Positions 1 to 64,000 of a DNA stretch of 64,000 bases are shown here, one piece after another. The position numbers and the translations under genes are program-made. Numbering within the stretch: the first letter of the stretch is position 1; each line of letters opens with the position of its first letter. The notes under the pieces are model-generated. The model was not told where the DNA came from. It made no database searches and saw only the letters and a list, made by a program, of their open reading frames with translations. The stretch spans positions 471 to 64,470 of the forward strand of contig CAXBFC010000001.1 of assembly GCA_963974725.1 (NCBI GenBank), written 5' to 3'. Source of the DNA: an uncultured bacterium. Its GTDB lineage: Bacteria > Planctomycetota > UBA1135 > UBA2386.

Positions 1-80
1 CGGCAACGGCGATCGCACAGTTTCCACGCGCCCGTCCGAGCATCTGCTACTCTTCGTTGCTCCTGCCCCTCTCGAGACCA

Positions 81-1724
81 ATGTTCCTCTGCACCTTTGT
101 CACTGCTCTTCTCGCCACGAGCCATGGTCCCACCACGGCCAACGTCGACGACCCCCAGTCCCACGGCACCGTCGGGGATTCCCTGCTATCGCTGGATGAA
201 GCCATCCAACTGGCTAACGGCACCCTGTCGCTAGCCAGCCTGTCCGCCGCCGAACAGGCGCGCGTGATTGGCATCGGCGACGTCACGCAAATCATCGTTG
301 ATCGTGCGATCACGCCGGTCATCACCGTGCAAGCACCGTTGACGACCCTCACCGGGCCGCAGAGCTCACCTGGCATGGTCACGGTCATGGGCGTTGCCGC
401 AGGTGGCGTCTTGCCAGTTCTCGACGGCGGCACCCAGGCGACGATTCTGACGATGGGGTCGCGCGAACTGATGGTGCACGGCTTCCGCTTCGAAAATGGC
501 GGAGTCGCGGTCGACGCCGCGATGCCCGCGCCGGCCAACCCAGTCTCCGAAATGGCCATGCTCGCCAACTGCGAGTTTGAAGCCCAGACATCTGCTGCCG
601 TGCAACTGCGCGGCACCGGCACCGACAAGACCCGACTGATGGTGCGTGACTGCTCGATGCAGAACATGCCGCTCGGCTACCGCCTCGATGACCAGACCAA
701 CGGTGGTCAGCTCATGTGCGAGAGCGAGCGCATCACCATGGACGGCGTCACCCTCGGCTGCGATGCCTTCGAAGGTGGCTTCGGCGGCACCACGATGTGG
801 GCGTTCTGGCGCAGCTCGTTCGTCAACGGGGAGACCCTCGCCAAATCCAGCCGCTCGCCAACCGCGACGCAGCTGCTCATGCTGCGCATTGTCTACACCG
901 ATGCGACCTGCTCGGGCGACGTGATCGACATGGAAGGCACCACGGCAGGCACCAGCATGATCCACCACCATCACGGTGACTGGACCGCCGGCGCCGGCAA
1001 GAAGGCCTTGTGGACCCACCCGCGCACCGCGCAATTCGACGTGCACGGCAGTGAGATGGTTTTCAACAGCGACCTGTTGATTGCCGGCGGCACGACCTCG
1101 CCACGCTTCTGGCATCAGAACAACCACTACAAGAACTGCAACATCACGCTCGACATCGACGGTGCCTTGCCCAACTTGCTGTGGAACCGCTACGAGAACT
1201 GCACGATCACCGTGCCGGCGCTCGCCCGTTCGCCGGTCAGCATTCGCAGCTCGCACCTGTCAGGCACGGACGTCGATAGCCAATCGTTCTTGGCTCCCAT
1301 CGACATCAACGGCTGCAACCGCGTCGGCGGCACGCTGACTGGCTTCACCAGTGAAGTGACTCCGTCACCTAGCGAGTTCCTCGGCACCACCGAAGTCACG
1401 CCGCAAGATCCGCAAGTCGGCACCAGCCTGCAACTCAGCGCGGATCTGCCGGCCGGCATCATCATGTTCTGGGACATCGCCACCAGCTACGCGCGGCCTG
1501 TGACGTCGCAAGAGCCGGTGCGCTTCTACGGCGACCCTGCCACGGTGGTGATCCTGCCGGTTGTGGTGATCTTCCAAAGCACGTTGACGGTGCCGATCCC
1601 GAACAACCCCGGACTGATCGGGCTCGAGTTCTACGCGCAAGGCATCTCGATCCCATGGCCAGCCGTCACGCAGGCACCGGCCTACCATCTGCCGCGCGGC
1701 GGGCGGATCAACGTGCGCCTCTAG
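81..1724 (+). CDS. secreted parallel beta-helix-like protein with shared C-terminal module
   Basis: ORF 57..1724 (TTG at 57). ATG at 81 gives the signal-like N-terminus MFLCTFVTALLATSHG. SLDEAIQLANG motif resembles CSLREA-type beta-helix proteins. C-terminus TVPIPNNPGLIGLEFYAQGISI matches the C-termini of four other secreted ORFs in the window. Confidence 0.6.
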   Translation: MFLCTFVTALLATSHGPTTANVDDPQSHGTVGDSLLSLDEAIQLANGTLSLASLSAAEQARVIGIGDVTQIIVDRAITPVITVQAPLTTLTGPQSSPGMVTVMGVAAGGVLPVLDGGTQATILTMGSRELMVHGFRFENGGVAVDAAMPAPANPVSEMAMLANCEFEAQTSAAVQLRGTGTDKTRLMVRDCSMQNMPLGYRLDDQTNGGQLMCESERITMDGVTLGCDAFEGGFGGTTMWAFWRSSFVNGETLAKSSRSPTATQLLMLRIVYTDATCSGDVIDMEGTTAGTSMIHHHHGDWTAGAGKKALWTHPRTAQFDVHGSEMVFNSDLLIAGGTTSPRFWHQNNHYKNCNITLDIDGALPNLLWNRYENCTITVPALARSPVSIRSSHLSGTDVDSQSFLAPIDINGCNRVGGTLTGFTSEVTPSPSEFLGTTEVTPQDPQVGTSLQLSADLPAGIIMFWDIATSYARPVTSQEPVRFYGDPATVVILPVVVIFQSTLTVPIPNNPGLIGLEFYAQGISIPWPAVTQAPAYHLPRGGRINVRL

Positions 1725-1809
1725 ATAGATCCTGTGTCGCGGATCCACGCCACTGACCGGGCACGCCTTGGTCCACGGGTCAGTGCGGCGGACACGCATC
1801 CACCGAGCG

Positions 1810-2511
1810 TCAGGGCAGAGGCCGAGCCGCATCCGCACGACGTCGTGCGAGATGCTTCGCGACGTCAAACGGCGGGCATTTGCCGTCCGGATCAAAATCA
1901 ATCGGCCCGATCTTCTTGGCAACCCGAAGCGCCGCGACGTTGAGTTTCTTGCTGCGCGCGCCAATGCCCATCAGCGCAGTGCCCATCGCCAAGACCGTCG
2001 AAACAGGTTGTTTTGGGTAGGCCTTCTCGATGCCTTGGACGTAACCGAGAAACGCAGTCTCGTCGGGTGCCGACTTCTTCTTCGACTTCGAGAGTTCGTA
2101 GATGAGCCCGTAGCCGCACGCCTTGCGAACCTGGTCTTTGCAGGCGATCCACTTCTCCGCGAGCTCGCGCACAAACGGCGCCTTGGCCAGAGTCGCATCG
2201 CATGACGAAAATACGTGTGCGAGGTAGCCGCCTTGCAGTTGCTCGACCTGCGCTTCCGCCTGCGCGATGGTCATCGTCTTAGGGTCATCGATCAGCAGCG
2301 CGATGACCTTGGCCTCGTAGACCTTCGAACTCCAAAGCTGTTTGGCGAGCTTCGCGTCGCGCCCCAGCTTCTTCGCGTATTTGCGTAGCCGGGTCAGCCC
2401 GATGCCATAGCTGCTCAGGCCACCGGATGCTGCCGCGTGCTTCTTCCAGTTTGCGATCCCGCGAGGGTCTTGTTCGGCCTTCAACCACCCAATCACATCG
2501 GCTTTGCCCAT
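1810..2511 (-). CDS. DNA alkylation repair protein (AlkD/AlkC-like HEAT-repeat family)
   Basis: 233-aa ORF. LRKYAKKLGRDAKLAKQLWSSKVYEAKVIALLIDDPK is typical of the DNA_alkylation (PF08713-like) family. Confidence 0.75.
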   Translation of the reverse strand: MGKADVIGWLKAEQDPRGIANWKKHAAASGGLSSYGIGLTRLRKYAKKLGRDAKLAKQLWSSKVYEAKVIALLIDDPKTMTIAQAEAQVEQLQGGYLAHVFSSCDATLAKAPFVRELAEKWIACKDQVRKACGYGLIYELSKSKKKSAPDETAFLGYVQGIEKAYPKQPVSTVLAMGTALMGIGARSKKLNVAALRVAKKIGPIDFDPDGKCPPFDVAKHLARRRADAARPLP

Positions 2512-2526
2512 GGCTGCAATCGCCTG

Positions 2527-3936
2527 CTAGACCTCGTCGATCACGCCGGTGCTGCCGGCGAACGAGTTCGTTTCGACGCCGAGGCGCTGCAGCATCGTCA
2601 CGAACAGGTTTGCCAGCGGCTTGTCTTCGTGGGCGAACTCCTGCTGCCAGGGCTCGCGACCGCCGGTCCACGCTCCCCCAAAGGCGGTGCCTCGGAGGTA
2701 ATTGAGGTATTGGCCGTGCTGGAAGCCCATGTTATTGCCACCGAGCAACACCAGTGGGTAGTTGCGGGAGAGATGGAAGGCACTCGATGCCGACCCGAAC
2801 AGGATCAACGTGTTGTCGAGCATGTTGCCGACGCCACCGACTTCCTTGGTCGCCTTGAGCTTCGCGGCGAAGCGCGCCATCTCTTCATTGAGGAAGCCGC
2901 AGTAGGTCGCGAAGTTCTTCCAGCCGCCGGGCTTCTTGGTTTCGTGGGACAACTGGTGTGCCAGCTGGAACCCGACCGCCCGCGCCAGGTGATCACTGAT
3001 ACCGACACCGTTCTCGCGGCCGATTTGGTAGGTCGCTACGCGGGTCGAATCCGTCTGGAACGCGAGGTGAATCAGACCAAGCATCGCCTGCAAGTAGGCG
3101 CGCGACTCATCAGGCGTCGACTCGAGCTTCAGATCATGGCCAGCCACCGTTGGCAACGGAATGCTCGCCCACCGCTTCGCCTTCTCGATCTTCTGCTCGG
3201 TCTCGCGGACCGAATCGAGGTATTCGTCGAGCGACTGCTGGTCGTGGCCGGACAGCTTCTTGCGCAACGAACGGGCATCCACCAACAAGTCATCCAGCGC
3301 ACTCTCGTTCAAGGCGAGGCGCTTGGCGGCGTCTTCATCGCGCTTCACGAACAATGCATCGAAGACTCTCTTCGGCCGGTGTGCGGCAGGCATCGCGCGG
3401 CCACGGCGATCGAATGACAGCGTGTGGGCGCCGCGCGGCGTGCCGGTGCCGCCATCCGTCGACATCACCAGGGACGAGTAGCGGGTTTGCTCGCCGACAT
3501 GTGCGGCGAACTCCTGATCGAGCGAGATCGAGTTCTTGTAGTCGCCGCGCACCCCCGTGTCCGCGCCGGTCAGGAACTGGTCGGCGTTCGAGTGGCCATG
3601 CACCTTGCGCACGGCGGGATGCGACATGCCCGACACGATCGTCAGATCCTGCCGCAACGGCCCGAACGTCTCGAGGCACTTCGTGAAGGTGTAGTCCTTG
3701 CCGGCCCCGTGCGGGAACCACGACCAATCCTGGTAGGCCGGATCCTCCGCCAACGGCATCGGCACGCCATCTGGCCAGTAGACGCACGCAAACCGCTTGT
3801 GCTTCGCGCGACGTTCCACGGCGCCAACTTCCGCGCCCGCCGCTCCCACGAAAGACTCAAGCCACGGCAGTGCGAGCGCCACCGCCGAACCACGGAGGAA
3901 GCGGCGCCGGTCTAGGGATGCGATGTCGATGGTCAT
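2527..3936 (-). CDS. DUF1501 domain protein (sulfatase-like fold, Tat signal)
   Basis: 469-aa ORF. N-terminal twin-arginine motif DRRRFLRGSAVALALP. Lies downstream of a DUF1549/DUF1553 gene, the usual planctomycete pairing. Confidence 0.9.
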   Translation of the reverse strand: MTIDIASLDRRRFLRGSAVALALPWLESFVGAAGAEVGAVERRAKHKRFACVYWPDGVPMPLAEDPAYQDWSWFPHGAGKDYTFTKCLETFGPLRQDLTIVSGMSHPAVRKVHGHSNADQFLTGADTGVRGDYKNSISLDQEFAAHVGEQTRYSSLVMSTDGGTGTPRGAHTLSFDRRGRAMPAAHRPKRVFDALFVKRDEDAAKRLALNESALDDLLVDARSLRKKLSGHDQQSLDEYLDSVRETEQKIEKAKRWASIPLPTVAGHDLKLESTPDESRAYLQAMLGLIHLAFQTDSTRVATYQIGRENGVGISDHLARAVGFQLAHQLSHETKKPGGWKNFATYCGFLNEEMARFAAKLKATKEVGGVGNMLDNTLILFGSASSAFHLSRNYPLVLLGGNNMGFQHGQYLNYLRGTAFGGAWTGGREPWQQEFAHEDKPLANLFVTMLQRLGVETNSFAGSTGVIDEV

Positions 3937-3976
3937 AGATCTGGGGGTATGGACCTGGGGTCACAGGCCTAATCGT

Positions 3977-6748
3977 CTAGTTCGACTGGAACAACTCGCT
4001 GGTCACGATCGAAGTGATCATGGTAGCAAGGCCATCGCCACGCATTCGTGTCTGAGCTGTAATCTCGTCGATCGCGGCACGATCTGCAAACGTCAACGGC
4101 CGGCCGAGTGCGAACGTCGCCAGCTTTTGGACCAAGGCCCGAACGAACTGATCCTGCCGATTCTTGAGCAGGAAGCGCTTCAAGCCATCGACGCCATCGA
4201 GCTTCTGCTTGTTGAACAGCACGCTGACCGAGTCGACCGGCTTGCCGCCAATCTTGGTGCGGAACCTGCCGACCGCATCGAAGTTTTCGAACGCGATCCC
4301 CCACGGATCGATCTTGGCGTGGCAGGACATGCACGCCGGATGATCTCGATGGTTCTCGATGCGCTGCTTCAACGTCATCTTGGCGATCTCCGGATCGGTC
4401 AGATCGATCTCAGGCACAGCCGGCGGCGGCGGTGGCGGCGGATCGTTGAGCAGACGCTCCAGCATCCAGATGCCGCGCTTCAGCGGATGCGAGTCGATGC
4501 CATCGGAGTTCATCGCCAGCAACCCCGCCTGCGTCAACAAGCCGCCACGTCCCTGCTCAGGCGTCAGCTCGACGCGGCGGAACTGGTTGCCCGTGACATC
4601 GGACAAGCCGTAGTGCTTGGCCAGCCGTTCATTGGCCATCGTGAAGTTGGCGTGCAAGAACTCGAGCGCGCTGTGATCTTGCTGCAGAACCTCGTGGAAG
4701 AATGCGATTGGCTCCTCAGCCATCGCCTGCTTCAGGGTCGCATCAAAGCGTGGGTAGGCTTTGCGATCGACGTGCAAGAAGTCGAGCAGTTCGAGCCCGA
4801 GCCACTGTCGAACGAAGTGCTGCGAGAACCTGCGCGCCTTGGGATCGCGCAGCATGCGTTCGAGCTGGTCGCGAAGCACGTCCGCATCCTGCAACTGCCC
4901 TGTGCTCGCCAGCGTCTGCAACTCGCGATCCGGCATGCTACACCAGACGAACATCGACAGGCGCGTCGCCAACTCAAGCCCGGACAGTCCGTCTGCCTTC
5001 GAGGCAACGACGTAGAGGAAGTTGGGCGACGCCAGCACCGTCGCCAACGTCTCGACCATCGCATCCTCGAAGCTGCCGCACTTGGGGCGCAGCTTCTCAA
5101 ACAGCTTCACCTTCTGCGCGACTTCTTGTTGGGTCGCATCACGGCGCCATGCACGCGAAAGAAACTGCGTCAGCACCTCACGTGCGTAGACGTTCTCCTC
5201 GGCGGGCTTCGAGCTGGCACGATCGCCGAAGATCTTCGTGTGCGAAGTCGGCGGCCACTGCTCGTAGACGGGAGCGCTGACCTCGACGTGGTCGATCCAC
5301 ACATCGCCGCCCGAATGCGACGTGTTGAGAATCTTGATGTATTCCGACGGGCTTGGAAGCTGGCCGAGCTCCTGGGTCTTGCGCACCATGTTGCGCGGAT
5401 AGATCTGGCTCAACGGCACTTGCCATTCGTAGAACTGCGCCGCCCCAGGTGCAGCAGCCACGACAAGTTCCTCCTTGCCGATCACGTACGAAGAGCTCGA
5501 GTCGTTGCTCGCCTGCCAGCCGAACATTAGCTGCAAGCTCGGTGCCCCATCATGCTCGCGTGACTCGCGCGAGGCACGCACACGCACGCGCAGCATGCCC
5601 CGCTCCGGCAACTGATTTCCTAGCTCGACGACCAGTGCCTTGCGCTGCGGAACAACCGCAATCTGTTCCAACTGAGCTGGGACTTCGGGCCGTTTTTCCG
5701 CTGGCTTCCAAGCAAACTTCGCGCCGTTGTAGCCCCACGACTGCCGCGCCATACGGCCACTCTTCAGGTCCTTGTAGAAGACGCCGTTCGGCCGCTTCAA
5801 AAAGCGCTCGGCCTGACGCGCCAACTCGACTTCCAACTTCTTCGAGTCGTCCTTGTGCTTCTTGCGCAGGTTGGCGAGTTGCTGGTCCTGCTTCGCCCAC
5901 TCGACTGCCGCCGCGGCTGGCATCGACACACCCCAATGCAGCATTTCTGGCTGCTCACCGGTGATCGTCGCCAGGCGCAACGCCCGACGACTGGCATCCA
6001 GGTAGGCGCGAAACTGCATGCCCGATACGTGCAGCACTTCTGAGCTGTTTTGGAAGCCGTCTTTCGAAGTCGGATCGGGGGGCAGGTCTTCGGCAAAGTC
6101 GAACGGCAGCCCGAGCAGGTCTTGCAGCGCGTAGTTGTATTCGTACCGCGTCATCCGCCGGAACGACGAATGCTTGATGGTGGCGCGACGCGTGGTCGAG
6201 GCGATCTGGATTTCCGCAGCCAACCATTCGATCACCCGGGTGCGATCCCCATCGGCAAGCTCCACTTCGTCTTCCGGCGGCATCTCGCCGTTGGTCAACA
6301 CCGCGAGCACTTCGAGCCACCAATCGACATCGTTGCCCGCGAACAGGTCGGCATTGAGCGTATCGATGCGCAGCTCGCCCTTCTGCTTGTCCGGCCCGTG
6401 GCATTCGAAGCACGCTTTCGCGAGCACCGGTTGGATCAACTTCTGGAAGGTCTTGAGGTCCGGCTCCGGGGCCGTTTCGGCGACCCGCTTCGATTCGTGC
6501 GTGTGGTAGCTCGAGCGACGCGCGCCCTCCACCTTGAGCTCGTCGAATGACTTGGGTTGCGCAGCCGGCTTCGGGTCCTGAAGGGTCTTGGAGTCTTCTG
6601 GCGCCTCGACCACCTGCGCGTAGGCGCCGTTACACATGACACACAGCAGTGCGGCGAAGCACACAATGTATCGGACGTTCTTGTGTCGGACGTTCTTGTG
6701 TCGGACGTTTCGGTGTCGGACGTTCTTGGTGTCGATCATTGGCGTCAT
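3977..6748 (-). CDS. DUF1549/DUF1553 protein with planctomycete cytochrome-c-like domain (PSD1-type)
   Basis: 923-aa ORF. CFECHGPDKQKGELRIDTL (CxxCH) N-terminal domain, second CMSCHAKIDPWG motif, signal peptide after a basic repeat region. Confidence 0.9.
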   Translation of the reverse strand: MTPMIDTKNVRHRNVRHKNVRHKNVRYIVCFAALLCVMCNGAYAQVVEAPEDSKTLQDPKPAAQPKSFDELKVEGARRSSYHTHESKRVAETAPEPDLKTFQKLIQPVLAKACFECHGPDKQKGELRIDTLNADLFAGNDVDWWLEVLAVLTNGEMPPEDEVELADGDRTRVIEWLAAEIQIASTTRRATIKHSSFRRMTRYEYNYALQDLLGLPFDFAEDLPPDPTSKDGFQNSSEVLHVSGMQFRAYLDASRRALRLATITGEQPEMLHWGVSMPAAAAVEWAKQDQQLANLRKKHKDDSKKLEVELARQAERFLKRPNGVFYKDLKSGRMARQSWGYNGAKFAWKPAEKRPEVPAQLEQIAVVPQRKALVVELGNQLPERGMLRVRVRASRESREHDGAPSLQLMFGWQASNDSSSSYVIGKEELVVAAAPGAAQFYEWQVPLSQIYPRNMVRKTQELGQLPSPSEYIKILNTSHSGGDVWIDHVEVSAPVYEQWPPTSHTKIFGDRASSKPAEENVYAREVLTQFLSRAWRRDATQQEVAQKVKLFEKLRPKCGSFEDAMVETLATVLASPNFLYVVASKADGLSGLELATRLSMFVWCSMPDRELQTLASTGQLQDADVLRDQLERMLRDPKARRFSQHFVRQWLGLELLDFLHVDRKAYPRFDATLKQAMAEEPIAFFHEVLQQDHSALEFLHANFTMANERLAKHYGLSDVTGNQFRRVELTPEQGRGGLLTQAGLLAMNSDGIDSHPLKRGIWMLERLLNDPPPPPPPAVPEIDLTDPEIAKMTLKQRIENHRDHPACMSCHAKIDPWGIAFENFDAVGRFRTKIGGKPVDSVSVLFNKQKLDGVDGLKRFLLKNRQDQFVRALVQKLATFALGRPLTFADRAAIDEITAQTRMRGDGLATMITSIVTSELFQSN
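6671..6730. repeat. 15-bp tandem repeat x4 (tcggacgttcttgtg) inside the 5' end of the DUF1549/1553 gene
   Basis: Four consecutive 15-mers read directly. On the minus strand they encode (K/R)NVRH x4 in the n-region of the signal peptide. Confidence 0.9.
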
Positions 6749-6814
6749 CGCACTCGCGTCTAGCGAGCCGCATGAGCATACCGTGATGCCGCCGCGCCGC
6801 GCTATGCTGCCGGA

Positions 6815-9001
6815 ATGCGCATGTACGCTGCTCTGCTGGTGATTTTCGCTACTGCCTGTGCTGGAGTCGAACGTTCACGGTTCGATGATCTGCAGTGGCG
6901 TGCCATCGGACCGCGCCTATGCGGCGGCCGCATCGAGGCGATCGCCGTGCATGGTGAGAGGATCTACGTCGGCGCCGGCTCCGGCAACCTCTGGTGCAGC
7001 GAGGATGACGGCCACACCTGGACACCGATTTTCGACCACGAATCGTCGTTCGCCATTGGCGCCGTGGCCGTGGCGCCGTCGGACCCCGACGTATTGTGGG
7101 TTGGCACTGGCGAAGTCCTGATGGCACGCAGTTCGTATGCCGGAACCGGGGTGTTTCGATCGAACGATGCCGGCACCACGTGGCGCAACGTCGGACTCGC
7201 CGACAGCTTCCACATTGGTCGCATCGTGGTGCATCCCGACGATGCGGATGTCGCCTGGGTCGCGGCGATCGGCCACAACTACACGCACAACGAACAGCGC
7301 GGCGTCTTCCGCACCCGCGACGGCGGTGCCAACTGGCAGCATGTGCTCGCGGTCTCGCCCCGAGCCGGCGCCATCGACGTGGTGATGCACCCTACCGATC
7401 CCGAAACGCTGTTCGCCGTGACCTGGGAACGGGATCGCAAGGCGTGGAACAACATCGAATACGGGCCAGGTAGCGGCTTGCATATGTCGACGGACGGTGG
7501 CAGCAACTGGCAACAACTGGCAGGTGGCCTGCCAACCGGTGACCTCGTCGGCCGGATAGGTCTCGGCATTGCGCGCAGCCACCCGCAGACGATGTATGCC
7601 ATCGTCGACAACCACAACCGCGACCCCGCCGGCAAACGGCTCGGCGGCATGCTGTTTCGTAGCGATGATGGCGGCAACAGCTGGCGGCAAGCGAACACCG
7701 AGCCACTGGCGACACGCATCGGCTACGACTTGTGCGAGGTCGTCGTCGCTCCCGATGATCCCGAAGAAGTGTGGATCCCCGGCCACTACCTGCTGCATTC
7801 GATCGATGGTGGCAAGACCTTCGAGCGCGTCTCGGGCGAAGTCCGCAACCTGCTGCCGAACCCCGCGCAGCAACTGCACCTCGATCACCACGAGCTGTGG
7901 CAAGACCCTGCCAACGGCGACCGCATGCTGCTCGGAACCGATGGCGGTATGTATGCATCGCGCGACCGCGGCACCAGCTGGCTGCGCCTCAACAGCATGC
8001 CGATCGCTGAGGTCTACGCGCTGACGCTCGACGACGCCGAGCCATACAACATCTTCATCGGCACGCAGGACAACGCCGCGCTCTACGGCCCCGCAACCGG
8101 CAGCATCGCGGCCGATGCACCGGAAACGTGGAAATACGTCTACCAGGACCGCTGGGGCGGCGGCGACAGCTACTTCACGTTCCCGGATCCTGGCGACGGC
8201 AACACGGTCTACTACGAACACCAGTTTGGCGACCTGCGCCGCAAGGACATGCGCACCGGCAAAGCCACTTCGATCGCACCACAAGCCGAGCGCAACGAAG
8301 CGGCGTTGCGACGCAATTGGATGACGCCGGTGCTCGCTTCGCGTCACGCCCACAACACCTTGCTGTATGGCACGCAACGGCTCTACCGATCGCCTGATCG
8401 AGGCGACTCCTGGCAAGCGATCAGCCCGGACCTGACGACGAACCCGGGATCGGAACGGCGCGGCAACGTTCCGTTCGGCACGATCACCAGCATCAGTGAA
8501 TGCCACTTCGAGCCAACCACGATCTACGTCGGCACCGACGATGGACTCGTGCAGCGCAGCCAGGACGACGGCACAACCTGGACCAATGTCACGGGCCCCC
8601 TACCGCAAAAGTGGGTGAGCCGCGTGATCACGTCGCGGCACGATCGGGCCCGGGTCTTCGTGACCATGACGGGTTACCGGGACGACGACTTCCAGCCCTA
8701 CGCCTATCGCTCGGAGGATCACGGCGCAACCTGGCGATCAATTGCTGCAGGTCTGCCACAAGAGTCGGTCAATGTGATTCGCGAAGACCCGCACAACGCC
8801 GACACGCTCTACGTCGGCACAGACCGCGGCGTGCACGCGTCGTTCGACGGCGGCAACACGTGGCACAGTTTGCGTGGCGATCTCCCGACAACGCCCGTGC
8901 ACGATCTCGCGGTGCATGCCAGCGGCGACCTGGTCCTCGGCACACACGGACGCGGCGTGTTCGTATTGCCACTCGATGCGCTACAGGCGAGAGTCCGCTA
9001 G
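6815..9001 (+). CDS. sortilin/Vps10-like BNR-repeat beta-propeller protein (glycosyl-hydrolase-like)
   Basis: 728-aa ORF. Repeated S-x-D-x-G-x-T-W motifs (SEDDGHTWTP, SNDAGTTWRN, TRDGGANWQH, STDGGSNWQQ, SDDGGNSW, SIDGGKTF, SRDRGTSW). Paralogous to 8998..11652 and 37193..40138. Confidence 0.85.
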   Translation: MRMYAALLVIFATACAGVERSRFDDLQWRAIGPRLCGGRIEAIAVHGERIYVGAGSGNLWCSEDDGHTWTPIFDHESSFAIGAVAVAPSDPDVLWVGTGEVLMARSSYAGTGVFRSNDAGTTWRNVGLADSFHIGRIVVHPDDADVAWVAAIGHNYTHNEQRGVFRTRDGGANWQHVLAVSPRAGAIDVVMHPTDPETLFAVTWERDRKAWNNIEYGPGSGLHMSTDGGSNWQQLAGGLPTGDLVGRIGLGIARSHPQTMYAIVDNHNRDPAGKRLGGMLFRSDDGGNSWRQANTEPLATRIGYDLCEVVVAPDDPEEVWIPGHYLLHSIDGGKTFERVSGEVRNLLPNPAQQLHLDHHELWQDPANGDRMLLGTDGGMYASRDRGTSWLRLNSMPIAEVYALTLDDAEPYNIFIGTQDNAALYGPATGSIAADAPETWKYVYQDRWGGGDSYFTFPDPGDGNTVYYEHQFGDLRRKDMRTGKATSIAPQAERNEAALRRNWMTPVLASRHAHNTLLYGTQRLYRSPDRGDSWQAISPDLTTNPGSERRGNVPFGTITSISECHFEPTTIYVGTDDGLVQRSQDDGTTWTNVTGPLPQKWVSRVITSRHDRARVFVTMTGYRDDDFQPYAYRSEDHGATWRSIAAGLPQESVNVIREDPHNADTLYVGTDRGVHASFDGGNTWHSLRGDLPTTPVHDLAVHASGDLVLGTHGRGVFVLPLDALQARVR

Positions 9002-11652
9002 CGCGCGACGACCTTGAGCTCGCCCACTAGTTCGACCTTCTTGCCCGCGATGCCAAGCTGGTATTTGCCCGCGGCAAGAAACTCGACGTCCGCGAGGAAG
9101 TAGGGCTTGGCACTGGTGCGACGCTCCACAACCAGATCCCACAAGAACTGGTTGAGCCCGCGCCTGCCGTTGATCGAGTGCGTAAACCGCACCACGCCCT
9201 CACCATCGGCAACGGTCAACGTCACCGCGGCAGCTTCGGCCAGGAAGAACGTGATCGGCACGCGCTCCTCGGAGCTGCGACGCGGCCGTGGCGTCAGGTC
9301 GTCGGATCGTGGGCGATAGGCAGTCGGAATCGCGAGCAGCGAGTTGCGCGCTGGACGGTTCTGCAACCACCAGTGCAAGGGCTTGAGGTCCAGGCGATAG
9401 ATGCCACGACCATGGGTTCCTGCAATCAGATCTAGTTCGCGTTCTTGGATCACCAGATCTGCAACCGCCACGCCGGGCATGCCACGTCCCAACAAGGACC
9501 AACTGCTGCCGCGGTCGATGGACACGTACACGCCGCGATACATCGCCGCATAGAGCACATGCTCGAAGCGAGGGTCTTCAACGATGGCATACGCCACTTC
9601 GTTGGGTAGGTTGCCGCGGATCGATGTCCACGTCGCACCGCGGTCCTCGGACACGAACAGGTGCGCGCCCAGGTCGTCGTAGTTGAGGCCCGTGACGGTG
9701 ACGTAGACCCGCGCGTCTTCAAATCGAGAAGCACAGATGCTGCGGATGTAGAACGGCGGCAGCCCCTGCGAACGTTCCGACCAGTCCTCCCCACCGTTGT
9801 CGCTGACCCAAAAGGCGCCGCGATCGGTGCCACAGTAGAGCAACCCAGCCCGCAGTGGCGACTCGGCCAACGCACCGGCGGCCGTGCTCGCGCGGGCCTC
9901 GGCAGCGGACTGCGAAAGGTCTGGGCTGATGACGCGCCACGAATCGCCGCGATCCGGACTGCGCAAGACGAAGTTGCCGCCGTGATAGAGAACGCGATGG
10001 TCGTGCGCCGACACGAGGTACGGCGCAATGAAGTTGTGCTGCAACTTGCCAACATGTTCGCGCGGCAAACGCGGCGCGATCGACTTCGAGCGATTGCTCG
10101 GCACATCCTTGCGGCGCAAGCCACCGTGCTGGCTCGAGAAGTAGACGGTGTTGGCATCGACGGGATCCGGCACCGTGTAGCAACCATCGCCACCGCACCA
10201 TGGATCGAGCCAAACGTATTCCCAGAGGTCCGGATCGGTGGATCCGGGGCGGCGTTCGCGCGCCGGACCGCGCACCGACGCGTTGTCCTGCACCCCGCCA
10301 TAGACGAGATACGGATCGCTGTTGTCGACGGCCACATCGTAGAACTCGCCAACCGCCAGATTGTTGTGATGCAACCACGACCGGCCGCGATCCAGACTGG
10401 TGTAGAGGCCACCATCGTTGCCGAGGATCAGCTGGTTGGGATGCGCTGGATCGATCCACATCTCGCAGTGGTCGAGGTGCAAGGTCTGGGCCGGGCTTGG
10501 CACCCGATGCGTCACCTCTCCACCGATCAATTCGAACGTGCGGCCACCATCGGTGCTGTGGGCAATGCGAACGCCGAGCGCGTAGATCTCATCATCATCC
10601 AACGGATTGAGGTAGCAGTCGGAGAAGTACCAGCCGATTCGCGAGTTGATCTGCAGGTCTTCCTGATGCGTTCGCAACCAGCTCGCGCCACCATCGAGGC
10701 TGCGATACACCTCACCGGGGTTCTGCTCACGATTGAGGTTGTCGACAAACGCGTAAACCTTGTCCGGGTTCGTCGCCGACACGGCCAGCCCGATGCGGCC
10801 CGTCTTCGGCCCATCGGGCAAGCCGCCACCGAGTTTGGTCCAGGTGCGCCCGCCATCGGCGCTGCGATGCACAGCACTCGAAGCACCGCCAACGGTGGGA
10901 TGGTTCTGCCACATGGATGCGTAGACGACTTCAGGCTGCGACGGCGCAATGACGACGTCGACGGCACCGGTGTGCTCATCGACATACAACACGTGCTGCC
11001 ACGTCTTGCCGGCGTCCGTGGTGCGGTAGACTCCTCGGTTCTTGTTGCTCGACCAGAAGTGCCCGAGCACCGCCACGATTGCGGAATTGGGGTCCGTTGG
11101 GTGCACGGCGATCTCGCCGATGTGCCACGAATCGCATAGCCCCACATTGCGCCACGACTCACCACCATCGCGAGACAAGAACACGCCGGTGCCCGGCATC
11201 GTAAAGTTGCGCGGTTTCTTCAAGCTCTCGCCCGAGCCAAGCCAAAGCACTTGCGGGTTGCACGGCGCCAACGCGATATCGCCAATCCCGATCGCCGACT
11301 GCTGCTCAAACATGCACCGCCACGACAACCCACCGTTGGTCGTCTTCCACAGATTGCCCGAGCCGAACGCGGCGTAGATCGTGCCTGGAGACGTCGGATC
11401 GCCTTGCACCGCCTCGACGCGCCCCGAGTTGAGCACGGGCCCCAACGACACCCACGTAAGCGCAAACTCCGAAGCCTGCTTGGCCGCGCGGTATTGCGCA
11501 AACGAGGCGACTAGCGGGCTATCTGGCGATTGGCCCCCTGCTGATTGAGACTCTGCTGATTGAGACTCTGGCGATTGAGACTTTGGCGATTGGGCCTGGG
11601 CCGCTGCTACGCACGACCACAACAAGAGAATGACTAGGTAACGATGCGGCAT
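8998..11652 (-). CDS. sortilin/Vps10-like BNR-repeat beta-propeller protein
   Basis: ORF 8998..11733. The internal ATG at 11652 gives the signal peptide MPHRYLVILLLWSCVAAAQA. Repeated SxDxGxTW motifs. Confidence 0.85.
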   Translation of the reverse strand: MPHRYLVILLLWSCVAAAQAQSPKSQSPESQSAESQSAGGQSPDSPLVASFAQYRAAKQASEFALTWVSLGPVLNSGRVEAVQGDPTSPGTIYAAFGSGNLWKTTNGGLSWRCMFEQQSAIGIGDIALAPCNPQVLWLGSGESLKKPRNFTMPGTGVFLSRDGGESWRNVGLCDSWHIGEIAVHPTDPNSAIVAVLGHFWSSNKNRGVYRTTDAGKTWQHVLYVDEHTGAVDVVIAPSQPEVVYASMWQNHPTVGGASSAVHRSADGGRTWTKLGGGLPDGPKTGRIGLAVSATNPDKVYAFVDNLNREQNPGEVYRSLDGGASWLRTHQEDLQINSRIGWYFSDCYLNPLDDDEIYALGVRIAHSTDGGRTFELIGGEVTHRVPSPAQTLHLDHCEMWIDPAHPNQLILGNDGGLYTSLDRGRSWLHHNNLAVGEFYDVAVDNSDPYLVYGGVQDNASVRGPARERRPGSTDPDLWEYVWLDPWCGGDGCYTVPDPVDANTVYFSSQHGGLRRKDVPSNRSKSIAPRLPREHVGKLQHNFIAPYLVSAHDHRVLYHGGNFVLRSPDRGDSWRVISPDLSQSAAEARASTAAGALAESPLRAGLLYCGTDRGAFWVSDNGGEDWSERSQGLPPFYIRSICASRFEDARVYVTVTGLNYDDLGAHLFVSEDRGATWTSIRGNLPNEVAYAIVEDPRFEHVLYAAMYRGVYVSIDRGSSWSLLGRGMPGVAVADLVIQERELDLIAGTHGRGIYRLDLKPLHWWLQNRPARNSLLAIPTAYRPRSDDLTPRPRRSSEERVPITFFLAEAAAVTLTVADGEGVVRFTHSINGRRGLNQFLWDLVVERRTSAKPYFLADVEFLAAGKYQLGIAGKKVELVGELKVVAR
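11523..11597. repeat. 15-bp tandem repeat x5 (ctggcgattgagact-like) in the 5' coding region of the sortilin-like gene
   Basis: Five consecutive 15-mers. On the minus strand they encode QSPKSQSPESQSAESQSAGGQSPDSP immediately after the predicted signal peptide. Confidence 0.9.
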
Positions 11653-11750
11653 GATGGGGACACGGATTGCCGGGCAAGAACGTGCAACCACGGCACGCCA
11701 GGCAAGCAGCCATGATCCACGCGTGGCCGGCAAATCGCTAGACTTGCCTC

Positions 11751-12179
11751 ATGCTCAAGAACGCCATCTATCTCGCGACAGGTGCTTTGCTGTTCGCCCA
11801 GTCTGGGTTGGCCCAGGCCCCGTTCAACCAGACTCCGCTCCACCCGGCCAGAGAACCCCGGGCCACAGACCTGCAAGCACCCGTTCGCATTCTGGCCGCA
11901 GGCAAGCCCATCGATGTGACGACTGGCCACGCGGCGCCCTACGTGCGCGACTGCGACGGTGACGGGGTCCGCGACCTGATCGTCGGCGAGTTCGGCGACG
12001 GCAAGTTCCCCGATCACGAGTTGCCTGAGTGCCTCGCCGAAGGCTGGAAGAAGGGCGGCCGGTTCGCCAATGGACGACTGCGCGTCTACAAGAACCACGG
12101 CACCAACAGCCAACCGCGCTTCGAAGACTTCGAGTATCTGGAAGCGGGTGGCGACATCGCCACAGTACCGATCACTTGA
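11751..12179 (+). CDS. FG-GAP/VCBS repeat secreted protein, N-terminal part (ends at in-frame TGA)
   Basis: Signal peptide MLKNAIYLATGALLFAQSGLAQA and CDGDGVRDLIVGEFGDG motif. Same reading frame as 12183..13055, separated only by TGA and one Cys codon. Confidence 0.7.
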   Translation: MLKNAIYLATGALLFAQSGLAQAPFNQTPLHPAREPRATDLQAPVRILAAGKPIDVTTGHAAPYVRDCDGDGVRDLIVGEFGDGKFPDHELPECLAEGWKKGGRFANGRLRVYKNHGTNSQPRFEDFEYLEAGGDIATVPIT

Positions 12180-12182
12180 TGC

Positions 12183-13055
12183 TTGAGCTTCTGTCCACAG
12201 TTCGTGGACTACGACGCCGATGGCTTGACCGACATCCTGACGGGTTCTTATACCGGCCAGTTCTACCTTTTCCGCGGCCAAGCGAACGGCAGCTACGCGC
12301 AACGGGAACTGCTCGTCAACGAAACCGGCGCGACCCTGCTGATGCCGTTCGACACGGTCTACTCCGTCACTGCAGAGTTGGTGGACATGGACGCCGACGG
12401 TGACCTCGACCTGATCGTCGGGGCTCGTTCGGGCACGGTGCAGGTCGTCACCAACATCGGTACCAGAAAGGCGCCGATCTGGTCGAAGGATCGCAGCCCA
12501 CTCAAGACGACTGCCGGAATCGAAATCAAGGGCAGCAACGCCCACCACGCCGACTGGGACGGGGATGGCCTTCGTGATCTGATCGTCGGCAGCGAGCACG
12601 GCGAAGTACGCTGGTATCGCAACACCGGCAAGAACGATGCGCCGCGCTACGCAGCAGCCAGCGTCCTGGTGCGCCAAGCCGGGCACAGTCGTCAGGAAGA
12701 AGGCTCGACGCCAACCGCACACGGCCAACGCGTCAAGGTGCACGTCACCGACTGGAACGGCGACGGCTTGGTCGACCTACTCGTGGGCGACGTCACCTGG
12801 CAGCAATCGACGCCCAATCCGCTCAACAAGGCGGAAGCAGCCAAGAAGCAGAAGCTCGACAGGGAGCTATCGAGTGTTCGCAGCAAACTGGCGAGCACGG
12901 CCAAGGGAGCCGCGCGCGACCAGTTGCAAGAACAGGTCGACTCCATTCGCAAGAAGCTCCGCCCATACAATCGCACCAAGTCCCACACCCACGGTTGGGT
13001 TTGGCTCTACTTGCGAACCGGCAAGGCGAGTGAAGCGAGCGTCGATCGCCGCTAG
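12183..13055 (+). CDS. FG-GAP/VCBS repeat protein, C-terminal continuation of 11751..12179
   Basis: DYDADGLTDIL, DMDADGDLDLIVG, DWDGDGLRDLIVG, DWNGDGLVDLLVG repeats. No signal peptide, only a TTG start directly after the upstream stop, no intergenic space. Confidence 0.7.
   Translation: MSFCPQFVDYDADGLTDILTGSYTGQFYLFRGQANGSYAQRELLVNETGATLLMPFDTVYSVTAELVDMDADGDLDLIVGARSGTVQVVTNIGTRKAPIWSKDRSPLKTTAGIEIKGSNAHHADWDGDGLRDLIVGSEHGEVRWYRNTGKNDAPRYAAASVLVRQAGHSRQEEGSTPTAHGQRVKVHVTDWNGDGLVDLLVGDVTWQQSTPNPLNKAEAAKKQKLDRELSSVRSKLASTAKGAARDQLQEQVDSIRKKLRPYNRTKSHTHGWVWLYLRTGKASEASVDRR
12193..12209 (+). other. 17-nt stem-loop GTCCAC-AGTTC-GTGGAC 13 nt downstream of the in-frame TGA (bSECIS-like candidate)
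   Basis: Perfect 6-bp inverted repeat with a 5-nt loop containing GU. The apical loop starts 19 nt after the UGA. Confidence 0.3.
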
Positions 13056-13140
13056 GCTTCTTGAGGCTGGATCAGAATCAGCCGATCGCGTCACGCGACC
13101 GGCATCGTGAAAGCCTGGATCTCGACTCGGACCGAACGCG

Positions 13141-15039
13141 ATGAACACCCCCCAACAGATCCGTTTGTCGCTGGCGCTTAGCAGCCTGTTTGCGTGCAGC
13201 GGCCTCGCGCAGCAGCAAGCGCGCCCGGACAGCGCGAGCACTGCCATCGCTCGATTCACGTTCGATGGCAACACGGCAAATGCGGGCAACGAATCGATCT
13301 CCGGTTCCCCGAGTAATTCCGCCGTCTTCGTGCGCGGCATCGAGGGTCGCGCGCTGCGTTTGCGATCCGGGAACGCAGCCGCGACCTTCACGATCCCCAG
13401 CGCCGACCTGCCAACCGACCCGAGCCAGGACTTCTCCGTGCAATTCTGGACGCGCACCACTGCGCCCGCTGACGCACGCATGGTCCTGCTGTCGCAGAAG
13501 CGCTACCAGGACAACAGTCTCCTGGCGCAGAAACAACCGGGCTGGGTGTTCTACCTGTCCGACGGCACGTGGGCGTGGAACATTGGTTCGGGCAAGCGCC
13601 GGCTGACCTACGAACGCGACAACGGCGAGCACATGCCATTGAACGACGGTGCCTGGCACCAGCTGACAATGACCTACGACGCCGACGTCTCGCAGGTGCG
13701 GCTCTACTACGACGGCAGCAACAAGGCGATCTACAACGTCGCTGACGCAACCGGCTTTGACTTCGCTGCGTCGCAGCCACTGCAGGCTGGCTGGGCCGAG
13801 ACCGAAGCGCGTCCGCTGCCTGAAATCGTGCCCGCAATCGCCGCCGGAGCGGCAACCCTGCAGAAGCTAGTCGACGCATTTGACTCGTTCGCACTGGACG
13901 CGGTCACCCCCGACGAGTTCGTCAAGCTGATCGTTGAGCCCAAGACCTTGTTCGAGCAGAAGGTGGCTGCGCGAGGCAAGCAACTTGGCAGCGACGGCGA
14001 ACGGTTCGTCGCATCGATGCGTGGTGCCGACTTCCAGCGCGTCTCGCGCATCGAGTCGCAATTGATGCGCAACCCGTACACCATCCACCAGGCGTTCTCC
14101 TTCATGGAGGCCGCGCCGCTGCTCAAGCTCTACGCGCTGGTCGACGGCAAGGTCACGACCGACAAGCGCGTCGCTAAGATCTTCAGTGACCGCGAACGAC
14201 TGCACCCGAGCAACTTCGACCTCGACAACCTCGCCGTCTGGCAACGCGTTCTGCCGGCAGAGGAAGTGCGCCGGTCGTATGCGGCCCACATCGAGTCCGT
14301 CGAACCCGTCGAGGGCAAGCCCAGGGCCAAGCTCGATTCGCTGACAACTGGTGTCTGGAACATCTTTCACGGCGGCAAGCACTTCACCGTCGACGAACAC
14401 GGTTGGGACTCGCGCGTGGCAATCGCGCAGATCATCGCACGGGAACAGATCGACGTCGTGATGATGCAGGAGACCTACTCCAGTGGCGATTTCCTCGCAG
14501 CTGAGCTGGGCTACTACTTCGCGACCACGGTCGACTGGGACTACCTCAACCAAGGCGCAAACATCTCGGTGCTGAGCCGCTACCCGATCCGTGAAGTATG
14601 CGTGCCCGATGCTTCCGCGTTCATGAACGTCGCCGCCAGGATCTCGATCAGCGACACGCAGGATGTGTGGGTCATGTCGAACTGGTACGGCATGAATCAG
14701 TTCGACAACGTATTCGCCTTCCATCGCAGTCGCTTCGCCGAGGCCGCGACCACACCGGTGTTCTTTGGCGGTGACTTCAACGCGATCCCGCACACCGATG
14801 GCGGCTCAAGCCCGGCCTCCGAGGCGATGCAGAAGGCGGGCTTCACTGACGCATACCGCAGCCTGTTCCCGGATGTATCCAAGTTCCCTGGCGCCAGCCA
14901 TCGCAGCAACCGACGCATTGACCAGCTGTATTTCCAAGGTGCTGGCGTGCAGCACCGCGCGACGAAGCTGATCAACAGCTGGACCAAGGACTTCCCGTCG
15001 GACCACTACCTGATTCGTTCGCAGTTCGCGCTACGGTAG
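13141..15039 (+). CDS. secreted LamG/concanavalin-like lectin domain + endonuclease/exonuclease/phosphatase (EEP) family protein
   Basis: 632-aa ORF with signal peptide. N-terminal LamG-like region (FSVQFWTRT...WHQLTMTYD...VRLYYDG). C-terminal EEP motifs (VWNIFHGG, VVMMQE, FFGGDFN, SDHYLI). Confidence 0.8.
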   Translation: MNTPQQIRLSLALSSLFACSGLAQQQARPDSASTAIARFTFDGNTANAGNESISGSPSNSAVFVRGIEGRALRLRSGNAAATFTIPSADLPTDPSQDFSVQFWTRTTAPADARMVLLSQKRYQDNSLLAQKQPGWVFYLSDGTWAWNIGSGKRRLTYERDNGEHMPLNDGAWHQLTMTYDADVSQVRLYYDGSNKAIYNVADATGFDFAASQPLQAGWAETEARPLPEIVPAIAAGAATLQKLVDAFDSFALDAVTPDEFVKLIVEPKTLFEQKVAARGKQLGSDGERFVASMRGADFQRVSRIESQLMRNPYTIHQAFSFMEAAPLLKLYALVDGKVTTDKRVAKIFSDRERLHPSNFDLDNLAVWQRVLPAEEVRRSYAAHIESVEPVEGKPRAKLDSLTTGVWNIFHGGKHFTVDEHGWDSRVAIAQIIAREQIDVVMMQETYSSGDFLAAELGYYFATTVDWDYLNQGANISVLSRYPIREVCVPDASAFMNVAARISISDTQDVWVMSNWYGMNQFDNVFAFHRSRFAEAATTPVFFGGDFNAIPHTDGGSSPASEAMQKAGFTDAYRSLFPDVSKFPGASHRSNRRIDQLYFQGAGVQHRATKLINSWTKDFPSDHYLIRSQFALR

Positions 15040-15053
15040 TTCGGGCAACCCCG

Positions 15054-16682
15054 ATGAACTCCCTTGCCTCACGTTTCGCCGTAGGGCTTGTGCTCGCCGC
15101 CATCGCGCAGGCGCAAGACAACAAGCCCAACATCATCCTGTTCCTCGTCGATGACATGGGGTGGCAGGACACGTCGGTGCCGTTCGCGGACCAGCCAACG
15201 CCGTGGAACCAACTCTACCGGACGCCGCACATGGAGGACCTCGCGCGGCGCGGTGCGAAGTTTACGCAAGCGTACGCCGCGCACCCCGTTTGCTCGCCAA
15301 CACGGTCGAGCATGATGACCGGCAAGAACCCAGCGCGCAGCCACGTCGACGACTGGGTTGGCCATGGCTACACCAGCAACAAGTATCTGCGCTCGCCCAA
15401 GTGGGCAGCACTTGGCCTGCAACCAGGGGGCCCGAACGCCTACTTGCCCGAACTGCTCCGGAAGAACGGCTACCGAACGATTCACGTTGGCAAGGCGCAC
15501 TTCGGCGGCAAAGACACTGCCGGCGCGGACCCGACCACGCTCGGCTTTGACATCAACATTGCCGGGTCGCACACCGGTGGCCCATGGGGCGGATGGATCT
15601 CGCCGTGGTTGGGGAAATACAAGGACGTCTACCCCAACCTGCACGACCGCCCGAAGGGGGAATACCTGACGCGCGCCATCACCGTGAAGGCGATCGAGAC
15701 CATCGATGATGCGATTCGGGACGACGTGCCGTTCTTCCTCAACATGGCGCAGTTCGCCGTGCACACCGGCATCGCACCGGCACCGGACTACATCGATGGC
15801 TATCAGGACGGACGGCCCAAAGTAGAGGCCGACTACGCATCCATGCTCGAAGCGATGGATGCGTCGCTCGGCTCCCTGCTAGCCAAGTTGCGCGACCCGA
15901 ACGGGGATGGCGACCCAAGCGACAGCATTGCCCAGAACACGTTGGTCTTGTTCACTTCCGACAACGGTGGCCTCTCCAACCACACCCGCGCTCGCGACGG
16001 CAAGATCCAGGTTCGGCCGGATCAGGGACAACCGGTGCAAGCCGACTTCGAACGGGACTGGCACAACCGGCCGCTGCGCAGCGGTAAGGGCTCGGCGTAC
16101 GAAGGCGGCACGCGGGTGCCGATGCTCGTCGCTTGGGCAGGGCAGCAGCCCGGTGCCAAACCCGTGCACGCATCGCTGCCAATCGCACCTGGCTCGACGG
16201 TCACGGAGCCAGTGCACATGGATGACTTCTTCCCAACGGTGCTCGATCTTGCAGGGGTCGCCAACCCAGTGCCGAAGCCGGATCGCGACGGCCAGAGCTT
16301 GGCGCCACTACTAGCTGGCCGCTCGTTCGAACGCGAGACCCCGCTGTTCTGGCACTACCCCCATCAGTGGTACAAGGACGTCGGCGTGGGCCTTGGCATT
16401 GAGCCATTCAGTGCCATGCGCAAGGGCCGCTACAAGGTCATCTACTTCTATGGCGATGGTGTTGCGGATGGCGCAGGCTACGACCCACGCGTCGAACTCT
16501 ACGATCTGTCGCTCGACTTGAGCGAGGCGCACGACCTTGCCGGGAGCGAAGCAAAGCGCTGCATCGCCCTGCGTGATGAACTCGTAGATTGGCTGCAGCG
16601 CGTTGGTGCCGGCATCCCGATCATCAAGGCCACGGACAAGCCGGCCGCGCTTCCTGCCGCAGGAAGCCCACTGCACCAGTAG
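15054..16682 (+). CDS. sulfatase (formylglycine-dependent arylsulfatase family)
   Basis: 542-aa ORF with signal peptide. NIILFLVDDMGWQD and the CSPTRSSMMTG (C-x-P-x-R) signature. Starts 14 nt after the upstream gene. Confidence 0.9.
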   Translation: MNSLASRFAVGLVLAAIAQAQDNKPNIILFLVDDMGWQDTSVPFADQPTPWNQLYRTPHMEDLARRGAKFTQAYAAHPVCSPTRSSMMTGKNPARSHVDDWVGHGYTSNKYLRSPKWAALGLQPGGPNAYLPELLRKNGYRTIHVGKAHFGGKDTAGADPTTLGFDINIAGSHTGGPWGGWISPWLGKYKDVYPNLHDRPKGEYLTRAITVKAIETIDDAIRDDVPFFLNMAQFAVHTGIAPAPDYIDGYQDGRPKVEADYASMLEAMDASLGSLLAKLRDPNGDGDPSDSIAQNTLVLFTSDNGGLSNHTRARDGKIQVRPDQGQPVQADFERDWHNRPLRSGKGSAYEGGTRVPMLVAWAGQQPGAKPVHASLPIAPGSTVTEPVHMDDFFPTVLDLAGVANPVPKPDRDGQSLAPLLAGRSFERETPLFWHYPHQWYKDVGVGLGIEPFSAMRKGRYKVIYFYGDGVADGAGYDPRVELYDLSLDLSEAHDLAGSEAKRCIALRDELVDWLQRVGAGIPIIKATDKPAALPAAGSPLHQ

Positions 16683-16733
16683 CGCCACCTCGGCGCTCGG
16701 TTCAGCGAGGCTAGAACTGGGGGACAAGACTGT

Positions 16734-16798
16734 GTGGCAGGATTGGGTGGCAGGATTGGGTGGCAGGATTGGGTGGCAGGACCGGGCCGCAGGATTGC
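16734..16798. repeat. 13-bp tandem repeat x5 (gtggcaggattgg), intergenic
   Basis: Three perfect and two degenerate copies between the sulfatase stop and the next start codon. Confidence 0.85.
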
Positions 16799-16881
16799 GA
16801 CAGCTTCCGGCCGCAGAACCATGGATCCACCCATGCAATTGCGCGAGAGTGGGCCCGTTCCAACCCCCAAAAAGAACCACC

Positions 16882-18114
16882 ATGCTCCCGAGTCCCACCT
16901 ACCTGATTTCGTCAACGGTTCTCTGTGTCGCGGCTGCGGTCGCGCCAACGCCATGCCTCACGGCCCAAAGCCACGAGCACGGACACTCTCACCACGCCGC
17001 TAGCGCCAACGAGAATGGCACCGGTTCCCTGGTCACGATCGAGCAGGTGCTCGAGATGCAGCAGAACCAGCAGGTCGTTGCCCATGCGGGTACGGGCGCC
17101 ATCAAGGCGAGCAGCGGCGACGGCGACCTGTCGTTCGATGTGCTGGTGACTTCCAAGGCACTGCCCAAGGAAGTCTTCGACGAGAACCCGTTCGCCAAGA
17201 AGCGCAAGATCCTGGACTGCGCCCACGGCGGTTTTGCCTTCGACCATCGCTTGGGAAAGGGCGAGGTCTATTGGTTCTTGCAAGGTGCCGGTGCCATGCG
17301 CATCCACACGGATCGCTCGAAGATCGAACTGCTCGCCACCGACCCGAAGATGGTGAAGTTCAATATGCACAACGCGACGTTCTTCGAACACAAGGGCGAA
17401 GGCCGCATCGCGTGGCCTGCGAACGGCGGCGCTAGCGTGTTCGTGACCGATGTCGACGGCAAGCTGCTACACACCATCGGCCGCCCGACCATGAAGCCGT
17501 ATTCCGACGGCGCCGGCTACGCGCCCACGGACACCGCGTATCTAGATGGCAAGCTGTGGGTCACCGACGGCTATGCATCCAAGTTCGTGATGTCTTACGA
17601 CCTCGACAAAGAGGATTGGACTGGCACGATCTTCGGCGGCCGTTCGAAGAAGGCCGAGCCCGGCAAGTTCGGAACCAACCACGGCATCACGATCCACAAG
17701 GGTCTGATCTACGTGTCGGGTCGCTACTTCGCCCGCATCCACACCTACAAACCGAGCACCGAGTTCGTCAGCATGTTCCCGCTACCCGAAGGATCGAAGC
17801 CGTGTGACTTCGAGTTCTTCAAGCAGGGTGGCAAGCTCTATGGGGTCGCCGCTTCGCTCAACAAGGCCAACGGCAGCAAGGACACCGGGGCCGCGATCTA
17901 CATCGTCGACATGGAGACCCTGAAGATCGTCTCGACGATCAAGCCAAAGGACGAACTGGGACTCAGCCGATTCACCCACCTGCACAACGTCTTCCCGTGT
18001 GTAGAGGACGGTGTCGTGACGCTGTTTTGCCAGGCATGGAACGTCGGCGACTTCGCCGTGCTGCGCCAGGTCGCCCCCCAAAAACAAGAGGCGAAGAAGC
18101 AGGCAAAAAAGTAG
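16882..18114 (+). CDS. secreted hypothetical protein, probable beta-propeller (NHL/SMP-30-like), His-rich N-terminus
   Basis: ORF 16603..18114. ATG at 16882 gives MLPSPTYLISSTVLCVAAAVAP followed by HEHGHSHH. The upstream extension runs through the tandem repeat and is not protein-like. Confidence 0.7.
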   Translation: MLPSPTYLISSTVLCVAAAVAPTPCLTAQSHEHGHSHHAASANENGTGSLVTIEQVLEMQQNQQVVAHAGTGAIKASSGDGDLSFDVLVTSKALPKEVFDENPFAKKRKILDCAHGGFAFDHRLGKGEVYWFLQGAGAMRIHTDRSKIELLATDPKMVKFNMHNATFFEHKGEGRIAWPANGGASVFVTDVDGKLLHTIGRPTMKPYSDGAGYAPTDTAYLDGKLWVTDGYASKFVMSYDLDKEDWTGTIFGGRSKKAEPGKFGTNHGITIHKGLIYVSGRYFARIHTYKPSTEFVSMFPLPEGSKPCDFEFFKQGGKLYGVAASLNKANGSKDTGAAIYIVDMETLKIVSTIKPKDELGLSRFTHLHNVFPCVEDGVVTLFCQAWNVGDFAVLRQVAPQKQEAKKQAKK

Positions 18115-18132
18115 GGCGCAGCAACAGCGCCC
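18114..18132 (-). terminator. hairpin GGGCGC-AGCAACA-GCGCCC between convergent genes; on the minus strand it is followed by UAC-UUUUUU
   Basis: 6-bp GC stem read directly. Run of six T on the minus strand 3 nt after the stem. Overlaps the stop codon of the plus-strand gene. Confidence 0.45.
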
Positions 18133-18135
18133 AGC

Positions 18136-19992
18136 TCAGTTCATCACGATCGTGATCGGGTTCGAGAACGTGAAGCCGATCGCGAGGTTGGCCGGGTTGG
18201 TGGTCAAACCCTGCAGAGTAATCTGCAAGCCCGGCGGCAAGAACGCCGGCACGGGCACGGCCAAGGTGGCATCACCGTTTGCGTCCAATACGTAGGCCGG
18301 GTTGAGAAGCCCGTTCGCGAGGATGAGCAGATTGGGTGCAAGACCCAACGTGCCCGCCGGCCCCGGAGCACCAGGATTCAGGCCAATGCCGAACGGCAGC
18401 AAGTAGGCCTCACCCGGGTGGCCATGCACTTCGACAGTCATTGACGAACCGAGCGCAACCGATAGCGGTGGCGCACCAAAGCCTGGCGAGCCACCGGTGC
18501 CATTGATCTCAAACGCCGCGCCACGCGATTCCTTCTGCACCGGCAGCGGCGGGCTATCGAAGAAGAACAGCAGGTCAGCAAGTTCATCGATGCCGATCAC
18601 TTCCATGTCTTCGTCACCGTCAATGTCCGCCAAGATCGCGCACGAGCCCGCGCCCGTTGCCGGCAATATCTGCGGCGTGCCATAGGTGCCGTTGCCCTGG
18701 TTGCGGAACACGTAGAACGAACCGCCGGTGTAGCTCGACGAAATCAGGTCGAGGTCGCCGTCGCCATCCAAGTCGCCAAGGTCAATCGCCAGCGAGAACG
18801 GCCCGCAGGGATAGGTCACGGCCGGCAAGAAACCGCCGGCACCGTTGTTCCTCATCACCGCCACGCTGCTTGCGTTCGACAGGCTCGCAACAACATCGAC
18901 GTCACCATCCAGGTCGACGTCACCGGTCGCCATCATCCACGGGCGGCCGCCAGCGGCAACTGTCGCTGAAACGGTGAAGTTGCCGGCACCATCACCGAGC
19001 AGCATCGCGACGTCCTCGCTGCCGTAGCCGCCGACGAACAGGTCCATGATGCCATCGCCGTTGATGTCCGCTGCGGCGATCGAGGTTTCGTTGGAGACAC
19101 CACCTTGAAAGCTCACCGACGGTTGGAACGTGCCATCGCCGTTGTTGCGAATGAGCGACAGCGTGCCACTGACGCGATTGGCCGTCATGATGTCGGTGTC
19201 GCCATCGCCATCGACGTCGAGCACCGTCAAGCCGCGCGGGCCCGTGCCAACCGGTAGGATCACCACCGGCAGCAAGTCGCCAGTGCCATCGTTGAGGAAC
19301 ACACCAACCGAGTTGCCGGTGATGTTGGCGACCGCGAAGTCCGTCCACCCATCATCGTTGAAGTCCGCACCTTCGTTCGAACTCGGCTTCGTCCCAAACG
19401 GCAGCGAGTGCACCGTGAAGGTCGAGAAGTTGCCGGCGCCATCGTTCATGAAGCGGCGGACATCGTGGGCGTCCTCATTCGGGATCAGCAGATCGCAGTA
19501 GCCATCGTTATCCAGGTCGCCGGCGTAAGCGCCATAGGAGCGAATCAACCCCTCGCCGGGAAAACGAATCGGCACGGTCACTTGATGCACAAGACTCGGC
19601 ACCGCGGGCGGTGACGCAATCCAGAACCCAGTCGCATGATTGGCGGCCAACGCCACCCCACCCGAACTCATCAACGCCGGCGTCAGCGTCGCCGTGATCT
19701 GTTCGCCGGCGGAGAACGGCGCGCTGGGAGTAAAGCGAATCACCGTGTTGCCGCTCTCAAGCGTGCGCGTGCCATTCATGACCCCGCTCCAACGCCCCCA
19801 CACCATGACAGAGTTCGCCGTCACCGTCCCGGGGTCGACCGGCGCACCAAACGTCCAGGTGATATCGCCCACCGCCGACGCATCCGTCGCCTCAGCCGTC
19901 GGAACAACCTGCACAACCTGGAACTGCGCCGAAACAGAAGCACAAGCAATGACGCCAACCACAAACAGCACTCGAGGAAGATGGATTCGCAT
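18136..19992 (-). CDS. secreted Ig-like (SbsA-type) + FG-GAP/VCBS repeat protein with shared C-terminal module
   Basis: ORF 18136..20169. ATG at 19992 gives the signal peptide MRIHLPRVLFVVGVIACASVSAQ. Many DxDGDG repeats (DLDNDGYCDL, DFNDDGWTDF, DVDGDGDTDI, DINGDGIMDL, DVDLDGDVDV, DLDGDGDLDL). C-terminus AVPVPAFLPPGLQITLQGL. Confidence 0.85.
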   Translation of the reverse strand: MRIHLPRVLFVVGVIACASVSAQFQVVQVVPTAEATDASAVGDITWTFGAPVDPGTVTANSVMVWGRWSGVMNGTRTLESGNTVIRFTPSAPFSAGEQITATLTPALMSSGGVALAANHATGFWIASPPAVPSLVHQVTVPIRFPGEGLIRSYGAYAGDLDNDGYCDLLIPNEDAHDVRRFMNDGAGNFSTFTVHSLPFGTKPSSNEGADFNDDGWTDFAVANITGNSVGVFLNDGTGDLLPVVILPVGTGPRGLTVLDVDGDGDTDIMTANRVSGTLSLIRNNGDGTFQPSVSFQGGVSNETSIAAADINGDGIMDLFVGGYGSEDVAMLLGDGAGNFTVSATVAAGGRPWMMATGDVDLDGDVDVVASLSNASSVAVMRNNGAGGFLPAVTYPCGPFSLAIDLGDLDGDGDLDLISSSYTGGSFYVFRNQGNGTYGTPQILPATGAGSCAILADIDGDEDMEVIGIDELADLLFFFDSPPLPVQKESRGAAFEINGTGGSPGFGAPPLSVALGSSMTVEVHGHPGEAYLLPFGIGLNPGAPGPAGTLGLAPNLLILANGLLNPAYVLDANGDATLAVPVPAFLPPGLQITLQGLTTNPANLAIGFTFSNPITIVMN

Positions 19993-20013
19993 CCCCTGAT
20001 CGTACGGTGCCTC

Positions 20014-20040
20014 GTACGCACCCAGGCACAGAAGTAACAC
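20014..20040 (+). repeat. REP-like element copy a (GTACGCACCCAGGCACAGAAGTAACAC)
   Basis: Aligns with four other copies in the window. Lies between the FG-GAP gene start (19992) and the RAYT start (20093). Confidence 0.7.
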
Positions 20041-20092
20041 TTTCCCGGCCCGTTGTTCGCCTGCTCGTTCCACCACTTGCAGAAGAACGCAA

Positions 20093-21100
20093 ATGGCAAG
20101 GAAACCGCGCAACGACTCGCCAGGAACCTGGCACCACGCAATGAACCGCGCGATCGCTCGCCGGCCCATCTTCGAAACGCGAGAGGATGTGCGCTACTTC
20201 CTCGCTGGCGTCGCCCGTTCGGTTCGCAGAGGCCAACTCGAAGTGCACGCATGGTGCGTGATGACGACGCATTTCCACATGCTCGTGCGAAGTCCGATCG
20301 GCGAGTTGTCAGAGGCGATGCACCGCATCCAGAATGCGTTCACGCGCTACTTCAACCGGAAACGGCGTCGTGATGGACCACTGTTTCGCGGTCGCTTCTT
20401 GTCCAACCCTGTGGAATCGATCGCCTACCGGCGGATTCTGGTGAACTACATCGACGCGAATCCGGTTCGTGCCGGCCTGTGCACCGATCCATGCAGGTAT
20501 CCGTGGGGCAGCGCGCGGCAGTATGTCGAAAGCACGGGACCACGTTGGCTGCACCGGCAATGGGTCGAAGAGCTGGTCTCCGAGCGATCGCCTACGGGGC
20601 GCTTCGATCCGAGTTCTTATCCGCGATCCACGGATGAGCGGCAGCGTGATGTGTTCGCGCACCTGGTGCAAGCGCGACTCGAATCGTCCAGCACAACCGA
20701 CGAGCTCGATTCGCTATTGGCCATGGCGCCCCCGGCCATTCGCGCTTGGTTGCGGCGCAAGGCGGTTCTCGCTGATGGCGCGCCACCACCATTCCCATGC
20801 GTCGCGGCCACCGTCATCACCGACTCGATCGCCGAATCCGCCATCCAGCACGGCACCTGGATCGTTCGCCCAAACCGCGCACAAGTCGACGGCTGGTCCA
20901 CCCTGCACGCAGGTCTCCTACGCGGTCTCGCAAACGAGAGCATGGTCGGCGTTGCACATCGCGTCAAAGTGTCGGCAGTGCAAGCCAAGAGGCTTGTCAC
21001 TCGCCACCGAGAGCTCCTGCTCACGTCCGACCTCTACAGCAACCGCGCCGCTGAAATCACCCACACAATCCTGAACGTACTGTGCCAGGCACAGATCTAA
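20093..21100 (+). CDS. REP-associated tyrosine transposase (RAYT, IS200-like Y1 transposase domain) with C-terminal extension
   Basis: 335-aa ORF. HUH motif in WCVMTTHFHMLV and catalytic-Tyr motif ILVNYIDANPVRAGL. Flanked by REP palindromes. Confidence 0.85.
   Translation: MARKPRNDSPGTWHHAMNRAIARRPIFETREDVRYFLAGVARSVRRGQLEVHAWCVMTTHFHMLVRSPIGELSEAMHRIQNAFTRYFNRKRRRDGPLFRGRFLSNPVESIAYRRILVNYIDANPVRAGLCTDPCRYPWGSARQYVESTGPRWLHRQWVEELVSERSPTGRFDPSSYPRSTDERQRDVFAHLVQARLESSSTTDELDSLLAMAPPAIRAWLRRKAVLADGAPPPFPCVAATVITDSIAESAIQHGTWIVRPNRAQVDGWSTLHAGLLRGLANESMVGVAHRVKVSAVQAKRLVTRHRELLLTSDLYSNRAAEITHTILNVLCQAQI
21077..21100 (+). repeat. REP-like element copy b (GTACTGTGCCAGGCACAGATCTAA), overlaps the RAYT stop codon
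   Basis: Contains the palindrome CTGTGCC-A-GGCACAG. Encodes the last residues LCQAQI and the stop of the RAYT. Confidence 0.75.
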
Positions 21101-21140
21101 CATCTTCGCGCTTCGCTACAACCAGGACGCGAACGTCAAC

Positions 21141-21167
21141 GTGTTACTTCTGTGCCTGGCACCGTAC
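21141..21167 (-). repeat. REP-like element copy c (inverted; plus strand gtgttacttctgtgcctggcaccgtac)
   Basis: Its 27 nt (21141..21167) are identical to copy e at 58862..58888. Forms an inverted doublet (REPIN-like) with copy b, 40-nt spacer. Confidence 0.75.
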
Positions 21168-22483
21168 TAACTCTCGAAGGGGTTGTACTTGCCGGGGACG
21201 GGGATGGGGTACTTGCCGTCTTCGCCGGGGACGGTTGGTGGCACGGAGTCCATGGTGTAGGTGTCGATGCCGGGGGCCAGGTTGCGGCCGCGGGCTAGCA
21301 GGTCGTCCCACTTGAGCTCCTTGCCGGAGTAGCAGGCTTCGCGGCCGAGGATGGCGGTGAAGGTGGAGTGCGCGCCGTATTCGCCTTCGTTGTAGATCTC
21401 GCCGCGCATCAGGGCCTCGATCAGGTCGTGCTGCTCTTGTTGGTGACCGCCTGGGCTGCGTCCCTTGAACTGCCACGCGTTCGGGCCTTCGATGCGGCCG
21501 GCTGGCACAGCGGTGCCCTTGCTGCCGTGAAGGGCTTCGCTGACGTTGGTCCAACCACCGGCGAGGTGACGGCCTTGGCTGTACATCTTGGTACCGTCGG
21601 CAAACGTGTACTCGCAGAACGTGTGGTCGTTGATCTGCGACTTGGTGGCGTCGCCGCCCATGCGCATTTCACGACCGCCCATGCCGTTGCACTTGACCGG
21701 GTAGGCGTTCTTCGCCCAGCAGCCGACGTCGAGGTTGTGGATGTGCTGCTCGACGATCTGGTCGCCGCAGACCCAGTTGAAGTGGTACCAGTTGTTGCAC
21801 TGGAACCCCATCTCGGACTGATTCGGACGACGCTTGCGATACCAGATGCCACCGCCGTTCCAGTAGACACGCGACAGGATGACGTCGCCGATCGCGCCGT
21901 CGTGCACGCGCTTCATCGTCTCCATGTACTTCGGCTCGTGACGACGCTGCAGGCCGATGCCGACCATCAGGTTCTTCTTCTTGGACTCGGTGACGGCGGC
22001 GAGCACGCGGCGAATGCCGGGGGCGTCGGTCGCGACCGGCTTCTCCATGAAGATGTGCTTGCCCTTGCTGACCGCGTATTCGAACTGCTGCGGCTTGAAG
22101 CCAGGCGGCGTCGCAATGACCACGAGATCACAGTCACTGTCGATCGCGCGCTTGTAGGCATCGAGACCGGTGAAGATGCGCTCGGCGGTCACATCGACCT
22201 TGCCCTCCGCATGCTCACGCAAACTCGCCACCGAGTTCTCGGCTTTCTCGCGGAACGCATCGGCGACGGCGACCAAGCGCACGTTGCCCTTGGTGTTGAA
22301 GATCTGGCCGACGGCACCTGTGCCGCGACCGCCACAACCGACCAGCGCGACCTTGATCTCGTCGCAACCGCGAACGTGAACGTTTGGCATCATGGAAGCA
22401 CTGGGCATGGACGCAGAAACGCCAGTGCCGACGAGGGCAGCAGAGGACGTTGCAAGGAAGTTCCGACGGGTAGTCTTGGGCAT
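21167..22483 (-). CDS. Tat-exported Gfo/Idh/MocA family oxidoreductase
   Basis: ORF 21167..22636. ATG at 22483 gives MPKTTRRNFLATSSAALVGTG (twin-arginine). Rossmann motif KVALVGCGGRGTGA. Confidence 0.85.
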   Translation of the reverse strand: MPKTTRRNFLATSSAALVGTGVSASMPSASMMPNVHVRGCDEIKVALVGCGGRGTGAVGQIFNTKGNVRLVAVADAFREKAENSVASLREHAEGKVDVTAERIFTGLDAYKRAIDSDCDLVVIATPPGFKPQQFEYAVSKGKHIFMEKPVATDAPGIRRVLAAVTESKKKNLMVGIGLQRRHEPKYMETMKRVHDGAIGDVILSRVYWNGGGIWYRKRRPNQSEMGFQCNNWYHFNWVCGDQIVEQHIHNLDVGCWAKNAYPVKCNGMGGREMRMGGDATKSQINDHTFCEYTFADGTKMYSQGRHLAGGWTNVSEALHGSKGTAVPAGRIEGPNAWQFKGRSPGGHQQEQHDLIEALMRGEIYNEGEYGAHSTFTAILGREACYSGKELKWDDLLARGRNLAPGIDTYTMDSVPPTVPGEDGKYPIPVPGKYNPFES

Positions 22484-22586
22484 GAAGTTCGTCTCGACAG
22501 GCTGAGTTGGAGGCGCAACGGTAGTGCAATGGGCGCGTGCAATGCCAGCCCCCGGCGCCGCTGTCATGCGCCAAAGATGTAGGCGA

Positions 22587-23471
22587 TTAGCGGGGACGGC
22601 CGGAGCGAGTCGAAAGCCATGCGGACAGCAAGACAATGGCTGTGCCGATGATCGCGAGCACCGTCACCGATTCGCCGCGCACCGCAATGCCAAGCACCGT
22701 GGCCACCACCGGGATGACATAGGTCGTCATCGACGCACGAACGGATCCAACGCGGCCCGTGAGCTTCGTGGCCATCATCAAGGCCAGCCCGGTGCCGCCC
22801 GCGCCGAGCGCGATGCAGGCGAACATCGGCCCCCACGCGAAGCTCGACTCGGGCAAGCCAACGACTGCGTATGGCGCGACCAACACAGCAGCAAGTGCGA
22901 CCGCGCGAGACAGCACTGGCATCGAGCCATACTTGCGCTGTAGCGGCCCGGCGAGATTGATGGCGAAGCCATAGGAGAAGATCGCCGCCAGGACCAGAGC
23001 GACCCCAATCGCATGCGTGCTTGAGGTCGTCGCGCCCGGGATGCCAATCAACAGAACGCCGACCACGCCGACCGCCACCCCCACCATGCGCCGAGTGCTC
23101 GTCGGGGTTGCGAAGAACAACCAAGAGATCGCAACGGTGCCGAGCGGCATCGCCGCATTGAGCATTCCGGCCAACGACGAATCAATCCACTGCTGGGCAA
23201 TCGGGAACATTGTCAACGGAAACGCAATCCACGTCACGGCAAGCCACGCGATCTTCGGCAGATCTCGCCGCTCGACCGGGCGCCAGGCCCTTGGCAAGAG
23301 GCCGAGGAACAACGCGCCCGTGAATACGCGCAAGAACGTGACGACACCCGGCGAAAACGCTTCGAGGCCGATCGCGATAAACAAGAACGACGCGCCCCAG
23401 ATGCAAGCCGCGCCAAGCAGCAACGCCCAATCGAGCAAGCGGAACGGCGTATCCGCGTGGGAGACGCTCAC
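22587..23471 (-). CDS. EamA/DMT-family transporter
   Basis: 294-aa polytopic hydrophobic ORF (WGASFLFIAIGL...). GTG start overlaps the upstream stop (GTGA). Confidence 0.8.
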   Translation of the reverse strand: MSVSHADTPFRLLDWALLLGAACIWGASFLFIAIGLEAFSPGVVTFLRVFTGALFLGLLPRAWRPVERRDLPKIAWLAVTWIAFPLTMFPIAQQWIDSSLAGMLNAAMPLGTVAISWLFFATPTSTRRMVGVAVGVVGVLLIGIPGATTSSTHAIGVALVLAAIFSYGFAINLAGPLQRKYGSMPVLSRAVALAAVLVAPYAVVGLPESSFAWGPMFACIALGAGGTGLALMMATKLTGRVGSVRASMTTYVIPVVATVLGIAVRGESVTVLAIIGTAIVLLSAWLSTRSGRPR

Positions 23472-24967
23472 TGACGCTTCTTCTGCAATGTATAGTAGAC
23501 CTTGTCGCCAAGCAGTTGCTTCGCCGTGCGCGACGCCATGCCAGCTAGTGAGAAGGTGTAGACATTGCCTTCGCGCAACTCACCCAACTGCACGGTCAGC
23601 GTCGTGCCGGCGTCGTCCAAGTTCGCGGACGCTACGGGCACATCACGGTCATCGACCTTCGGCGAGCCATAGGCCTTGAAGTACTTGTAGCCATGCGCGC
23701 GCACCTTCAAGCCCTTGAGGGTCTGCATGTCAACTGGCTGAGTAAACCGCAACGTGAAGCCGCGCGAAGTCACGCGCACCTGATCGACCGCGAACAGCTC
23801 TGCTGGCTTCGCCCGCAACCGCACACGCACCAGGCCCTCAGCACCGGCCCACGACAAGTGCGTCTTGCCGATCCACAGCGAACCATCCGCAGTGAACGTC
23901 ATGCGATGATTGCCGGCGCCAAGCAACTGGGTCTGCAAGAACGGGATGGCCGCGCCTTGGGACACGTCGCCGACCGGATCCGGAAGGAACCGCACCAACG
24001 TCTTCTGATTCATCTCCCCCAGCAACGTCTGCCCTGCAAAGACACCAAACACGCCTTCGGGCACCGCGATCGGCTGTGTTGGCGAACTGGCAAGCTCTCC
24101 TTGCGGCAACCAGGCGGCGGCCGGCGTACGCAACGCATCCAGTTCCGCGACCGGCATCTGCAAGGGGTTGCGCGTCCAGCCTTCGCGCCAGATCAGCGAC
24201 GCAACGTGGCCGTAGAAGCCTCCTTCGCGCACGTGGTGCACCTTGCTTGTGCCAAGCCAATCACCCTGATTATCCGTCACCAAGAGTCGACCATCCGCAT
24301 CGAAACCGATGCCATCCGGTGAACGAAAACCGCACGCGAACGGAGTCACCTGCTCGCCATCCGGCGACAGTTTGATGACCCAGCCGCGCCACTTGGCGCG
24401 CGCATACATGCGACCGGCTGCGCCACGCACCTTGCCCCACTCCTTGGCAACGTCCATCTTGTCGCGGGGCACGCCAATGTCGCTCCACTCACCACGGATC
24501 TCCTCGCGGATGCCAGCACCGTTCGACGCGGTGTTGAGTGCCACGTAGAGATTGCCGTCGCGATCGCGCGCCGGGCCGAACGCGAACTCGTGGTAGTTGC
24601 CGGTCATGCCAAAGCCGTCATAGACGGTGTCGTAGGCATCAGCGCGGCCATCGCCATCGGTATCGCGCAAGCGCGTCAACTCGCAACGCTGCATGACCAA
24701 CAGGCTCGAATCGCTTTCGGCCAGCATGCCCAGCGGCTCGTGCAAGCCTTCGGCGAACGGCGTCCACACGCCAGTCGCCGGATCGTAGAGCAACACCTCG
24801 CCGCGATGAAAACACACCGCCAACTTGCCGCTCGGCAGAGCGGCGATGCCGCCAATCTGCGGATCGATACCGGCCGGGATCTCGATCGTTTCGATCGAGA
24901 ACGCATCCGTCCACACGTCACCGCGAAACGCACCCAACATGGCGAAGAACACTGCAAAGACATGCAT
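23468..24967 (-). CDS. beta-propeller dehydrogenase-like protein (putative membrane-bound/PQQ-type dehydrogenase domain of PVC bacteria)
   Basis: 499-aa ORF. Its start overlaps the stop of the upstream cytochrome c gene (TGATG). Family assignment from general resemblance only. Confidence 0.55.
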   Translation of the reverse strand: MHVFAVFFAMLGAFRGDVWTDAFSIETIEIPAGIDPQIGGIAALPSGKLAVCFHRGEVLLYDPATGVWTPFAEGLHEPLGMLAESDSSLLVMQRCELTRLRDTDGDGRADAYDTVYDGFGMTGNYHEFAFGPARDRDGNLYVALNTASNGAGIREEIRGEWSDIGVPRDKMDVAKEWGKVRGAAGRMYARAKWRGWVIKLSPDGEQVTPFACGFRSPDGIGFDADGRLLVTDNQGDWLGTSKVHHVREGGFYGHVASLIWREGWTRNPLQMPVAELDALRTPAAAWLPQGELASSPTQPIAVPEGVFGVFAGQTLLGEMNQKTLVRFLPDPVGDVSQGAAIPFLQTQLLGAGNHRMTFTADGSLWIGKTHLSWAGAEGLVRVRLRAKPAELFAVDQVRVTSRGFTLRFTQPVDMQTLKGLKVRAHGYKYFKAYGSPKVDDRDVPVASANLDDAGTTLTVQLGELREGNVYTFSLAGMASRTAKQLLGDKVYYTLQKKRQ

Positions 24968-25893
24968 CAGTTTTTCTCCTCCATGATCACGGTGAACGCA
25001 GCTTCCTTGCCCTTGTTTGGCGTGAACATGGCTCCTTCGAACAGGCCATGCTCACTGAAGTAGTCGAGCTTGTCTGAGGCCACGAACATCATGCGCCAAT
25101 CCGCCGGAGCGCCGCGTAAGACGAAGTGCCGGGCCAGTGCCTGACCGTCACTGCTCATCGTAATGCGCTCCTGCACTTCGACCTCGCCGACGCGATAGCG
25201 AAACGTAGGCAAGCCGTCCTTGAGACGGTAGCCGAGGAACTTGCGCTTCGCATTCTCGGCCACCGGCAACGGACTCTTCGCTTCGCGCAACAACACCTCA
25301 CCCACGACCTTGGCCAGCCCATTGCCGTTGCTCTTCCAAACTGGCCATCCGTCAACGAAATCGCCCTTCCACACGTACCGCAAACGGCACGCGCCCGCGT
25401 CGAAACAGAAGTGGTAGTCGTTGTTGACGGCAACTGCGATGGCCGCGGGCCCTGCATCCGGCATGAACAAGCGCATCACCAACGGCCGCTTCCGCATCGA
25501 TGGCGATGCGCGAAACTTGTCGGCGTCCTTGACAACAACTTCCTTCATGCCCTTCGTGCTGGCGACGATGTAGCCATGGATCGACATCAGATGGGCGTCC
25601 GTCAACGCCGCCATCGACGGCATCTGGATGACTCCCTTGCGCTTCGGCTGGGGATCCTTGCACCACGCCAGGAAGTCTTTGCGTTTATCGCCGTAGAGTC
25701 CAGCGATCTCGACCAGTGAAGGGCCGACATGCATGCGATCGTGCACATGGCACGCCGCACACATGGCGCCAAACAACAATTCGCCTTGCTCGAGTGCGCC
25801 GGCGCCCTGCTTGCCATCTTGGGCATTCGCAGCACTACAGCAGAAGAAGGAGAGAACGAGCGCGAAGCGCTGCAGGTGCGTAGGCAACATCAA
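24967..25893 (-). CDS. c-type cytochrome domain protein (Pirellula/Verrucomicrobium-type heme-binding domain)
   Basis: 308-aa ORF with signal peptide and a single CAACH heme-c motif followed by GPSL. Confidence 0.75.
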   Translation of the reverse strand: MMLPTHLQRFALVLSFFCCSAANAQDGKQGAGALEQGELLFGAMCAACHVHDRMHVGPSLVEIAGLYGDKRKDFLAWCKDPQPKRKGVIQMPSMAALTDAHLMSIHGYIVASTKGMKEVVVKDADKFRASPSMRKRPLVMRLFMPDAGPAAIAVAVNNDYHFCFDAGACRLRYVWKGDFVDGWPVWKSNGNGLAKVVGEVLLREAKSPLPVAENAKRKFLGYRLKDGLPTFRYRVGEVEVQERITMSSDGQALARHFVLRGAPADWRMMFVASDKLDYFSEHGLFEGAMFTPNKGKEAAFTVIMEEKN

Positions 25894-25905
25894 TTGATTC
25901 GTGGA

Positions 25906-27306
25906 TCAGAGCGAGCGAATGCGCAGGTTCCGCAGTTGCAGCGGCATCGAGTGATCTTGGAACCCAATCGAGCCCGTGCGCGGGCGATCGGCGATGCGCT
26001 TGTGATCGAGCGCCATCGTGTGCACCAGGCGACCATTCAACGTCACCAGAATCGTGCCGTTCTCGCAAAGCACGTGCATGTGGTTCCACTCACCCGCCGG
26101 CTTCGCCGCGTTCTCACTCGGCGGCCCACCCGGAATGATGCCGCCGGCATCGTGGTCGGTCAGACGCACCTTGTCCGCGGCCGTCGCGTAGAGCTGCACT
26201 TCGACGCCCGTGGCGACTGGCTTCGCCTGATCGCCGACGTGGAAGTAGAAACCTGAGTTGCCGTTCTTCTCGAGGCTGTACTCAAACTCCGCCTCGAAAT
26301 CCGCGTAGTCGCCTTCGACCCATAGGTAGTGGCCGTAGCGCTGCCAACCCTTCTGACCATCGCTCGGCGTCAGCTTGGCGACGCCATCGGCGAGCGTCCA
26401 ATTGCCTTTGGTCGCGCAATGCGTCGACAGTTCTTTGCCGGCCAGCGGCTTCGCCCAGGCACCCGGCTCCTCCAGTTTCAGGATCTCGACCGAACGGAAC
26501 TGGATCGCGTGGCTCTCGGATTGCAGCGAGATCGTGCCCTTGCGCAGTTGCTTGCTACGACCATCGGCGAGCAACTTCTTGGCGTCCGCATCGCGCGGAT
26601 CCAATTGCGGCTGCTCATAGGCGAGCACCGTGTGGCCGTCGATCAGGTGACGAATCGTATCGCCGCGCACTTCGATCTCGGCAGTGACCCAACCGTCGCC
26701 CCGGTAGGTCTTGGAGTTGGAGTTCAAGCAATGCGGCGTCCACAGCTTGCCGTTGCGAACGACATTCGTGCCGGGCGTGCACAGGTTCGAAGTCGGCCGC
26801 TCGCCCTTCTCGCGACCGCCCAGGATCTGCACTTCGATCGACACTGGGAAGTTCTGTTTCTTGGTCATCGATTCCGCGGACTGGCCATGAATCATCACGC
26901 CACTGTTGCGGAACGCCCAGCCAGGGCCACCCTTCACCTGAGGGCCGACAAAGCGGTATTCGGTGCGGAATCGGTAGCTGGCAAACTCGTCCTTGTAGAA
27001 CAGGTGACCAAAGCGGCCGTTGAACGCATCGTAGTTTTCGTAGGAGACGGTCAGCAGTCCGTCGACGACGCGGAACGTATCACCAAAGTTGTCACCGAGA
27101 TCGTGGCCGACGATCTTCGGCGTCCAACCGGTCAGGTCCTTGCCGTTGAACAACGGCCGCCACGTTGCCGGCGAGGCATCGGGAGCAGCGGGCGCAGCGG
27201 CGTCTTGCGCAGCGGTAACGCCGGCAAAACTGGTGACCGCCAGCATCGCAGCGGCAACCAGCTGCGGAAAGAACACAACACGAGGACGAGGGTGCGAACC
27301 GTTCAT
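25906..27306 (-). CDS. tandem DUF1080 (3-keto-disaccharide hydrolase-like) domain protein
   Basis: 466-aa ORF with signal peptide. Two copies of the WxxLFNGKDLxGW ... FQDH/LQSE pattern (WRPLFNGKDLTGWTPK; GSIGFQDHSMPLQLRNLRI). Confidence 0.85.
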   Translation of the reverse strand: MNGSHPRPRVVFFPQLVAAAMLAVTSFAGVTAAQDAAAPAAPDASPATWRPLFNGKDLTGWTPKIVGHDLGDNFGDTFRVVDGLLTVSYENYDAFNGRFGHLFYKDEFASYRFRTEYRFVGPQVKGGPGWAFRNSGVMIHGQSAESMTKKQNFPVSIEVQILGGREKGERPTSNLCTPGTNVVRNGKLWTPHCLNSNSKTYRGDGWVTAEIEVRGDTIRHLIDGHTVLAYEQPQLDPRDADAKKLLADGRSKQLRKGTISLQSESHAIQFRSVEILKLEEPGAWAKPLAGKELSTHCATKGNWTLADGVAKLTPSDGQKGWQRYGHYLWVEGDYADFEAEFEYSLEKNGNSGFYFHVGDQAKPVATGVEVQLYATAADKVRLTDHDAGGIIPGGPPSENAAKPAGEWNHMHVLCENGTILVTLNGRLVHTMALDHKRIADRPRTGSIGFQDHSMPLQLRNLRIRSL

Positions 27307-27377
27307 CGCCGGACGATACCCGATGCCGGTCTCGGGTCACGCGTCCCATCCGCGTGTCAATCGCGGCACCGCGACTG

Positions 27378-28586
27378 CTAGTAGACGACCCCGCCAACCG
27401 GTGCGCCAATGCCGATCGCGCCCATCTCCAGCATCACCGGCTGGAACCAAATCGTTCGACCGAACAACTGCACTGCTACCGGTCCCGTGCTGGCGGTCAT
27501 AAACAAGCCGTTGACGTCGGCGGTGCCCACACTGATCACCGCTGCCGTCGACGGACTAAGCCGCAGCGGCTCGAGAGCGAACGGCACCGCCGCCGACGGC
27601 ATCAACTCGCCAGTCGCAACGACCACCAAACTGCCAGGCAAGCAACGCGTCATGATGCGATAGCCGGAACCAACCCGAGGCGCGCCAAACGACGTGTATT
27701 CGACCAAGCCATAGCTCGTCAGAATGCGCGCGGCGGCTTCGAGACCGGCAACGGGAGGCCCCGGAACCTGCCATCCTGCCTGGCCAGGCAGCACGAACCC
27801 CATGCCGCCAATCATCGTGCTGCGACAATGGCGCACGGGAGTGGTGCTCTGATTGAGCACCGCCGGCACTGGGAACGAAGACACACTGTCGCCGCCGAGA
27901 ACCGACGTGTCCGTGAGCGACACGTTGCCGCCCATGACACGCATTGCCGGCCAGCCAGTGCCAAGCAGGTAGGCGTCCGCGCCCACCACCGAGCAATCGT
28001 TGAGCTCCAATCGACCGCCGGTAACTCGAATCGCGTAGGGCGCCTGAGTGCCCATGATCATACTCGCCGCGAAGGACGAACGCGACGCGACGACGTTGCC
28101 GCCGCTGACCAAGCCGTCGTGCGAACTGAAGACCGCGCAGCCTTCGAGCACGACATCGGCGGCCCCAATCGACAAGCACTCGTCGACCTTGGCCGGATGA
28201 CCGCCATAGAACTGGCAATCGGTAAAGGTCAGGTGGCCACCAACAACTCCGACGAGGTGCGGCTGCACCGCGGACAGCGAACGAAACTGCAGTCCAACCA
28301 AGTGGCCGGGTTGACCGGGCGGTGGGTTGAACTGGGTGTACGCCCAGCAATGCGAGCAGGCGCCATTGTTGGCGATCGTCGCGCCGTTCGGCGCCAAGAT
28401 CGTCACGCCGACATTCATCGTGAACGCTGCGTAGGTGCCTGGCTGCACGAGCACCAGATCGCCGGGCTGGGCAACCGCGAGTGCTGCGTCGATGTCCGGA
28501 TAGGAGCTCGGCACGTCGAGCGTTGCCTGCGCAAGCGCACATGCCTGCAGCATGCAAAGAACGAATGGGATCAGGTGGTTCGACAT
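27378..28586 (-). CDS. secreted right-handed parallel beta-helix protein with shared C-terminal module
   Basis: ORF 27378..28793. ATG at 28586 gives MSNHLIPFVLCMLQACALAQA. YPDIDAALAVAQPGDLVLVQPGTY is typical of the N-terminus of pectate-lyase-fold proteins. Confidence 0.75.
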   Translation of the reverse strand: MSNHLIPFVLCMLQACALAQATLDVPSSYPDIDAALAVAQPGDLVLVQPGTYAAFTMNVGVTILAPNGATIANNGACSHCWAYTQFNPPPGQPGHLVGLQFRSLSAVQPHLVGVVGGHLTFTDCQFYGGHPAKVDECLSIGAADVVLEGCAVFSSHDGLVSGGNVVASRSSFAASMIMGTQAPYAIRVTGGRLELNDCSVVGADAYLLGTGWPAMRVMGGNVSLTDTSVLGGDSVSSFPVPAVLNQSTTPVRHCRSTMIGGMGFVLPGQAGWQVPGPPVAGLEAAARILTSYGLVEYTSFGAPRVGSGYRIMTRCLPGSLVVVATGELMPSAAVPFALEPLRLSPSTAAVISVGTADVNGLFMTASTGPVAVQLFGRTIWFQPVMLEMGAIGIGAPVGGVVY

Positions 28587-28705
28587 CGGAGTCTGTGAGT
28601 CGCCGCCAATCGGCGAATCGCAGGATACTCGACAGCTTCGCTCGACGGTTCGTGTATTAGAGGCGCTGATCAACAACAGGAAGTGCCGGCGGCGCTTCCA
28701 TTTGA

Positions 28706-30460
28706 TCAAATCGCCGTGCGCAGACTCGCCACAAAAGCCACGTGCCGAGCACGCAGATCCCAAACAGCATCCACGCCGGCACGACCCAGCCACGAACGCA
28801 TGCCCGCCAACACGACCCGCATCAGGATCTGCAGGTCATCACTTGGGCCAAGAACGATGAGCCAATGCAACGCAACTGCGATGGCAACCCCCATCGCGAA
28901 CCGGCCTACCAATACCCCGCCAAGCAGCTTGCGTGCCGGCAGCTGGCGAACTCGGGTTCTCGCCAACACCGCCAACGCCAACACCAAGAGCAGCGGCAAG
29001 AACAAGAGCGGCGCATCGGCAATGCGGGCGAGCGTTCCGCTGCGTTCGCTTCGGCCGTCGCTAAAGCTCGGCCCATGTCCCGAAGCCATCGTCACACCGA
29101 TGCCATCAGGCCTCGCAACGATCTGCTCCTCGAGCTCGGCGAGCGCTGTGCCAATACCGTGAATGTCCTGCAGTGCGCGCGACACCTGCTCTCTGGCAAC
29201 CGTCACCGAACAATTCTCAGGCAACTGATACGGGTGCCAGATGTAGATGCCTGGGTACGCGAAGCGCGGCTGCACAAACAACGACTCACCGCCCCGCAGT
29301 TTCACTTCGATCGGCGCATCGTCAAAGGCAATGCGCCAATGCTCACCGGGAATCACCACATCCGTCGGGGTCGCACTTGCATCCTCACTAGCTTGAATCG
29401 ACTGATGCTCCCAACTGAAGCGCGTCGAACGATCCTCGCTCAACATCCAACTCGCAGCGATCGCGACTCCCAGCAATGCAACGGCCGGCATGACAATGAT
29501 CTTGATGCCGAGGATCGGAAACAGCTTGCGACGCGGAAACGGCAAGTGCCGAACCGATCGCAAGACACTCTCATCGCCGGGGGTCGGGCGGATCGTGAGA
29601 ATGACCACCGCGCACCAACCGAGCCCAACCGTAAAGAACGGAAACCGCCCAAACAGTGGCACGAAGAACGCAATCCACATTGCAGGGGCGAATACTACTT
29701 CGAACCACCATGCCACGTTGCGCAGCGCGAGGTGGCGCCACATCGACTGCAAAGCGCTCGCCGGGACAGCCGACTTGCTGGCCGGGATGGAAGAACTGGA
29801 CGGATCAGCAGATGCGCTGTGGTCCTCTACCGGGCGAGCAGACTGCTGAAGACGCGTCGGCGCCAACTTCCACGCGACTACGGCGGCAATCGGAGAGGCG
29901 CAGGCAAGGGCAATGCCGATCGGCATGGACAGAACGGGAACGCCGATCGCGAGCAACACCGATAGCAAGGCCAGGAAGATCCGCCACCCATTGAGCCGCT
30001 CTTGGTCACCTAGGGCCATTTGGCCAACCGAGATCCCCAACACGGCACACCCGAGAGTCACGAGACCAATCGTGAGGGTCGAGGCGGGCAACGGCGAGAA
30101 CACAGAAACCAAACAGTGCGCCAGCAAGGCACCCGCAAACGCCAGAACCGGAACGCGGAAACGATTGATCAGACCTGCGCGTAGCCAGTCTTGCTCGCTA
30201 GCGGGCAGCGACCGCTCGACATCGGTGATGCGTGCTCGCCGGAATCGGTAGTCGACGAACGTCGCCGCCAAGCAGGACAACATCCCAAGCAGGCAATACA
30301 GACCCGCGAGGGCAACAGACTTGCGGGGCTGCCATTCCTTCATCGTAAAGAACGCAACGCCGTTGATCATCCCAATCAAGAAGACCATGCCCAGCAAGAA
30401 CCGAGCACGCAATTGCCACAGCAAGTGCACTCGGGCCAAGACCATGACATTGGAGTTCAT
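28706..30460 (-). CDS. polytopic membrane protein (putative permease partner of the adjacent ABC ATPase)
   Basis: 584-aa ORF with many hydrophobic segments plus a soluble C-terminal region. Starts 13 nt downstream of the ABC ATPase gene. Confidence 0.7.
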   Translation of the reverse strand: MNSNVMVLARVHLLWQLRARFLLGMVFLIGMINGVAFFTMKEWQPRKSVALAGLYCLLGMLSCLAATFVDYRFRRARITDVERSLPASEQDWLRAGLINRFRVPVLAFAGALLAHCLVSVFSPLPASTLTIGLVTLGCAVLGISVGQMALGDQERLNGWRIFLALLSVLLAIGVPVLSMPIGIALACASPIAAVVAWKLAPTRLQQSARPVEDHSASADPSSSSIPASKSAVPASALQSMWRHLALRNVAWWFEVVFAPAMWIAFFVPLFGRFPFFTVGLGWCAVVILTIRPTPGDESVLRSVRHLPFPRRKLFPILGIKIIVMPAVALLGVAIAASWMLSEDRSTRFSWEHQSIQASEDASATPTDVVIPGEHWRIAFDDAPIEVKLRGGESLFVQPRFAYPGIYIWHPYQLPENCSVTVAREQVSRALQDIHGIGTALAELEEQIVARPDGIGVTMASGHGPSFSDGRSERSGTLARIADAPLLFLPLLLVLALAVLARTRVRQLPARKLLGGVLVGRFAMGVAIAVALHWLIVLGPSDDLQILMRVVLAGMRSWLGRAGVDAVWDLRARHVAFVASLRTAI

Positions 30461-30473
30461 CGCGATGCCTCCA

Positions 30474-31352
30474 CTACTTCGATGAACAAGTCTTCAAGCG
30501 GCACCCGACGGCAGTCGACGGGAGCCCCGTTGGTGATCGGCTGCATAGCCGCCAGCACGCCTTCGCTCGAATCCCGGAGACGGCGTGCACAGCTTTTCCG
30601 TGTCGCCGCACGCTGACACACTTGTCGAGGCCGTGGAGCCGCGAGAACGCGGACTCGTCGATGTCACTGAGCATGGCGAGCACGTATTGCTCGCGCAGCG
30701 CGTCGAGGTCTTCGTCAACTTTGATGCCGCCACCGTCAATAAGCACGACGCGACTGGCGATGCGTTCGACGTCGGACATGTAGTGCGACGAGAACACGAT
30801 CGTCGAGCCCTCTTCCCCCAGCAGCTCGATCGCCGCCTCAAGGAACTCGCGCCGGGTCGCCGGGTCGAGGCCGCCGGCTGGCTCGTCCAGCAACAACAGC
30901 TCGGGCCGATGCGCAATCGCACACAGCAACGCCACCTGCCGCGCCTGACCCTTGCTCATCTCGCCGAGTCGCTGGTCTGGCTTGACCGAGAACCTCTCGC
31001 TCAGCGAACGGCAGAAATCCTCATCCCACGTCGGGAACAAGCCGCGATGCAAATCGAGGACCTGCGCCACCGTCAGGTAGGCCGGCAACACCTGGTCTTC
31101 TGCGACGTAGCCGAAGCGCCGCTTGACCTCGATGCCGTTGACGAACGGGTCGAGCCCAACAACCGAGACCTTGCCGGACTGCGGCGCCATGATGCCTGCG
31201 AGAGTGCGCAGCAACGTGGTCTTGCCGGCACCATTGCGACCGAGCAGTCCAATCACTTCACCCCGCCCCACCTGCAACGACAGATCTCGCAACACGGGAT
31301 TGCCCGGCTCGTAGGCCTGGGTGAGATTTTGGACTTCGATGACGTTGCTCAT
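30474..31352 (-). CDS. ABC transporter ATP-binding protein
   Basis: Walker A GRNGAGKTT, signature-like MSKGQARQV, Walker B LLLLDEPAGGLD. Start overlaps the GntR gene stop by 4 nt. Confidence 0.9.
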   Translation of the reverse strand: MSNVIEVQNLTQAYEPGNPVLRDLSLQVGRGEVIGLLGRNGAGKTTLLRTLAGIMAPQSGKVSVVGLDPFVNGIEVKRRFGYVAEDQVLPAYLTVAQVLDLHRGLFPTWDEDFCRSLSERFSVKPDQRLGEMSKGQARQVALLCAIAHRPELLLLDEPAGGLDPATRREFLEAAIELLGEEGSTIVFSSHYMSDVERIASRVVLIDGGGIKVDEDLDALREQYVLAMLSDIDESAFSRLHGLDKCVSVRRHGKAVHAVSGIRAKACWRLCSRSPTGLPSTAVGCRLKTCSSK

Positions 31353-31792
31353 GATTGCGACTCAGTTGCTGGGTTGTTCGGGTGGCGCTCCGCTTGGGAA
31401 GCATCACGCTCGGCATCGAGCCGCGAGGACTCCGCGCGCAGCGCAGCGATCACTGCGTCGAGCGGGACTTGGGCCGCCCACGCCTCGCCGAGCAATCGGC
31501 GCAGAACCGGGGTCAGGCGTGCGAGGCCAGCCGTCGGGTCGACGATCAAATCAGGCCGCGCACAGACGAAGGTGCCTTGGCCGCGACGGGTCTCGATGAC
31601 GCCTTCGCGATCAAGTTCGTCGTAGGCCTTCTTGACGGTCAACGGCGACACGGCGACCTGCTGGGCCAACTCGCGCTGGCTAGGCAGCTGCTCGCCAGAC
31701 CGCAAGCGCCCAGAAGCGAGCGCTTCCTGGATTTGGCGGACGATCTGCCGGTAAATCGGGACGTCATCGGCTGGTTGGATAAGGATGTGCAT
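31349..31792 (-). CDS. GntR-family transcriptional regulator (short YtrA-like subfamily)
   Basis: 147-aa ORF. PIYRQIVRQIQEALASGRLRSGEQLPSQRELAQQVAVSPLTVKKAYDELDREGVIETRRGQGTFV winged-helix motif. Confidence 0.9.
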   Translation of the reverse strand: MHILIQPADDVPIYRQIVRQIQEALASGRLRSGEQLPSQRELAQQVAVSPLTVKKAYDELDREGVIETRRGQGTFVCARPDLIVDPTAGLARLTPVLRRLLGEAWAAQVPLDAVIAALRAESSRLDAERDASQAERHPNNPATESQS

Positions 31793-31806
31793 CAGTGCCG
31801 TGGTCT

Positions 31807-31828
31807 ACTGGTGCTATACATAGCTAGT
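31807..31828. promoter_or_regulatory. imperfect palindrome ACTGGTGCTAT-AC-ATAGCTAGT, candidate GntR/YtrA operator in a divergent promoter region
   Basis: Inverted repeat read directly, 15 nt upstream of the GntR start, in the relatively AT-rich 98-bp divergent intergenic region. Confidence 0.35.
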
Positions 31829-31890
31829 TCACTGATCGACGTCAAGGTCCTGATTCTTGAGCAAGCTCCACGGCGGGTATCGTTCCAGCG

Positions 31891-32796
31891 ATGAATCCCT
31901 GCCTCTCGGTCCTGGTGGCGCTCTCGATCCCGGTCATCGCATGCACGCAAGATGGCGCAGCGATTCCAGACGCTGCGAAACCGGTGGCAGCCGAGCTGCA
32001 GGCCAAGGAAGGCGTGGTCTACAAGACCATTGGCGACGTCGACCTGCGCCTCTTCCTGTTCTTCCCCGAGAACCACCTCGCCAGCGACACGCGCCCGGCG
32101 GCGGTGTTCTACTTCGGCGGCGGCTGGAACAGCGGCACCGTGGCGCAGTTCGAACCACAGGCGCGCTACCTCGCGAGTCGCGGCATGGTCGCGGCGGTGG
32201 CCGACTACCGCGTCAAGAAGCGGCACGGCACCAGCCCGTTCGCGTGTGTCGCCGATGGCAAGAGCGCCGTTCGCTGGCTGCGCAGCAATGCCAAACGGTT
32301 GGGCATCGATCCGAAGCGCATCGCGGCCGGCGGCGGCTCGGCGGGCGGCCATGTCGCGGCGACGACTGGTGTAGTGGCGGGTCTTGAGGAGAAGGGCGAA
32401 GACCAAGCGGTCAGCTCGAGGGCGAACGCGCTACTGTTGTTCAACCCGGTCTTCGACAACGGGCCCGGCGGCTACGGCCATGCGCGCGTCAAGGATCGCT
32501 ACCGCGAGATCTCGCCGCTTCACAACATTGAGGCGGGTGCCCCACCAACGATCGTGTTCCTCGGCACCAAGGACACGTTGATCCCAGTGGCGACCGCAGA
32601 ACGCTACGCGGCGAAGATGAAGCAGGTCGGCAGTCGTTGCGACCTGCATCTCTACAAGGGCCAACCGCACGGCTTCTTCAACCCGCGCAACAAGCAGCAC
32701 TACTTCCTGACGGTGTTGGAGATGGATCGATTCCTCGAGTCGCTCGGATGGCTGCAAGGCAAGCCGACGATCGAGAAGCCAGCTGCCAAGAAGTGA
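31891..32796 (+). CDS. secreted alpha/beta hydrolase (esterase/lipase, family IV-like)
   Basis: 301-aa ORF with signal peptide. Oxyanion-type motif FYFGGGWNSG and nucleophile elbow GGSAGGH. Confidence 0.85.
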   Translation: MNPCLSVLVALSIPVIACTQDGAAIPDAAKPVAAELQAKEGVVYKTIGDVDLRLFLFFPENHLASDTRPAAVFYFGGGWNSGTVAQFEPQARYLASRGMVAAVADYRVKKRHGTSPFACVADGKSAVRWLRSNAKRLGIDPKRIAAGGGSAGGHVAATTGVVAGLEEKGEDQAVSSRANALLLFNPVFDNGPGGYGHARVKDRYREISPLHNIEAGAPPTIVFLGTKDTLIPVATAERYAAKMKQVGSRCDLHLYKGQPHGFFNPRNKQHYFLTVLEMDRFLESLGWLQGKPTIEKPAAKK

Positions 32797-32974
32797 GCTC
32801 TTGGTGAGATCTCACGCAATTAGTTTTGATTGATCCAACACAACGACCGATATCTGTGCTACTAATTGTCTCCGTGATGACGCGTCTACAAAACACCTAC
32901 AGCCAACCTTCGCCGAGCAATCGGTGCGCGCTGCGGTCGTGTGGACGAATCGAATCGCGATTCAATTCGAACGG

Positions 32975-33058
32975 GCACGGTCAACACGGCCAGCGTCAAT
33001 ACGGCCAGCGTCAATACGGCCAGCACGGTCAAGATGGCCAGCACGGTCAATACGGCAA
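32975..33058. repeat. 15-18 bp tandem repeat array (ggccagcgtcaatac / ggccagcacggtcaa), about 5 units
   Basis: Read directly. Lies in the gene-free region downstream of the esterase gene. Confidence 0.85.
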
Positions 33059-33132
33059 TGGGGAGCATCCCCCGCACTAGCCACCTGGAAACTCAGACCT
33101 TCAATGGTCATGGCCGCAACGGCCACTGCGAG

Positions 33133-33167
33133 GGCCCAGGAGCACATCCTGGGCCTTTTTCGATTTT
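33133..33167 (+). terminator. rho-independent terminator GGCCCAGGA-GCACA-TCCTGGGCC + TTTTTCGATTTT
   Basis: 9-bp GC-rich stem, 5-nt loop, and a T-run that is rare in this GC-rich sequence. Confidence 0.65.
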
Positions 33168-33429
33168 GGGCGACCGATCAACGGCGCACTCCGCGGCGTA
33201 CTCCGCGGCGCACCCCACAATGAACAACTTCACCGAACCAACCCGACACGACCATGCGTGCCAACGCACGACCGGCAGTCACCTCGCGTGCTTCGCACGT
33301 GCGACTGAGGTGGGTTTCCTACGTCAACCGAGCAATACCGAAGGCGCAATGCGCCATGGCTCGCTCGACTCGAATGACAGGAGCGCACCATCGACCTGAG
33401 CCAACTCGCATTCCCTATGCAATGAGTTG

Positions 33430-33459
33430 AGGCCCGGGTTGATACCCGGGCCTTTTTTG
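33430..33459 (+). terminator. rho-independent terminator AGGCCCGGG-TTGATA-CCCGGGCCT + TTTTTGTT
   Basis: 9-bp stem followed by a T-run (the stem's closing T plus five more T), located 90 nt upstream of tRNA-His. Confidence 0.7.
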
Positions 33460-33549
33460 TTGAACCCATCCCCAACACACACGCGGCAAGCAGCCGCGTG
33501 CGTGCCGGCAACCGATCCGTACACATCACAACATCGTCTTAACAAGCAT

Positions 33550-33623
33550 GGTGGGAGTAGCTCAGTGGTAGAGCGGAAGTCTGTGGAACTTCAGGCCCAG
33601 GTTCGATTCCTCGCCCCACCCCA
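33550..33623 (+). tRNA. tRNA-His (anticodon GTG)
   Basis: Hand fold: G-1 plus GTGGGAG acceptor, D arm GCTC-AGTGGTA-GAGC, anticodon arm GAAGT-CTGTGGA-ACTTC, T arm CCAGG-TTCGATT-CCTCG, encoded CCA. The acceptor stem needs one bulged A and the T stem has a C-C mismatch. Confidence 0.75.
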
Positions 33624-33701
33624 ATTCGCCACATCCCGATTCGCCACACCCATGCGAACCATCAACCCGAGAGGAGGTGATCCACCACTACATGCACATT
33701 A

Positions 33702-33775
33702 ACTGGCGTCGTTCAACAGCAGGACACCCGGCTCTGAACCGGACAATGCAGGTGCGAATCCTGCCGCCAGTACCA
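33702..33775 (+). tRNA. tRNA-Gln (anticodon CTG), non-canonical T loop TGCGAAT
   Basis: Hand fold: acceptor ACTGGCG/CGCCAGT, D arm GTTC-AACAGCA-GGAC, anticodon arm CCCGG-CTCTGAA-CCGGA, variable CAAT, T arm GCAGG-TGCGAAT-CCTGC, discriminator A, CCA. Confidence 0.8.
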
Positions 33776-33776
33776 C

Positions 33777-33851
33777 GTCCCCGTAGCTCAGTAGCAGAGC
33801 ACCTGGCTGTTAACCAGGGTGTCGTAGGTGCGAGTCCTACCGGGGACGCCA
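33777..33851 (+). tRNA. tRNA-Asn (anticodon GTT), non-canonical T loop TGCGAGT
   Basis: Hand fold: acceptor GTCCCCG/CGGGGAC, D arm GCTC-AGTAGCA-GAGC, anticodon arm CCTGG-CTGTTAA-CCAGG, T arm GTAGG-TGCGAGT-CCTAC, discriminator G, CCA. Starts 1 nt after the CCA of tRNA-Gln. Confidence 0.85.
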
Positions 33852-33887
33852 TATCTCGACGCGCAAGCCTCGTCGGGACTGCCATTC

Positions 33888-33964
33888 ATCGATGTAGCTC
33901 AGCAGACGAGAGCGCTTCCGTGCGAAGGAAGAGGTCGCAGGTGCGAATCCTGCCATCGATACCA
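33888..33964 (+). tRNA. tRNA-Arg (anticodon GCG), non-canonical T loop TGCGAAT
   Basis: Hand fold: acceptor ATCGATG/CATCGAT, D arm GCTC-AGCAGACGA-GAGC, anticodon arm CTTCC-GTGCGAA-GGAAG, T arm GCAGG-TGCGAAT-CCTGC, discriminator A, CCA. Confidence 0.8.
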
Positions 33965-33995
33965 AACGTAGCCACCCTCCAAACGTAGCCACCCT
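33962..33995. repeat. perfect 17-bp tandem duplication CCAAACGTAGCCACCCT x2 starting at the CCA end of tRNA-Arg
   Basis: 33962..33978 and 33979..33995 are identical. Confidence 0.9.
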
Positions 33996-34015
33996 GACGT
34001 CACGCCCCTCCACCC

Positions 34016-34071
34016 CACGTCACGAAGCCCACGTCACGAAGCCCCAGTCACGAAACCCACGTCACGACCCC
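34016..34071. repeat. 14-bp tandem array x4 (CACGTCACGAAGCC-like), plus a fifth ACGTCACG at 33997, upstream of the HNH gene
   Basis: Units at 34016, 34030, 34044, 34058. The array ends 50 nt upstream of the ATG at 34122. Confidence 0.85.
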
Positions 34072-34121
34072 GCGTAACAAGATCCCGCCATCCAAACGAT
34101 GCCGCCAGCCACGAGCCCACC

Positions 34122-34721
34122 ATGACCTCCTCAATACTGTCGCAGCCGACCCTGGTCCTCAACCGATCATGGATCGCGATCGACACCACTTCCGTTCTCG
34201 ATGCCCTGCGGCTGCTCTTCAAGGGCACCGCGGTTGCGGTTCGCCCCGACAACTACGAGATGCACGGCTTCGAGTCGTGGTCCGACCTCGCAGTCGAGCC
34301 CGATGAGCCGCACATCCGCACGCCGCGGCTGCGCATTCGAGTACCGGAAGTGATCGCATTGACCGGCTACGACAAGGTTCCAAAGCGCTCGGTGTCCTTT
34401 ACGCGACGTAACCTGTTCGCCCGCGATGAACGCACGTGCCAGTATTGCGGCTGCCGGCCCGGAACCTCCGAGTTGACGATCGACCACGTGCTACCCCGTT
34501 CTCGCAACGGCAAGAGCACGTGGCACAACTGCGTGCTCGCGTGCGTGCCGTGCAACCGCCGCAAGGCCGACCGCACTCCGGCCGAAGCTTGCATGCAGTT
34601 GCGCTGCGAACCGAAGGCACCCAAGTGGTTGCCGACGCTCGATGTGCCGATTGCTCGGATTCGCCAGTCGTGGCAGAAGTTCGTCAGCGACAAGTACTGG
34701 GACTCGCGGCTGCAGCCGTGA
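34122..34721 (+). CDS. HNH endonuclease family protein
   Basis: 199-aa ORF. CQYCGCRPGTSELTIDHVLPRSRNGKSTWHNCVLACVPCNRRK (Cys4 zinc + HNH motif). Confidence 0.85.
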   Translation: MTSSILSQPTLVLNRSWIAIDTTSVLDALRLLFKGTAVAVRPDNYEMHGFESWSDLAVEPDEPHIRTPRLRIRVPEVIALTGYDKVPKRSVSFTRRNLFARDERTCQYCGCRPGTSELTIDHVLPRSRNGKSTWHNCVLACVPCNRRKADRTPAEACMQLRCEPKAPKWLPTLDVPIARIRQSWQKFVSDKYWDSRLQP

Positions 34722-34757
34722 AGGCGCGCAGCCAGGATGCCTCCGGCTGCGTGCGCC

Positions 34758-35291
34758 TCAGCTCCGAGCCGACATCGCTCGGCGGTGGCGCAGGGTCGAC
34801 GGCGCCACGCCGTGCTCCGCGGAGACAGGCAAGCCGCGCACGCGGCAACTGTTTGCAACCATGGCCGCGTGATGCACGGTGTGGCTGAGCACGAACTGCA
34901 ACTCGCGGCCGAGTGAAGATTGCTGCCACGCGACCTCACCTTTGCTGGACGAGGCGGTGCGCACATGCACCGGCGCCGCCATATCGGCCGTCAACAAAGC
35001 CGGGCGCAACTCTTTGAGCAAGCCGCGGACCTTGCCGAGCGCTCGATCGCGATCGCATTCAATCTCGGGACAACGCGCGCGGTCGTCGTAGTCAAACTTC
35101 TGCATGGCGATGCCATCCGAGAGCGTGACGTAGTGGTCGATGCAGTGGCGAACGTGCTGACCAATCGTGGCGCCAGCCAATTCCGGAACGGCGGCGCAGT
35201 AATCCTCCGCAGGCAGCAGGCTCACGTGATCGGCAAAGGTCGCCAGGGAGTCGCAAACTGCGCCAACTAGATTCTCGGGTGCCGTCATCAA
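34758..35291 (-). CDS. DinB-family (DinB_2-like) metal-dependent protein
   Basis: 177-aa ORF. His-containing helices IGQHVRHCIDHY and LSHTVHHAAM. Confidence 0.65.
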   Translation of the reverse strand: MMTAPENLVGAVCDSLATFADHVSLLPAEDYCAAVPELAGATIGQHVRHCIDHYVTLSDGIAMQKFDYDDRARCPEIECDRDRALGKVRGLLKELRPALLTADMAAPVHVRTASSSKGEVAWQQSSLGRELQFVLSHTVHHAAMVANSCRVRGLPVSAEHGVAPSTLRHRRAMSARS

Positions 35292-35303
35292 CTTCTCGTA
35301 AGA

Positions 35304-37061
35304 CTACGCCTCAGGAACGTCTTGGGCCAGGGCGCTCGATACTGGCTTGCTGCCATCCGGTTCCGTCGGGATCACTTCGGCGGCCGGCGCCTCGAACCTC
35401 GGGCGCCGCATGGCGGTCACCAACACACTCCATAATTGCCCGAACGTCGCCGGGGCATGACCTGCTCGTCGATTGTGCGCACCGATGCGACTGGCGCGGC
35501 GCAGGTGGGCGATCATGTCGAGCACGCCTCGATACCATGGGTAACCCGGCTGGTAGACGTGCGCGGCTTCGCCGGTCACACCGTTGAACTCGAGCACGGC
35601 AACGCCATGGCCCGCGCGCAATGCCTGCTTGCTCGGAACGCGGACATCGAACCGACCAAAGTCGACCCCCGGCACATCTGCCATGAAGGACTCGAACGAT
35701 TGCTGCAGTTCGGCCGAGGTCAAATCGCGCGCATCGAAGAACGTCGCGCCGCAGGAATGCGTCCCGAGATCGCCGAGCGAGACCCGTTCGCCGGCCGCTG
35801 GCACCCAGCCAAGTCGCGATGCCTGCGCCTTCAAGTGCAGCCGCGACATCGCCAGGGTGCGATCCCCGGCGAGAATCAAGTCTTCGAGGCAGCGCTCGCC
35901 ATCACCGACCAACGATGGCAAGACCTTGTGCGCGATCGAGTGGATTTCGCCCAAGCCGGTCTCGGGACTGCGACACCACGCGACGCCGAACTCCTCGCCC
36001 GCGATGAACTCCTGCACGATCGCGTCATACGGGCAGCTTGCCAACCAGGCACGTGCCGAAGCCTCGTCCTTGACGACCACCACGCCCGCGCCGCGCTCGC
36101 CTTGATCGGGCTTGAGCACGCAACGCCCCGCCTCAAGGAACGTGCTGACGGCGGCCATGCGTTCTTCGATCGGCGTCTTGCGCGGCAGCCGCTGGTAGGC
36201 AGCGACGAACACCCCATCGCGGGACGAAGCAGGAAACAAGTCGAGGATGTCGCCCTTCGACTCACCGAACAAACCGCCGAACGGGATATCTCGATTGCAT
36301 GCGCTGAACACGAGCGGCGTGCGATGCACGATCGCCGTCCACAGCTGATGCAGCACAACCGGCGGGAACACAAAAACTGGCGGCCAGTACTCCCAGCGCG
36401 TGAGGCGGCGAAAACTGCCGAGCAACAGCCGCCGCCCGCGCCACGAAAACATGTAGGTCAGAACGCGCAACACGCACCACGCAACCAGCAAGGCACACGG
36501 CACCGCAACCCACGCGTAGGCACCCCACGCAGCCAACCATTCGAGCACTACTTTGCCCGAGATCATGGCTGCGGCGACCAGCAACGGCGTCCAGATCACC
36601 ACGGCGACTGCCATCACCGCTGCAAAGCGCCATAGGGACCAACCGATCGCGCCAGCGGCGAGATAGCTCGGCACCCGCGTGCCCGGCAGGAAGCGGGACG
36701 TGAACAAGATCTTGGTGCCGTGCTGGTCGAACGCGCGGCGCCACGAACTCTTGCTCATGCGCTCCATCTTGCGCTTGGCCCAACCCCATCGCAGCAGGCC
36801 GCGCGCCATCAGCCAGCCAATCAGATAGAGCCCGATATCCCCGAGCCAGATGCCGAGCGTGCACGCGATCGTCGCCGTCAAGTAGTCGATGTGGCCATCG
36901 GCGGCAAAGATGCCCGCGGCGACGCACGACAGGTCTTCCGTAATGAACGTGCCGAAAAACAGCGACCCGGGCAGCCAGACTCCCGCAACGCCCACGCCGA
37001 ACAGGGCGGGCAACCAGCCGTCGGGCTTCTGTGCGGATAGTGCGAGGAGCGATTTCAGCAA
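35304..37061 (-). CDS. fusion protein: N-terminal DedA/VTT-type membrane domain + C-terminal ATP-grasp ligase domain
   Basis: 585-aa ORF. About 250 aa of polytopic membrane region, then VLKPDQGERGAGVVVV...IVQEFIAGEEFGV...VLEFNGVTGE, which resembles ATP-grasp carboxylate-amine ligases. Confidence 0.7.
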   Translation of the reverse strand: MLKSLLALSAQKPDGWLPALFGVGVAGVWLPGSLFFGTFITEDLSCVAAGIFAADGHIDYLTATIACTLGIWLGDIGLYLIGWLMARGLLRWGWAKRKMERMSKSSWRRAFDQHGTKILFTSRFLPGTRVPSYLAAGAIGWSLWRFAAVMAVAVVIWTPLLVAAAMISGKVVLEWLAAWGAYAWVAVPCALLVAWCVLRVLTYMFSWRGRRLLLGSFRRLTRWEYWPPVFVFPPVVLHQLWTAIVHRTPLVFSACNRDIPFGGLFGESKGDILDLFPASSRDGVFVAAYQRLPRKTPIEERMAAVSTFLEAGRCVLKPDQGERGAGVVVVKDEASARAWLASCPYDAIVQEFIAGEEFGVAWCRSPETGLGEIHSIAHKVLPSLVGDGERCLEDLILAGDRTLAMSRLHLKAQASRLGWVPAAGERVSLGDLGTHSCGATFFDARDLTSAELQQSFESFMADVPGVDFGRFDVRVPSKQALRAGHGVAVLEFNGVTGEAAHVYQPGYPWYRGVLDMIAHLRRASRIGAHNRRAGHAPATFGQLWSVLVTAMRRPRFEAPAAEVIPTEPDGSKPVSSALAQDVPEA

Positions 37062-37192
37062 GACGAGGGCAGTCTACGGTGGAACGCGTGCGGGCCCAGG
37101 AGACGTTGGCGGCGTTGTTACGAAATGCGCGGACTCGCGTACCGACGAATCCCTATCGTCGGTTGGGTCCGAGTCCCCCACCGCCATTGATC

Positions 37193-40138
37193 ATGATCGC
37201 GAAGCACCTGCCTACCGCTCTCCTCTCCCTACTGCTGGTCGAATCAAGCCTCGCGCAAGAACTGCCGAAGCTTGACGCGCTGGCCTACCGCAGCATCGGC
37301 CCGTCGCGCGGCGGCCGAGCCACCGCCGTGTGCGGCGACGTGCAAAACGTCGGCACGTTCTACATGGGCGCGACCGGCGGCGGCGTCTGGAAGACCGTCG
37401 ACTTCGGCACGCGCTGGAGCAACGTCTCGGACGGCTTCTTTAAAAGCCCGTCGATCGGCGCCATCCGCGTTGCGACCACCGACTCGAACTTGATTTGGGT
37501 TGGCACTGGCTCCGACGGCATCCGCAGCAATGTGATTCCGGGACGCGGCATCTACAAGTCGACCGACGCCGGCAAGACGTGGGACTTCATGGGGCTTGAG
37601 AATGCCGGCCAAATCGGCGCCGTCGAGATCCACCCCACCGATCACGACATCGTGTTCGTCGCAGCGATCGGCAACGCCTTCGTCCCCAACAAGGATCGCG
37701 GCGTCTACCGCACCAAGGATGGCGGCAAGACGTGGCAACTCGTGTTCCACGTCTCGCCAACATGCGGCGCGGTCGACCTTGAGATCCATCCGGCCAACCC
37801 CGACATGATCTACGCATCGATGTGGGAAGGCGAACGCAAGCCGTGGACCGTCAAGAGCGGCGGCACGCAGGGCGGCGTCTGGCGCACTGCCGACGGCGGG
37901 GACACATGGAAGCAACTGGGCAATGGCTTGCCGACCGGCATCGTTGGCAAGAGCGACCTCGCGGTTTCGTTCTCATCGCCGGACACTCTTTACGTGCTAA
38001 TGGAAGCCAAGGAGAAGCCGGGGCTGTATCGCTCCGACGACTACGGCGAGACGTTTCAGTTTGTCAGCAACCAACGCGGCCTGCTCGATCGTCCGTTCTA
38101 CTACTGCAACATCGATTGCGACCCGAGCAACGCCGAGCGCATCATCGTCAATGCAACCGGCTGCCAGGAGTCGACCGATGGTGGCAAGAAGTGGCGACGC
38201 CGCTTCACTCCACATGGTGACAACCACGAGACTTGGATCCATCCGGAGGACCCCAAGTTGATGGTGCAGTGCAACGACGGTGGCGCCAACGTCACCACCG
38301 ACGGCGGCACGACGTGGTCCAAGCAGGACAACCAACCAACCGCCGAGCTCTACCAGGTCGCGGTCGATGATCGCTTCCCCTACTGGGTCTACGCTGGCCA
38401 ACAGGACAACTCGACGATTCGCGTGCCAAGCCGCGCACCGTATTCTTCGCTGGCCGGAACCAAAGGCTTGTGGCAATCCGTCGGCGGCTGCGAAACCGGA
38501 CCTGCGGTGCCGAAACCGGGCGATCACGACATCGTCTACGCCAACTGCAAGGGGCGCTTTGGTGTCTACAACCATCGCACCGGCCAAGAGCAGCACTACT
38601 ACGTCGGTGCCGAGAGCCTCTACGGCCACAACCCGCGCGACCTGCAATATCGCTTCCAACGCGTCGCGCCGATTTCGCTGTCGCCGCATGACCCCGAAGC
38701 GGTCTACCACGGCTCCCAATTCCTGCACCGTTCGCGCGATGGCGGCAAGACCTGGCAGACGATCTCGCCAGACCTGACCGCCTTCGAGGCCGACAAGCAA
38801 GTCGACTCGGGCTACCCGATCACGCGCGACATCACCGGCGAAGAGTACTACTCAACGCTCTACGAGATCGCCGAGTCCCCCGTGCAGAAGGGAGTGATCT
38901 GGACCGGTGCCAACGACGGCCCGATCCATGTGACGCGCGACGATGGCAAGAACTGGCTCGACGTCACGCCCAACATGCCGAAGGGTGGCCGGGTGCAAAC
39001 CATCGAACCGTCGCAGTTCGACGCCGGCACGGCGTATGCGTGTGTGCTGCGGTATCTCCTCGGCGACCAGACGCCGCACCTCTACAAGACCGACAACTTC
39101 GGTGCCACCTGGCAACGCATCGCCAACGGCCTGCCGGCCAACTGTCCGGTCCGGGTCCTGCGCGAAGACCCGGTCGACAAGAACGTGCTATTCCTTGGCA
39201 CCGAATGGGGCATGTATCTGTCGCTCGATGCCGGCAAGTCATGGCGCAGCTTCCAACAGAACCTGCCAGTAACCCCGATCACCGACATGGTCATCCACCA
39301 CGATGATCTGGTCGTGTCGACGATGGGACGTTCGTTCTGGATCCTCGACGACATCTCCGCAGTGCGCGGCCTGAAGGGCACTGACATCAGCGCCGCCACG
39401 CTGCTGAAGCCACGAGTAGCCGTTCGCACCCGACTGCGCGGCGCCGGCGCCAACCTGCACTACGTGCTGCCCGAGAACGCCAAGGGCTTGCAGATCGAGA
39501 TCCGCGACCTGTCGAAGGCAAAGCCCGAACTGATTCGCACGATCAAGGCCAGCACGCGCCAGACCGGTGGCCGCCAAGGCCAACGCGACCAAGGCATGCT
39601 CGCACCGTTCCGTCGTGGTGGTGGTGGCCGCGGGCTCAGCGCCGAAGCCGGCCTGCACCGCTACACGTGGGACATGCGCCGCGATGGCGTCAGTGGCCGG
39701 GGCCCCTTGGTCGCTGCCGGCACCTACGAGATCTGCCTGGTGCATGCCGATGGCGTCAGCACGCAGCGACTGACGCTGACGATGGATCCGAGGCTCGCGG
39801 CTGAAGGCATCACGAAGGAAGACCTGCAAGCGCAGTCGGACCTGATCCTCGAAGTGCAAGCACTGTCGGCACGGACCAGCAAGCTGGTTGCCGACATTCG
39901 CCGCTTGTCCCGCGCCCAGATGATGAAGGAACGCGGCGACAAGCTCGACGCGCTGCGCGCCCGACTGGTCAACGCAAGCGGTGCCTACCCGCGGCAGATG
40001 CTGCAATCGCAGGTTCGCTACCTGAGCGGCATGATCGATCGCGCCGACCAACGACCGGGCAAGGATGCCTACGTTCGCTTGCAGCAACTGCAGAAGGCCA
40101 TCGCTGCCTGCGAAGCGGACCTCAAGGCGCTCAACTGA
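37193..40138 (+). CDS. sortilin/Vps10-like BNR-repeat beta-propeller protein (large paralog)
   Basis: ORF 37031..40138. ATG at 37193 gives MIAKHLPTALLSLLLVESSLAQE. Repeated SxDxGxTW motifs (STDAGKTWDF, TKDGGKTWQL, TADGGDTWKQ, STDGGKKW, TTDGGTTWSK, SRDGGKTWQT, TRDDGKNW, SLDAGKSW). Confidence 0.85.
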   Translation: MIAKHLPTALLSLLLVESSLAQELPKLDALAYRSIGPSRGGRATAVCGDVQNVGTFYMGATGGGVWKTVDFGTRWSNVSDGFFKSPSIGAIRVATTDSNLIWVGTGSDGIRSNVIPGRGIYKSTDAGKTWDFMGLENAGQIGAVEIHPTDHDIVFVAAIGNAFVPNKDRGVYRTKDGGKTWQLVFHVSPTCGAVDLEIHPANPDMIYASMWEGERKPWTVKSGGTQGGVWRTADGGDTWKQLGNGLPTGIVGKSDLAVSFSSPDTLYVLMEAKEKPGLYRSDDYGETFQFVSNQRGLLDRPFYYCNIDCDPSNAERIIVNATGCQESTDGGKKWRRRFTPHGDNHETWIHPEDPKLMVQCNDGGANVTTDGGTTWSKQDNQPTAELYQVAVDDRFPYWVYAGQQDNSTIRVPSRAPYSSLAGTKGLWQSVGGCETGPAVPKPGDHDIVYANCKGRFGVYNHRTGQEQHYYVGAESLYGHNPRDLQYRFQRVAPISLSPHDPEAVYHGSQFLHRSRDGGKTWQTISPDLTAFEADKQVDSGYPITRDITGEEYYSTLYEIAESPVQKGVIWTGANDGPIHVTRDDGKNWLDVTPNMPKGGRVQTIEPSQFDAGTAYACVLRYLLGDQTPHLYKTDNFGATWQRIANGLPANCPVRVLREDPVDKNVLFLGTEWGMYLSLDAGKSWRSFQQNLPVTPITDMVIHHDDLVVSTMGRSFWILDDISAVRGLKGTDISAATLLKPRVAVRTRLRGAGANLHYVLPENAKGLQIEIRDLSKAKPELIRTIKASTRQTGGRQGQRDQGMLAPFRRGGGGRGLSAEAGLHRYTWDMRRDGVSGRGPLVAAGTYEICLVHADGVSTQRLTLTMDPRLAAEGITKEDLQAQSDLILEVQALSARTSKLVADIRRLSRAQMMKERGDKLDALRARLVNASGAYPRQMLQSQVRYLSGMIDRADQRPGKDAYVRLQQLQKAIAACEADLKALN

Positions 40139-40147
40139 GTGCCTGAA

Positions 40148-40207
40148 GCCGGACGCCCTGAGGCCGGGCACCATTAGGCCCGACGCCCTGAGGCCCGACT
40201 CCTAGAG
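40148..40207. repeat. 15-bp tandem repeat x4 (gcccgacgccctgag-like), intergenic between convergent genes
   Basis: Four consecutive 15-mers, ending in TGAG (units 1 and 3), TTAG (unit 2) or TAGAG (unit 4), starting 10 nt after the stop at 40138. Confidence 0.8.
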
Positions 40208-40222
40208 ACAGAACCGCGGGCG

Positions 40223-41569
40223 CTACTGACCAATCGTCAAAAGCGCCGGGCTGCTCACTCGCAGCGTCGACAAGTTGACGTCGATGCTCTGCAGGATCAG
40301 TTCGAGGCCAGCCAATGCAGCAATGGCTGGCACCTGCACCGGCGTGCTGCCGAGCCCGCTTGCATCCAACGTGGTCAACGCGAGCAACGCCGCACTGGCC
40401 GGCAGAACGTGCAACGACTGCACGTTCGGCAGCATGACTGGATCGATGCCGGCGAACGCCACAAACACCGCGTGGGTTGCCGAGGCGTTGCCGGCGCTGC
40501 TGATATCCAGCAACTGGCCCGGAGTCGCCGCCGACGGATACAGCGCGAGCGTCGTGCGAATAGCCGTCTCCGCGACTTCCGTGGCGCCCGGTGCCACAGC
40601 CAGGACTGCCGGCATCGTCGTCAAGCCCGTGCCGTCGAGGCCTGGCACCAAGACGACATCCGCGGCGTAGCGCACCGTGCCATTGTCGCGCACGCGCACA
40701 GCTGCACCACCTGCGGTCCAATCGATGGCCGACAACAAGACGCCTTCGCCACCTTCGACCAAGTTGTCGGGCCCCCCGGCGATGACGGCCTCGGAGTTGT
40801 CCAAGTCGATTCCCTCCTCGCCTGGGTAGCCGTAGATATCCCACCACACGAAACCGAAGTGTGCCCCGCCGCGACCGCCGATCGCCGCCGTTCGTGACAA
40901 GTGCACCGTCGAGCTAGCGAGCGCGACGATCGCATCACCACCATAGCCTTCCCAACCGTGGCCACCGCGGATCGAACATGCATTGCACCAGATCCGACTG
41001 TTGTGGGTCTCGACGCCAGACGACGCTCGCTGCCACTGCGCCTGTTGCGGTGGCCACGAACCGTGCAAGACGCACGACTGCAACAGCACTGCACTGCAGT
41101 TCTCTACAAGCAAGACTGCTTGGTCAACGTTCGAGGCCGACACGCTCTGCGGCAACGAAACCACACCCAGCAACTCGATGCGACCGGCACATTGGTTCAA
41201 GTGGACCCTTGGCGCCGAAGAGTTACGCGTGACATCCAACGACAAGCCAGAAACCCGCACGGTCTGACCTGCCGGCAACTGCGTGACTTCGATCGCAGCC
41301 GCCGTTGAGCCGAGCGGCCACGAAATCACGCACGGCGCCGGACCGACCCGAACGATCGAGATGGACTGGCTGACAACGAACGGTTCGTAGGTGCCGCCTT
41401 GCACGAAGATCTTCGCGCCGAGTGGCGCTGCGGCAACCGCTGCAGAGATCTGCTGGTAGCTCGCGCCAGATCCCGGCGGGCCAACCGTGATCTGCGCCAA
41501 CGCCAGCGAGGCAACGCCTAGCACGGAGGCCGCAAGCAACGCGCTGCGACGAACAAGTAAGGACTGCAT
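40223..41569 (-). CDS. secreted right-handed parallel beta-helix protein with shared C-terminal module
   Basis: 448-aa ORF with signal peptide MQSLLVRRSALLAASVLGVASLALAQ. SYQQISAAVAAAPLGAKIFVQGGTY. C-terminus VQVPAIAALAGLELILQSI. Paralog-like to 27378..28586. Confidence 0.8.
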   Translation of the reverse strand: MQSLLVRRSALLAASVLGVASLALAQITVGPPGSGASYQQISAAVAAAPLGAKIFVQGGTYEPFVVSQSISIVRVGPAPCVISWPLGSTAAAIEVTQLPAGQTVRVSGLSLDVTRNSSAPRVHLNQCAGRIELLGVVSLPQSVSASNVDQAVLLVENCSAVLLQSCVLHGSWPPQQAQWQRASSGVETHNSRIWCNACSIRGGHGWEGYGGDAIVALASSTVHLSRTAAIGGRGGAHFGFVWWDIYGYPGEEGIDLDNSEAVIAGGPDNLVEGGEGVLLSAIDWTAGGAAVRVRDNGTVRYAADVVLVPGLDGTGLTTMPAVLAVAPGATEVAETAIRTTLALYPSAATPGQLLDISSAGNASATHAVFVAFAGIDPVMLPNVQSLHVLPASAALLALTTLDASGLGSTPVQVPAIAALAGLELILQSIDVNLSTLRVSSPALLTIGQ

Positions 41570-41670
41570 GGCTTCTCCTGAAGTTTCCCAGTCAACCGCG
41601 AGACGGACCGCAATCGACAGACAAGACGTGGGGACGAGACGCGCATTCTAACCACAGACACAACCGGGCA

Positions 41671-42546
41671 TTGCCAAAGCGGCTGCATCAAGGCCAAGAT
41701 CCCCTCATGGATGAACGTCGCGTGCCGTGCAGCAAGCAGCAGCTAGACCGCTACCTGCAGCGAGTTGCGGTAACAGCTCCGGTCGCAGCAAACGAATCCA
41801 CCTTGCTCGCCTTGCACGCAGCACACCTCGGTGCCATCCCGTTCGAGAACCTCGAGATCCATCTCGGCCGTGCGATGCGGATCGAGCCCGACGCGCTGTT
41901 CGAAGATCTGGTCGATCGTCGCCGCGGTGGCTACTGCTTCCAGATGAACGAGCTGTTGGCGCGCGTCTTGCTCGCCATCGGCTTTGAAGTCGAACGCTTC
42001 GCCGCGCGCGTTTGGCTGCGCAATTCGAGCCGGATGCCACCTCGCTCGCACCAAGTGCTGCGTGTGCGCACGGTGGACGGTCGCCACTGGCTGTGCGACG
42101 TTGGCTTCGGCGGCGGCAGCCCGCTGAGACCCTTGCCCTTCGAGATGCAACGAATCGATGAGCAACCGCTCGAAAGCTATCGCATGCACACCCACGAGGA
42201 CTACGGCATCGTGCTGCAGCGGCGCAGTGTGGAACCCGACACCCGAGAATGGAGCGACATGATCTCGTTCGGCACCGAAGATCAATGGCCGACCGACTTC
42301 CGCTACAGCAACCACTCGATCTCGACGATGCCGGACTCGCGCTTCGTATTGCATCGCGTCGTGTCCCGCGCGCAACCCGACTTGCGCCAGTCGTTGTTTG
42401 ACGGCACGTTTCGCGAAACTCGCGCAACCGGCGTCACCGAACGCGTGCTCGATGCTGCAGAGGAAGAACGCGTCTTGCGCGAGACGTTTGCGCTCGATCT
42501 ACCGACCCCGCTGGTCTGGCAGCCGCGCGACGCTCACCTCAGGTAG
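41671..42546 (+). CDS. arylamine N-acetyltransferase (NAT family)
   Basis: IPFENLEIHLGR, catalytic-Cys motif RRGGYCFQMNELL, HQVLRV, LCDVGFGG. The start could instead be the ATG at 41707. Confidence 0.85.
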   Translation: MPKRLHQGQDPLMDERRVPCSKQQLDRYLQRVAVTAPVAANESTLLALHAAHLGAIPFENLEIHLGRAMRIEPDALFEDLVDRRRGGYCFQMNELLARVLLAIGFEVERFAARVWLRNSSRMPPRSHQVLRVRTVDGRHWLCDVGFGGGSPLRPLPFEMQRIDEQPLESYRMHTHEDYGIVLQRRSVEPDTREWSDMISFGTEDQWPTDFRYSNHSISTMPDSRFVLHRVVSRAQPDLRQSLFDGTFRETRATGVTERVLDAAEEERVLRETFALDLPTPLVWQPRDAHLR

Positions 42547-44213
42547 TGAACCAACACGCGCTCGTTGCGGCCCGCAATCGGCCCCAGAGGTGGCTGTTCG
42601 AGCAGCATCTTTGGCGATTCTCCCATGAAGCAGCGCACGCCTTCGAGCACGACCACGATCGTGACGGTGCTCCACATCAGCCGCTTGATCCAAATGGCCG
42701 ATAACCGCGCGAGCAACAAACGCTCGACCGCGATCGCCCACAACAACGCCAACGACGGGATGCACAACGCGCCCATCCGTGCGTAGCCAAAGAACAGCAC
42801 GATCGCGAGCAGCTTGCTCAGCGTGAACAGCACGAACGGCACCACCCCCGAGAGACTGCGCGCCGACCACAATCCAAACAGCGCCAACGCCAACAGCAAG
42901 CCGCGCCAAACCGCAGCGATGCCGGTCATCGCCACCGTCATGTCCACCGGTTCCCGCACGCCCGACATGCCGAGCGGCATCGAGTAGCTGCCAACGCCAG
43001 TCGCCATGCCACGCCACGAGTGCAGCAGCTTCTGCCCCATCAACCACAGCGCCCAGCCGGGGCGAGCAAGCCACCGGTCGAGGCCGATGCGGTAGCCGTG
43101 GTTGATGATCTCCAGGTGCGGCGGGTAGTCGAAGCGCAACGGCCCGTTCGGCTGCAAACAGACTTGGATGTCCGGCGAATAGCGCTCGACGCCACCCTTG
43201 AGCGGCGGTCGATGATCGAGTGCCGTGCGAGAGAACGTTCCGGTGCTCGTCTCGTAGTTGGCGAGGCAGAAGTTCATCGGCCCATACATCACCAGCAACG
43301 GCGTCGACAACGGTTCTGGCCGATAGCCGTAGGCTTCATCGAGCACCGCGAGATCACTGACGCGAACGCGCGTGCCGCCGCGCATCTTGACGGTGTCGTT
43401 GACGAACCCGAACGTCGAGTAGCGAATGAACGCTGGCGTTCTGCTGAGGATATCGAGCGCGTCAAGATCCCATGGAAGAGCCAGTGGCGGCCCGGGGAAT
43501 GGCTTTGGTGGCCGACCGGGAAAGCCCTGTTTGTTCACCCGGGAAACCATGTCGGACGCCTGCACCTGCCACGGCACGAACGTCGCAAACATCGCGATCG
43601 CAGCCACCCCGGCAACCATGCGACCGTGCGGACGCGCGCGCACAAACAACCACAGCAACGCCATGCCAGCGAACGCCAGGTGTTCGGCGCGGAAGTAACA
43701 CGCGATCGCCTGCAACACGCCAAACAGAATCGCCGCAGAGATGCTCACTTTGTGGCGAAGGGTCTGCAACGGAAACAGGCCGAGCACAAACAGCAACAAG
43801 TATGGAATGCCGGAGTGCAGGCCACTGCCGATGACCACGAGTGCGGAACTGACGGCGCAGATGCCACCAGTTAGCAGAGCGACGCGCTCGGAAAAGCTGC
43901 GCCGCAACAGCAGGTACAACAGCGGTGCTAGCAGCGCGCCCAGCACCACCATGACGGCGCGTGCAAACCCGAACGAGCTGCCATCGGTCAGCCATGGCAT
44001 CAGCCAGGACATGCCGGGTGGATGCAGCGGCAACGCGTTCTGCATGTCGCCGTCGCCGCGCAGCAACATCTGCAACCACTTCGGGGTGTCGCCTTCGTAG
44101 GCAATCGAGTTGGGCAACTCGCGATCGGGCGTCGCCAACCAAAAGCACGTTCGGACGAACGCGCCGAGGACAAACAGACTCAGCGCTCGGTAACGGCTTG
44201 ATGCAACACTCAT
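42534..44213 (-). CDS. polytopic membrane glycosyltransferase-like protein (GT39/ArnT/PMT-like)
   Basis: 559-aa ORF with many TM segments and a soluble region. Function assigned from overall architecture only. Confidence 0.5.
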   Translation of the reverse strand: MSVASSRYRALSLFVLGAFVRTCFWLATPDRELPNSIAYEGDTPKWLQMLLRGDGDMQNALPLHPPGMSWLMPWLTDGSSFGFARAVMVVLGALLAPLLYLLLRRSFSERVALLTGGICAVSSALVVIGSGLHSGIPYLLLFVLGLFPLQTLRHKVSISAAILFGVLQAIACYFRAEHLAFAGMALLWLFVRARPHGRMVAGVAAIAMFATFVPWQVQASDMVSRVNKQGFPGRPPKPFPGPPLALPWDLDALDILSRTPAFIRYSTFGFVNDTVKMRGGTRVRVSDLAVLDEAYGYRPEPLSTPLLVMYGPMNFCLANYETSTGTFSRTALDHRPPLKGGVERYSPDIQVCLQPNGPLRFDYPPHLEIINHGYRIGLDRWLARPGWALWLMGQKLLHSWRGMATGVGSYSMPLGMSGVREPVDMTVAMTGIAAVWRGLLLALALFGLWSARSLSGVVPFVLFTLSKLLAIVLFFGYARMGALCIPSLALLWAIAVERLLLARLSAIWIKRLMWSTVTIVVVLEGVRCFMGESPKMLLEQPPLGPIAGRNERVLVHYLR

Positions 44214-44222
44214 GGATGCTTG

Positions 44223-46694
44223 CTACTGCAGCGTCACGACCGGCGCATTGCCACCAAATGCGATCGAACCGTTCGCAACAACGACAGTTTGGAAGGCCAA
44301 ATCGATTCCGATCAACCCGGCCTGAACAGGCAGCGGTAGCTCGAACGACGCGTAGCCGCTACTTGTCATGGTCTGCAACGGGAACAGCGCGACCGTCGTC
44401 GGATCCAGCAGCAACGTGCCCGCAACTCCAGGAGCGGTCAGCCCCGGGCCGAGTCCCAACGCACCAACTGGCAACAGTAAGCCGCCGTCGGGGCCGTTCA
44501 TGCCAATGCGAAGGTCGGTGCCGAGCACGCCCGAACCAAGCAACGTGACCGCACCGTCCGGAGCGGCGCCCAGGATCTCAAACCCGTCGACCGACGCCTC
44601 GACCAACGAAGCATTCAGGTCTTGCGCACGCACCCTGACGATCATCTCACTGGTCAACGGACCAGCCAACGGCAACTCCAGCCGCTGCCAGGATCCCGTC
44701 GAAGTCGTTCGCGAATACAGCGAGCTCCAGTTGACGCCGTTGTCGCCGCTCACTTCGACCAGCAACGCGTCGTTGCTCTGACTCTCTCCATAGAACAGAT
44801 CGAACGCCACGGAGGCCGCACCCAGGTGCGACAAGTCCATCACCGGGGACCACAGGTCGGTGTAGCCCGTGTCGACGTCATAGGTGCCAGCAGATGCGCC
44901 GGGCCGGCCATCGGTCACCCAGCACATCGAGCCTCCCGGTGTCGTCTGGGTGCCCGGCTGCAACACGACCCCACCCGAACTGGTCTGCGTCGGCGCGGCA
45001 CGCTCCCACAACCCGGTCGTCGCCGTGCCACCCGGGGCGCGCGCAAAGCCGTGGTCTTGCTCGAAGTCCTCGTCGACACAGGTGCGCAACGGCACCAACA
45101 CGACGTCGAGCGGCAGATCTTGCGTCCGCCCATCGCCGGTCACCCGCACAAGCAGTTGCGCGACGCTCGCCGGGTAATTGCTCGGGATGGAGAACGTCAA
45201 CGGCATGAGGACATTGTCGCCGCTGCCAAAGGCCGCCACCGACCCCAACGACACGACGTTGGTGCCCAAGACCAGCGACGGACTGACGGCGAGCAACTCC
45301 AGCGTCAACGGTGCCGCAGCCATGCCGACGTTGTCGAGCGTCACCACGACTTCGCCGGTTTCGCCAGGTTCGACGACCAGGTTGCCATTGCCACCCGGCG
45401 CTTCCGTGACAACCGTCGTATTGACTACGAACGCCGCGCCCGCCGTCAGCGCTGCCTTGCGGAACATGCGTTGATGGCGCCGCGCAATCACTTCGATGGT
45501 CGGGCCCACCGGCCAGAACCCACCTTCGTTGGCCCGCCCCAGCTCCGCCGTCCAAGAGAATGAGCCGCGCGCCACGTGGTGGTGGTCGACGGACGTTCCA
45601 GACGAGATGTAGAGCAGCGTGCCCCAACGCCCATGATTGATACCGCTCTCCGCGACCATGAAGGCCCCGAGCACATTGTAGGCAGCGACGTTTGCTGGAT
45701 CCGCAGCCTGGTAGGCCCAGGGCCGCAACAACACATCCGTGTAGCTATGCGTACTGAACACTTGCACGAATTGGCGCGACGCGGCGAACGCCTCGACCGC
45801 GGCAACTTCCGGCTCCGAGAACGGCCCCGTGCCTCGATACGTTTCACTGCTCGTGCTCGTCGAACTGCCACCATTCGGCGCGTTCCAGAACGTCGCGTAG
45901 TTGCGGTTGAGGTCGACGCCGAACGTTCCATTGCCGTTGTTGCGGCGATTCTTCCGCCACATGCCGCCCCCATTCGGGTTGGTCGTGGCGTTGTATTCAT
46001 AGCCATCCGGATTGACGCATGGCACGAAGTACAGTTCGCGTTCATTGATCAAGAACGTCGCTTCCGCATCGTTGCCATAGCCATCGAGCAACTCGTCCAT
46101 GAACAACAACGTTGCCGACATCGACAGCGGCTCCCGCGCGTGATGTAGCGCGTCGTAGTAGACCTCAGGCTCGCCTTCGTCGACCGCGACGTTGTCACTG
46201 ATCTTGACCATCCACAAGTCGCGCCCCTCGATCGATTGCCCGATGCTGATTCGCTGCGAACACAGGTTGGGATAGTTGGCCGCGAAGTCGTCGAGGATGG
46301 AGAGCATCTCGGCAAGGGTGTAGTGGCCGCCCATCGCTCCCTGTCCGATCGGTGGCGTCAACGTATCGACACTACTCAATGGGAACTGCGCCACTGCGGC
46401 GGCGTGAGCAGCCGCCATGTCGGCGATCCTGACGATGTGCTTCAAGTTCGCTTGCCGCAACAGCTGCACGTCGCCGGGTCGCGCGATGATCTCGATGCGT
46501 CGCTGCCCCAACAACGGTTGCCGGCAACCAGCCAGGTCGAGATCGAGCGCCAACAATTGCTGCAGTTGCGCTGGCCCCGTGACGCGCACTTCCACCAACG
46601 AACGCGTGGCCGCTGCGCCGGTCGATTGAGCAGACAGCCCAACGCCACTAGCCATGGCGCAAGCGAGAAGAACGACACGAATCGAGAGATACAT
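44223..46694 (-). CDS. secreted M14 zinc carboxypeptidase + MAM/lectin-like domain + shared C-terminal module
   Basis: 823-aa ORF. M14 motifs YYDALHHAREPLS, NPDGYEY, FSTHSYTDVLLRPW. C-terminus ELPLPVQAGLIGIDLAFQTVVV. Confidence 0.85.
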   Translation of the reverse strand: MYLSIRVVLLACAMASGVGLSAQSTGAAATRSLVEVRVTGPAQLQQLLALDLDLAGCRQPLLGQRRIEIIARPGDVQLLRQANLKHIVRIADMAAAHAAAVAQFPLSSVDTLTPPIGQGAMGGHYTLAEMLSILDDFAANYPNLCSQRISIGQSIEGRDLWMVKISDNVAVDEGEPEVYYDALHHAREPLSMSATLLFMDELLDGYGNDAEATFLINERELYFVPCVNPDGYEYNATTNPNGGGMWRKNRRNNGNGTFGVDLNRNYATFWNAPNGGSSTSTSSETYRGTGPFSEPEVAAVEAFAASRQFVQVFSTHSYTDVLLRPWAYQAADPANVAAYNVLGAFMVAESGINHGRWGTLLYISSGTSVDHHHVARGSFSWTAELGRANEGGFWPVGPTIEVIARRHQRMFRKAALTAGAAFVVNTTVVTEAPGGNGNLVVEPGETGEVVVTLDNVGMAAAPLTLELLAVSPSLVLGTNVVSLGSVAAFGSGDNVLMPLTFSIPSNYPASVAQLLVRVTGDGRTQDLPLDVVLVPLRTCVDEDFEQDHGFARAPGGTATTGLWERAAPTQTSSGGVVLQPGTQTTPGGSMCWVTDGRPGASAGTYDVDTGYTDLWSPVMDLSHLGAASVAFDLFYGESQSNDALLVEVSGDNGVNWSSLYSRTTSTGSWQRLELPLAGPLTSEMIVRVRAQDLNASLVEASVDGFEILGAAPDGAVTLLGSGVLGTDLRIGMNGPDGGLLLPVGALGLGPGLTAPGVAGTLLLDPTTVALFPLQTMTSSGYASFELPLPVQAGLIGIDLAFQTVVVANGSIAFGGNAPVVTLQ

Positions 46695-46748
46695 CGCGGA
46701 CGCAATCTAACGCCAAATCAACCTTGGTGGCCCACTAGAGTCACGTTC

Positions 46749-47447
46749 ATGAAGCGCCTTGCCCCGGTGTTACTCCTGGCCGCTTGCCAAGTCGGCCCTG
46801 TGATGGTTAGTCCGGAACCAACGCAGCCACCTCGCATCGCTCGAGATCGAGTTGGCATCGTATTGATCGACGCACAGCCGGCGTTTTGGCGCAGCATGCA
46901 TGGTCCGTCCGAACCGGTCATGGAGCGAATCGAACAACTGCTGATCCATGCCAGCATCACCGACACGCCCATCGTCGCAACCTTCGAGGTGCCGACCAAG
47001 CGCAACGGCGAGCTGCCCGAACGACTAGAGCAGGTTTGGCCCGCCCATGGCCATCGCCATGAAAAGCGTACGTTCGATTGCTGTCGCGAACCAGCGATCG
47101 CCACGACCTTGCGAGCGCTCGGCGTCGAGCAAGTCGTCGTCGCCGGTGCCGAAACCGACGTATGTGTGATGCAGTCGTGCCTCGGTTTGCTCGGGCTCGG
47201 CTTCGAAGTGTTCCTGCTCGAGGACTGCGTCTTTTCGAATGAAGCGAACATCGGCCCGGCCTTGCGCCGCATGCAGCTGGCCGGAGTCGTACCGACAACG
47301 TACAAGTCCTACTTCTACGCCATGGAGCAAACAGTCGACTTCGATGCAATCCCGAGGGAATGGCAAGAACGCCTGAAGCAGCACAAAAAGCGCTATCGTT
47401 CTCCCTACGGACTTAGCCCGTTCTCGTCCGGTGCCCGGGGACTATGA
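46749..47447 (+). CDS. isochorismatase/cysteine-hydrolase family lipoprotein
   Basis: ORF 46236..47447. ATG at 46749 gives the lipobox MKRLAPVLLLAAC. IVLIDAQPAFW and VVVAGAETDVCVMQS motifs. Confidence 0.8.
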   Translation: MKRLAPVLLLAACQVGPVMVSPEPTQPPRIARDRVGIVLIDAQPAFWRSMHGPSEPVMERIEQLLIHASITDTPIVATFEVPTKRNGELPERLEQVWPAHGHRHEKRTFDCCREPAIATTLRALGVEQVVVAGAETDVCVMQSCLGLLGLGFEVFLLEDCVFSNEANIGPALRRMQLAGVVPTTYKSYFYAMEQTVDFDAIPREWQERLKQHKKRYRSPYGLSPFSSGARGL

Positions 47448-47501
47448 CACAGTCCCCCGCAACGATCCTCGACCCAGCAACAAGCTTTACTCGACGGCAA
47501 C

Positions 47502-49847
47502 ATGAGCCTCTCCAAGCCGGATCATGATCACGCTGCAACGAATGGCCAAGCGTGCATGCTGGACAGTGCCGGCAAGATCGTGTGGACCAACGATGCTTGG
47601 CGGCACAACGGATCGCCACTGCCGATCCCGCTGGACGTTGGCGACAACTACCACACTGCGTGCCAGGGCGTGCGCACGGCGATTGCAGATGCGAGCAAGC
47701 TCGTCGCGGCGCTTGAGAGCCTACTGAGCTCCAACGCGGAGCACTTCAGCCTTGAGGTCTGCTGGCACCCAAAGGATGCGTCGGCACCGACTCGGGACAA
47801 CACTCCCGGTCACTGCTTGATCCGGGCACATGCGATCACGATCGACGGCAGTCGCCGCTTCATGATCTGCCACGAAGATGTCAGCGAAGCGCGGACCGCA
47901 ACGGCAGCCCTGTATGCCAGTGAAGAGCGCTATCGACAGTTCTTCGAGGCTTCACCCGACGCTGTGTTCTTGCTATCCAGCTCGCCTGAGGACACCGGGC
48001 GCATCCTGGACGCCAACACCAACGCAGCGGTAATCCACGGCTACACGCGCGACGAACTGCTGACCATGTCCATTGGCGACCTCGATGTCGGTGAGGACGC
48101 AGAGCTTGTCAAGCAGCGCATCGCTTCGTTGTTCGCGAAGGGCAGCATCGCGTTCACCGCGACCCACCGACGCCGCGACGGCAGCCAGTTCCCGGTGGAA
48201 GTCACCGCACGCACGGTGACCGTCGGCGGCCAACCATGCATCATTTCATTCCATCGTGACACCAGCGAACGACGCGAGTTCGAACACGCCATGCGCGAGA
48301 ACAAGATGCGCATCGACCTGGCCGCACGCGCCAGTCGGGTCGGATTCTGGCACTGGGACCTGCACGACAACACGGTCATCTTCAGCCCAGAGTGGAAGGC
48401 GCAGATCGGCTACGCACCTGATGAGATCGAAGACGACTTCGAGGAATGGCGGAATCGCGTGCACCCAGACGACCTTGAGCGCGCAATGCTCGCCGTCAAC
48501 AACCACATTTCCGGGAAGGCGGACGACTACGTCACGGAGTTCCGCTTCCGACACCGGGATGGCTCCTACCGATGGATCTACGTGCGCGGCGAAGTGGCCC
48601 GCGACGCAACCGGCCAGCCGTTGCGATTCGTTGGCTGCCACGTTGACATCACGGCGACCAAGCAAGCCGAAGTAGAACGAGAACTGATGACGCAACGGTT
48701 GAACCAACTGCAGCGTATCGAAGCCATGGGCACGCTCGCGGGCGGCATTGCCCACGACTTCAACAACATCCTTGGCATCATCTCCGGCAACGTCGAGCTC
48801 GCACTGGCAACGACCGAAGATCCATCGTTGACCGAGTCGTTGACGGAGATTCACAAGGCAGGTCTACGAGCCGGCTCGCTGGTTCGCCAGATCTTGTCCT
48901 TCAGTCGCGAAGAGGCTCCCGAACGCAAGACGGTCAAACTCAGCGCCATCGTCGAAGAGGCCGTTCGGCTGCTTCGCTCTTCGACACCCCAGCACATCAA
49001 GATCGACAGCACGATCGAGACCAACGGCGCCATTGCATTCGCCGATCCCGAGCAGCTTCATCAAGCGTTGGTCAACCTTGGCACCAACGCTTGCCACGCG
49101 ATCGGGGATGGCTCAGGCCACGTCAACCTACGCCTGACCAGCGGTCCGATACCGGAGCACCTGACCACAGCGCCAATCGTCCCCACCGACGCAGACTGTG
49201 CGATTCTCGAGATCTCGGATGATGGCGAAGGCATGAGCGAGGAGTTGCAGAGCCGCATCTTCGAGCCATTCTTCACCACCAAGACCACCGGCCAGGGCAC
49301 GGGTCTGGGACTGTCCGTCGTGCACGGCATCGTCGCAGCCCACGGCGGCGCCATCGACCTGGAAAGCAAACTCGGCACCGGCACGACCTTCCGCATCTTC
49401 CTACCGCCCAGCACGGTCGGCGACCAAGCACCGCCGCCCAGTCGTGCGAAGCCATCGGGAACAGGCGTGCATGTGCTGCTGGTCGACGACGAGCCCAACC
49501 TGCTGCGTGTACTGACGAGAGGACTGCAACGCTATGACTTCGAGATAACCAGCCTTACGGATCCGAAGGCGGCGGTCGCCGCGATCAAGGAAGCACCAGA
49601 TCGCTTCGCCGTGTTCATCACCGACTTCGACATGCCCGGCCTCAACGGCATCGAGTCGACCCGCATCATCCGTGAGATTTGCCCAGATCTGCCGATCCTG
49701 CTGTGCTCAGGATTCATGGACAACAAGACCTCGACGGAAGCCAGCGAGGCCGGCGTCACACGCCTGATGACCAAGCCGATCTCGGTGAGGCACCTCGCGC
49801 AGACGATCTGCGAGTTGCATGGCGCCTCAAGCGATCGCAACGCTTAG
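47502..49847 (+). CDS. hybrid sensor histidine kinase/response regulator with PAS domains
   Basis: 781-aa ORF. PAS-like repeats, H-box GGIAHDFNNILGII, ATPase G-boxes (DDGEGM, GTGLGLSVV), receiver HVLLVDDEP...FITDFDMPGLNG. Confidence 0.9.
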   Translation: MSLSKPDHDHAATNGQACMLDSAGKIVWTNDAWRHNGSPLPIPLDVGDNYHTACQGVRTAIADASKLVAALESLLSSNAEHFSLEVCWHPKDASAPTRDNTPGHCLIRAHAITIDGSRRFMICHEDVSEARTATAALYASEERYRQFFEASPDAVFLLSSSPEDTGRILDANTNAAVIHGYTRDELLTMSIGDLDVGEDAELVKQRIASLFAKGSIAFTATHRRRDGSQFPVEVTARTVTVGGQPCIISFHRDTSERREFEHAMRENKMRIDLAARASRVGFWHWDLHDNTVIFSPEWKAQIGYAPDEIEDDFEEWRNRVHPDDLERAMLAVNNHISGKADDYVTEFRFRHRDGSYRWIYVRGEVARDATGQPLRFVGCHVDITATKQAEVERELMTQRLNQLQRIEAMGTLAGGIAHDFNNILGIISGNVELALATTEDPSLTESLTEIHKAGLRAGSLVRQILSFSREEAPERKTVKLSAIVEEAVRLLRSSTPQHIKIDSTIETNGAIAFADPEQLHQALVNLGTNACHAIGDGSGHVNLRLTSGPIPEHLTTAPIVPTDADCAILEISDDGEGMSEELQSRIFEPFFTTKTTGQGTGLGLSVVHGIVAAHGGAIDLESKLGTGTTFRIFLPPSTVGDQAPPPSRAKPSGTGVHVLLVDDEPNLLRVLTRGLQRYDFEITSLTDPKAAVAAIKEAPDRFAVFITDFDMPGLNGIESTRIIREICPDLPILLCSGFMDNKTSTEASEAGVTRLMTKPISVRHLAQTICELHGASSDRNA

Positions 49848-49896
49848 CAGCCCGTTGCAGAATTCGTCCAGCTCCCAGCCGTTGTTCAACGGGCTG
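49848..49896 (+). terminator. long hairpin CAGCCCGTTG ... CAACGGGCTG directly after the kinase stop (no U-tract)
   Basis: Perfect 10-bp inverted repeat with a 29-nt loop, starting 1 nt after the stop codon. Confidence 0.3.
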
Positions 49897-50173
49897 TTCG
49901 CACGCGGCCTGCCGTGCGCCACCAATTCGTGCGGTCGCTCTCACTGCCGGCCGGCTGTGCGTACCATGCGATGACATGACATGACCCGCCCCATCGCTTG
50001 GCTTGCGATCATCACCTTGCTGCTGGCGACTGGTTGGTAGCGACACCACGAACGGGAATTCTTGCCCTCTGCGTGAGCATCCAAAAACACCACGCCCAGA
50101 AGCGCGTCAGGTGCTAGCGCAGTCGCACGCAACCATGGATGATGAGGACTCGCACGCGGCAGCCGGAGACTTC

Positions 50174-51619
50174 ATGAGCATCAAGCGATCGGCATTTCTT
50201 CTCGCCTGGATTGGCATCGCAATCGCGCCCATCGCAGCGCAAGAGGCCTCTACAGGCCGAGACGAACACCTGCTCCACGGCGCCGTCACGGTAGTGCACG
50301 ACCAGAAGGGCGCCGCCAACGCACGATTCACGCTGTGGGTCAGCTACCCCAACCGTCACACGGACTTCCTCGATCACGCCCAGTATCTGGCCGACTTGCA
50401 GTCGCGCTTTGGCGACAAGGGAATCGCGATCGGCGTTGTGCTTCCGGAAGCAGACGCTGTTCACATCGCCGGCACCAAACCCCGCATGGTCGTCGCGAGA
50501 GCCGACGACAAAGATCAGCTCGCCGACATCGTGACCATGACCTGCGTCGTCACGGAAGCTACCAGCGGTGCCGCGCTCGTATCGCTGAACTCGCTCGACC
50601 TCGCCGTCGATACCATCAAGGGTTTGCTTACGGACACGTATGACCACGAGGCCCAGGTTCAGGCCAACAACGTGCTCGAATCGACGTGGGCGAACATCTG
50701 CGACGGAGGCGAGTTCGACGCGATGGTCAAACAGTGCCTGACGACCTATCCGCATTCGGGGCGTGCGCATGCCTGCGCCGTCCTCAATCAGTGGTGGTGC
50801 AAAGGCGACCTCATTGCCGCTCGCAAGGCAATCGATACCGGCCTGCAAGCGCTGAGCAACGACGCGGTGCCGATGTCGATCTTTGTCGACTTGGTGCTGC
50901 GCGGCGATCGCTTTGATCCGCAACTCGCACGCAAGCTTGCGATGGCGATGGCGCCGGTTGCCGCCGGCGCATCCGACGGGCCATTTACGCAACTCGTCTA
51001 TCTGCGGGCCCTGCTACGCGATGGCCAAGAACGCATGGCTGGCCGCATCTGTGCAACCCTGCCGAAGCGCATCAGCGACCGGGCCGACCTTCAGCTGCAC
51101 TTCGCCGAAACCCTGATGGAGAGCAGCAACCCGATGGCGCACCGCGACGCAGCAGAACGTGCGATCCAGAATGCGGAAGCCAACAGCGGCCTCCGCAAGT
51201 TGGTCTACGCGGCCCGGCACAAGCTGTTGAAGCGCTGCCAGGAAGACGAGGCTGCCGAGAAGCTGATGAAGGAATACCGCGCCAGAAACCTAGGCAGCGG
51301 ACTCAACAACGACGCGTGGTATCTGATCGTGCAGCCGCAAACGATGGGCCGCTTCGACACGATGGCACTCGCGCAATGCGAAGAGATGCTGCGGGTCGAC
51401 AAGAACATCGACTATGGCAGCATGGACACCGTGGCGCTCGCGCACTTCGTCAACGGCTTGGTGCAGAAGGCCGTCGAAATGCAGACCACTGCATCGAAGC
51501 AGAGCGGTAACGACCCGGTCTACGTCGCGCGCCTGAAGCGCTACCAGGCAACCTTGGCCGAGATCGACGCGCGCCAACGCGAACAAAAGTTGAAGGAACA
51601 GGGCAAGCTGAAGAAGTAG
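50174..51619 (+). CDS. secreted hypothetical protein (N-terminal thioredoxin-fold-like region, helical repeat C-terminus)
   Basis: ORF 50003..51619. ATG at 50174 gives the signal peptide MSIKRSAFLLAWIGIAIAPIAAQ. Confidence 0.65.
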   Translation: MSIKRSAFLLAWIGIAIAPIAAQEASTGRDEHLLHGAVTVVHDQKGAANARFTLWVSYPNRHTDFLDHAQYLADLQSRFGDKGIAIGVVLPEADAVHIAGTKPRMVVARADDKDQLADIVTMTCVVTEATSGAALVSLNSLDLAVDTIKGLLTDTYDHEAQVQANNVLESTWANICDGGEFDAMVKQCLTTYPHSGRAHACAVLNQWWCKGDLIAARKAIDTGLQALSNDAVPMSIFVDLVLRGDRFDPQLARKLAMAMAPVAAGASDGPFTQLVYLRALLRDGQERMAGRICATLPKRISDRADLQLHFAETLMESSNPMAHRDAAERAIQNAEANSGLRKLVYAARHKLLKRCQEDEAAEKLMKEYRARNLGSGLNNDAWYLIVQPQTMGRFDTMALAQCEEMLRVDKNIDYGSMDTVALAHFVNGLVQKAVEMQTTASKQSGNDPVYVARLKRYQATLAEIDARQREQKLKEQGKLKK

Positions 51620-51628
51620 CGGGCGCTA

Positions 51629-51722
51629 CCCAATCGGCCCCATCCCCCAATCGGCCCCAATCCCCAATCGGCCCCAATCCCCAATCGGCCCATCCCCCAA
51701 TCGGCCCAGCCCCCAATCGCCG
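51629..51722. repeat. 14-16 bp tandem repeat x6 (CCCCAATCGGCCCCA-like), intergenic between convergent genes
   Basis: Six CCAATCGGCCC cores read directly. Confidence 0.85.
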
Positions 51723-51739
51723 GCAGCCCCTCGCCCGCG

Positions 51740-52984
51740 CTACTCCGCCGCCGGCACCAGGCGGTAGATCTTGCCCTGCTTGCCGATGTAGACCGTCATC
51801 AGCAGTTCGCCATCAGGCTCTTCGGCATAACTGGACGGCGGGAACTTGGCGTTCTTCAACTTGACCACTTCGGCCACGCCATCCTTGCCTTCGCGGCAAG
51901 CCCATGCGCGCTTGGTGATGAAGTCGGCGTAGACGAAGAAGCCCTGCAAGCCAGGGATCTTCTTGCCGCGGTAGACGTGGCCGCCGGTGATCGACACGCC
52001 TTGCTGATGGGTGTAGCTCGCAACCGGCAGGATATGCCCCTTGGGCGTCGGCAACTTGCTGCGGCGCTTGCCAAACTCCTCGTGCGCTTCAAAGCTGTTC
52101 CAGCCGTAGAAACCGCCCTTGACCAAGATATCGACCTCTTCGATGCGGCCTTGGCCGACGTCGGCGGCCCACAGTTTGTTGGTCTCACGATCGAACGACA
52201 TGCGCCAGATGTTGCGCAAGCCATAGCACCAGATCTCGCCGCGCGCGCCCTCGGTGCCAACGAACGGATTGTCCTTCGGAATCGCGTAGGGCTGCTCCGG
52301 CGACGCCTTGCTGACATCGATGCGCAGCACCTTGCCAAGCAGCATCGCCAGGCTCTCGGCGTTGCCGTATGGGTCGTTGGCCGCGCCGCCATCACCAAAC
52401 GTGATGTAGAGCATACCGTCCGGGCCGAACAGGATCGTGCCGCCGTTGTGGTTGCCAAACGGCTGGAAGACTTCCATCACCCGCAACTCCGTCGACAGGT
52501 CGACGGACTTCTTGCCGGCAACGTCTTGGACCGTGTACCGGGCGATGATCGACTGGCGATCGCTCTTGCGCTTGCCGCGCGCCATCGGCTCGCTGCGCGG
52601 CTCGATCCTCTCGGACCAATAGGTCCACACGAAGTGGTTGTTGGCGTAGTCCGGGTCGAACTGAAACCCGAGCAGCCCCTCTTCCCAGTTCTCGGTGAGC
52701 ACCTTGTCATTCAAATCGAGAAACACCTCGCGCTCCGACTTCTGCCCATCCCGCGGTATCCGGTAGATGAAGCCACGCTGAGACACGACGTAGGCCGAAG
52801 CTGGGTCCGTATCATGGAACGCGACGAACAATGGCTGCACGAACGGCTCCTGACCCGGGAACGCATCCTCGTAGTCAATGGCGGGACCTCGGCTGGGACT
52901 GACCGTCTCCTGTTGGGCGTGGCACGGAAGCGCCAGGGCAGTGGCGAGAGGCAGCAACGAGACGTAACGGAGAAACGCGGGCAT
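51740..52984 (-). CDS. PQQ-dependent sugar dehydrogenase (glucose/sorbosone dehydrogenase family)
   Basis: ORF 51740..53368. ATG at 52984 gives MPAFLRYVSLLPLATALALPCHA. HNGGTILFGPDGMLYITFGDGG, YGLRNIWRMSFD, VGQGRIEEVD motifs. Confidence 0.85.
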   Translation of the reverse strand: MPAFLRYVSLLPLATALALPCHAQQETVSPSRGPAIDYEDAFPGQEPFVQPLFVAFHDTDPASAYVVSQRGFIYRIPRDGQKSEREVFLDLNDKVLTENWEEGLLGFQFDPDYANNHFVWTYWSERIEPRSEPMARGKRKSDRQSIIARYTVQDVAGKKSVDLSTELRVMEVFQPFGNHNGGTILFGPDGMLYITFGDGGAANDPYGNAESLAMLLGKVLRIDVSKASPEQPYAIPKDNPFVGTEGARGEIWCYGLRNIWRMSFDRETNKLWAADVGQGRIEEVDILVKGGFYGWNSFEAHEEFGKRRSKLPTPKGHILPVASYTHQQGVSITGGHVYRGKKIPGLQGFFVYADFITKRAWACREGKDGVAEVVKLKNAKFPPSSYAEEPDGELLMTVYIGKQGKIYRLVPAAE

Positions 52985-52986
52985 AT

Positions 52987-53754
52987 TCAGTTGGATGGAT
53001 GCGGACGATCTGGCGAACCCTGCAGGGTTTGCCATGCGGCACGCTGCAGATACGAAGCGACGGTTTCGGACAAACCGGCCGTGTAGGCAAGGCCTATGGG
53101 TGACTGACCATGCAGTGCGCCGAACATGGTGCAAGCGGCAAGATAAGTACCGGCGAGAGTCGGGTGGCGATCGTCCCGCATGCGCAGCAGGAGATCTGGA
53201 CGTTCGGTGGTGACGAGCGCAAACGCGGACCCGACCGGAACGACCAGCGCATCGAGCTGCTCGCCGAGATCCGAATACGCCTTCTGCAACGGCTCGGTCA
53301 TCTCGGGCCGCGACGAGTACGCCCACGTCATCAGCAACACTGGCTGCGCCCCGTTGTCGCGAATCCAATCGGCGTATTCTGTCGCTGCGGCGCGAAACCT
53401 GGCCGCGTCGTTGAGCGGTTCCAAACTATGCCCCTGCAGCACCACGGCATCGAACGTCTGTTCGGCCAATCGCTGGCGCAAGCCTTCGCGATGCTCGCCG
53501 AGACGACCACCGGAGAGGGTCATGCTGCGGGCCACAGCGCGCCAACTGGGCCCACGCGCCGCGCGCACAAGCTTGCGATAGTGATTGTGCAGGCTGTTGT
53601 TGTAGTAGGTGAAGCTATTGCCAACGAACAACACGCGGCGCGGCTGCAGCGGGTCGGGCGTCGTGCGCACGACCGGCGCCGAGTGGCACGCAGTAGCGAC
53701 CAAAACGAGCAGGAGACCAGCAATCGTCGATCGCATCCGCGCCGATCCACTCAT
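52987..53754 (-). CDS. SGNH/GDSL-like hydrolase-fold lipoprotein (DUF4886-like)
   Basis: 255-aa ORF. LLLVLVATAC lipobox-like signal, VLFVGNSFTYYNN motif. Confidence 0.55.
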   Translation of the reverse strand: MSGSARMRSTIAGLLLVLVATACHSAPVVRTTPDPLQPRRVLFVGNSFTYYNNSLHNHYRKLVRAARGPSWRAVARSMTLSGGRLGEHREGLRQRLAEQTFDAVVLQGHSLEPLNDAARFRAAATEYADWIRDNGAQPVLLMTWAYSSRPEMTEPLQKAYSDLGEQLDALVVPVGSAFALVTTERPDLLLRMRDDRHPTLAGTYLAACTMFGALHGQSPIGLAYTAGLSETVASYLQRAAWQTLQGSPDRPHPSN

Positions 53755-56300
53755 CGGCCAATGCCAATCGGGGAACCCGGTGGCGATTCGAGCGCCGGCG
53801 CACGCTTCGGTTCGCGGTCTTGACGCTCCAGGAACGACTTGATGCGCCGACTCATCGCCATGTTGTGCGATCGCGCCGCGGTGTCGTTCGCATCGGCCGC
53901 CCCCATAACCGCGGCCTTGGTCGCAATATGGGCCAAATACTCTTCCGCCAATGCACGCACGTTGGCCGACGCACCCGGGTTGTTCGCGAGGTCGATCAGC
54001 CGATCCACGGCCACCGCCTGCACCGTGCGCTGCAATCCCCGCAGCAGGCTGTTCTCCGCAGGAACCTCCGGAAAGACCGTGACCGTCAATTCGTAGAGCA
54101 CGTTCACGAAGGTGACCCCCTGACCATCGCCGCGATTCTGTAGCCGCGCCGCCCGCTGTGGGTTGAGCAACCCGCGGATCGTCATGTCGGCCGCCACCGC
54201 CGCCATCGCCATCGGGTCGAGCAACTGCCCGGTACTGCGCGGGAATCGCTCGGCCGTGCTGGGATGTCCCGGAGGTGCCGGCGGAATGCGCGCCAAGACA
54301 CGCGGGTTCAATTGTAGGAACTCGGGCTTGAGCGTGCCGAGCACGGCCGTCAAAGCCCGCCGCTGCTGATCTTCTGGAATCGGCGCGGTCGCCAGCTGCC
54401 CGTCTCCCTTGACCGCGTGCCGGAAGTCGACACCCCCCACCATCTTGGTCGCGGCTTCTAGTTGAAAGCGGTGATGCAGGTACAACGGCACCAACGTGTC
54501 CTCGAGCGTCGCCAAGGTGGCACCGGGTCGCAACGCGTCGATCCCGAACTTGCGCAGCCCGATCGCCCGCACGCGGATTTCGGACTCCAACTGCAGCACC
54601 GGATCATCCCCGTTGTCCCACAAACTCGCACGCGGATGGCCAGTCGCCGCCGAACGCGCATCTTGATCCGTCAAGAACACGAAACCCTTGCGCAAGCCAA
54701 CCCGCACGATGCGGTCCAGTTCGGCGGCCTCATCGGCGCCTTCATGGAACTGCGCATAGCCGTAGACGATCGCCCACGTGTCGTATTGACCAATGCCGAC
54801 GTCATAGGCGGCGGAGAAGTCCAATTCGCCGTTGTTGACCGAAACCAATGGCGCCGGGTAGTCCATCACGGACTCGCGCCCGTAGGTGCTCGCCGCAAAG
54901 TTGTGCGACAAGCCAAGCGTGTGCCCCACTTCATGCGCAGCCAATTGCCGGATGCGCATCAGCGCGACCTTCTGGGCGAGATCATCATCATCGACGATCA
55001 AGTGGCCCGCAGAAGGCGATGCCGCGGCCGCACACGCACCTTGCTCGGAGTATGGCGACTGCAAACCAATGAACTTCATGTGGTCCTGCCGCACGCGCAG
55101 CGAGCCGAGCAAGACGTTGCCCTTGATGATCTCGCCGGTCCGCGGGTCGCTGATGCTCGCGCCATACGACCAACCGCGCGTGCGCCGATGCACCCAGTGA
55201 ATCATGTTGTAGCGAACATCCATCGGGTCGGCGTCGGCCGGCAAGATCTCAACCTGGAACGCGTTCTTGAAGCCAGCGGCGGCAAACGCGTCGGCCCACC
55301 ACATCGCACCTTCCTTGAGCGCCGAACGCACCGGCTCCGGCGTGCCCGGATCGATGTAGTAGACGATTGGCTCGACTGGTTCGCTCACGGGCTCTTTGGG
55401 GTTCTTCTTCGCCAAGCGATGGCGCGCGATGTAGTGCCGATGCATCGACTCGCCAATTGGCGCCGCGTAGTCCTGGAACTGCGGACCGAAGAAGCCGATG
55501 CGCGGATCAAACTGGCGCGGTTGGTATTGCTCATCCGGCAAGCGGATGAAGCTATGGTGCTGACGCAGCGACACTGCGTTGCCGTTCGCGGCGCGCGAAA
55601 CCTCTCGGTTGGGCTTGCTGCTCGTGAACGTCAACAGCACTTCCACTTCGCTGTTGTCCGGAAACGCTTTGGTGCGCTCGAGCCACAAGGCACTGCGCGC
55701 CTTGTCGACTTTGTAGCTGGCCTTGGCACCCCCCAAACGACCAGCGGCATTGGTCGCGTCGCGCACGACGAACTCGGTCGCGTCTACCACCACGGCATCG
55801 CCGGTCCACGCCTTGACCGGCAACGACGCTATCACCGACGGCGCGAATGACTCCGCCACCGCCAATCGCTCGCGCGGGTTCTCGGACATCGCACGGAAGC
55901 GCAGGTTCTTGGCCATGACCAACACCTTCTTGCCGGCGCGACGGAATTCGATGACGTGCTGCGGGCCAAGCGAACCTCGATCGAGGCCGATCGGGTTGGA
56001 GCCAAGGCCTGATGCTTGCGCGGTGGCATAGAGCAACTCTTCCCCGAACGCGGACAGCTCGAAGTAGATGCGATCCTCCTTGCGATCGACGTGCATGGCG
56101 ACGAAGCCAGGCAGGTGCTGCATGTCCTTGGTGAAGGCCTGGATCGACTTGTCGGCCTCGGCCTTCTGGAGATCGGGCTTCTTGAGATCGGGCTTCTGCT
56201 GATCTGGCTTCGGGACGTCCGCTTGCGACGGGACTGCCTGGGCAAGCAACGCGAGAGCAGAGAAACACGCGGGAACTAGGCGACGCATGCATAGACGCAT
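53751..56300 (-). CDS. secreted zinc-dependent metalloprotease (DUF5117/DUF4953-type)
   Basis: 849-aa ORF with signal peptide. HEVGHTLGLSHNF zincin motif. Confidence 0.85.
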   Translation of the reverse strand: MRLCMRRLVPACFSALALLAQAVPSQADVPKPDQQKPDLKKPDLQKAEADKSIQAFTKDMQHLPGFVAMHVDRKEDRIYFELSAFGEELLYATAQASGLGSNPIGLDRGSLGPQHVIEFRRAGKKVLVMAKNLRFRAMSENPRERLAVAESFAPSVIASLPVKAWTGDAVVVDATEFVVRDATNAAGRLGGAKASYKVDKARSALWLERTKAFPDNSEVEVLLTFTSSKPNREVSRAANGNAVSLRQHHSFIRLPDEQYQPRQFDPRIGFFGPQFQDYAAPIGESMHRHYIARHRLAKKNPKEPVSEPVEPIVYYIDPGTPEPVRSALKEGAMWWADAFAAAGFKNAFQVEILPADADPMDVRYNMIHWVHRRTRGWSYGASISDPRTGEIIKGNVLLGSLRVRQDHMKFIGLQSPYSEQGACAAAASPSAGHLIVDDDDLAQKVALMRIRQLAAHEVGHTLGLSHNFAASTYGRESVMDYPAPLVSVNNGELDFSAAYDVGIGQYDTWAIVYGYAQFHEGADEAAELDRIVRVGLRKGFVFLTDQDARSAATGHPRASLWDNGDDPVLQLESEIRVRAIGLRKFGIDALRPGATLATLEDTLVPLYLHHRFQLEAATKMVGGVDFRHAVKGDGQLATAPIPEDQQRRALTAVLGTLKPEFLQLNPRVLARIPPAPPGHPSTAERFPRSTGQLLDPMAMAAVAADMTIRGLLNPQRAARLQNRGDGQGVTFVNVLYELTVTVFPEVPAENSLLRGLQRTVQAVAVDRLIDLANNPGASANVRALAEEYLAHIATKAAVMGAADANDTAARSHNMAMSRRIKSFLERQDREPKRAPALESPPGSPIGIGR
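56161..56220. repeat. 15-bp tandem repeat x4 in the 5' coding region of the metalloprotease gene
   Basis: ggccttctggagatc / gggcttcttgagatc / gggcttctgctgatc / tggcttcgggacgtc. Encodes DVPKPDQQKPDLKKPDLQKAE just after the signal peptide. Confidence 0.85.
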
Positions 56301-56371
56301 ATCCGCACGAACCTCGATGCGAATACGGAATCACGCCTACAGCCAAAACGTGACGCTCAGGGCACAATCGA

Positions 56372-57649
56372 GTGATGCCCAGCCCACCTCTTCCTACCTC
56401 GCTGCTGCATGCCACCCTGGCGATTCTGCTCACGGTAGCAACTGGCAACGCGCAAACCCCCGAGTCGCGGTTGCCCAGCGACCACAAGGACTTTGGCTTG
56501 CCGCACCCGGACGCGACCTGGGCGCCCTACGCCGAGGCAGAAGACCATGTGTGCAACCGGATCTTCCGGCTGCTGTATCTGAGCGAGTGCATTCCCACAG
56601 TCGTCGCCTCGGCACTGCCGCGCGAACATGCGAACGCAGAAGCGTTCTACGTCGCGGGCTGGTACTTCAAGAAGCGCAAGGGCGAGGCACGCGATCGACG
56701 CCTGTTCGGCGGCGACGGTCGGCAACTACCTGCCGAAGGTTTGCCGCAAGCAGACGCGACCCGCTTGCAAGGCTGGTTGCAGGCAGTGGACGGCGACGTG
56801 TTGCGCGAGTTGCGCAGTCGCCCGCGCGCAGCGGTGTGGTTTCAGCATGACTTGTTGCGTTACGCGCGCCGGTTGCTCGACGTGAAGCAGCACCCGGAGC
56901 TGCTGCAACCGCTGCTCGCGTGCGCCCAACGCGTCGCCTTGCCACGCGCAATGCTGCAAGGCGATGCGGTGCGCACCACGACCTACGAGCAAGTTGCCAG
57001 CCAGCTGCCTGGCTTCGATCCAAAACGGTCGATCGAGGTCGCGCGCGAGTCGAGCCGCCTGTTTGACGCGGAATACCAGCAGGTGTGGTCGACGGTGCAC
57101 TTGGTGATTCCGGACCTGCAAGCAGAAGCGGTCGCCGCGTGGTTGACGGCCGGCAAGCAACGCACCCGATTGCCGACGCAGTCGACGGCACTGCTGTTGC
57201 AAGGCATCGTCGCGATCGATGACCAAGGAAACCCGTGCGCAACCGATCTGGTGATCGAGGTCCGCACGCAACGCTTGCGCAATCGCAACCCGTTGGCGTT
57301 CGACAACCCAACCACCACTCGCGACGGCGTCGACTTCGCCGTGTGGTCGCTGGCACGGCGCGCCATCCGCGACGCGGATGCCTCGGTCCATCAGGTGCCC
57401 TTCGCCGCGTTCCGCAGCATCGACATGGAGAGCCAGGCGCTGTTCCGCGACTACGGCTCGCGCAAGCACACGACGTATGCGGCGCAGTGCACGCTGTGTC
57501 ATCGCCGCAGCAATACGCCGGACGAGGCGATCGCGGGCTTCAGCGCGCTGCGGACCTCCAGCAAGCCCGCGCCGGCCCAGCCGGGCGCCCGGAAACGGCT
57601 AGCCGAAGGCGAGATGTTGCGCTTCCTGGACAAGCTGTCCGGCAAGTGA
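56372..57649 (+). CDS. secreted hypothetical protein with a single C-terminal CxxCH motif
   Basis: 425-aa ORF. Signal-like N-terminus, AAQCTLCHRRSN near the C-terminus. Confidence 0.65.
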   Translation: MMPSPPLPTSLLHATLAILLTVATGNAQTPESRLPSDHKDFGLPHPDATWAPYAEAEDHVCNRIFRLLYLSECIPTVVASALPREHANAEAFYVAGWYFKKRKGEARDRRLFGGDGRQLPAEGLPQADATRLQGWLQAVDGDVLRELRSRPRAAVWFQHDLLRYARRLLDVKQHPELLQPLLACAQRVALPRAMLQGDAVRTTTYEQVASQLPGFDPKRSIEVARESSRLFDAEYQQVWSTVHLVIPDLQAEAVAAWLTAGKQRTRLPTQSTALLLQGIVAIDDQGNPCATDLVIEVRTQRLRNRNPLAFDNPTTTRDGVDFAVWSLARRAIRDADASVHQVPFAAFRSIDMESQALFRDYGSRKHTTYAAQCTLCHRRSNTPDEAIAGFSALRTSSKPAPAQPGARKRLAEGEMLRFLDKLSGK

Positions 57650-57686
57650 CCTTGGGTCTGGGCGGAAATGGCGGCACAATGTCATC

Positions 57687-58808
57687 ATGACGCGCCATGC
57701 ATCCGCAATCTTGCTCGCCTCGATGGTTGCTGCCGGCCTGCAGGCCTCCCTGCCGGCGCAGGCAATCACGTGGTGGGACAAGGATTTCGACCAAGCTCTC
57801 ACCGCTGCCAACGACAAGCCGGCCAAGATGGTGCTGCTCTACTGTTGGCAAGACAAGCACGACACCTGCGCCGCGATGTTCGACGGCACCATGGGCGACA
57901 AGAAAGTCAGCGCGAAGCTGGCTGACTTCCTGTGCATGGGCGTGCAGAACAACGAAGCCGGGCGGGCCGTTTGGCAGCGCTACAAGGTCGCTTCGGTTCC
58001 GACGGTGTACTTCATTGCTCCGGATGGCGCCATCGTCGACGTGCTGCCTGGCTACGTGCCGATCGAGCAGTTCCTCGCCGACATCGATCGCATTCGAGCC
58101 GGCACGGACACGATCCAAGCGCTGCGCGAACACCAGAAGCAGAAGCCTGAAGACATCAAGCAGGCGCTGAAGCTGGTGCAGAAGCTGCGACTGGCGAGCG
58201 ACATCAAGGGTTCGCACGCGGTCATCGACGCGATGATCAAGGTCGACCCGAAGGGCAAGTCGGAGGAAGTCGCCGAAGCAATGCTGTGGAAGATCAGCGA
58301 TGAGACGTTCCGCGACGATGTGCCCCCGGCGGAATACGACCTCAAGGAGCTGCGCCTGTTCTTGAAGTCGCAACGCAACAAGCGCGTGCTGTTCCTCGGC
58401 TATGACCAGATGGCATCGGCGCACTACCGGCGCGAGGAGCTGAAGGATGCGGCGGCGGCGGCGATGAAGGCATGGAAGAACATCCCCGAGGATCAAGTCA
58501 TCGACTGGGGCCAGCGCATGTGTGGCATCGCCTACCGGCGCTGGAAGGATCTCGACAAGGCCAACAAGCGCACGCTGAAAGACGTTCTCTCCATCAGCAA
58601 GAAGACGTTGGCCGCAGTCGAAGCGCGCCACAAGAAGCAGCCAGACGCGACGTTCCTGGGCAATGCGATGTATCTGCACGCCGCCGTGCTGATCGTAAAC
58701 AAACAACGCAAGAAGGCGCTAACGCTCATGGACGAAGCGATCAAGATCGACCCAAACAACAAGAACCTGGAGCCCGCCAAACAGAACTGGCTCAAAGGCA
58801 ACAAGTAG
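57687..58808 (+). CDS. secreted thioredoxin-fold domain protein with helical (TPR-like) C-terminal region
   Basis: 373-aa ORF with signal peptide. KMVLLYCWQDKHDTCAAM ... VASVPTVYFIAPDG resembles thioredoxin-like/DUF255-type domains. Confidence 0.7.
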   Translation: MTRHASAILLASMVAAGLQASLPAQAITWWDKDFDQALTAANDKPAKMVLLYCWQDKHDTCAAMFDGTMGDKKVSAKLADFLCMGVQNNEAGRAVWQRYKVASVPTVYFIAPDGAIVDVLPGYVPIEQFLADIDRIRAGTDTIQALREHQKQKPEDIKQALKLVQKLRLASDIKGSHAVIDAMIKVDPKGKSEEVAEAMLWKISDETFRDDVPPAEYDLKELRLFLKSQRNKRVLFLGYDQMASAHYRREELKDAAAAAMKAWKNIPEDQVIDWGQRMCGIAYRRWKDLDKANKRTLKDVLSISKKTLAAVEARHKKQPDATFLGNAMYLHAAVLIVNKQRKKALTLMDEAIKIDPNNKNLEPAKQNWLKGNK

Positions 58809-58809
58809 T

Positions 58810-58844
58810 CTTGTTAGTACTGTGCCAGGCACAGTACTAACAAG
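58810..58844. repeat. REP-like element copy d: perfect 35-nt palindrome CTTGTTAGTACTGTGCC-A-GGCACAGTACTAACAAG
   Basis: Starts 2 nt after the stop at 58808. Shares the core GTACTGTGCCAGGCACAG with copy b. Confidence 0.85.
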
Positions 58845-58861
58845 TTCGTCGCGCGCTGAAG

Positions 58862-58888
58862 GTGTTACTTCTGTGCCTGGCACCGTAC
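58862..58888 (-). repeat. REP-like element copy e (identical to copy c), overlaps the 3' end of the 817-aa gene
   Basis: gtgttacttctgtgcctggcaccgtac is identical to 21141..21167. Encodes the terminal RCQAQK and the stop of the minus-strand ORF. Confidence 0.85.
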
Positions 58889-61318
58889 CGTTTGGGGGGA
58901 GGTGGTGCCGATGGTGACTTGGATTTTGGGGGCGGGGGTGTTGTTGCGGATTGGGGTTAGTTCGAGAACGGTTCCGGGGATGAAGTCTTGTTGCACGGTG
59001 CCGTCGGTCCAGATGTCGAACTCGAACTCTTCGTCGTGGATGGTCTGCTCGGCGTAGGCGCGTAGCACGGGGTCGCGTAGACCGTCTTCGATGATGCGGA
59101 CCCGGAACAGGTCGTAGGGGGTTGCTGGTTGCTGGAGCTTTAGCGTGGTCAACGGCTGTAGCTGCAAGGAAAGGTTTTTGGTTGGGGACGGGACGCGGAC
59201 TGGGGTGTAGCCCCAGGCTCGGACGAGCAGGTCTGGGCGGGTGTCGCGCAACGGAAACCACGTTTCGACACCTTCGCCATCGTCCGGAAGTTCGGTGCAG
59301 GCGCGGGGCACCAACAGACACTCGACATCGACATGCTGTTGGGTCGCAGCAGAGCGCGCGAACACGTAGATGCCTTGGACCCGTCCAGCCAAGTCGAAGC
59401 GCTCGTGCTTGCTCGGCCAGAAGTTTTGACCATCGTGCACGACGACCGGTTCTTCGTGAAGCAGCGTGCCATGCACGTCAACTCGGAGCATGTAGCTACC
59501 CGACAGCTGACCAGACCACTCGCAGACCTGCTGCTCGGGATGCACATCTCGTCGACGCAGGCCCTTGCCGCCGTCGAGCGAACGCAACTCCACCCCCACC
59601 CCGTCCATCGGCAGGTCTGCGCAGGCCAGGCGAACGCGCAAAGACTCGGCTCGCTGCAAGTCGACCGAAACTCGAGCCCCCGGCAGCAACTCGACCTCTT
59701 TGGCTAGGTAGCCAGCACATGCGCACACTGCTGACAATCGGGAATGGTGCGCCAGGCGGCCGCGCAATTCGACGACGTTGCCGCGAACCTGCGGCGTTGC
59801 CTTGACGGCATGACGACCAAACTCGCTTTCCTGCGTCAACGTCACCGAAGCGCCCGAGAGCGGCGCACCGCCGCTCGTAAAGGTCACCGCTGCGATCAGC
59901 TGCTCGGGACCGACCTGCGAGGCGACCAAGTCACCCAGATCCGAGTCTTGGTAGGACAACACCCGATCGATGCAGCAGACGCCCTTGAAGCTACCGTCGA
60001 CGTGCATCTTGAGGGACAACCCGGGCAACGTATCCATGGCCTCTGGCACCCAAGCGTGGAAGGCGAAGCGCCCTTCGGCATCCGTGTCCATGACGTAGCG
60101 CGAGCCCTTGCTCCAATCGAGAAACGGGTGTGGTTCGACTGGTGCAAACAACAGGGGCTGTCTCGCGAGAACCTGCCCGTCAGCGTTCACCATGCGGGCA
60201 GTGAATCGCCAATACCTTGCTGGAACTCGGACATCCAACGAGACACGCTCTCCGGCAGCAACCGGTCCGCGAACATCGCCAACATAGTCGTCGCCTGCAA
60301 AGCTTGCGATCGCACGCCAACTGCGACCAAGCGGCACACCAGCGAAGATGCACTTGCCATCGTAAGCAGTCGGATCCAACTGATAGAGCGATCCATCGGC
60401 GCGCTCGAGGCGCACGGCCTCCTCGACAGCCTTGCCAGCGGCATCTACGACTCGAACTTCGATGGCACCACCAACCGGCTCGACGAGCCGCACCTTGACG
60501 ACGCCATGCAATTCATCATGCGCGACGCGCTGACTGGCAATCCGGATCGATGGCGTGTCCCAGCCCCGCCCTTCTTGGCGCCGACCATAGACCTCCAACC
60601 CGCCATCGAAGACTTTGCCCATGATGTCTAGCCGCCAGAGCAGATGAGACACAACGACTTTGCCATCGACATCGGACGGGCCGTAGCTCTCTGAGACCTC
60701 ATTGACGCCCGATAGCTGCGACAAGAACGTGCCGGCGACGGTGATCATGCGATCGGGCACGGCACGGCCGTCACGATCAACAATCTCCACCTCCAGCCTC
60801 ACGTCCCCCATCAACTGGATACGCAGCGAGCCACCTAGCAGCTCGTTGTGATCCCACAAGTCGATCTGGCCGTAGTCCTCCGCGAGACGAGCACAAACGT
60901 CGGAGCCTGGTGCCGGTAGGATTTCGACAACTCCCGCTCGATCAGCAATCGCAACTTGGCCGTGCGCTAGCAACGCCGCCTCGGCATCGTTTCCATGCAA
61001 AGCAATGAGGCGCGCGTGTTCCCGGTGGTCCGCCATCGCGGGTGGCCAATAGCGGACAGTGGCGCCAACCGCGGGTTGACCCGACGAAGTCACCACCTCG
61101 ACGCGAACGGACGCCGCCGCCTTGACCGCAGCTGGAGTCTCGGTGACCTCGGTGCGCTCGGCGCCGCCAACCAAGTCGCCGCTAGCAACCGTCGGTGACG
61201 GACGCGTTTCCGTCTTCGGCGTAGCTGGCGAAACTGCGGGCGTGCCGCCCTGCCACCAGAAAGCGAGCACTGCTACACAAGCAAGCAGGACCACCACCGA
61301 TAGCACGCGTGCATTCAC
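58865..61318 (-). CDS. large membrane-anchored/secreted hypothetical protein (repetitive beta-sandwich, carboxypeptidase-regulatory-like domains)
   Basis: 817-aa ORF. N-terminal anchor MNARVLSVVVLLACVAVLAFWW. Function unknown. Confidence 0.7.
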   Translation of the reverse strand: MNARVLSVVVLLACVAVLAFWWQGGTPAVSPATPKTETRPSPTVASGDLVGGAERTEVTETPAAVKAAASVRVEVVTSSGQPAVGATVRYWPPAMADHREHARLIALHGNDAEAALLAHGQVAIADRAGVVEILPAPGSDVCARLAEDYGQIDLWDHNELLGGSLRIQLMGDVRLEVEIVDRDGRAVPDRMITVAGTFLSQLSGVNEVSESYGPSDVDGKVVVSHLLWRLDIMGKVFDGGLEVYGRRQEGRGWDTPSIRIASQRVAHDELHGVVKVRLVEPVGGAIEVRVVDAAGKAVEEAVRLERADGSLYQLDPTAYDGKCIFAGVPLGRSWRAIASFAGDDYVGDVRGPVAAGERVSLDVRVPARYWRFTARMVNADGQVLARQPLLFAPVEPHPFLDWSKGSRYVMDTDAEGRFAFHAWVPEAMDTLPGLSLKMHVDGSFKGVCCIDRVLSYQDSDLGDLVASQVGPEQLIAAVTFTSGGAPLSGASVTLTQESEFGRHAVKATPQVRGNVVELRGRLAHHSRLSAVCACAGYLAKEVELLPGARVSVDLQRAESLRVRLACADLPMDGVGVELRSLDGGKGLRRRDVHPEQQVCEWSGQLSGSYMLRVDVHGTLLHEEPVVVHDGQNFWPSKHERFDLAGRVQGIYVFARSAATQQHVDVECLLVPRACTELPDDGEGVETWFPLRDTRPDLLVRAWGYTPVRVPSPTKNLSLQLQPLTTLKLQQPATPYDLFRVRIIEDGLRDPVLRAYAEQTIHDEEFEFDIWTDGTVQQDFIPGTVLELTPIRNNTPAPKIQVTIGTTSPQTVRCQAQK

Positions 61319-61356
61319 GCCTGCATACTAACCGCCGAATCGCCCCGCGGTGGCCT

Positions 61357-61845
61357 CTAGTCAAGCAGCACGCAGCGCTCGCCAGCTGCGGCGCAATGCG
61401 CCCGCAGTACCTGAAGTACCACCCGGTCCTTTGCAGACCACTGCAACAGCACTTCGCCCGGTTGCACCTGACTGAGCAAATGGCGCAAATCCTGTCGAGC
61501 GCGATGCGTGCCCGTCATCGCCGCAGTGAAGGCTCCCAAGAACGCACCCAGCACGAACCCCAGCGGGATGGCGATCGAACTCAAGCCACTGAACATACCA
61601 AAGCCAAGCGACAGCACCGCGTTGATCGCGGCACCGAGCACGGCACCACCGGCCATCGCCAGCATCACACCGCGGATCCAGCGAGTTGCGTGGGCGTCGC
61701 GGCCGTCGCGCACCAAGCTAAGGGCGTGCTTCGGGTCGGACGCTTGCGGGTAGCGACGCAGGGTTGCCTCGCTCGCGGCGGCGAACACCGCGGGGTCTTC
61801 GCCTAGCAAGTCCCGGACTTCCAAGCCTGCAGGCAACACGCTCAT
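61357..61845 (-). CDS. small membrane protein downstream of the HCO-like gene
   Basis: ORF 61357..62013. ATG at 61845 (MSVLPAGLEV...) lies 11 nt after the upstream stop. Two Gly/Ala-rich hydrophobic segments. Confidence 0.5.
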   Translation of the reverse strand: MSVLPAGLEVRDLLGEDPAVFAAASEATLRRYPQASDPKHALSLVRDGRDAHATRWIRGVMLAMAGGAVLGAAINAVLSLGFGMFSGLSSIAIPLGFVLGAFLGAFTAAMTGTHRARQDLRHLLSQVQPGEVLLQWSAKDRVVLQVLRAHCAAAGERCVLLD

Positions 61846-61855
61846 GGCGTATCGC

Positions 61856-63241
61856 TCACGCCTGCGATTTCGGCCGAACCATCGACAGCAGGCGCACGGT
61901 CGCGAGGACCAGGCCAACCCCAAGCAGCGAACCGACGACCGGCAGAAGCCAACGGCTGCCACTGACCCAGTGCGGGGTCGCCTCGCCTTCGAAGCGACTT
62001 GTGCCGTGCACATAGCCAGCCACGCTCAGCCAAACCACCATGACAAACAACGAGCCGCTGATCAGCCAGATGCTCTTCTTGGTGATCGGGGCGTCCATGC
62101 GCGGCAACACGGCACTGCCGCGCAGTTCGATCACCAGCCAGGATGCCGTGCCGAGCAACACCAACGTGTCAATGCCGACCGTCGCGCCCATCGCGTGGCC
62201 CATGACCAGCTGCGTGCCGTGGATCAGCGTGTTGAAGGGCGGCCACGAAATGATCAGCGACGTGAACAACATGAAGATCGTCCACCACTTGGCCATGCCC
62301 AGCCAGCTGCCGCGGCCGCAGAACGCCTGCGCACCTTTGCGGTTCTTCAGCATCTTGCCCATGTCGAGCATCAGCTTGACCAGGATGATGACTTCGGCCA
62401 TCGACACCAAGAACGCCACCCACTTGACCGTCTCGGTCTGCGGCAGGTGATAGGTGTGGTGCACGTAGTTGGTGAAGCTGTTGAGACAGCCAACGCCGAA
62501 CAGCCAGAACGCGACTGGCGACTGGCCATACTTCTTGTCACCGGACAAGCGTTCGCCAACGTAGGTCAGCGAGCCATACATCATGAAGTTGTATGACCCG
62601 ACCAGCGTGCCACACGACTTCCACTGCACCTGAAGGTCCTTGATCGGACGGTTGAAGATGTCGTCGAGCAGGTAGGCGTGGCCTTCGACGAACGTGTAGA
62701 TGAAGAACAGCGAGCCACACGTCCAGAACCAGATATAGATCGGCTGGTTCCAGAAGCCGTGACGCAGTCGTCGCAGCAGATTCCACGCGAAGGCCATCCA
62801 GCCGACCAGCAAGAACGCGCTGAACACTCGGTGGAAACCCAGGTATTCGCGGCCGCTGCTGATGCCCATGAACAGCGAGACAAAGATGCCCGCGCCCGCG
62901 ATCAACCAGCAAACCGTATGCACGCGGAAGCGCATCAAGTCGGCACGCGTCAGGCCACCGTGACTGCTGCACAGGAAGTGGTAGACGATCGCAACGCTGC
63001 CGCCAACGATCCACAGCGACGCGAACGCGGTGTGGATCGGGCGCAACTTCAGGAACGTCAAGCCCCAATCATTGAGCGTCGACGAGAGGCCCGGAATGAC
63101 CTCGACCGGCACGTAGTGCAAAGCACCGAGTGCGCCACCTGCGACGGCGACGAGAATGCAAACCAATGCCATTCGGACCTGCACGTAGCAGGTCTTTTCA
63201 AGCATCTCTGCCGGCGGTCGTGGCAATTGCGTGTCGCTCAT
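61856..63241 (-). CDS. heme-copper oxidase superfamily subunit I-like protein (cbb3/NOR-related)
   Basis: ORF 61856..63256. ATG at 63241 overlaps the upstream stop (ATGA). 12-TM-like. LRPIHTAFASLWIVGG, FVEGHAY and NYVHHTYH resemble CcoN/NorB heme and CuB/FeB ligand motifs. Confidence 0.75.
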   Translation of the reverse strand: MSDTQLPRPPAEMLEKTCYVQVRMALVCILVAVAGGALGALHYVPVEVIPGLSSTLNDWGLTFLKLRPIHTAFASLWIVGGSVAIVYHFLCSSHGGLTRADLMRFRVHTVCWLIAGAGIFVSLFMGISSGREYLGFHRVFSAFLLVGWMAFAWNLLRRLRHGFWNQPIYIWFWTCGSLFFIYTFVEGHAYLLDDIFNRPIKDLQVQWKSCGTLVGSYNFMMYGSLTYVGERLSGDKKYGQSPVAFWLFGVGCLNSFTNYVHHTYHLPQTETVKWVAFLVSMAEVIILVKLMLDMGKMLKNRKGAQAFCGRGSWLGMAKWWTIFMLFTSLIISWPPFNTLIHGTQLVMGHAMGATVGIDTLVLLGTASWLVIELRGSAVLPRMDAPITKKSIWLISGSLFVMVVWLSVAGYVHGTSRFEGEATPHWVSGSRWLLPVVGSLLGVGLVLATVRLLSMVRPKSQA

Positions 63242-63978
63242 TTGTACTCCCACCAAGGCAACGATTGTTCGGCACCGACGCCGCCGACTTGCTTGGCAAG
63301 TTCGGCGCGGTCCTCATTGAGCCACTTCAAGAACGCGACCAGGTCGTCGATCGTCTCCGACGGCAAGTCCTTCCATGACTGCATGCCGCGCTCCGGTCGA
63401 CCTTCGACGATCGTCGTGCGTACCGCAGCCTCATCGATGCGCCCAAACACCGTCGTCAAGTCCGGCGCCGTCTGCAAACCGAGCGGCGTCGACTGCAACG
63501 GCAAGTGGCACGACGTGCAACTCTGCTTGAAGGCAGCCAAGCCGCGCATCACCGCGTCACCGGGCGTAGCGGCCTGTGCACGTGCGTTGACCGCAGCCAT
63601 CACGGCCGACGGGTCGAGCGGCTTGTGACGGCGTGGCACGCCAATCCCCATGTAGCTCAGCTCATCCAGGAAGAAGGCCACATCATTGCGCTGCTTCTCC
63701 GAAAAGTGGAACGCCGGCATTTGCTTCACGCCGACTGTCAGGACCTCCTCAAGGCGCTTGTCCAGATTGTCGCCGAGGCGCGCTGCAGCGTTGGTCAGGT
63801 CCGGACCAAGGAAGCCCCCGAAGCCATGGATCTGGTGGCAGCTCTGGCAATTGTATTCATGCCAAAGACGACGACCACGCACCGCTTCCTCGCTCAGTGT
63901 TTCGAACGTGGAGGCGGTGTCATCGAGATAGACGAGGGCTGTCTGCACCGCAAAGGCGGCGACCAGGCCACTCATCAA
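63238..63978 (-). CDS. membrane-anchored diheme c-type cytochrome
   Basis: CQSCHQIHGFGG and CTSCHLP heme-c motifs. The frame stays open upstream to the window edge, so the true start may lie beyond 64000. Confidence 0.75.
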   Translation of the reverse strand: MMSGLVAAFAVQTALVYLDDTASTFETLSEEAVRGRRLWHEYNCQSCHQIHGFGGFLGPDLTNAAARLGDNLDKRLEEVLTVGVKQMPAFHFSEKQRNDVAFFLDELSYMGIGVPRRHKPLDPSAVMAAVNARAQAATPGDAVMRGLAAFKQSCTSCHLPLQSTPLGLQTAPDLTTVFGRIDEAAVRTTIVEGRPERGMQSWKDLPSETIDDLVAFLKWLNEDRAELAKQVGGVGAEQSLPWWEYK

Positions 63979-64000
63979 CAGCTTGCGCTGGACGAGGTTC

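Follow-up and report, generated by a model that had tools for sequence, protein, structure and literature searches.

A C-terminal beta-sandwich module on diverse secreted proteins of uncultured Planctomycetota, a candidate sorting or anchoring domain

Five otherwise unrelated secreted proteins encoded in the window, the whole 64-kb stretch of DNA from an uncultured marine member of the Planctomycetota that we analysed, end in a module that is, as judged by sequence comparison, homologous in all five and representative of a new family, which is large and absent from both Pfam and NCBIfam. We suspect a new sorting or anchoring tag because the module belongs to no Pfam or NCBIfam family, lies almost exclusively at the C-terminus, and is carried by proteins with signal peptides. 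By analogy with the logic of the T9SS CTD, we propose that it may be a lineage-specific C-terminal sorting or anchoring domain of an uncultured Planctomycetota clade, a function for which we consider the case to be about evenly balanced.

Results

The five proteins and their heads

The original prediction described five coding sequences with signal peptides, and we found all of them as described; an N-terminal Sec-type signal peptide is present in each of p1, p2, p3, p4, and p5 (Table 1). Its labels for the heads fared unevenly. Pfam confirmed the Ig and FG-GAP assignment of p2 (FG-GAP_3, 1.9e-56; Big_5, 9e-10) and the M14 assignment of p5 (Peptidase_M14, 1.3e-61), whereas the beta-helix label held less well: p4 matches Beta_helix at E=0.16, p3 matches NosD weakly (E=0.1), and the head of p1 gave no match in Pfam and NCBIfam scans. 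p1 is a member of a conserved family of approximately 550 aa that comprises 51 representative clusters, and a genome scan with a five-sequence alignment of this family located relatives at 41 loci in Planctomycetota MAGs. The head of p4 groups with p3-like proteins when heads are clustered by BLAST. A search with the M14 head listed at least 120 relatives of p5, of about 820 aa; the best 120 are all from Planctomycetota and have the same architecture, and Tara Oceans scaffolds encode a protein identical to p5.

Table 1. Genes and C-terminal modules in the window.
Feature	Position	Strand	Basis
p1	81..1724 (alternative TTG start at 57)	+	ORF; 547 aa counted from ATG 81
p1 C-terminal module, p1 subtype with extra '...HLPRGGRxxxxx' tail	1377..1721	+	HMM envelope and AlphaFold2
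p2: signal peptide, Big_5, FG-GAP repeats, module	18136..19992	-	ORF and Pfam
p2 C-terminal module	18139..18483	-	HMM envelope
p3: signal peptide, probable right-handed beta-helix head, module	27378..28586	-	ORF; weak NosD match
p3 C-terminal module	27381..27725	-	HMM envelope; late motif most divergent among the five
p4: signal peptide, probable beta-helix head, module	40223..41569	-	ORF; Beta_helix E=0.16
p4 C-terminal module	40226..40561	-	HMM envelope
p5: signal peptide, propeptide-like region, M14 carboxypeptidase, beta-rich middle region, module	44223..46694	-	ORF and Pfam
p5 C-terminal module	44226..44570	-	HMM envelope and AlphaFold2; most typical member

In four of the five window proteins, the small-x-small motif of the signal peptide is followed by Gln. 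The signal peptides of the module-bearing clade follow the same pattern, which resembles the “Q-rule” of Bacteroidetes (small-x-small, next residue Gln). The rule has been considered exclusive to Bacteroidetes (PMC5837995, PMC10653852); the Planctomycetota signal peptides, as read from the sequences, contradict that view. A Q-rule outside Bacteroidetes would make the convergent evolution of envelope-protein protection testable.

Homology of the C-termini

Direct similarity among the five C-termini is weak. Pairwise BLASTP in a five-sequence database gave at best 4e-5 (p2 and p5), 1e-3 (p1 and p5), and 7e-3 (p4 and p2). In leave-one-out HMM searches of the six-frame window, the omitted protein was the top non-training match every time; measured against 500 shuffles, only p4 (26.2 bits) and p5 (37.9 bits) stood clearly above, p3 (15.9 bits) was borderline, and p1 and p2 did not beat the shuffles in this five-sequence test. 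The low pairwise similarity and the failure of p1 and p2 could suggest that the resemblance stems from the Ala/Gly/Leu/Pro-rich proteins of a high-GC genome and that there is no common domain. HMMs trained solely on sequences from outside the window and run against its six-frame translation argue strongly against this, as they recovered exactly the five C-termini, the first profile with E values of 3e-27, 3e-26, 2e-25, 4e-12, and 7e-12 and the second with values from 1e-43 to 3e-6; the next-best window pieces were at 0.51 and 0.15. With these profiles p1 scored 7e-12, p2 4e-12 and 3e-6, p3 3e-26 and 1e-6, and p4 2e-25 and 1e-15, where the profile giving p3 its 3e-26 contains P0017, a relative that is near-identical to p3 across the compared stretches. 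Shuffled modules reached no more than 8 bits, against a median of 33.6 bits for real ones, and the order of strands is the same in two confident AlphaFold2 models. We therefore conclude that the external profiles, the models, and the number of clusters in the family (see below) refute the compositional explanation, which keeps virtually no probability; low complexity had been named in the original prediction as one of the findings that would count against it.

HMM envelopes and AlphaFold models give the module a length of approximately 110–116 aa in p1–p5, and a six-frame HMM search found no sixth copy in the 64-kb window. The shared module that had been proposed thus exists, but it had been drawn 10–30 aa too short at its N-terminal side; the proposed starts (1416, 18453, 27638, 40522, and 44525) omit the first one or two strands. 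The positions of the motif recognised by eye coincide with the conserved family columns G17, P81, L86, G88, and Q94 of the module. The conserved pattern is G...PG..G.L.LDP ... P.P....L.G.....Q ... N.

A large family at the extreme C-terminus

When 1.84 billion representative proteins were searched exhaustively with an HMM, 288 clusters fell into the module family at E ≤ 1e-3. The exhaustive search was needed because word-indexed searching is too insensitive for so divergent a module; with module alignments, it returned 12 and 13 matches, almost all of them environmental fragments near p1, p2, or p5. Three repeat proteins (P0020, P0024, and P0046) that ranked high through many weak stretches were rejected as spurious because none has an individually significant domain.

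Of the 282 proteins fetched, 280 have the end of the module no more than 5 residues from their C-terminus (with the first profile, 153 of 155 have it no more than 15 aa away). In the DNA of related genomes, of which 610 kb were covered, all but one of 78 six-frame matches (77) finish within 7 residues of a stop codon. A strong signal-peptide h-region is seen in 164 of 191 full-length carriers, and most of the others have a weaker but visible one or are truncated. At least 15 unrelated head clusters bear the module, among them peptidases (M14 and S8), propellers (FG-GAP, Kelch, and LVIVD), and probable beta-helix proteins. The expectations that the module would be confined to the extreme C-terminus, restricted to proteins with signal peptides, and shared by unrelated heads are thus all borne out.

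The hosts are uncultured Planctomycetota MAGs, and the module-bearing clade is found in marine, freshwater, and wastewater settings. The window holds five modules, and related loci hold about 5–6 non-target copies per 100 kb; this density suggests a hundred or more modules per genome in order of magnitude, a figure extrapolated from loci that were picked for carrying a module gene. The window also encodes other Sec substrates (sulfatase, PSCyt/PSD, DUF1552, and 3-keto-disaccharide hydrolase proteins) that lack the module, and we conclude that it tags a subset of exported proteins.

None of the 109 full-length M14 orthologues has lost the module, in which G756, G759, P789, and Q802 are invariant. 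Its column conservation is 0.53, compared to 0.77 for the catalytic domain, and the module is therefore the faster evolving of the two. Subtypes of the module follow head families (p1 type, M14 type, beta-helix type, and FG-GAP type), which indicates that module and head were joined long ago and have been inherited together, not shuffled in recent times. This pattern, together with conserved residues that look structural, would suit a structural accessory, that is, a folding aid, stabilising cap, or oligomerisation device spread by gene-family expansion and with no role in targeting. We find such a role improbable: one domain is unlikely to assist the folding of at least 15 unrelated folds, such a role would explain neither the strict end position nor the confinement to proteins with signal peptides, and the modules of different heads form one homologous family, being a single BLAST component whose profiles detect each other.

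Fold of the module

AlphaFold2 predicts nine strands for the p5 module (pLDDT 88.8, pTM 0.80) and an all-beta structure for the p1 module (pLDDT 80.5, pTM 0.70). These confident models indicate that the module is an independently folded Ig-like beta-sandwich. Foldseek matches in the PDB are weak (E ≥ 1.8e-3, TM 0.4–0.65), and the best are generic Ig-like, FN3, or macroglobulin-type sandwich domains; no PDB sequence matches the module. The generic Ig-like/FN3/MG (Big_x) domains share their broad fold class with the module but are found at any position and in arrays, unlike the single, terminal module. Ig domains that serve for binding or as spacers usually form arrays or are scattered; among the 282 proteins, we found one tandem module (P0133) and no N-terminal or internal copy. 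A generic Ig-like fold had been listed as a possible objection to the original prediction if it came with no positional bias; the fold is indeed generic, but the bias is extreme.

The fold does raise the question of ligand binding. The module could be a CBM- or lectin-like or adhesive domain that confers the same binding specificity on many secreted enzymes and propeller proteins, directed for example at a marine polysaccharide or particle or at the cell's own glycan coat, and that has no role in translocation. In keeping with this, it is an Ig-/FN3-like sandwich whose Foldseek matches include carbohydrate-recognition sandwiches (the N-terminal domain of beta-GRP/GNBP3 and a laminarinase accessory domain), it is attached to hydrolases and to adhesin-like propellers, an aromatic residue of moderate conservation directly precedes the invariant Gln, and the annotated neighbourhoods of module genes (±10 kb stretches) contain no recurrent candidate for machinery. 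C-terminal CBMs are likewise small beta-sandwiches appended to secreted enzymes. On balance, we judge a purely ligand-binding role unlikely, though it deserves serious thought, based on the following observations: the structural matches are all weak (best E 2e-3, TM about 0.5), the conserved columns are mainly turn residues (Gly, Pro, Asp-Pro, and Asn) with no conserved aromatic platform, CBMs and adhesive Ig domains commonly lie inside proteins, at the N-terminus, or in tandem whereas the module is strictly terminal, and, unlike CBMs, it accompanies propeller and beta-helix proteins that are not enzymes as often as it accompanies enzymes and has no Pfam match at E ≤ 1.

Comparison with known sorting signals

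An hmmscan of the five full proteins and 63 diverse modules gave no Pfam or NCBIfam model for the module at E ≤ 1, and no NCBIfam sorting-signal model matched the full proteins or the modules; a literature search found no described C-terminal sorting domain of Planctomycetota. The earlier impression that the module resembles no named sorting domain is therefore upheld.

The module invites comparison with the T9SS CTD, type A of which is Por_Secre_tail (PF18962 and TIGR04183), with TIGR04131 as a further CTD model. Both are single folded Ig-like sandwiches (as predicted, for the module) at the extreme C-terminus of proteins exported with Sec signal peptides, both occur on many unrelated heads (proteases, adhesins, and propellers) and in many copies per genome (by extrapolation, for the module), both are less conserved than the catalytic head, and both accompany signal peptides with the Q-rule (T9SS in Bacteroidetes). 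The module, however, has approximately 115 aa and nine predicted strands as compared to 70–90 aa and seven strands, there is no detectable sequence relationship, the conserved motifs differ, and the hosts are Planctomycetota rather than Bacteroidota. We know of no T9SS in Planctomycetota. The module might nevertheless be a very divergent but true T9SS CTD, in a Planctomycetota clade with an ancestral or acquired T9SS. Position, kind of cargo, and predicted fold class, which the two share, speak for this (solved T9SS CTDs are Ig-like sandwiches in which seven strands pack compactly as 3+4; PMC11285876), as does a Q-rule thought exclusive to Bacteroidetes (PMC5837995, PMC10653852). Against it, no T9SS CTD model from Pfam or NCBIfam is listed at E ≤ 1 for the five full proteins or the 63 modules, no T9SS CTD structure is among the top 50 Foldseek matches, the module is longer and has more strands, no T9SS gene is found among the annotated neighbours of module genes (±10 kb stretches, related genomes), and a genome survey reported T9SS in Bacteroidetes only (PMC4793230). 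We regard a true T9SS CTD as very improbable, and the module is not demonstrably a member of that family.

Tags of the PEP-CTERM/exosortase (PMC1569441) and LPXTG/sortase systems resemble the module in being C-terminal and common to unrelated secreted proteins of one genome, but they are short and tripartite, whereas the module is a soluble beta-sandwich of 115 aa. Neither a TM segment nor a basic tail was found in the last residues of module proteins: over the last 40 aa, the median of the maximal 19-residue Kyte-Doolittle mean is 1.06, with a value of 1.9 reached in only 6 of 281 proteins, and the last eight residues contain 0.95 Lys/Arg on average. PEP-CTERM and LPXTG tags are approximately 25–35 aa long and combine a motif with a TM helix and a basic cluster; some PEP-CTERM systems exist in Planctomycetota. 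Module proteins terminate with R, Q, or N in 64% of cases and with F, Y, or W in 3%. We rejected an outer-membrane beta-barrel or autotransporter signal, given how rare the terminal aromatic is and that the domain is a 115-aa sandwich, not a barrel of at least 250 aa. A T1SS signal was likewise rejected, as the carriers have Sec signal peptides and the module is confidently folded, not unstructured.

Discussion

The strict end position, the single copy, the signal peptides, the diversity of heads, the abundance, the retention in orthologues, and the independent fold all support a sorting or anchoring tag. Against it stand the generic fold, a conservation mostly of Gly, Pro, and Asn residues that form turns and hardly hint at a recognition surface, the lack of a recurrent machinery candidate in the neighbourhoods of module genes, and the report of T9SS from Bacteroidetes only (PMC4793230). 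A preference for C-termini is also seen in some ligand-binding domains. Position, signal peptides, head diversity, and novelty, as originally claimed for the tag, have held, and the function is read from the architecture.

We infer the following route for the recognition, export or anchoring, and cleavage of module proteins. The precursor would pass the inner membrane via Sec, guided by its N-terminal signal peptide, and signal peptidase I would cleave after small-x-small, usually exposing Gln. The C-terminal Ig-like beta-sandwich of approximately 115 aa would fold in the periplasm and serve as a common handle by which one shared envelope component could recognise unrelated cargo (peptidases, propellers, and beta-helix proteins). 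The cargo would then be moved across the outer membrane, fixed on the cell surface, or both, and the module may be removed after export or attachment. The heads (M14, S8, FG-GAP, Kelch, and LVIVD) would make a cargo list of the same kind as that of T9SS. We suggest, more tentatively, that the clade uses an undescribed system for outer-membrane export or surface attachment, with the module as the CTD of perhaps at least 100 cargos per genome and with the Q-rule, as an independent counterpart of T9SS.

Little is understood of how Planctomycetota bring their large secretomes onto the outer membrane or across it. An HMM of the module could list the cargo proteins in any genome, and phylogenetic profiling of tag carriers against gene families could point to the machinery, which is how PEP-CTERM/exosortase and rhombosortase were discovered. 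Metaproteomes could be checked for cleavage of the tag, and hundreds of proteins labelled “hypothetical” in each MAG could be annotated better with the tag. According to surveys of secretion systems, unknown systems may be hidden in environmental clades (PMC4793230).

The gene directly downstream of p5 encodes a PMT_2 glycosyltransferase, and close relatives keep this adjacency; we rejected the enzyme as machinery or partner of the module because the adjacency to the M14 gene is lost in more distant relatives. Two arrangements that do not recur are a pair of T2SSE (PilT-like) ATPase genes adjoining the M14 gene in two MAGs and a Secretin_N protein encoded in one related locus (L052).

Homology and distribution of the module

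The five coding sequences named in the original prediction (p1 to p5; see table) are present as described, each beginning, at the start adopted there, with a Sec-type signal peptide. As judged from these five alone, the evidence for a common C-terminal module is thin: the best BLASTP pairs in a five-sequence database reach 4e-5, 1e-3 and 7e-3, the omitted protein is the best non-training match in every leave-one-out HMM search of the six-frame window, and a clear margin over 500 shuffles is confined to p4 (26 bits) and p5 (38 bits). Sequences from outside the window settle the question in favour of a real shared module. Profile A2, built from the five window modules and a few environmental orthologues, found 288 clusters at E <= 1e-3 (39 at E <= 1e-10) in an exhaustive search of 1.84 billion representative proteins, and all 135 full modules, including the five, fall together under BLAST single-linkage clustering at 1e-6. 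Profiles made without any window sequence pick out the five claimed C-termini, and these alone, from the six-frame window, one profile at 3e-27, 3e-26, 2e-25, 4e-12 and 7e-12 and a second at 1e-43 to 3e-6; the next best window pieces with the two lie at 0.51 and 0.15. Shuffled modules score at most 8 bits, real ones a median of 33.6. Profile searches gave neither a sixth copy in the six-frame window nor a module in its other signal-peptide proteins.

The columns originally picked out by eye are the conserved columns of the family: a Gly where the first long strand begins, a central PG..G.L.LDP, and later P.P....L.G.....Q followed by a late G/N. The domain measures 110-116 aa, and the starts first assigned to it are therefore 10-30 aa too late. 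The last ~115 residues match no Pfam or NCBIfam family in any of the five. As for the heads (the parts upstream of the module), Pfam supports Big_5 and FG-GAP for p2 and Peptidase_M14 for p5, while the 'beta-helix' assignment of p1, p3 and p4 finds only marginal Pfam/NCBIfam support.

Restriction to the extreme C-terminus of exported proteins, as proposed, holds widely. The diverse profile A3 detects the module in 282 of 287 fetched proteins, ending within 5 residues of the C-terminus in 280 of the 282; in 610 kb of related genomes searched in six frames without gene calling, 77 of 78 matches have a stop codon no more than 7 residues from their end. An N-terminal h-region of strong hydrophobicity is seen in 164 of 191 full-length-looking carriers, and most of the other 27 have a weaker signal peptide or are truncated. 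Two copies occur in only one of the 282 carriers, P0133, an environmental protein of 267 aa consisting of a signal peptide and two tandem modules. The heads are indeed unrelated, falling into at least 15 BLAST clusters (the p1 family, probable beta-helix, FG-GAP, two M14 architectures, S8 subtilase, Kelch and LVIVD propellers, and several without a Pfam match). Module subtypes track their heads, which argues that the fusions are old.

The p1-family genes with a module lie at 41 loci. Most of these have titles naming Planctomycetota MAGs, and the samples are marine, freshwater, groundwater and wastewater. A protein on Tara Oceans scaffolds has exactly the p5 sequence. Five modules in the 64-kb window and ~39 non-target copies in ~710 kb of related loci would extrapolate to roughly a hundred copies or more in each genome, from a sample biased to loci already holding one. 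Among the matches listed, all 109 full-length p5 orthologues keep the module, with conservation of 0.53 vs 0.77 for the M14 domain and with G756, G759, P789 and Q802 invariant. In a related organism (L001-L004) the syntenic M14 gene, between isochorismatase and PMT_2-like genes, is a decayed copy, a 70-aa ORF (P0167) in which the module survives only in its last two thirds.

Structure and possible function

AlphaFold2 predicts a folded domain. The p5 module (27-sequence alignment) is all-beta with nine strands (pLDDT 88.8, pTM 0.80), and that of p1, the weakest member by sequence (pLDDT 80.5, pTM 0.70), repeats the strand order and the pair of short 3-10 turns. Resemblance in the PDB is limited to generic Ig-like, FN3 and macroglobulin-type sandwiches (Foldseek, best E 2.4e-3 and 1.8e-3, TM 0.4-0.65), and a profile search of PDB sequences gave no module match. 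The module could be a purely structural domain, which we consider improbable, or a common ligand-binding or anchor module with no export role, which is a somewhat stronger candidate though still unlikely. We suggest instead, with belief and doubt about evenly balanced, that the module is a C-terminal sorting or anchoring domain and may take part in recognition, export, anchoring or cleavage, because it is single-copy, strictly terminal and abundant, folds independently, is confined to signal-peptide proteins whose extracytoplasmic heads are many and unrelated, and has long been retained with modest conservation.

The closest working model for such a sorting or anchoring domain is the T9SS CTD, which Sec-exported cargo carries at its C-terminus and which folds as an Ig-like sandwich (PMC11285876). 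By sequence the module does not belong to the T9SS CTD families, no T9SS CTD appears in the top 50 Foldseek PDB matches, and T9SS is reported from Bacteroidetes only (PMC4793230). We regard it as very improbable that the module is a true but divergent T9SS CTD and that this clade has a T9SS. The signal peptides offer a second likeness. In related genomes, [AGS]Q comes immediately past the h-region in 149 of 177 module proteins, vs ~18% expected from composition, and in the window small-x-small then Gln ends the signal peptide in 19 of ~22 signal-peptide proteins with or without a module, p2-p5 among them, cleavage sites being read off the sequence pattern and not from a trained predictor. The pattern looks like the 'Q-rule', in which the exposed Gln is converted to pyroglutamate, published as exclusive to Bacteroidetes (PMC5837995, PMC10653852).

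The last 40 residues of the module have no TM-like segment and no basic cluster, and the sequence closes with R, Q or N in 64% and with an aromatic residue in 3%. Module anatomy excludes tripartite signals (PEP-CTERM, LPXTG), a beta-barrel signal and a T1SS signal. Literature searches turned up no description of such a domain for Planctomycetota, and the module appears to be an undescribed family with sorting-tag architecture.

Genomic context

The neighbourhoods of module genes revealed no candidate machinery. Two MAGs have a T2SSE (PilT-like) ATPase gene pair upstream of the M14 orthologue, with a single small ORF in between in L048 and several genes in L047, and L052 encodes a Secretin_N protein close downstream of its M14-PMT_2 pair; their recurrence is too low for a link to the module. 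The multi-pass PMT_2-like gene begins 9 nt past the p5 stop codon, an adjacency retained in close relatives (L049, L050, L052) and lost in distant ones; in L051 the gene is partly deleted. In the closest relatives (L005-L009) the p1 orthologue has a divergently transcribed neighbour of ~565-590 aa that also ends in a module; the counterpart position is beyond the window's left edge.

Features in the window and at related loci
Feature	Location	Strand	Signal peptide or remark
p1	81..1724	+	MFLCTFVTALLATSHG
p2	18136..19992	-	MRIHLPRVLFVVGVIACASVSAQ
p3	27378..28586	-	MSNHLIPFVLCMLQACALAQ
p4	40223..41569	-	...SVLGVASLALAQ
p5	44223..46694	-	MYLSIRVVLLACAMASGVGLSAQ
Signal-peptide protein	37031..40138	+	...SSLAQ/ELP
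Signal-peptide protein	25906..27306	-	...GVTAAQ/DAA
Signal-peptide protein	15054..16682	+	...AIAQAQ/DNK
Signal-peptide protein	3977..6748	-	...GAYAQ/VVE
PMT_2-like glycosyltransferase	42534..44213	-	559 aa
IS200-like Y1 transposase family protein	20093..21100	+	PF01797, 1.6e-7
Signal-peptide ORF	11751..12179	+	142 aa
TGA	12177-12179		
FG-GAP ORF	12183..13055	+	290 aa
tRNA cluster	33550..33964	+	His-GTG, Gln-CTG, Asn-GTT, Arg-GCG
HNH endonuclease	34122..34721	+	
p1 orthologue and neighbour (example)	L005 7277..9031; 9111..10829	-; +	
T2SSE pair	L047 186..2578		
T2SSE pair	L048 6707..9127		
Secretin_N protein	L052 14377..15984		
P0167	L001 8999-9211		

The window (62.7% GC) has genes typical for Planctomycetota (PSCyt/PSD, DUF1552, sulfatase, 3-keto-disaccharide hydrolase, FG-GAP and sortilin-type BNR proteins). 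The FG-GAP ORF, which lacks a module, is in frame with the signal-peptide ORF before it and separated from it solely by a TGA; they could be two genes, or a single gene interrupted by an in-frame stop through decay to a pseudogene, an error in sequencing, or recoding. The transposase gene is directly upstream of p2 and divergently transcribed, and the HNH endonuclease gene follows the cluster of four tRNA genes.

Follow-up and report, generated by a model that had tools for sequence, protein, structure and literature searches.

In canonical bacterial selenoprotein genes, of which E. coli fdhF is the paradigm, an in-frame UGA is followed by a stem-loop within the coding region, whose small apical loop displays G-U at a distance of 16-37 nt from the UGA; homologs with Cys exist, and the Sec form apparently arose from a redox-active Cys (model as in PMC13188914). 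The published criteria for such a bacterial SECIS (bSECIS) element are a loop of 3-9 nt, a stem of 4-16 bp, a G as the first or second loop nucleotide and a spacing of 16-37 nt together with an MFE of <= -7.5 kcal/mol (PMC13188914). A 2026 catalogue recognizes 119 prokaryotic selenoprotein families (PMC13188914, Table 1), and that table has no FG-GAP, VCBS or propeller entry. Kim et al. 2016 listed candidates that are Planctomycetes FG-GAP proteins encoded by UGA-split adjacent genes, three of four being positive in bSECISearch (PMC4807772, Table S9). These candidates are found in the supplement only (PMC4807772) and are missing from the 2026 catalogue (PMC13188914). Sec machinery has been documented in some Planctomycetes (PMC4807772).

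In the present study, we analyzed a gene in a 64-kb stretch of DNA (the window) that resembles the canonical genes in all of the above features, namely the in-frame UGA, the coding-region stem-loop with its G-U loop, the existence of Cys homologs and the apparent origin from a redox-active Cys. Reading of the ORFs gave a single frame from ATG 11751 to TAG 13053-13055, of which TGA 12177-12179 is the sole break, directly followed by TGC (Cys) and TTG; this agrees with the initial annotation, in which the ORFs 11751..12179 and 12183..13055 were described as lying in one frame and split by the TGA only. The read-through product is ...EAGGDIATVPIT*CLSFCPQFVDYDADG..., and the peptide across the UGA is …ATVPIT-U-CLSFCPQFVDYDADGLTDILTGSYTGQFYLFR. 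The protein consists of a predicted signal peptide, an FG-GAP/VCBS beta-propeller, a helical hairpin and, as the closing strand, …HGWVWLYLR. Its assignment to the FG-GAP/VCBS repeat proteins was borne out by Pfam matches above the thresholds, to FG-GAP_3 (2.2e-20, 73.4 bits, cutoff 26.9) and FG-GAP (3.1e-9, 37 bits, cutoff 22.1). The N-terminal peptide is probably a signal peptide by which the protein would be exported, and comparable hydrophobic N-termini are present in full-length homologs. From the sequence comparisons described below, we consider it very probable that both ORFs belong to a single gene, that its product is an exported selenoprotein with an FG-GAP beta-propeller, and that the UGA is read as Sec (Table 1).

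Table 1. Positions of the features of the putative selenoprotein gene in the window
Feature	Position	Strand	Evidence or remark
Candidate complete selenoprotein gene	11751..13055	+	434 codons plus stop; one TGA-broken frame, Pfam matches, Cys homologs spanning both halves
Predicted Sec-type signal peptide MLKNAIYLATGALLFAQSGLAQA, AQA cleavage motif	11751..11819	+	Read from sequence
In-frame UGA, putative Sec (residue 143)	12177..12179	+	Aligned invariant Cys in Cys-form homologs; TGA in metagenome loci
Codons C144-L-S-F-C148, motif T-U-C-x-x-x-C	12180..12194	+	Codon conservation, 38 UGA sequences
SECIS-type hairpin, stem GUCCAC/GUGGAC, apical loop AGUUC	12193..12209	+	MFE, alifold, frozen synonymous sites, bSECIS criteria
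Separately annotated 283-aa 'VCBS repeat-containing protein'	12204..13055	+	GTG start, really Val152, within hairpin

At the column of the UGA, Cys-Cys was found in 10/10 full-length homologs aligned (38-49% identity; …[VI]P[ITS]T-C-C-[ILV]SF…). We also scanned metagenome DNA with a pattern that was unbiased at the site, TGA, TGC or TGT being allowed, and obtained 53 loci, of which 46 have TGA and 7 have TGC or TGT; the upstream peptide is conserved in all of them. Four further loci reached via proteins (L140-L143) each have the TGA and the hairpin. Furthermore, the same TGA split is shared by separate assemblies from ENA, Tara, Logan and NCBI, including independent assemblies of the same organism. 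The initial annotation had asked which residue homologs carry at this position and whether sister sequences show a sense codon; in the homologs and the seven TGC/TGT loci it is Cys, and in the great majority of the sister sequences the UGA is kept. A scan of genome contigs with alignment A1 yielded only relatives of 23-49% identity (mostly 25-31%; L001-L080), because generic FG-GAP motifs (DxDGDGDLD) were matched.

Among 38 distinct UGA sequences, the codon following the UGA (+1) invariably specifies Cys (38/38), so that Cys144 is vicinal to the UGA-encoded residue, while codon +5 (Cys148) specifies Cys in 33/38 and V, S or Y in the others. Thus, of the redox-like motif U-C-x-x-x-C pointed out in the initial annotation, the U-C part holds throughout and the third Cys is not universal. 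Codons +1 to +4 vary synonymously among these sequences (for example, Ser is TCC or AGC), and therefore this stretch is translated in frame. Both flanks of the UGA are under purifying selection, with dN/dS of 0.17-0.43 on each side at dS from 0.8 to saturation. The Sec forms constitute one deep clade, and Fitch parsimony requires two changes with a Cys root; this suggests that the Sec form arose once from a redox-active Cys form.

The hairpin GTCCAC-AGTTC-GTGGAC has a 6-bp stem and a 5-nt loop with an MFE of -9.2 kcal/mol, and was found at the same positions as in the initial annotation, with a gap of 13 nt from the UGA to the stem and of 19 nt to the GU-containing loop. Judged against the bSECIS criteria as quoted in PMC13188914, it lies within the range in all four respects: the 5-nt loop, the 6-bp stem, the G-U at loop positions 2 and 3, and the spacing and MFE (19 nt/-9.2 kcal/mol). 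Compared with canonical bSECIS elements the hairpin is minimal, with an invariant core of 5 bp and one variable pair; the RNAalifold consensus contained this 5-bp core (UCCAC/GUGGA) only, and no extended lower stem was supported by RNAalifold. The fold of 12170-12240 alone is unexceptional (z = -0.36), and thus the significance of the hairpin comes from the comparative data only. A permissive Rfam search around the UGA site gave chance-level matches only and no SECIS family.

The comparative data concern the synonymous sites of the hairpin, which hardly vary. Pro+6 is CCA in 37/38 UGA sequences, the lone CCG still pairing as G·U; Val+9 is GTG in 38/38; and codon +5 ends in T in all 38, notwithstanding the amino-acid changes at this codon. 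The loop wobble position of Phe+8 is divided equally between C and T (19 each among the 38). Wobble entropy in the stem is 0-0.18 bits, against 1.25-1.94 bits at four-fold sites outside the hairpin. Apart from the one A-to-G change that gives the G·U pair, the hairpin, being short and almost without variation, shows no classical compensatory covariation. The conserved peptide C-P-Q/H-F-V-D accounts for part of the stem-forming potential. In five distinct Cys loci, the codons that are frozen in the UGA forms read CCG/CCA/CCC and GTC/ATC. P0008, a revertant to Cys that lies within the Sec clade, has tca-ccg-tat there, with -1.6 kcal/mol, and a Cys form from the sister clade (P0050) keeps the stem with a loop, ACUUU, that has no G; each of the Cys forms examined is missing the stem or the loop G. 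The hairpin, whose conservation in UGA orthologs had been in question, is thus kept beyond the requirement of the protein in the UGA forms and decayed in the Cys forms. The family offers an exceptionally clean natural experiment on the SECIS, in which a minimal hairpin of 5-6 bp is frozen in a clade otherwise synonymously saturated, with a hairpin-less nested Cys revertant and a sister Cys clade having the stem and no loop G as contrasts.

One possible explanation of a single TGA dividing an otherwise intact gene in one sequence, which annotation pipelines call as two proteins, is a fresh pseudogene or an assembly or base-call error, by which the protein would be truncated at residue 142. However, the identical TGA recurs in the independent assemblies (ENA, Tara, Logan and NCBI) and in the divergent metagenome loci (46/53 and L140-L143). 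Because the UGA persists in a synonymously saturated clade and yet dN/dS is well below 1 both up- and downstream, the pseudogene alternative that the initial annotation had left beside Sec recoding is refuted, and we regard any version of this explanation as extremely improbable. An alternative possibility could be two genes, translation stopping at the UGA and re-initiating at GTG 12204, so that the frozen nucleotides would be a start-site signal; gene callers do place the downstream start at this GTG, which is invariant in all 38 UGA forms. Against this, codons +1 to +8 are conserved as protein, vary synonymously (Ser is TCC, AGC, TCG or TCA) and match C-[ILV]-S-F-C-P-Q-F of the Cys form; thus, translation covers the stretch from the UGA to the GTG, and a start codon is absent from it in most members. 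In addition, the stop would fall in a loop of a contiguous propeller (P0024 model, see below), full-length Cys homologs exist as a single chain, and the upstream piece has a signal peptide and the downstream piece none, as the initial annotation had noted for the latter. Two separate genes therefore seem very improbable.

The conserved UGA and the structure downstream would also fit a hairpin-stimulated, programmed read-through in which near-cognate decoding puts Trp, Cys or Arg, a standard amino acid, at the UGA without SelB or Sec, and none of the Sec machinery was found in the window. However, homologs have nothing but Cys at the UGA column, and the hairpin has the G-U loop and the 19-nt spacing that are specific to bSECIS elements; the loop G comes from a CAG that is invariant in UGA forms, whereas sister Cys forms have CAC or CAT. 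A second UGA in the family, moreover, is situated at a peroxidatic Cys, a position well established for Sec in selenoproteins, and is accompanied by a separate G-U-loop hairpin (see below). We consider insertion of a standard amino acid improbable. Nothing beyond this gene speaks for UGA being a sense codon throughout the genome. TGA terminates 18/43 of the ORFs predicted in the window, the 11751-12179 piece included; examples are 23468-24967(-) and 63238-63978(-). When 14 other TGA-ending genes were checked, 0/14 ran on in frame as unbroken coding sequence, and the one in-frame successor, that of 25906-27306, is a distinct gene, having a start and a signal peptide of its own. For the window this refutes reassignment, which the initial annotation already considered unlikely, and leaves it with a vanishingly small probability. 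A scan of the window for other TGA-split genes gave 124 matches, almost all spurious, such long frames being typical of a genome with 63% GC, and the targeted check of the TGA-ending genes in the window revealed no second candidate.

Reading of the UGA as Sec, the proposal of the initial annotation, is supported by the pairing with Cys, the conservation of the UGA and the hairpin specific to UGA forms. In the proposed mechanism, the ribosome would reach the UGA, and the hairpin 13 nt further on would serve as the bacterial SECIS; its AGUUC loop would present G-U, presumably with G12200-U12201 as the SelB contact, and recruit SelB·GTP·Sec-tRNA(Sec). Sec would then be inserted as residue 143, and translation would continue to TAG 13053. 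The participation of SelB and tRNA-Sec is what we infer from these features. Sec machinery in the source genome is supported indirectly by the peroxiredoxin-domain UGA of family members (see below) and by the Sec machinery documented in some Planctomycetes (PMC4807772). ARAGORN and Rfam gave no tRNA-Sec, either for the window or for the 32 locus flanks searched, a result that is uninformative because the stretches searched are short; selA, selB and selD were likewise not found among 30 window proteins scanned or in the DNA flanking the loci that were fetched.

The candidates of Kim et al. 2016 (PMC4807772) resemble the window gene in the phylum, the FG-GAP repeats and the annotation as two adjacent genes split by UGA. 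Unlike the window gene, they have a UnbV_ASPIC domain, and the closest match has Gly at the Sec column; the window protein has no UnbV_ASPIC match, and invariant Cys-Cys is aligned with its Sec column. Judging from these sequences, the window gene and the ASPIC/UnbV candidates are different families. The family is unlikely to be the same as any of the 'hypothetical protein' selenoprotein families of GOS, including GOS_A. NCBIfam selenoprotein models gave only a sub-threshold match, to FusH, with the window protein, and a literature search found no published description of this family. The UGA is almost certainly read as Sec, and on this reading the gene is not broken but is the first member on record of a selenoprotein family of marine Planctomycetota that is missing from the catalogue. 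In contrast to canonical selenoproteins, the window protein is an exported FG-GAP beta-propeller and not a thioredoxin-fold or molybdopterin enzyme, and its recognition would bring such a non-thioredoxin-fold protein into the prokaryotic selenoproteome.

As a stand-in for the window protein, a Cys homolog, P0024, was modelled with AF2 (pLDDT 89.4). The model is a propeller similar to those of integrin-alpha and BBS, and in it the residue pair at the UGA column sits in a loop between two strands of the contiguous propeller, in accordance with the initial view that the UGA lies inside a continuous beta-propeller. Mammalian thioredoxin reductase has a vicinal Cys-Sec redox centre in a C-terminal G-C-U-G. 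The adjacent Sec and Cys of the window protein are similar to it and could make an eight-membered selenenylsulfide ring; however, the order is reversed (U-C), the pair is located in an internal propeller loop and not in a flexible C-terminal tail, and the two proteins are non-homologous. Sec143 and Cys144 may together form a redox centre of the vicinal selenenylsulfide type, which Cys148 might resolve.

Many members of the family carry a C-terminal DsbD_N domain (PF11412), and the model of P0024, which has this domain and no peroxiredoxin domain, matches N. meningitidis nDsbD and ScsB-N; Cys residues of P0024 occur only in the CC-x3-C motif and the DsbD_N pair. In some members, the propeller, DsbD_N and a peroxiredoxin domain are combined in one polypeptide. 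Three long forms (L120, L130 and L135) have an AhpC/TSA domain (Pfam 4.7e-33, across the UGA) with a second UGA, FYPKASTPG-UGA-TAQG, at the peroxidatic Cys of the motif PxxxTxxU; like the peroxiredoxin (AhpC/TSA) selenoproteins, they have a hairpin downstream of this UGA, here with a G-U loop. In contrast to these systems, the window gene has no peroxiredoxin (AhpC/TSA) or DsbD_N domain, and its Sec would be in the propeller, in the context T-U-C. Because of the DsbD_N and Sec-peroxiredoxin fusions and the Cys inventory of P0024, the most likely function appears to be extracytoplasmic thiol/selenol redox chemistry, in the sense of reducing peroxides or disulfides; a redox role for U-C is suggested by the motif, the domain fusions and the Cys inventory only. 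The fusions point to a selenium-dependent form of this chemistry in abundant marine Planctomycetota, which is of relevance to oceanic selenium use. More tentatively, the vicinal Sec-Cys selenenylsulfide might be a new extracytoplasmic catalytic centre, placed in a loop that connects blades, on a scaffold without the thioredoxin fold, and wired within one polypeptide, in the long forms, to an nDsbD-like relay and a Sec-peroxiredoxin, a proposal that is plausible but less likely than not. If true, it would mean an unrecognized selenium-dependent system for redox or peroxide defence in the periplasm or at the surface of marine Planctomycetota. The neighbourhoods of the fetched loci differ between genomes, share no redox partner and contain no sel gene, and no membrane DsbD/CcdA partner adjoins the gene in the neighbourhoods examined.

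Recognition of the family would also correct annotation. Pipelines, including that of NCBI, split such genes into an orphan of 125-142 aa and a 'VCBS repeat-containing protein' of about 280 aa, the latter being the NCBI name for the C-terminal fragments, and dozens of protein clusters among our matches from NCBI, ENA, JGI, Logan and Tara are mis-split in this way. The N-terminal 142-aa piece is called as a protein of its own in NCBI, ENA, Logan and Tara. Among the 120 best database matches, most are about 270-290 aa and cover only the C-terminal 60-65% of the query, and every short match inspected begins at the same V/M-DYD. One of the proteins in the databases, P0001 (283 aa), is 100% identical to the product of 12204..13055 and begins with MDYDADG.

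The gene under study runs in one frame from ATG 11751 to TAG 13053-13055, and the sole interruption is TGA at 12177-12179, followed by TGC (Cys). On checking the sequence, we found the ORF, the TGA and the hairpin to be as described in the initial annotation. The read-through product has 434 residues, with a hydrophobic N-terminus closing in AQA, at least five DxDxDG-type loops, and Pfam matches to FG-GAP_3 (2.2e-20) and FG-GAP (3.1e-9). A selenocysteine at the in-frame UGA, as the annotation proposed, is very probable in view of the residue found there in homologs, the conservation of the UGA and the behaviour of the hairpin; mechanistically, the recoding is of the standard bacterial type.

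Searched against a database, the read-through protein had 1459 matches, and the best 120 of them are of two kinds. One consists of proteins of about 270-290 aa, matching the query over its C-terminal 60-65% only (45-76% identity) and, in every case inspected, starting at the same V/M-DYD. The other consists of proteins of 418-605 aa, with a query coverage of 87-99%. Each of the ten full-length homologs that we aligned reads [VI]P[ITS]T-C-C-[ILV]SF[CVS]P; thus, two invariant cysteines stand in a row, the first of them in the UGA column, and the alignment shows the classical signature of a selenoprotein. The suggested U-C-x-x-x-C redox motif holds for the first pair, which matches the invariant Cys-Cys; the third Cys is V, S or Y in some members.

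The annotation had left a fresh pseudogene as the alternative. Metagenomic contigs were scanned with a pattern encoding only the peptide context, the critical codon being left as TGH (TGA, TGC or TGT). The upstream peptide F.YL.AG…[VI]P.T was kept in all 53 loci found, and the codon was TGA in 46 and TGC/TGT in seven; protein look-ups yielded four more loci with the TGA-TGC context. Furthermore, the split into products of 142 and 283 aa recurs in independent ENA, Logan, Tara and NCBI assemblies. In Nei-Gojobori estimates between the window gene and 16 UGA-bearing loci, dS ranged from 0.8 up to saturation, and dN/dS was 0.17-0.43 on both sides of the UGA. The conserved UGA, the saturated dS and these ratios rule out a recent nonsense mutation or a sequencing error, and the pseudogene reading fails with them. 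Genome-wide UGA reassignment, considered unlikely from the outset, is also excluded because TGA is an ordinary stop in the window: 18 of the 43 ORFs predicted there close with it (the 11751-12179 piece counted in), and none of 14 other TGA-ending genes checked has an unbroken in-frame coding continuation. Another possibility is termination at the UGA followed by re-initiation downstream. However, codons +1 to +8, from the UGA to the GTG start chosen by gene callers, encode C-[ILV]-[SC]-F-C-P-Q-F in every member with synonymous differences (Ser as TCC, AGC, TCG, TCA or AGT), and in most members they contain no start codon; thus, the stretch directly after the UGA is translated. Moreover, the downstream piece lacks a signal peptide, and the AF2 model of P0024, a homolog (pLDDT 89.4), puts the stop in a loop joining two strands within a contiguous propeller: Cys140-141 of the model lie between strands 136-138 and 147-149.

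The published bSECIS model has a loop of 3-9 nt, a stem of 4-16 bp, G in the first two loop positions, a spacing of 16-37 nt and an MFE of at most -7.5 kcal/mol (PMC13188914). The window hairpin has a 5-nt loop, a 6-bp stem, A-G-U in the loop and -9.2 kcal/mol, and its distance from the UGA fits the bacterial range, as the annotation had noted; every value lies within the model. The local fold at 12170-12240 is unremarkable by itself (z = -0.36), so that a single sequence leaves the question undecided. Across the UGA orthologs, the stem sites are nearly invariant (see the table), and the element is not kept in Cys forms. Five distinct Cys loci have CCG/CCA/CCC and GTC/ATC codons at the hairpin. 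In homolog P0008, a Cys form within the Sec clade, the sequence is tca-ccg-tat (-1.6 kcal/mol); folding is only weak in P0024 (-4.3 kcal/mol), and P0050 has the stem with a loop, ACUUU, without G. Stem and loop G thus occur separately in Cys forms and are combined only with UGA, and the hairpin behaves as a SECIS. RNAalifold support is limited to a 5-bp core, and compensatory covariation is not visible, the hairpin being too invariant across UGA forms.

Features with their coordinates (in the window unless a locus is named); codons are counted from the UGA, and their states are those in 38 distinct UGA sequences
Feature	Position	Strand	Observation
Hairpin GUCCAC-AGUUC-GUGGAC	12193-12209	+	UGA to stem 13 nt, UGA to loop 19 nt
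Third base, stem	codon +5		T 38/38, also where V, S or Y replaces C
Pro, stem	codon +6		CCA 37/38; lone CCG retains G·U pair
Gln, source of loop G	codon +7		CAG 38/38
Phe wobble, loop	codon +8		19 C / 19 T
Val, stem	codon +9		GTG 38/38
Four-fold sites beyond hairpin	Gly-10, Ala-6, Pro-3, Thr-1, Gly+15, Gly+22, Gly+26		1.25-1.94 bits
Planctomycete-specific gene pair	2527-6748	-	DUF1552 (HXXSHH); 923-aa PSCyt1/PSD2-5/PSCyt3 protein
Second FG-GAP_3 protein, unrelated	18136-20169	-	677 aa, six repeats and Big_5; ordinary TGA end, no coding continuation
Four clustered tRNA genes	33550-33964	+	His-GTG, Gln-CTG, Asn-GTT, Arg-GCG
373-aa protein	57687-58805	+	weak Thioredoxin_2 match (5.3e-6, barely over gathering score)
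Long-form locus L130	match at 7041	+	
Long-form loci L120, L135		-	
L121, tRNA-Arg(UCU)	3581-3657		selenoprotein ORF starts near 3666
L142/L143 contig (P0116 ortholog)	1-1195	-	
L142/L143 contig (P0116 ortholog)	10907-15161	+	

The pairing potential is due in part to the encoded peptide C-P-Q/H-F-V-D. Two Cys-form loci sister to the Sec clade, L139 (P0050) and L138 (P0024), already have C-P-H-F-V-D at codons +5 to +10 after Cys-Cys, with a partial or full stem and no loop G. A peptide-imposed hairpin may thus have made the site pre-adapted for SECIS evolution. When 70 distinct sequences are joined in a neighbour-joining tree, all 28 Sec forms fall in a single deep clade, in which P0008 is the one nested Cys form; the basal positions belong to Cys forms, and Fitch parsimony gives two changes from a Cys root. 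This is the usual pattern, in which Sec arises from a redox-active Cys with occasional reversion.

Neither sel genes nor tRNA-Sec were found within the 64-kb window; several Planctomycetes are reported to have complete Sec machinery (PMC4807772). Three metagenomic loci (L120, L130 and L135) encode a long form, in which the propeller is followed by a DsbD_N domain and an AhpC/TSA domain with a second in-frame UGA, 520 codons after the first. This UGA takes precisely the place of the peroxidatic Cys in a PxxxTxxU motif (FYPKASTPG-U-TAQG); it is spanned by the Pfam AhpC-TSA match (4.7e-33) and followed by a hairpin, GGGGUUC-CGUGAUC-GAACCCC, with G-U in the loop. These members are apparently double selenoproteins, and the putative Sec-Prx site would indirectly support Sec use in the lineage. 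In one subclade (L093, L095, L104, L108, L114, L121, L123, L129 and L133), tRNA-Arg(UCU) lies upstream of the selenoprotein ORF.

The P0024 model consists of an integrin-alpha/BBS-like propeller, a long helical hairpin, a closing strand (HGFVWLYLR) and an nDsbD-like domain, which Foldseek matched to N. meningitidis nDsbD and ScsB-N. Its only cysteines are those of the CC-x3-C motif and the DsbD_N pair. Together with the Sec-Prx fusions, the model and these cysteines point to a predicted exported thiol/selenol redox protein. U143 and C144, which are vicinal, would form the redox centre, and C148 would be a third thiol, frequent but dispensable; metal binding by the U-C pair is possible. Comparison of gene neighbourhoods between genomes revealed no conserved neighbourhood or adjoining partner gene. 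Besides the propeller gene, only that of the 373-aa protein was noticed as redox-type within the window.

The propeller selenoprotein family appears not to have been catalogued. Among the 119 prokaryotic selenoprotein families inventoried in 2026, none is listed as FG-GAP, VCBS or propeller (PMC13188914), no matching NCBIfam model was found for the window protein, and a literature search on such a family found nothing; NCBI labels the fragments 'VCBS repeat-containing protein'. The nearest precedent is the 'ASPIC/UnbV; FG-GAP repeat' selenoprotein candidates, from two Planctomycetes, in a supplementary table of Kim et al. 2016 (PMC4807772). However, these have an UnbV_ASPIC domain and Gly at the aligned position, where the column of the window protein is Cys, and therefore represent a different family. 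On this comparison, the window gene would represent a new selenoprotein family, of importance for its unusual fold, its predicted export and a SECIS evolution that is cleanly traceable. The L142/L143 contig also has an FG-GAP and UnbV_ASPIC gene, of the type of the Kim et al. 2016 Sec candidates, and an operon for quinohemoprotein amine dehydrogenase that includes a radical SAM maturase. The gene content of the window (PSCyt/PSD genes, a sulfatase and BNR/sortilin proteins) is typical of Planctomycetota, and the planctomycete-specific gene pair supports this origin.

Follow-up and report, generated by a model that had tools for sequence, protein, structure and literature searches.

We analysed a 64,000-nt stretch of marine planctomycete DNA (the window) and found that three adjacent tRNA genes, for Gln, Asn and Arg, carry an altered elbow in which the tertiary pair G18:Psi55 is replaced by A18:G55. 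Strict covariation of the two positions was seen in these three and in hundreds of other tRNAs from bacteria and phages. Together with a tRNA-His gene and a linked HNH homing-type endonuclease gene, the three probably make up a small accessory operon. We read this operon, with its compensated A18/G55 elbow, as a short "L-array" unit, a class that spreads horizontally.

The initial annotation described four tRNA genes within 415 bp, all with encoded CCA. ARAGORN and Rfam RF00005 agreed with this description and called the same four plus-strand genes at 33550-33964, with CCA encoded in 4/4 (Table 1). With Rfam they scored 49.7-67.2 bits, the gathering score being 29, so that the concern that the genes might score as pseudogenes was not borne out, and our own mixed-class covariance model, used as a second scoring, gave 51.6-81.5 bits. 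The four tRNAs were identical across strain contigs, where the spacers and repeats differed by 3.5-5.3%.

Table 1. Positions of the tRNA genes, their elbow nucleotides and the neighbouring elements in the window
Feature	Position	Strand	Elbow nucleotides	Support or remark
Second hairpin	33130-33158
Terminator-like hairpin and T run	33429-33454	+		Consensus match
tRNA-His(GTG)	33550-33622	+		Rfam 49.7 bits; mixed-class model 51.6 bits
Tandem repeat, period 15, 2.7 copies	33611-33651	+		Overlaps tRNA-His 3' end and His-Gln spacer
tRNA-Gln(CTG)	33702-33775	+	A18 33718, G19 33719, G55 33754	Rfam 53.5 bits; mixed-class model 58.1 bits
tRNA-Asn(GTT)	33777-33851	+	A18 33793, G19 33794, G55 33830	Rfam 67.2 bits; mixed-class model 81.5 bits
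tRNA-Arg(GCG)	33888-33964	+	A18 33904, G19 33905, G55 33943	Rfam 62.2 bits; mixed-class model 69.8 bits
Perfect tandem repeat, 17 nt x 2, CCAAACGTAGCCACCCT	33962-33995	+		Begins within tRNA-Arg CCA
Tandem repeat, 14 nt x 3.9, CCCACGTCACGAAG	34014-34067	+		Inside the HNH gene's 157-nt leader
HNH endonuclease gene, 199 aa	34122-34721	+		Pfam HNH E 3.5e-13, HNH_5, HNH_4

The tRNA-His gene has a canonical elbow, as had been noted, with G18-G19 and U55-C56 (D loop AGTGGTA, T loop TTCGATT). It encodes G-1 and C73 and contains a C50.C64 mismatch in the T stem, and its A6, previously described as a bulged A in the acceptor stem, was read as unpaired because the Rfam alignment requires a deletion opposite it. 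Irregular acceptor and T stems were found in this tRNA alone. The canonical elbow is defined by G18.Psi55 and the T-Psi-C-R-A loop sequence; Gln, Asn and Arg differ from it in having A18 and G55 in place of G18 and U/Psi55. Their T loops are TGCGAAT, TGCGAGT and TGCGAAT, and their D loops are AACAGCA, AGTAGCA and AGCAGACGA, respectively. The remainder of the canonical framework is kept: the cloverleaf is intact, G53:C61 and the 7-nt T loop are retained, and each of the four tRNAs has G19, C56, T54 and A58, preserving the U54-A58 and G19:C56 contacts. The covariance-model alignment set an A against model G18 and a G against model U55 in all three variants, which excludes a register shift that would restore G18/U55. 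The reading of G55 and A18 with G19:C56 kept was thus upheld.

The three variant tRNAs have regular stems and 7-nt anticodon loops, and their helices consist of standard pairs throughout except for one anticodon-stem mismatch in Gln. Judged by E. coli rules, identity nucleotides were as expected: Asn carries G73, Arg carries A20/C35/A73 and His carries G-1/C73. Gln has A73. These features suggest that Gln, Asn and Arg are genuine foldable tRNAs that look chargeable. Direct reading of the sequence also reproduced the smaller peculiarities noted initially: Gln and Arg share an identical 17-nt T arm (GCAGGTGCGAATCCTGC) and both begin with A1:U72, and Gln and Asn are separated by 1 nt. Position 32 of tRNA-Arg is an unusual G. 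The GCG anticodon of tRNA-Arg, singled out as rare, is correct; it tends to go with G55, but no more than as a trend (odds ratio 6.25, p 0.16).

We next assessed whether positions 18 and 55 vary together beyond the window. Among 572 distinct tRNAs from other loci, unselected for the pattern, 79 had A18/G55, 443 had G18/U55, one had A18/U55 and none had G18/G55; because a locus entered the sample by having one or more variant tRNAs, and because descent relates many of the array tRNAs to each other, these frequencies are inflated and the counts are not independent events. The association between the two positions in independent tRNAs gave a Fisher p of about 6e-94. Mutual information was computed on the covariance-model alignment, pair scoring limited to Watson-Crick and G.U pairs being unsuited, and none of 5000 permutations attained the observed value. 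The 18:55 pair ranked 18th of 2556 column pairs and was the top non-helical pair, above 15:48 and 54:58. Sets selected on one arm gave the same result: A18-G19 was present in 103/103 G55 tRNAs chosen by the T arm, and G55 in 89 of the 90 A18 tRNAs chosen by the D arm. The control pair 19:56 exchanges G:C for A:U and U:A, and G19 and C56 were invariant in the 33-sequence seed. These results confirm the proposed tertiary-pair covariation and extend it beyond the window. The near absence of intermediates indicates that single changes are selected against and that the switch is costly.

The A18/G55 elbow was seen in Verrucomicrobiota, Cyanobacteria, Patescibacteria, Bifidobacterium and phage contigs. 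Exact searches with the G55 T arm gave at least 120 matches in the viral collection and at least 120 in the genome collection, although among the 120 genome-collection matches listed for the 17-nt T arm, 26 lay in tRNAs and 94 were chance matches in GC-rich genes; the genome to which the window belongs did not appear among those listed. With these matches and with stand-alone variant tRNAs in Bifidobacterium anseris (Tyr), Patescibacteria (Tyr) and Francisellaceae (Ile), the rarity implied by the initial annotation did not stand, and the elbow also exists outside accessory sets. Across 79 multi-tRNA loci the share of G55 tRNAs was bimodal, with 69 loci at 20% or below and nine at 80-100%, the latter comprising seven verrucomicrobial arrays and two large viral contigs. 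The window cluster stands at 3/4. Sets of 13-21 tRNAs with differing amino-acid identities were 80-100% A18/G55; all-G55 sets were carried by viral contigs of 131 kb and 275 kb and by HNH-linked arrays, and nearly every tRNA of the verrucomicrobial arrays carried the variant. The cyanobacterial arrays sampled contained at most one or two G55 tRNAs.

The tRNAs of rRNA operons served as a control. All 86 rRNA-spacer Ile/Ala tRNAs of Verrucomicrobia-type operons had the canonical elbow, and the array copies of the Ile/Ala isoacceptors had the non-canonical one. This control covers operons with Verrucomicrobia-type 16S, the phylum of the big arrays, whereas the window, judging by named homologues, is from a planctomycete, and the probe is one that we take to be Verrucomicrobia-specific. 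The sole planctomycete comparison tRNA, a Planctomycetaceae tRNA-Pro (L174), was canonical, and two named Verrucomicrobiota loci (L241 and L197) mixed both kinds. The closest relative of any window tRNA among about 1,400 collected tRNAs had 83% identity, so that no direct donor was identified among them. When the three tRNAs were compared with plasmids and phages by distant-mode BLAST, just generic tRNA matches at 72-82% identity came up, which say nothing about G55.

The elements around the cluster were then examined. A terminator-like hairpin is predicted to end the upstream unit about 95 nt before tRNA-His; it shares the motif CC[T/C]GGGCCTTTTT with the second hairpin. A search for a sigma-70-like promoter found none. 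The statement that an HNH gene and repeats immediately follow the tRNAs proved accurate. The HNH gene starts 157 nt downstream on the same strand, and its product matched the phrog_16726 HNH endonuclease (E 4e-28, residues 6-188). The repeats are strain-variable: contig L001 has an extra 15-nt unit of the period-15 repeat, and contig L002 lacks one copy of the 17-nt repeat and has two additional units of the 14-nt repeat. All between-strain substitutions lay within 33982-34046. With tblastn, homologues of the HNH protein were found adjoining tRNA arrays in five loci (L233, L234, L223, L027 and L069; 34-39% identity, E 1e-16 to 1e-28), and partial matches in two more (L061 and L055; 55-86 aa, E 2e-9). 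Array-linked homologues occur in Verrucomicrobiota, a cyanobacterium and viral contigs, and in the verrucomicrobial arrays L233 and L234 the homologue lies directly 3' of the last tRNA, as in the window.

The module was present in every contig of the same species. In four relatives whose flanking proteins are 72-79% identical, the DinB_2-VTT-sortilin block was kept and no tRNA or HNH gene was found at the site. The break in synteny also takes the left-flank genes (esterase, GntR and ABC), which shows a variable region, not a clean insertion of the module. A phage origin of the window was considered and rejected because a megablast search with positions 33000-35000 gave no hit in 50,697 phage records, the GC content is uniform and the neighbouring genes are chromosomal.

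This arrangement resembles the L-arrays, which are long, horizontally transferred, supernumerary tRNA operons with a conserved HNH gene and up to 43 genes, exemplified by the trn operon of Anabaena sp. PCC 7120 (Santamaria-Gomez et al. 2021, PMC8421152). The phyla with L-arrays include Planctomycetes and Verrucomicrobia, and direct repeats lie upstream of the array-linked HNH gene in cyanobacterial L-arrays (PMC8421152). Like them, the cluster has same-strand tRNAs, an adjoining HNH gene and a patchy presence among relatives. Direct repeats also stand upstream of its HNH gene and might be counterparts of the 9-nt cyanobacterial repeats. The L-array paper is silent on the elbow. A tRNA array unit is defined by at least 20 genes at a density of at least 2 per kb (PMC4758250); the window cluster has that density but not that number. 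Two points weigh against placing the cluster with the L-arrays: with four genes it is much smaller than those described, and the similarity of its HNH protein to array-linked genes is moderate in a family that is common. Even so, we consider that a short, accessory member of this class probably accounts for the region, and we infer that its tRNAs are expressed, charged and supernumerary, although, in a genome of which 64 kb was examined, the Gln, Asn and Arg genes of the cluster could be the only copies. Of the two readings offered initially, an alternative tRNA set is thus favoured by the array layout, the absence in relatives and the all-or-none G55 pattern, and a lineage-wide variant is not.

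The altered contact has a parallel outside tRNA. The G18 of an ordinary tRNA slots in between residues 57 and 58, where it bonds to U/Psi55. Mitochondrial tRNAs with degenerate D and T loops depart from G18/G19/U55/C56; they lose the elbow contacts, whereas the A18/G55 tRNAs replace the contact in strict pairs and keep G19:C56. In the env8 cobalamin riboswitch (PDB 4FRG), an intercalating A is held by two hydrogen bonds with the G of T-loop position 2, at the sugar edge of that G. FMN riboswitches use A as intercalator in 99.96% of cases, and 88.7% of their T-loops are UGNRA. The U54-G55-C56-G57-A58 sequence of the window variants fits UGNRA, with A18 donated by the D loop, so A18/G55 may imitate this riboswitch contact, A18 intercalating and bonding G55. 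The geometry in tRNA is drawn by analogy: the riboswitch A inserts between T-loop positions 4 and 5, and the contact joins two riboswitch loops, unlike that linking D loop and T loop in tRNA. As G19:C56 and U54-A58 are unchanged, the tRNA should still be L-shaped, with the outer face flat. With G55 encoded, Psi55 is impossible and the U54-U55-C56 motif is lost in Gln, Asn and Arg; the earlier statement that G55 escapes TruB follows by chemistry, there being no uridine to convert.

Several explanations for the variant elbow were weighed. That all or most tRNAs of this planctomycete carry A18.G55, perhaps after loss of TruB, would agree with its presence in three of the four tRNAs within 64 kb, but it is highly improbable given the canonical tRNA-His in the same cluster, the canonical planctomycete tRNA-Pro, the canonical rRNA-operon tRNAs of a phylum that has all-variant arrays, the Verrucomicrobiota loci that mix both kinds and the lack of the module in related genomes. 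We give equally little credence to decaying pseudogenes, or to tRNA-like RNAs that act outside translation, for instance as Ro/TROVE-type partners. The variants score 53-67 bits with Rfam and 58-82 bits with the mixed-class model, have regular stems and the expected identity nucleotides, and did not change among strains with variable spacers; no TROVE gene lies near the cluster. The bulged acceptor stem and T-stem mismatch of tRNA-His, the unusual G32 in Arg and the TROVE genes and tRNA-like element in related arrays speak for this reading. Neutral drift is a possible, if somewhat doubtful, account: A18.G55 would be isosteric and equally good, an occasional double change would be tolerated, and the arrays would descend from a few variant genes. 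It would explain the stand-alone cases in Bifidobacterium, Patescibacteria and Francisellaceae, and it is consistent with lone G55 members among canonical tRNAs in 69 of the 79 multi-tRNA loci, with the function of the same contact in riboswitch T-loops and with the shared Gln/Arg T arm, which hints at gene-to-gene copying. It fits poorly with the bimodal distribution, the near lack of intermediates and the restriction of variant sets to accessory arrays and phage sets while the sampled rRNA-operon tRNAs are canonical. Two coordinated changes per tRNA across whole sets of mixed identity are hard to explain without set-wide selection.

Such selection could come from nucleases that cut the T loop. 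A spare set on phages or mobile DNA whose elbow removes their U54-U55-C56 target yet leaves the tRNAs usable would let translation survive the cutting of host tRNAs, a counter-defence role that we regard as rather unlikely in this form. Cash, a CRISPR-associated Schlafen nuclease, cuts 5' of U55 in the UUC motif, and its cleavage is abolished by substitutions of U54 or U55 (PMC13462974). In the T loop, CdiA-CT E479 cleaves between T and Psi (PMC9086364). As the published T-loop nucleases need U55, resistance of A18/G55 tRNAs to them would be plausible. The all-G55 viral and HNH-linked sets are in keeping with this role, as are the TROVE/Ro60 genes embedded in two arrays and the induction of L-arrays by translational stress and their link to rtcB; tRNA array units have been termed a putative anti-defence system (PMC12803027). 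Against it, housekeeping-looking variant tRNAs occur outside mobile contexts, and the tRNA-His of the window cluster keeps U55, so that the set is not uniformly protected. Phage tRNAs are also said, in work from Azam et al. in 2024 to which PMC13462974 refers, to evade tRNA-targeting defences through anticodon-loop changes. The A18/G55 sets resemble these in being extra mobile sets that differ from the host at a site read by a nuclease; they differ in that the change is in the elbow, that a second compensating change is needed and that the nuclease partner is hypothetical. For the accessory operon reading that we prefer, the advantage may be insensitivity to factors that depend on U55/Psi55, for example T-loop-cutting immune nucleases and toxins.

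A bolder form of this idea, which we put forward tentatively and consider rather doubtful, is an "orthogonal elbow": phages and mobile arrays would have converted whole tRNA sets, keeping the L-shape and ribosome function while evading U54-U55-dependent factors such as CRISPR-associated Schlafen/Cash, contact-dependent-inhibition tRNases and TruB. With such a set, a carrier could go on translating under tRNA-depleting immunity, and the window operon would be a piece of one that a planctomycete has domesticated.

In teaching, Psi55 and G18 count as universal, and the elbow is a contact site for many enzymes as well as for the ribosome, for RNase P and for T-box RNAs. Psi55 is described in reviews as conserved universally, without mention of A18-G55, and we found no description of the pair in the openly accessible literature searched, so that an earlier description is possible. 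The natural, strictly compensated swap offers a ready double-mutant cycle for probing the function of the 18:55 contact. For annotation, a T-loop UGC together with a D-loop A-G flags accessory and phage sets in the sampled verrucomicrobial loci and viral contigs. The authors of the 2026 Cash paper leave the targeting of phage tRNAs as a question (PMC13462974). The A18/G55 swap, which is concentrated in mobile tRNA sets, makes that question, of T-loop nucleases versus phage tRNAs, experimentally direct.

ARAGORN found exactly four tRNA genes in the whole 64-kb window, all on the plus strand, and the Rfam tRNA covariance model (RF00005) recovered the same four at 49.7-67.2 bits (threshold 29). 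The initial annotation had proposed that tRNA-Gln, tRNA-Asn and tRNA-Arg carry A18 and G55 in place of the canonical G18 and U55. The Rfam alignment bore out this register: in all three, A occupies the G18 column and G the U55 column, while the G19 and C56 columns hold G and C. The elbow of tRNA-His has the standard letters, as had been claimed, and its acceptor irregularity was traced to an unpaired A6; the gene encodes G-1. Also confirmed were the identical 17-nt T arm of tRNA-Gln and tRNA-Arg (hereafter the G55 T arm), their shared A1:U72 pair, the single nucleotide between Gln and Asn, CCA encoded in all four genes, and the HNH gene after the cluster, which starts at 34122 with tandem repeats ahead of it. 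Stems are regular and anticodon loops are 7 nt long in all three variant tRNAs. tRNA-Asn has G73, and tRNA-Arg has A20, C35 and A73, identity elements by the E. coli rules. On sequence, these three tRNAs look functional.

Features of the window and of comparison loci (L-numbers; positions after an L-number are within that locus)
Feature	Position	Strand	Remarks
tRNA-His(GTG)	33550-33622	+	ARAGORN and Rfam; canonical letters at 18/19/55/56
tRNA-Gln(CTG)	33702-33775	+	ARAGORN and Rfam; A18 33718, G19 33719, G55 33754
tRNA-Asn(GTT)	33777-33851	+	ARAGORN and Rfam; A18 33793, G19 33794, G55 33830
tRNA-Arg(GCG)	33888-33964	+	ARAGORN and Rfam; A18 33904, G19 33905, G55 33943
Tandem repeats upstream of cluster	32971-33060 and 33182-33216		Periods 15-18 nt (~5 copies) and 12 nt (2.7 copies)
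Terminator-like hairpins	33130-33158 and 33429-33454		Common motif CC[T/C]GGGCCTTTTT
TROVE (Ro60/Rsr-type) gene	L234 4267-6111	-	In all-G55 verrucomicrobial array
TROVE (Ro60/Rsr-type) gene	L189 6124-7710	+	In all-G55 verrucomicrobial array
tRNA-like element	L234 6384-6455	-	60 bits on our model; Rfam aligns only model positions 5-66
Short Leu-anticodon tRNAs	L233 3571-3646, 3813-3887, 3907-3981, 3987-4063		Also in L241 and several viral loci

Covariation of positions 18 and 55 was tested on tRNAs unrelated to the window. Viral contigs searched for perfect copies of the G55 T arm gave at least 120 matches, and all 103 G55 tRNAs in the listed viral loci have A-G at 18-19; the amino-acid identities covered are Tyr, Met, Ser, Pro, Arg, Thr, His, Lys, Gly, Glu, Val and Ala. 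When tRNAs were selected in reverse, by the A18 D-arm only, G55 was present in 89/90 (49/50 distinct sequences). Another 572 distinct neighbouring tRNAs, selected by neither pattern, included 79 A18/G55, 443 G18/U55, one A18/U55 and no G18/G55 (Fisher p ~6e-94); these frequencies are overestimates and the counts do not stand for independent events, since each sampled locus was retrieved for a variant tRNA and the members of an array have common ancestors. The near-lack of both intermediate states is striking despite this bias. A covariance model was also derived from a gap-free seed that included both classes, and 150 distinct tRNAs were aligned to it. Across 2,556 column pairs, the top 17 by mutual information were all cloverleaf-helix pairs, and 18:55 ranked 18th as the best non-helical pair, ahead of the Levitt pair 15:48 (19th) and 54:58 (22nd); its value was matched by 0 of 5,000 permutations. 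The neighbouring Watson-Crick tertiary pair 19:56, which served as positive control, was A:U in 7 tRNAs and U:A in the Arg-TCG tRNAs of arrays (dense sets of tRNA genes). The unrelated tRNAs, two-way selection and mutual information demonstrate that the A18:G55 covariation reading is correct and far more general than the window.

The canonical tRNA elbow has G18 intercalated between residues 57 and 58 and bonded to Psi55, position 2 of the T-loop. Outside tRNA, the T-loop consensus is UGNRA (88.7% in FMN riboswitches), with adenosine as the inserted base in 99.96%; as seen in the env8 cobalamin riboswitch structure, this adenosine contacts the sugar edge of G at position 2 through two hydrogen bonds. 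With U54-G55-C56-G57-A58 and A18, the variant tRNAs have exactly this riboswitch-type combination. By this likeness, they would exchange the tRNA-type contact for the general T-loop contact and keep a normal elbow, whose flat outer face would still be formed by G19:C56. Given G55, no Psi55 is possible and the UUC motif is lost. The A18/G55 elbow is a distinct variant of tRNA architecture, and we found no description of it in the searchable literature (subscription journals lie outside its scope).

The GCG anticodon of the window tRNA-Arg, flagged as rare in the initial annotation, held up. The usual bacterial anticodon is ACG, whose first base is read as inosine. Distinct Arg tRNAs with GCG versus ACG numbered 5 versus 4 in the variant class and 2 versus 10 among U55 tRNAs, an association that was not significant (odds ratio 6.25, p 0.16). 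Several arrays contain Ile-TAT genes. Set against the ACG norm, the recurrence of Arg-GCG together with Ile-TAT suggests that decoding may be independent of host modification enzymes. At position 32, in the anticodon loop, the window tRNA-Arg carries G and a related Arg-GCG tRNA in L164 carries C. tRNA-Gln of bacteria usually has U1:A72 and G73; that of the window combines A1:U72 with A73, and the array tRNA-Gln in L234 has U1:A72.

We then mapped where the variant occurs. Scanning a genome collection with the G55 T arm gave 26 true tRNAs among the 120 matches listed, the other 94 being chance 17-mers in genes. Eight of the 26 were from Verrucomicrobiota (Lacunisphaera, Prosthecobacter, Opitutaceae and some MAGs), and all eight were dense arrays of 5-21 tRNAs per 8-kb tile, nearly all with G55 and A18. 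The remaining listed matches were mostly single cases: tRNA-Tyr or Lys in cyanobacterial arrays, Tyr and Ile in Patescibacteria, Arg-GCG in an Armatimonadaceae MAG, Ile in a Francisellaceae MAG, and a few further MAGs. The variant tRNA-Tyr gene of Bifidobacterium anseris stands alone; its acceptor stem and T arm are also those of the tRNA-Tyr predominant among the viral and proviral matches. Among 79 loci with at least five tRNAs, the G55 fraction was sharply bimodal: at most 20% in 69 and 80-100% in nine (seven verrucomicrobial arrays and two viral contigs, of 275 kb and of 131 kb, the smaller one having G55 in 18/18 tRNAs), with one mosaic. Every tRNA of the high-fraction loci passes the Rfam model (36-68 bits), and the window, with G55 in three of four tRNAs, falls in the high mode.

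Several unusual tRNAs and loci were seen during these scans. The tRNA-Arg genes at L181 97-173 (Spirochaetales MAG) and L211 28-104 (Clostridia MAG) are rare exceptions to the covariation: they carry the exact G55 T arm, and their D loop (AGCTGGATA) appears canonical, with G18-G19. Ala, Asp and Ile tRNAs of L197, L228, L233, L137 and L241 have A54/U58 swapped relative to the usual U54-A58, along with G55 and A18 (T loops such as AGCGTTA and AGCATTA). Viral loci from the A18 D-arm selection contain A34 anticodons unusual in bacteria (Leu-AAG, Thr-AGT, Pro-AGG, Ser-AGA) and a recurring A18/G55 tRNA-like gene to which ARAGORN assigns an anticodon loop of 8 nt ('tggt', 23 copies; e.g. L252, L297 and ~20 contigs of sample 3300045988). 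Leu-anticodon tRNAs of only 73-79 nt, without the long variable arm expected for bacterial tRNA-Leu, occur in both G55 and U55 classes. An 8-kb Chloroflexaceae MAG tile (L224) is unusually dense, with 34 tRNA genes in 4.6 kb, mostly canonical and three G55. The 275-kb viral contig (L061) has a tmRNA gene (8943-9300, minus strand, 126.8 bits) among its G55 tRNAs, near an HNH gene and an ATPase gene, both of phage families.

The initial annotation had offered two readings, a lineage-wide elbow variant or an alternative tRNA set. As a housekeeping control, we scanned metagenomes with the 16S target of probe EUB338-III, presumed to be Verrucomicrobia-specific, and recovered ~45 rRNA operons. Their spacer tRNAs (Ile-GAT, Ala-TGC) had G18-G19 and U55 in 86/86 cases, and the same isoacceptors inside verrucomicrobial arrays have A18 and G55, often also A54 and U58. 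The named Verrucomicrobiota loci L241 and L197 have canonical tRNAs beside variant ones. These results indicate that the variant marks arrays, not the organism, in the phylum where it is most abundant; the lineage-wide reading was rejected and the alternative set favoured. As to what such a set might gain, published T-loop nucleases depend on the UUC motif. Cash, a CRISPR-associated Schlafen nuclease, cuts immediately 5' of U55 and loses activity on U54 or U55 substitution, and its authors left open whether phage tRNAs are targets (PMC13462974); CdiA-CT E479 cuts the T-loop between T and Psi (PMC9086364). The likeliest advantage of whole-set conversion in phage and mobile arrays would be insensitivity to factors dependent on the U55 motif, such as these nucleases, a proposal we regard as doubtful because neutral compensation explains the stand-alone variant tRNAs of Bifidobacterium and Patescibacteria equally well.

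We also examined the surroundings of the cluster. The neighbouring 1,019-aa BNR/sortilin protein has nearest named homologues labelled Planctomycetota (65-72% identity), and identical contigs occur in TARA Oceans assemblies, which identifies the organism as a marine planctomycete. Four relatives keep the DinB_2-VTT-sortilin block (72-79% identity); next to DinB_2 they have no tRNA and no HNH gene, the abutting gene differs in each, and the left-flank genes are likewise missing. The comparison shows a variable junction, not the clean insertion of a module. Across same-species contigs the four tRNAs are identical, all 11 substitutions lie between 33982 and 34046, and the largest indels correspond to entire repeat units (of 15, 17 and 28 nt). 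No gene could be assigned in 32800-33550.

L-arrays, as described by Santamaria-Gomez et al. (PMC8421152), are long tRNA operons that spread horizontally and add supernumerary genes; the species carrying them are scattered across several phyla, among them Verrucomicrobia and Planctomycetes. These operons are accompanied by a conserved HNH homing-endonuclease gene, direct repeats in promoters and links to rtcB, and those of Anabaena are induced by translational stress; that paper makes no mention of the T loop or D loop. Two arrays in our collection enclose a TROVE (Ro60-type) gene and one an SPFH gene. About 270 nt upstream of its TROVE gene, L234 has a tRNA-like element in the place where one might look for a Y-RNA-like partner. 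The window HNH protein matched phage HNH family phrog_16726 (E 4e-28) over nearly its full length. Its homologues (34-39% identity) lie beside arrays of Verrucomicrobiota (L233, L234), of a cyanobacterium (L223) and of two viral contigs (L027, L069), with shorter partial matches in L061 and L055. In L233 and L234 the array ends with a tRNA-Gln and the HNH gene follows immediately on the same strand; this tRNA-then-HNH layout is also that of the window. We read the operon in the window as a small new member of the HNH-linked accessory tRNA operons, a class already known.
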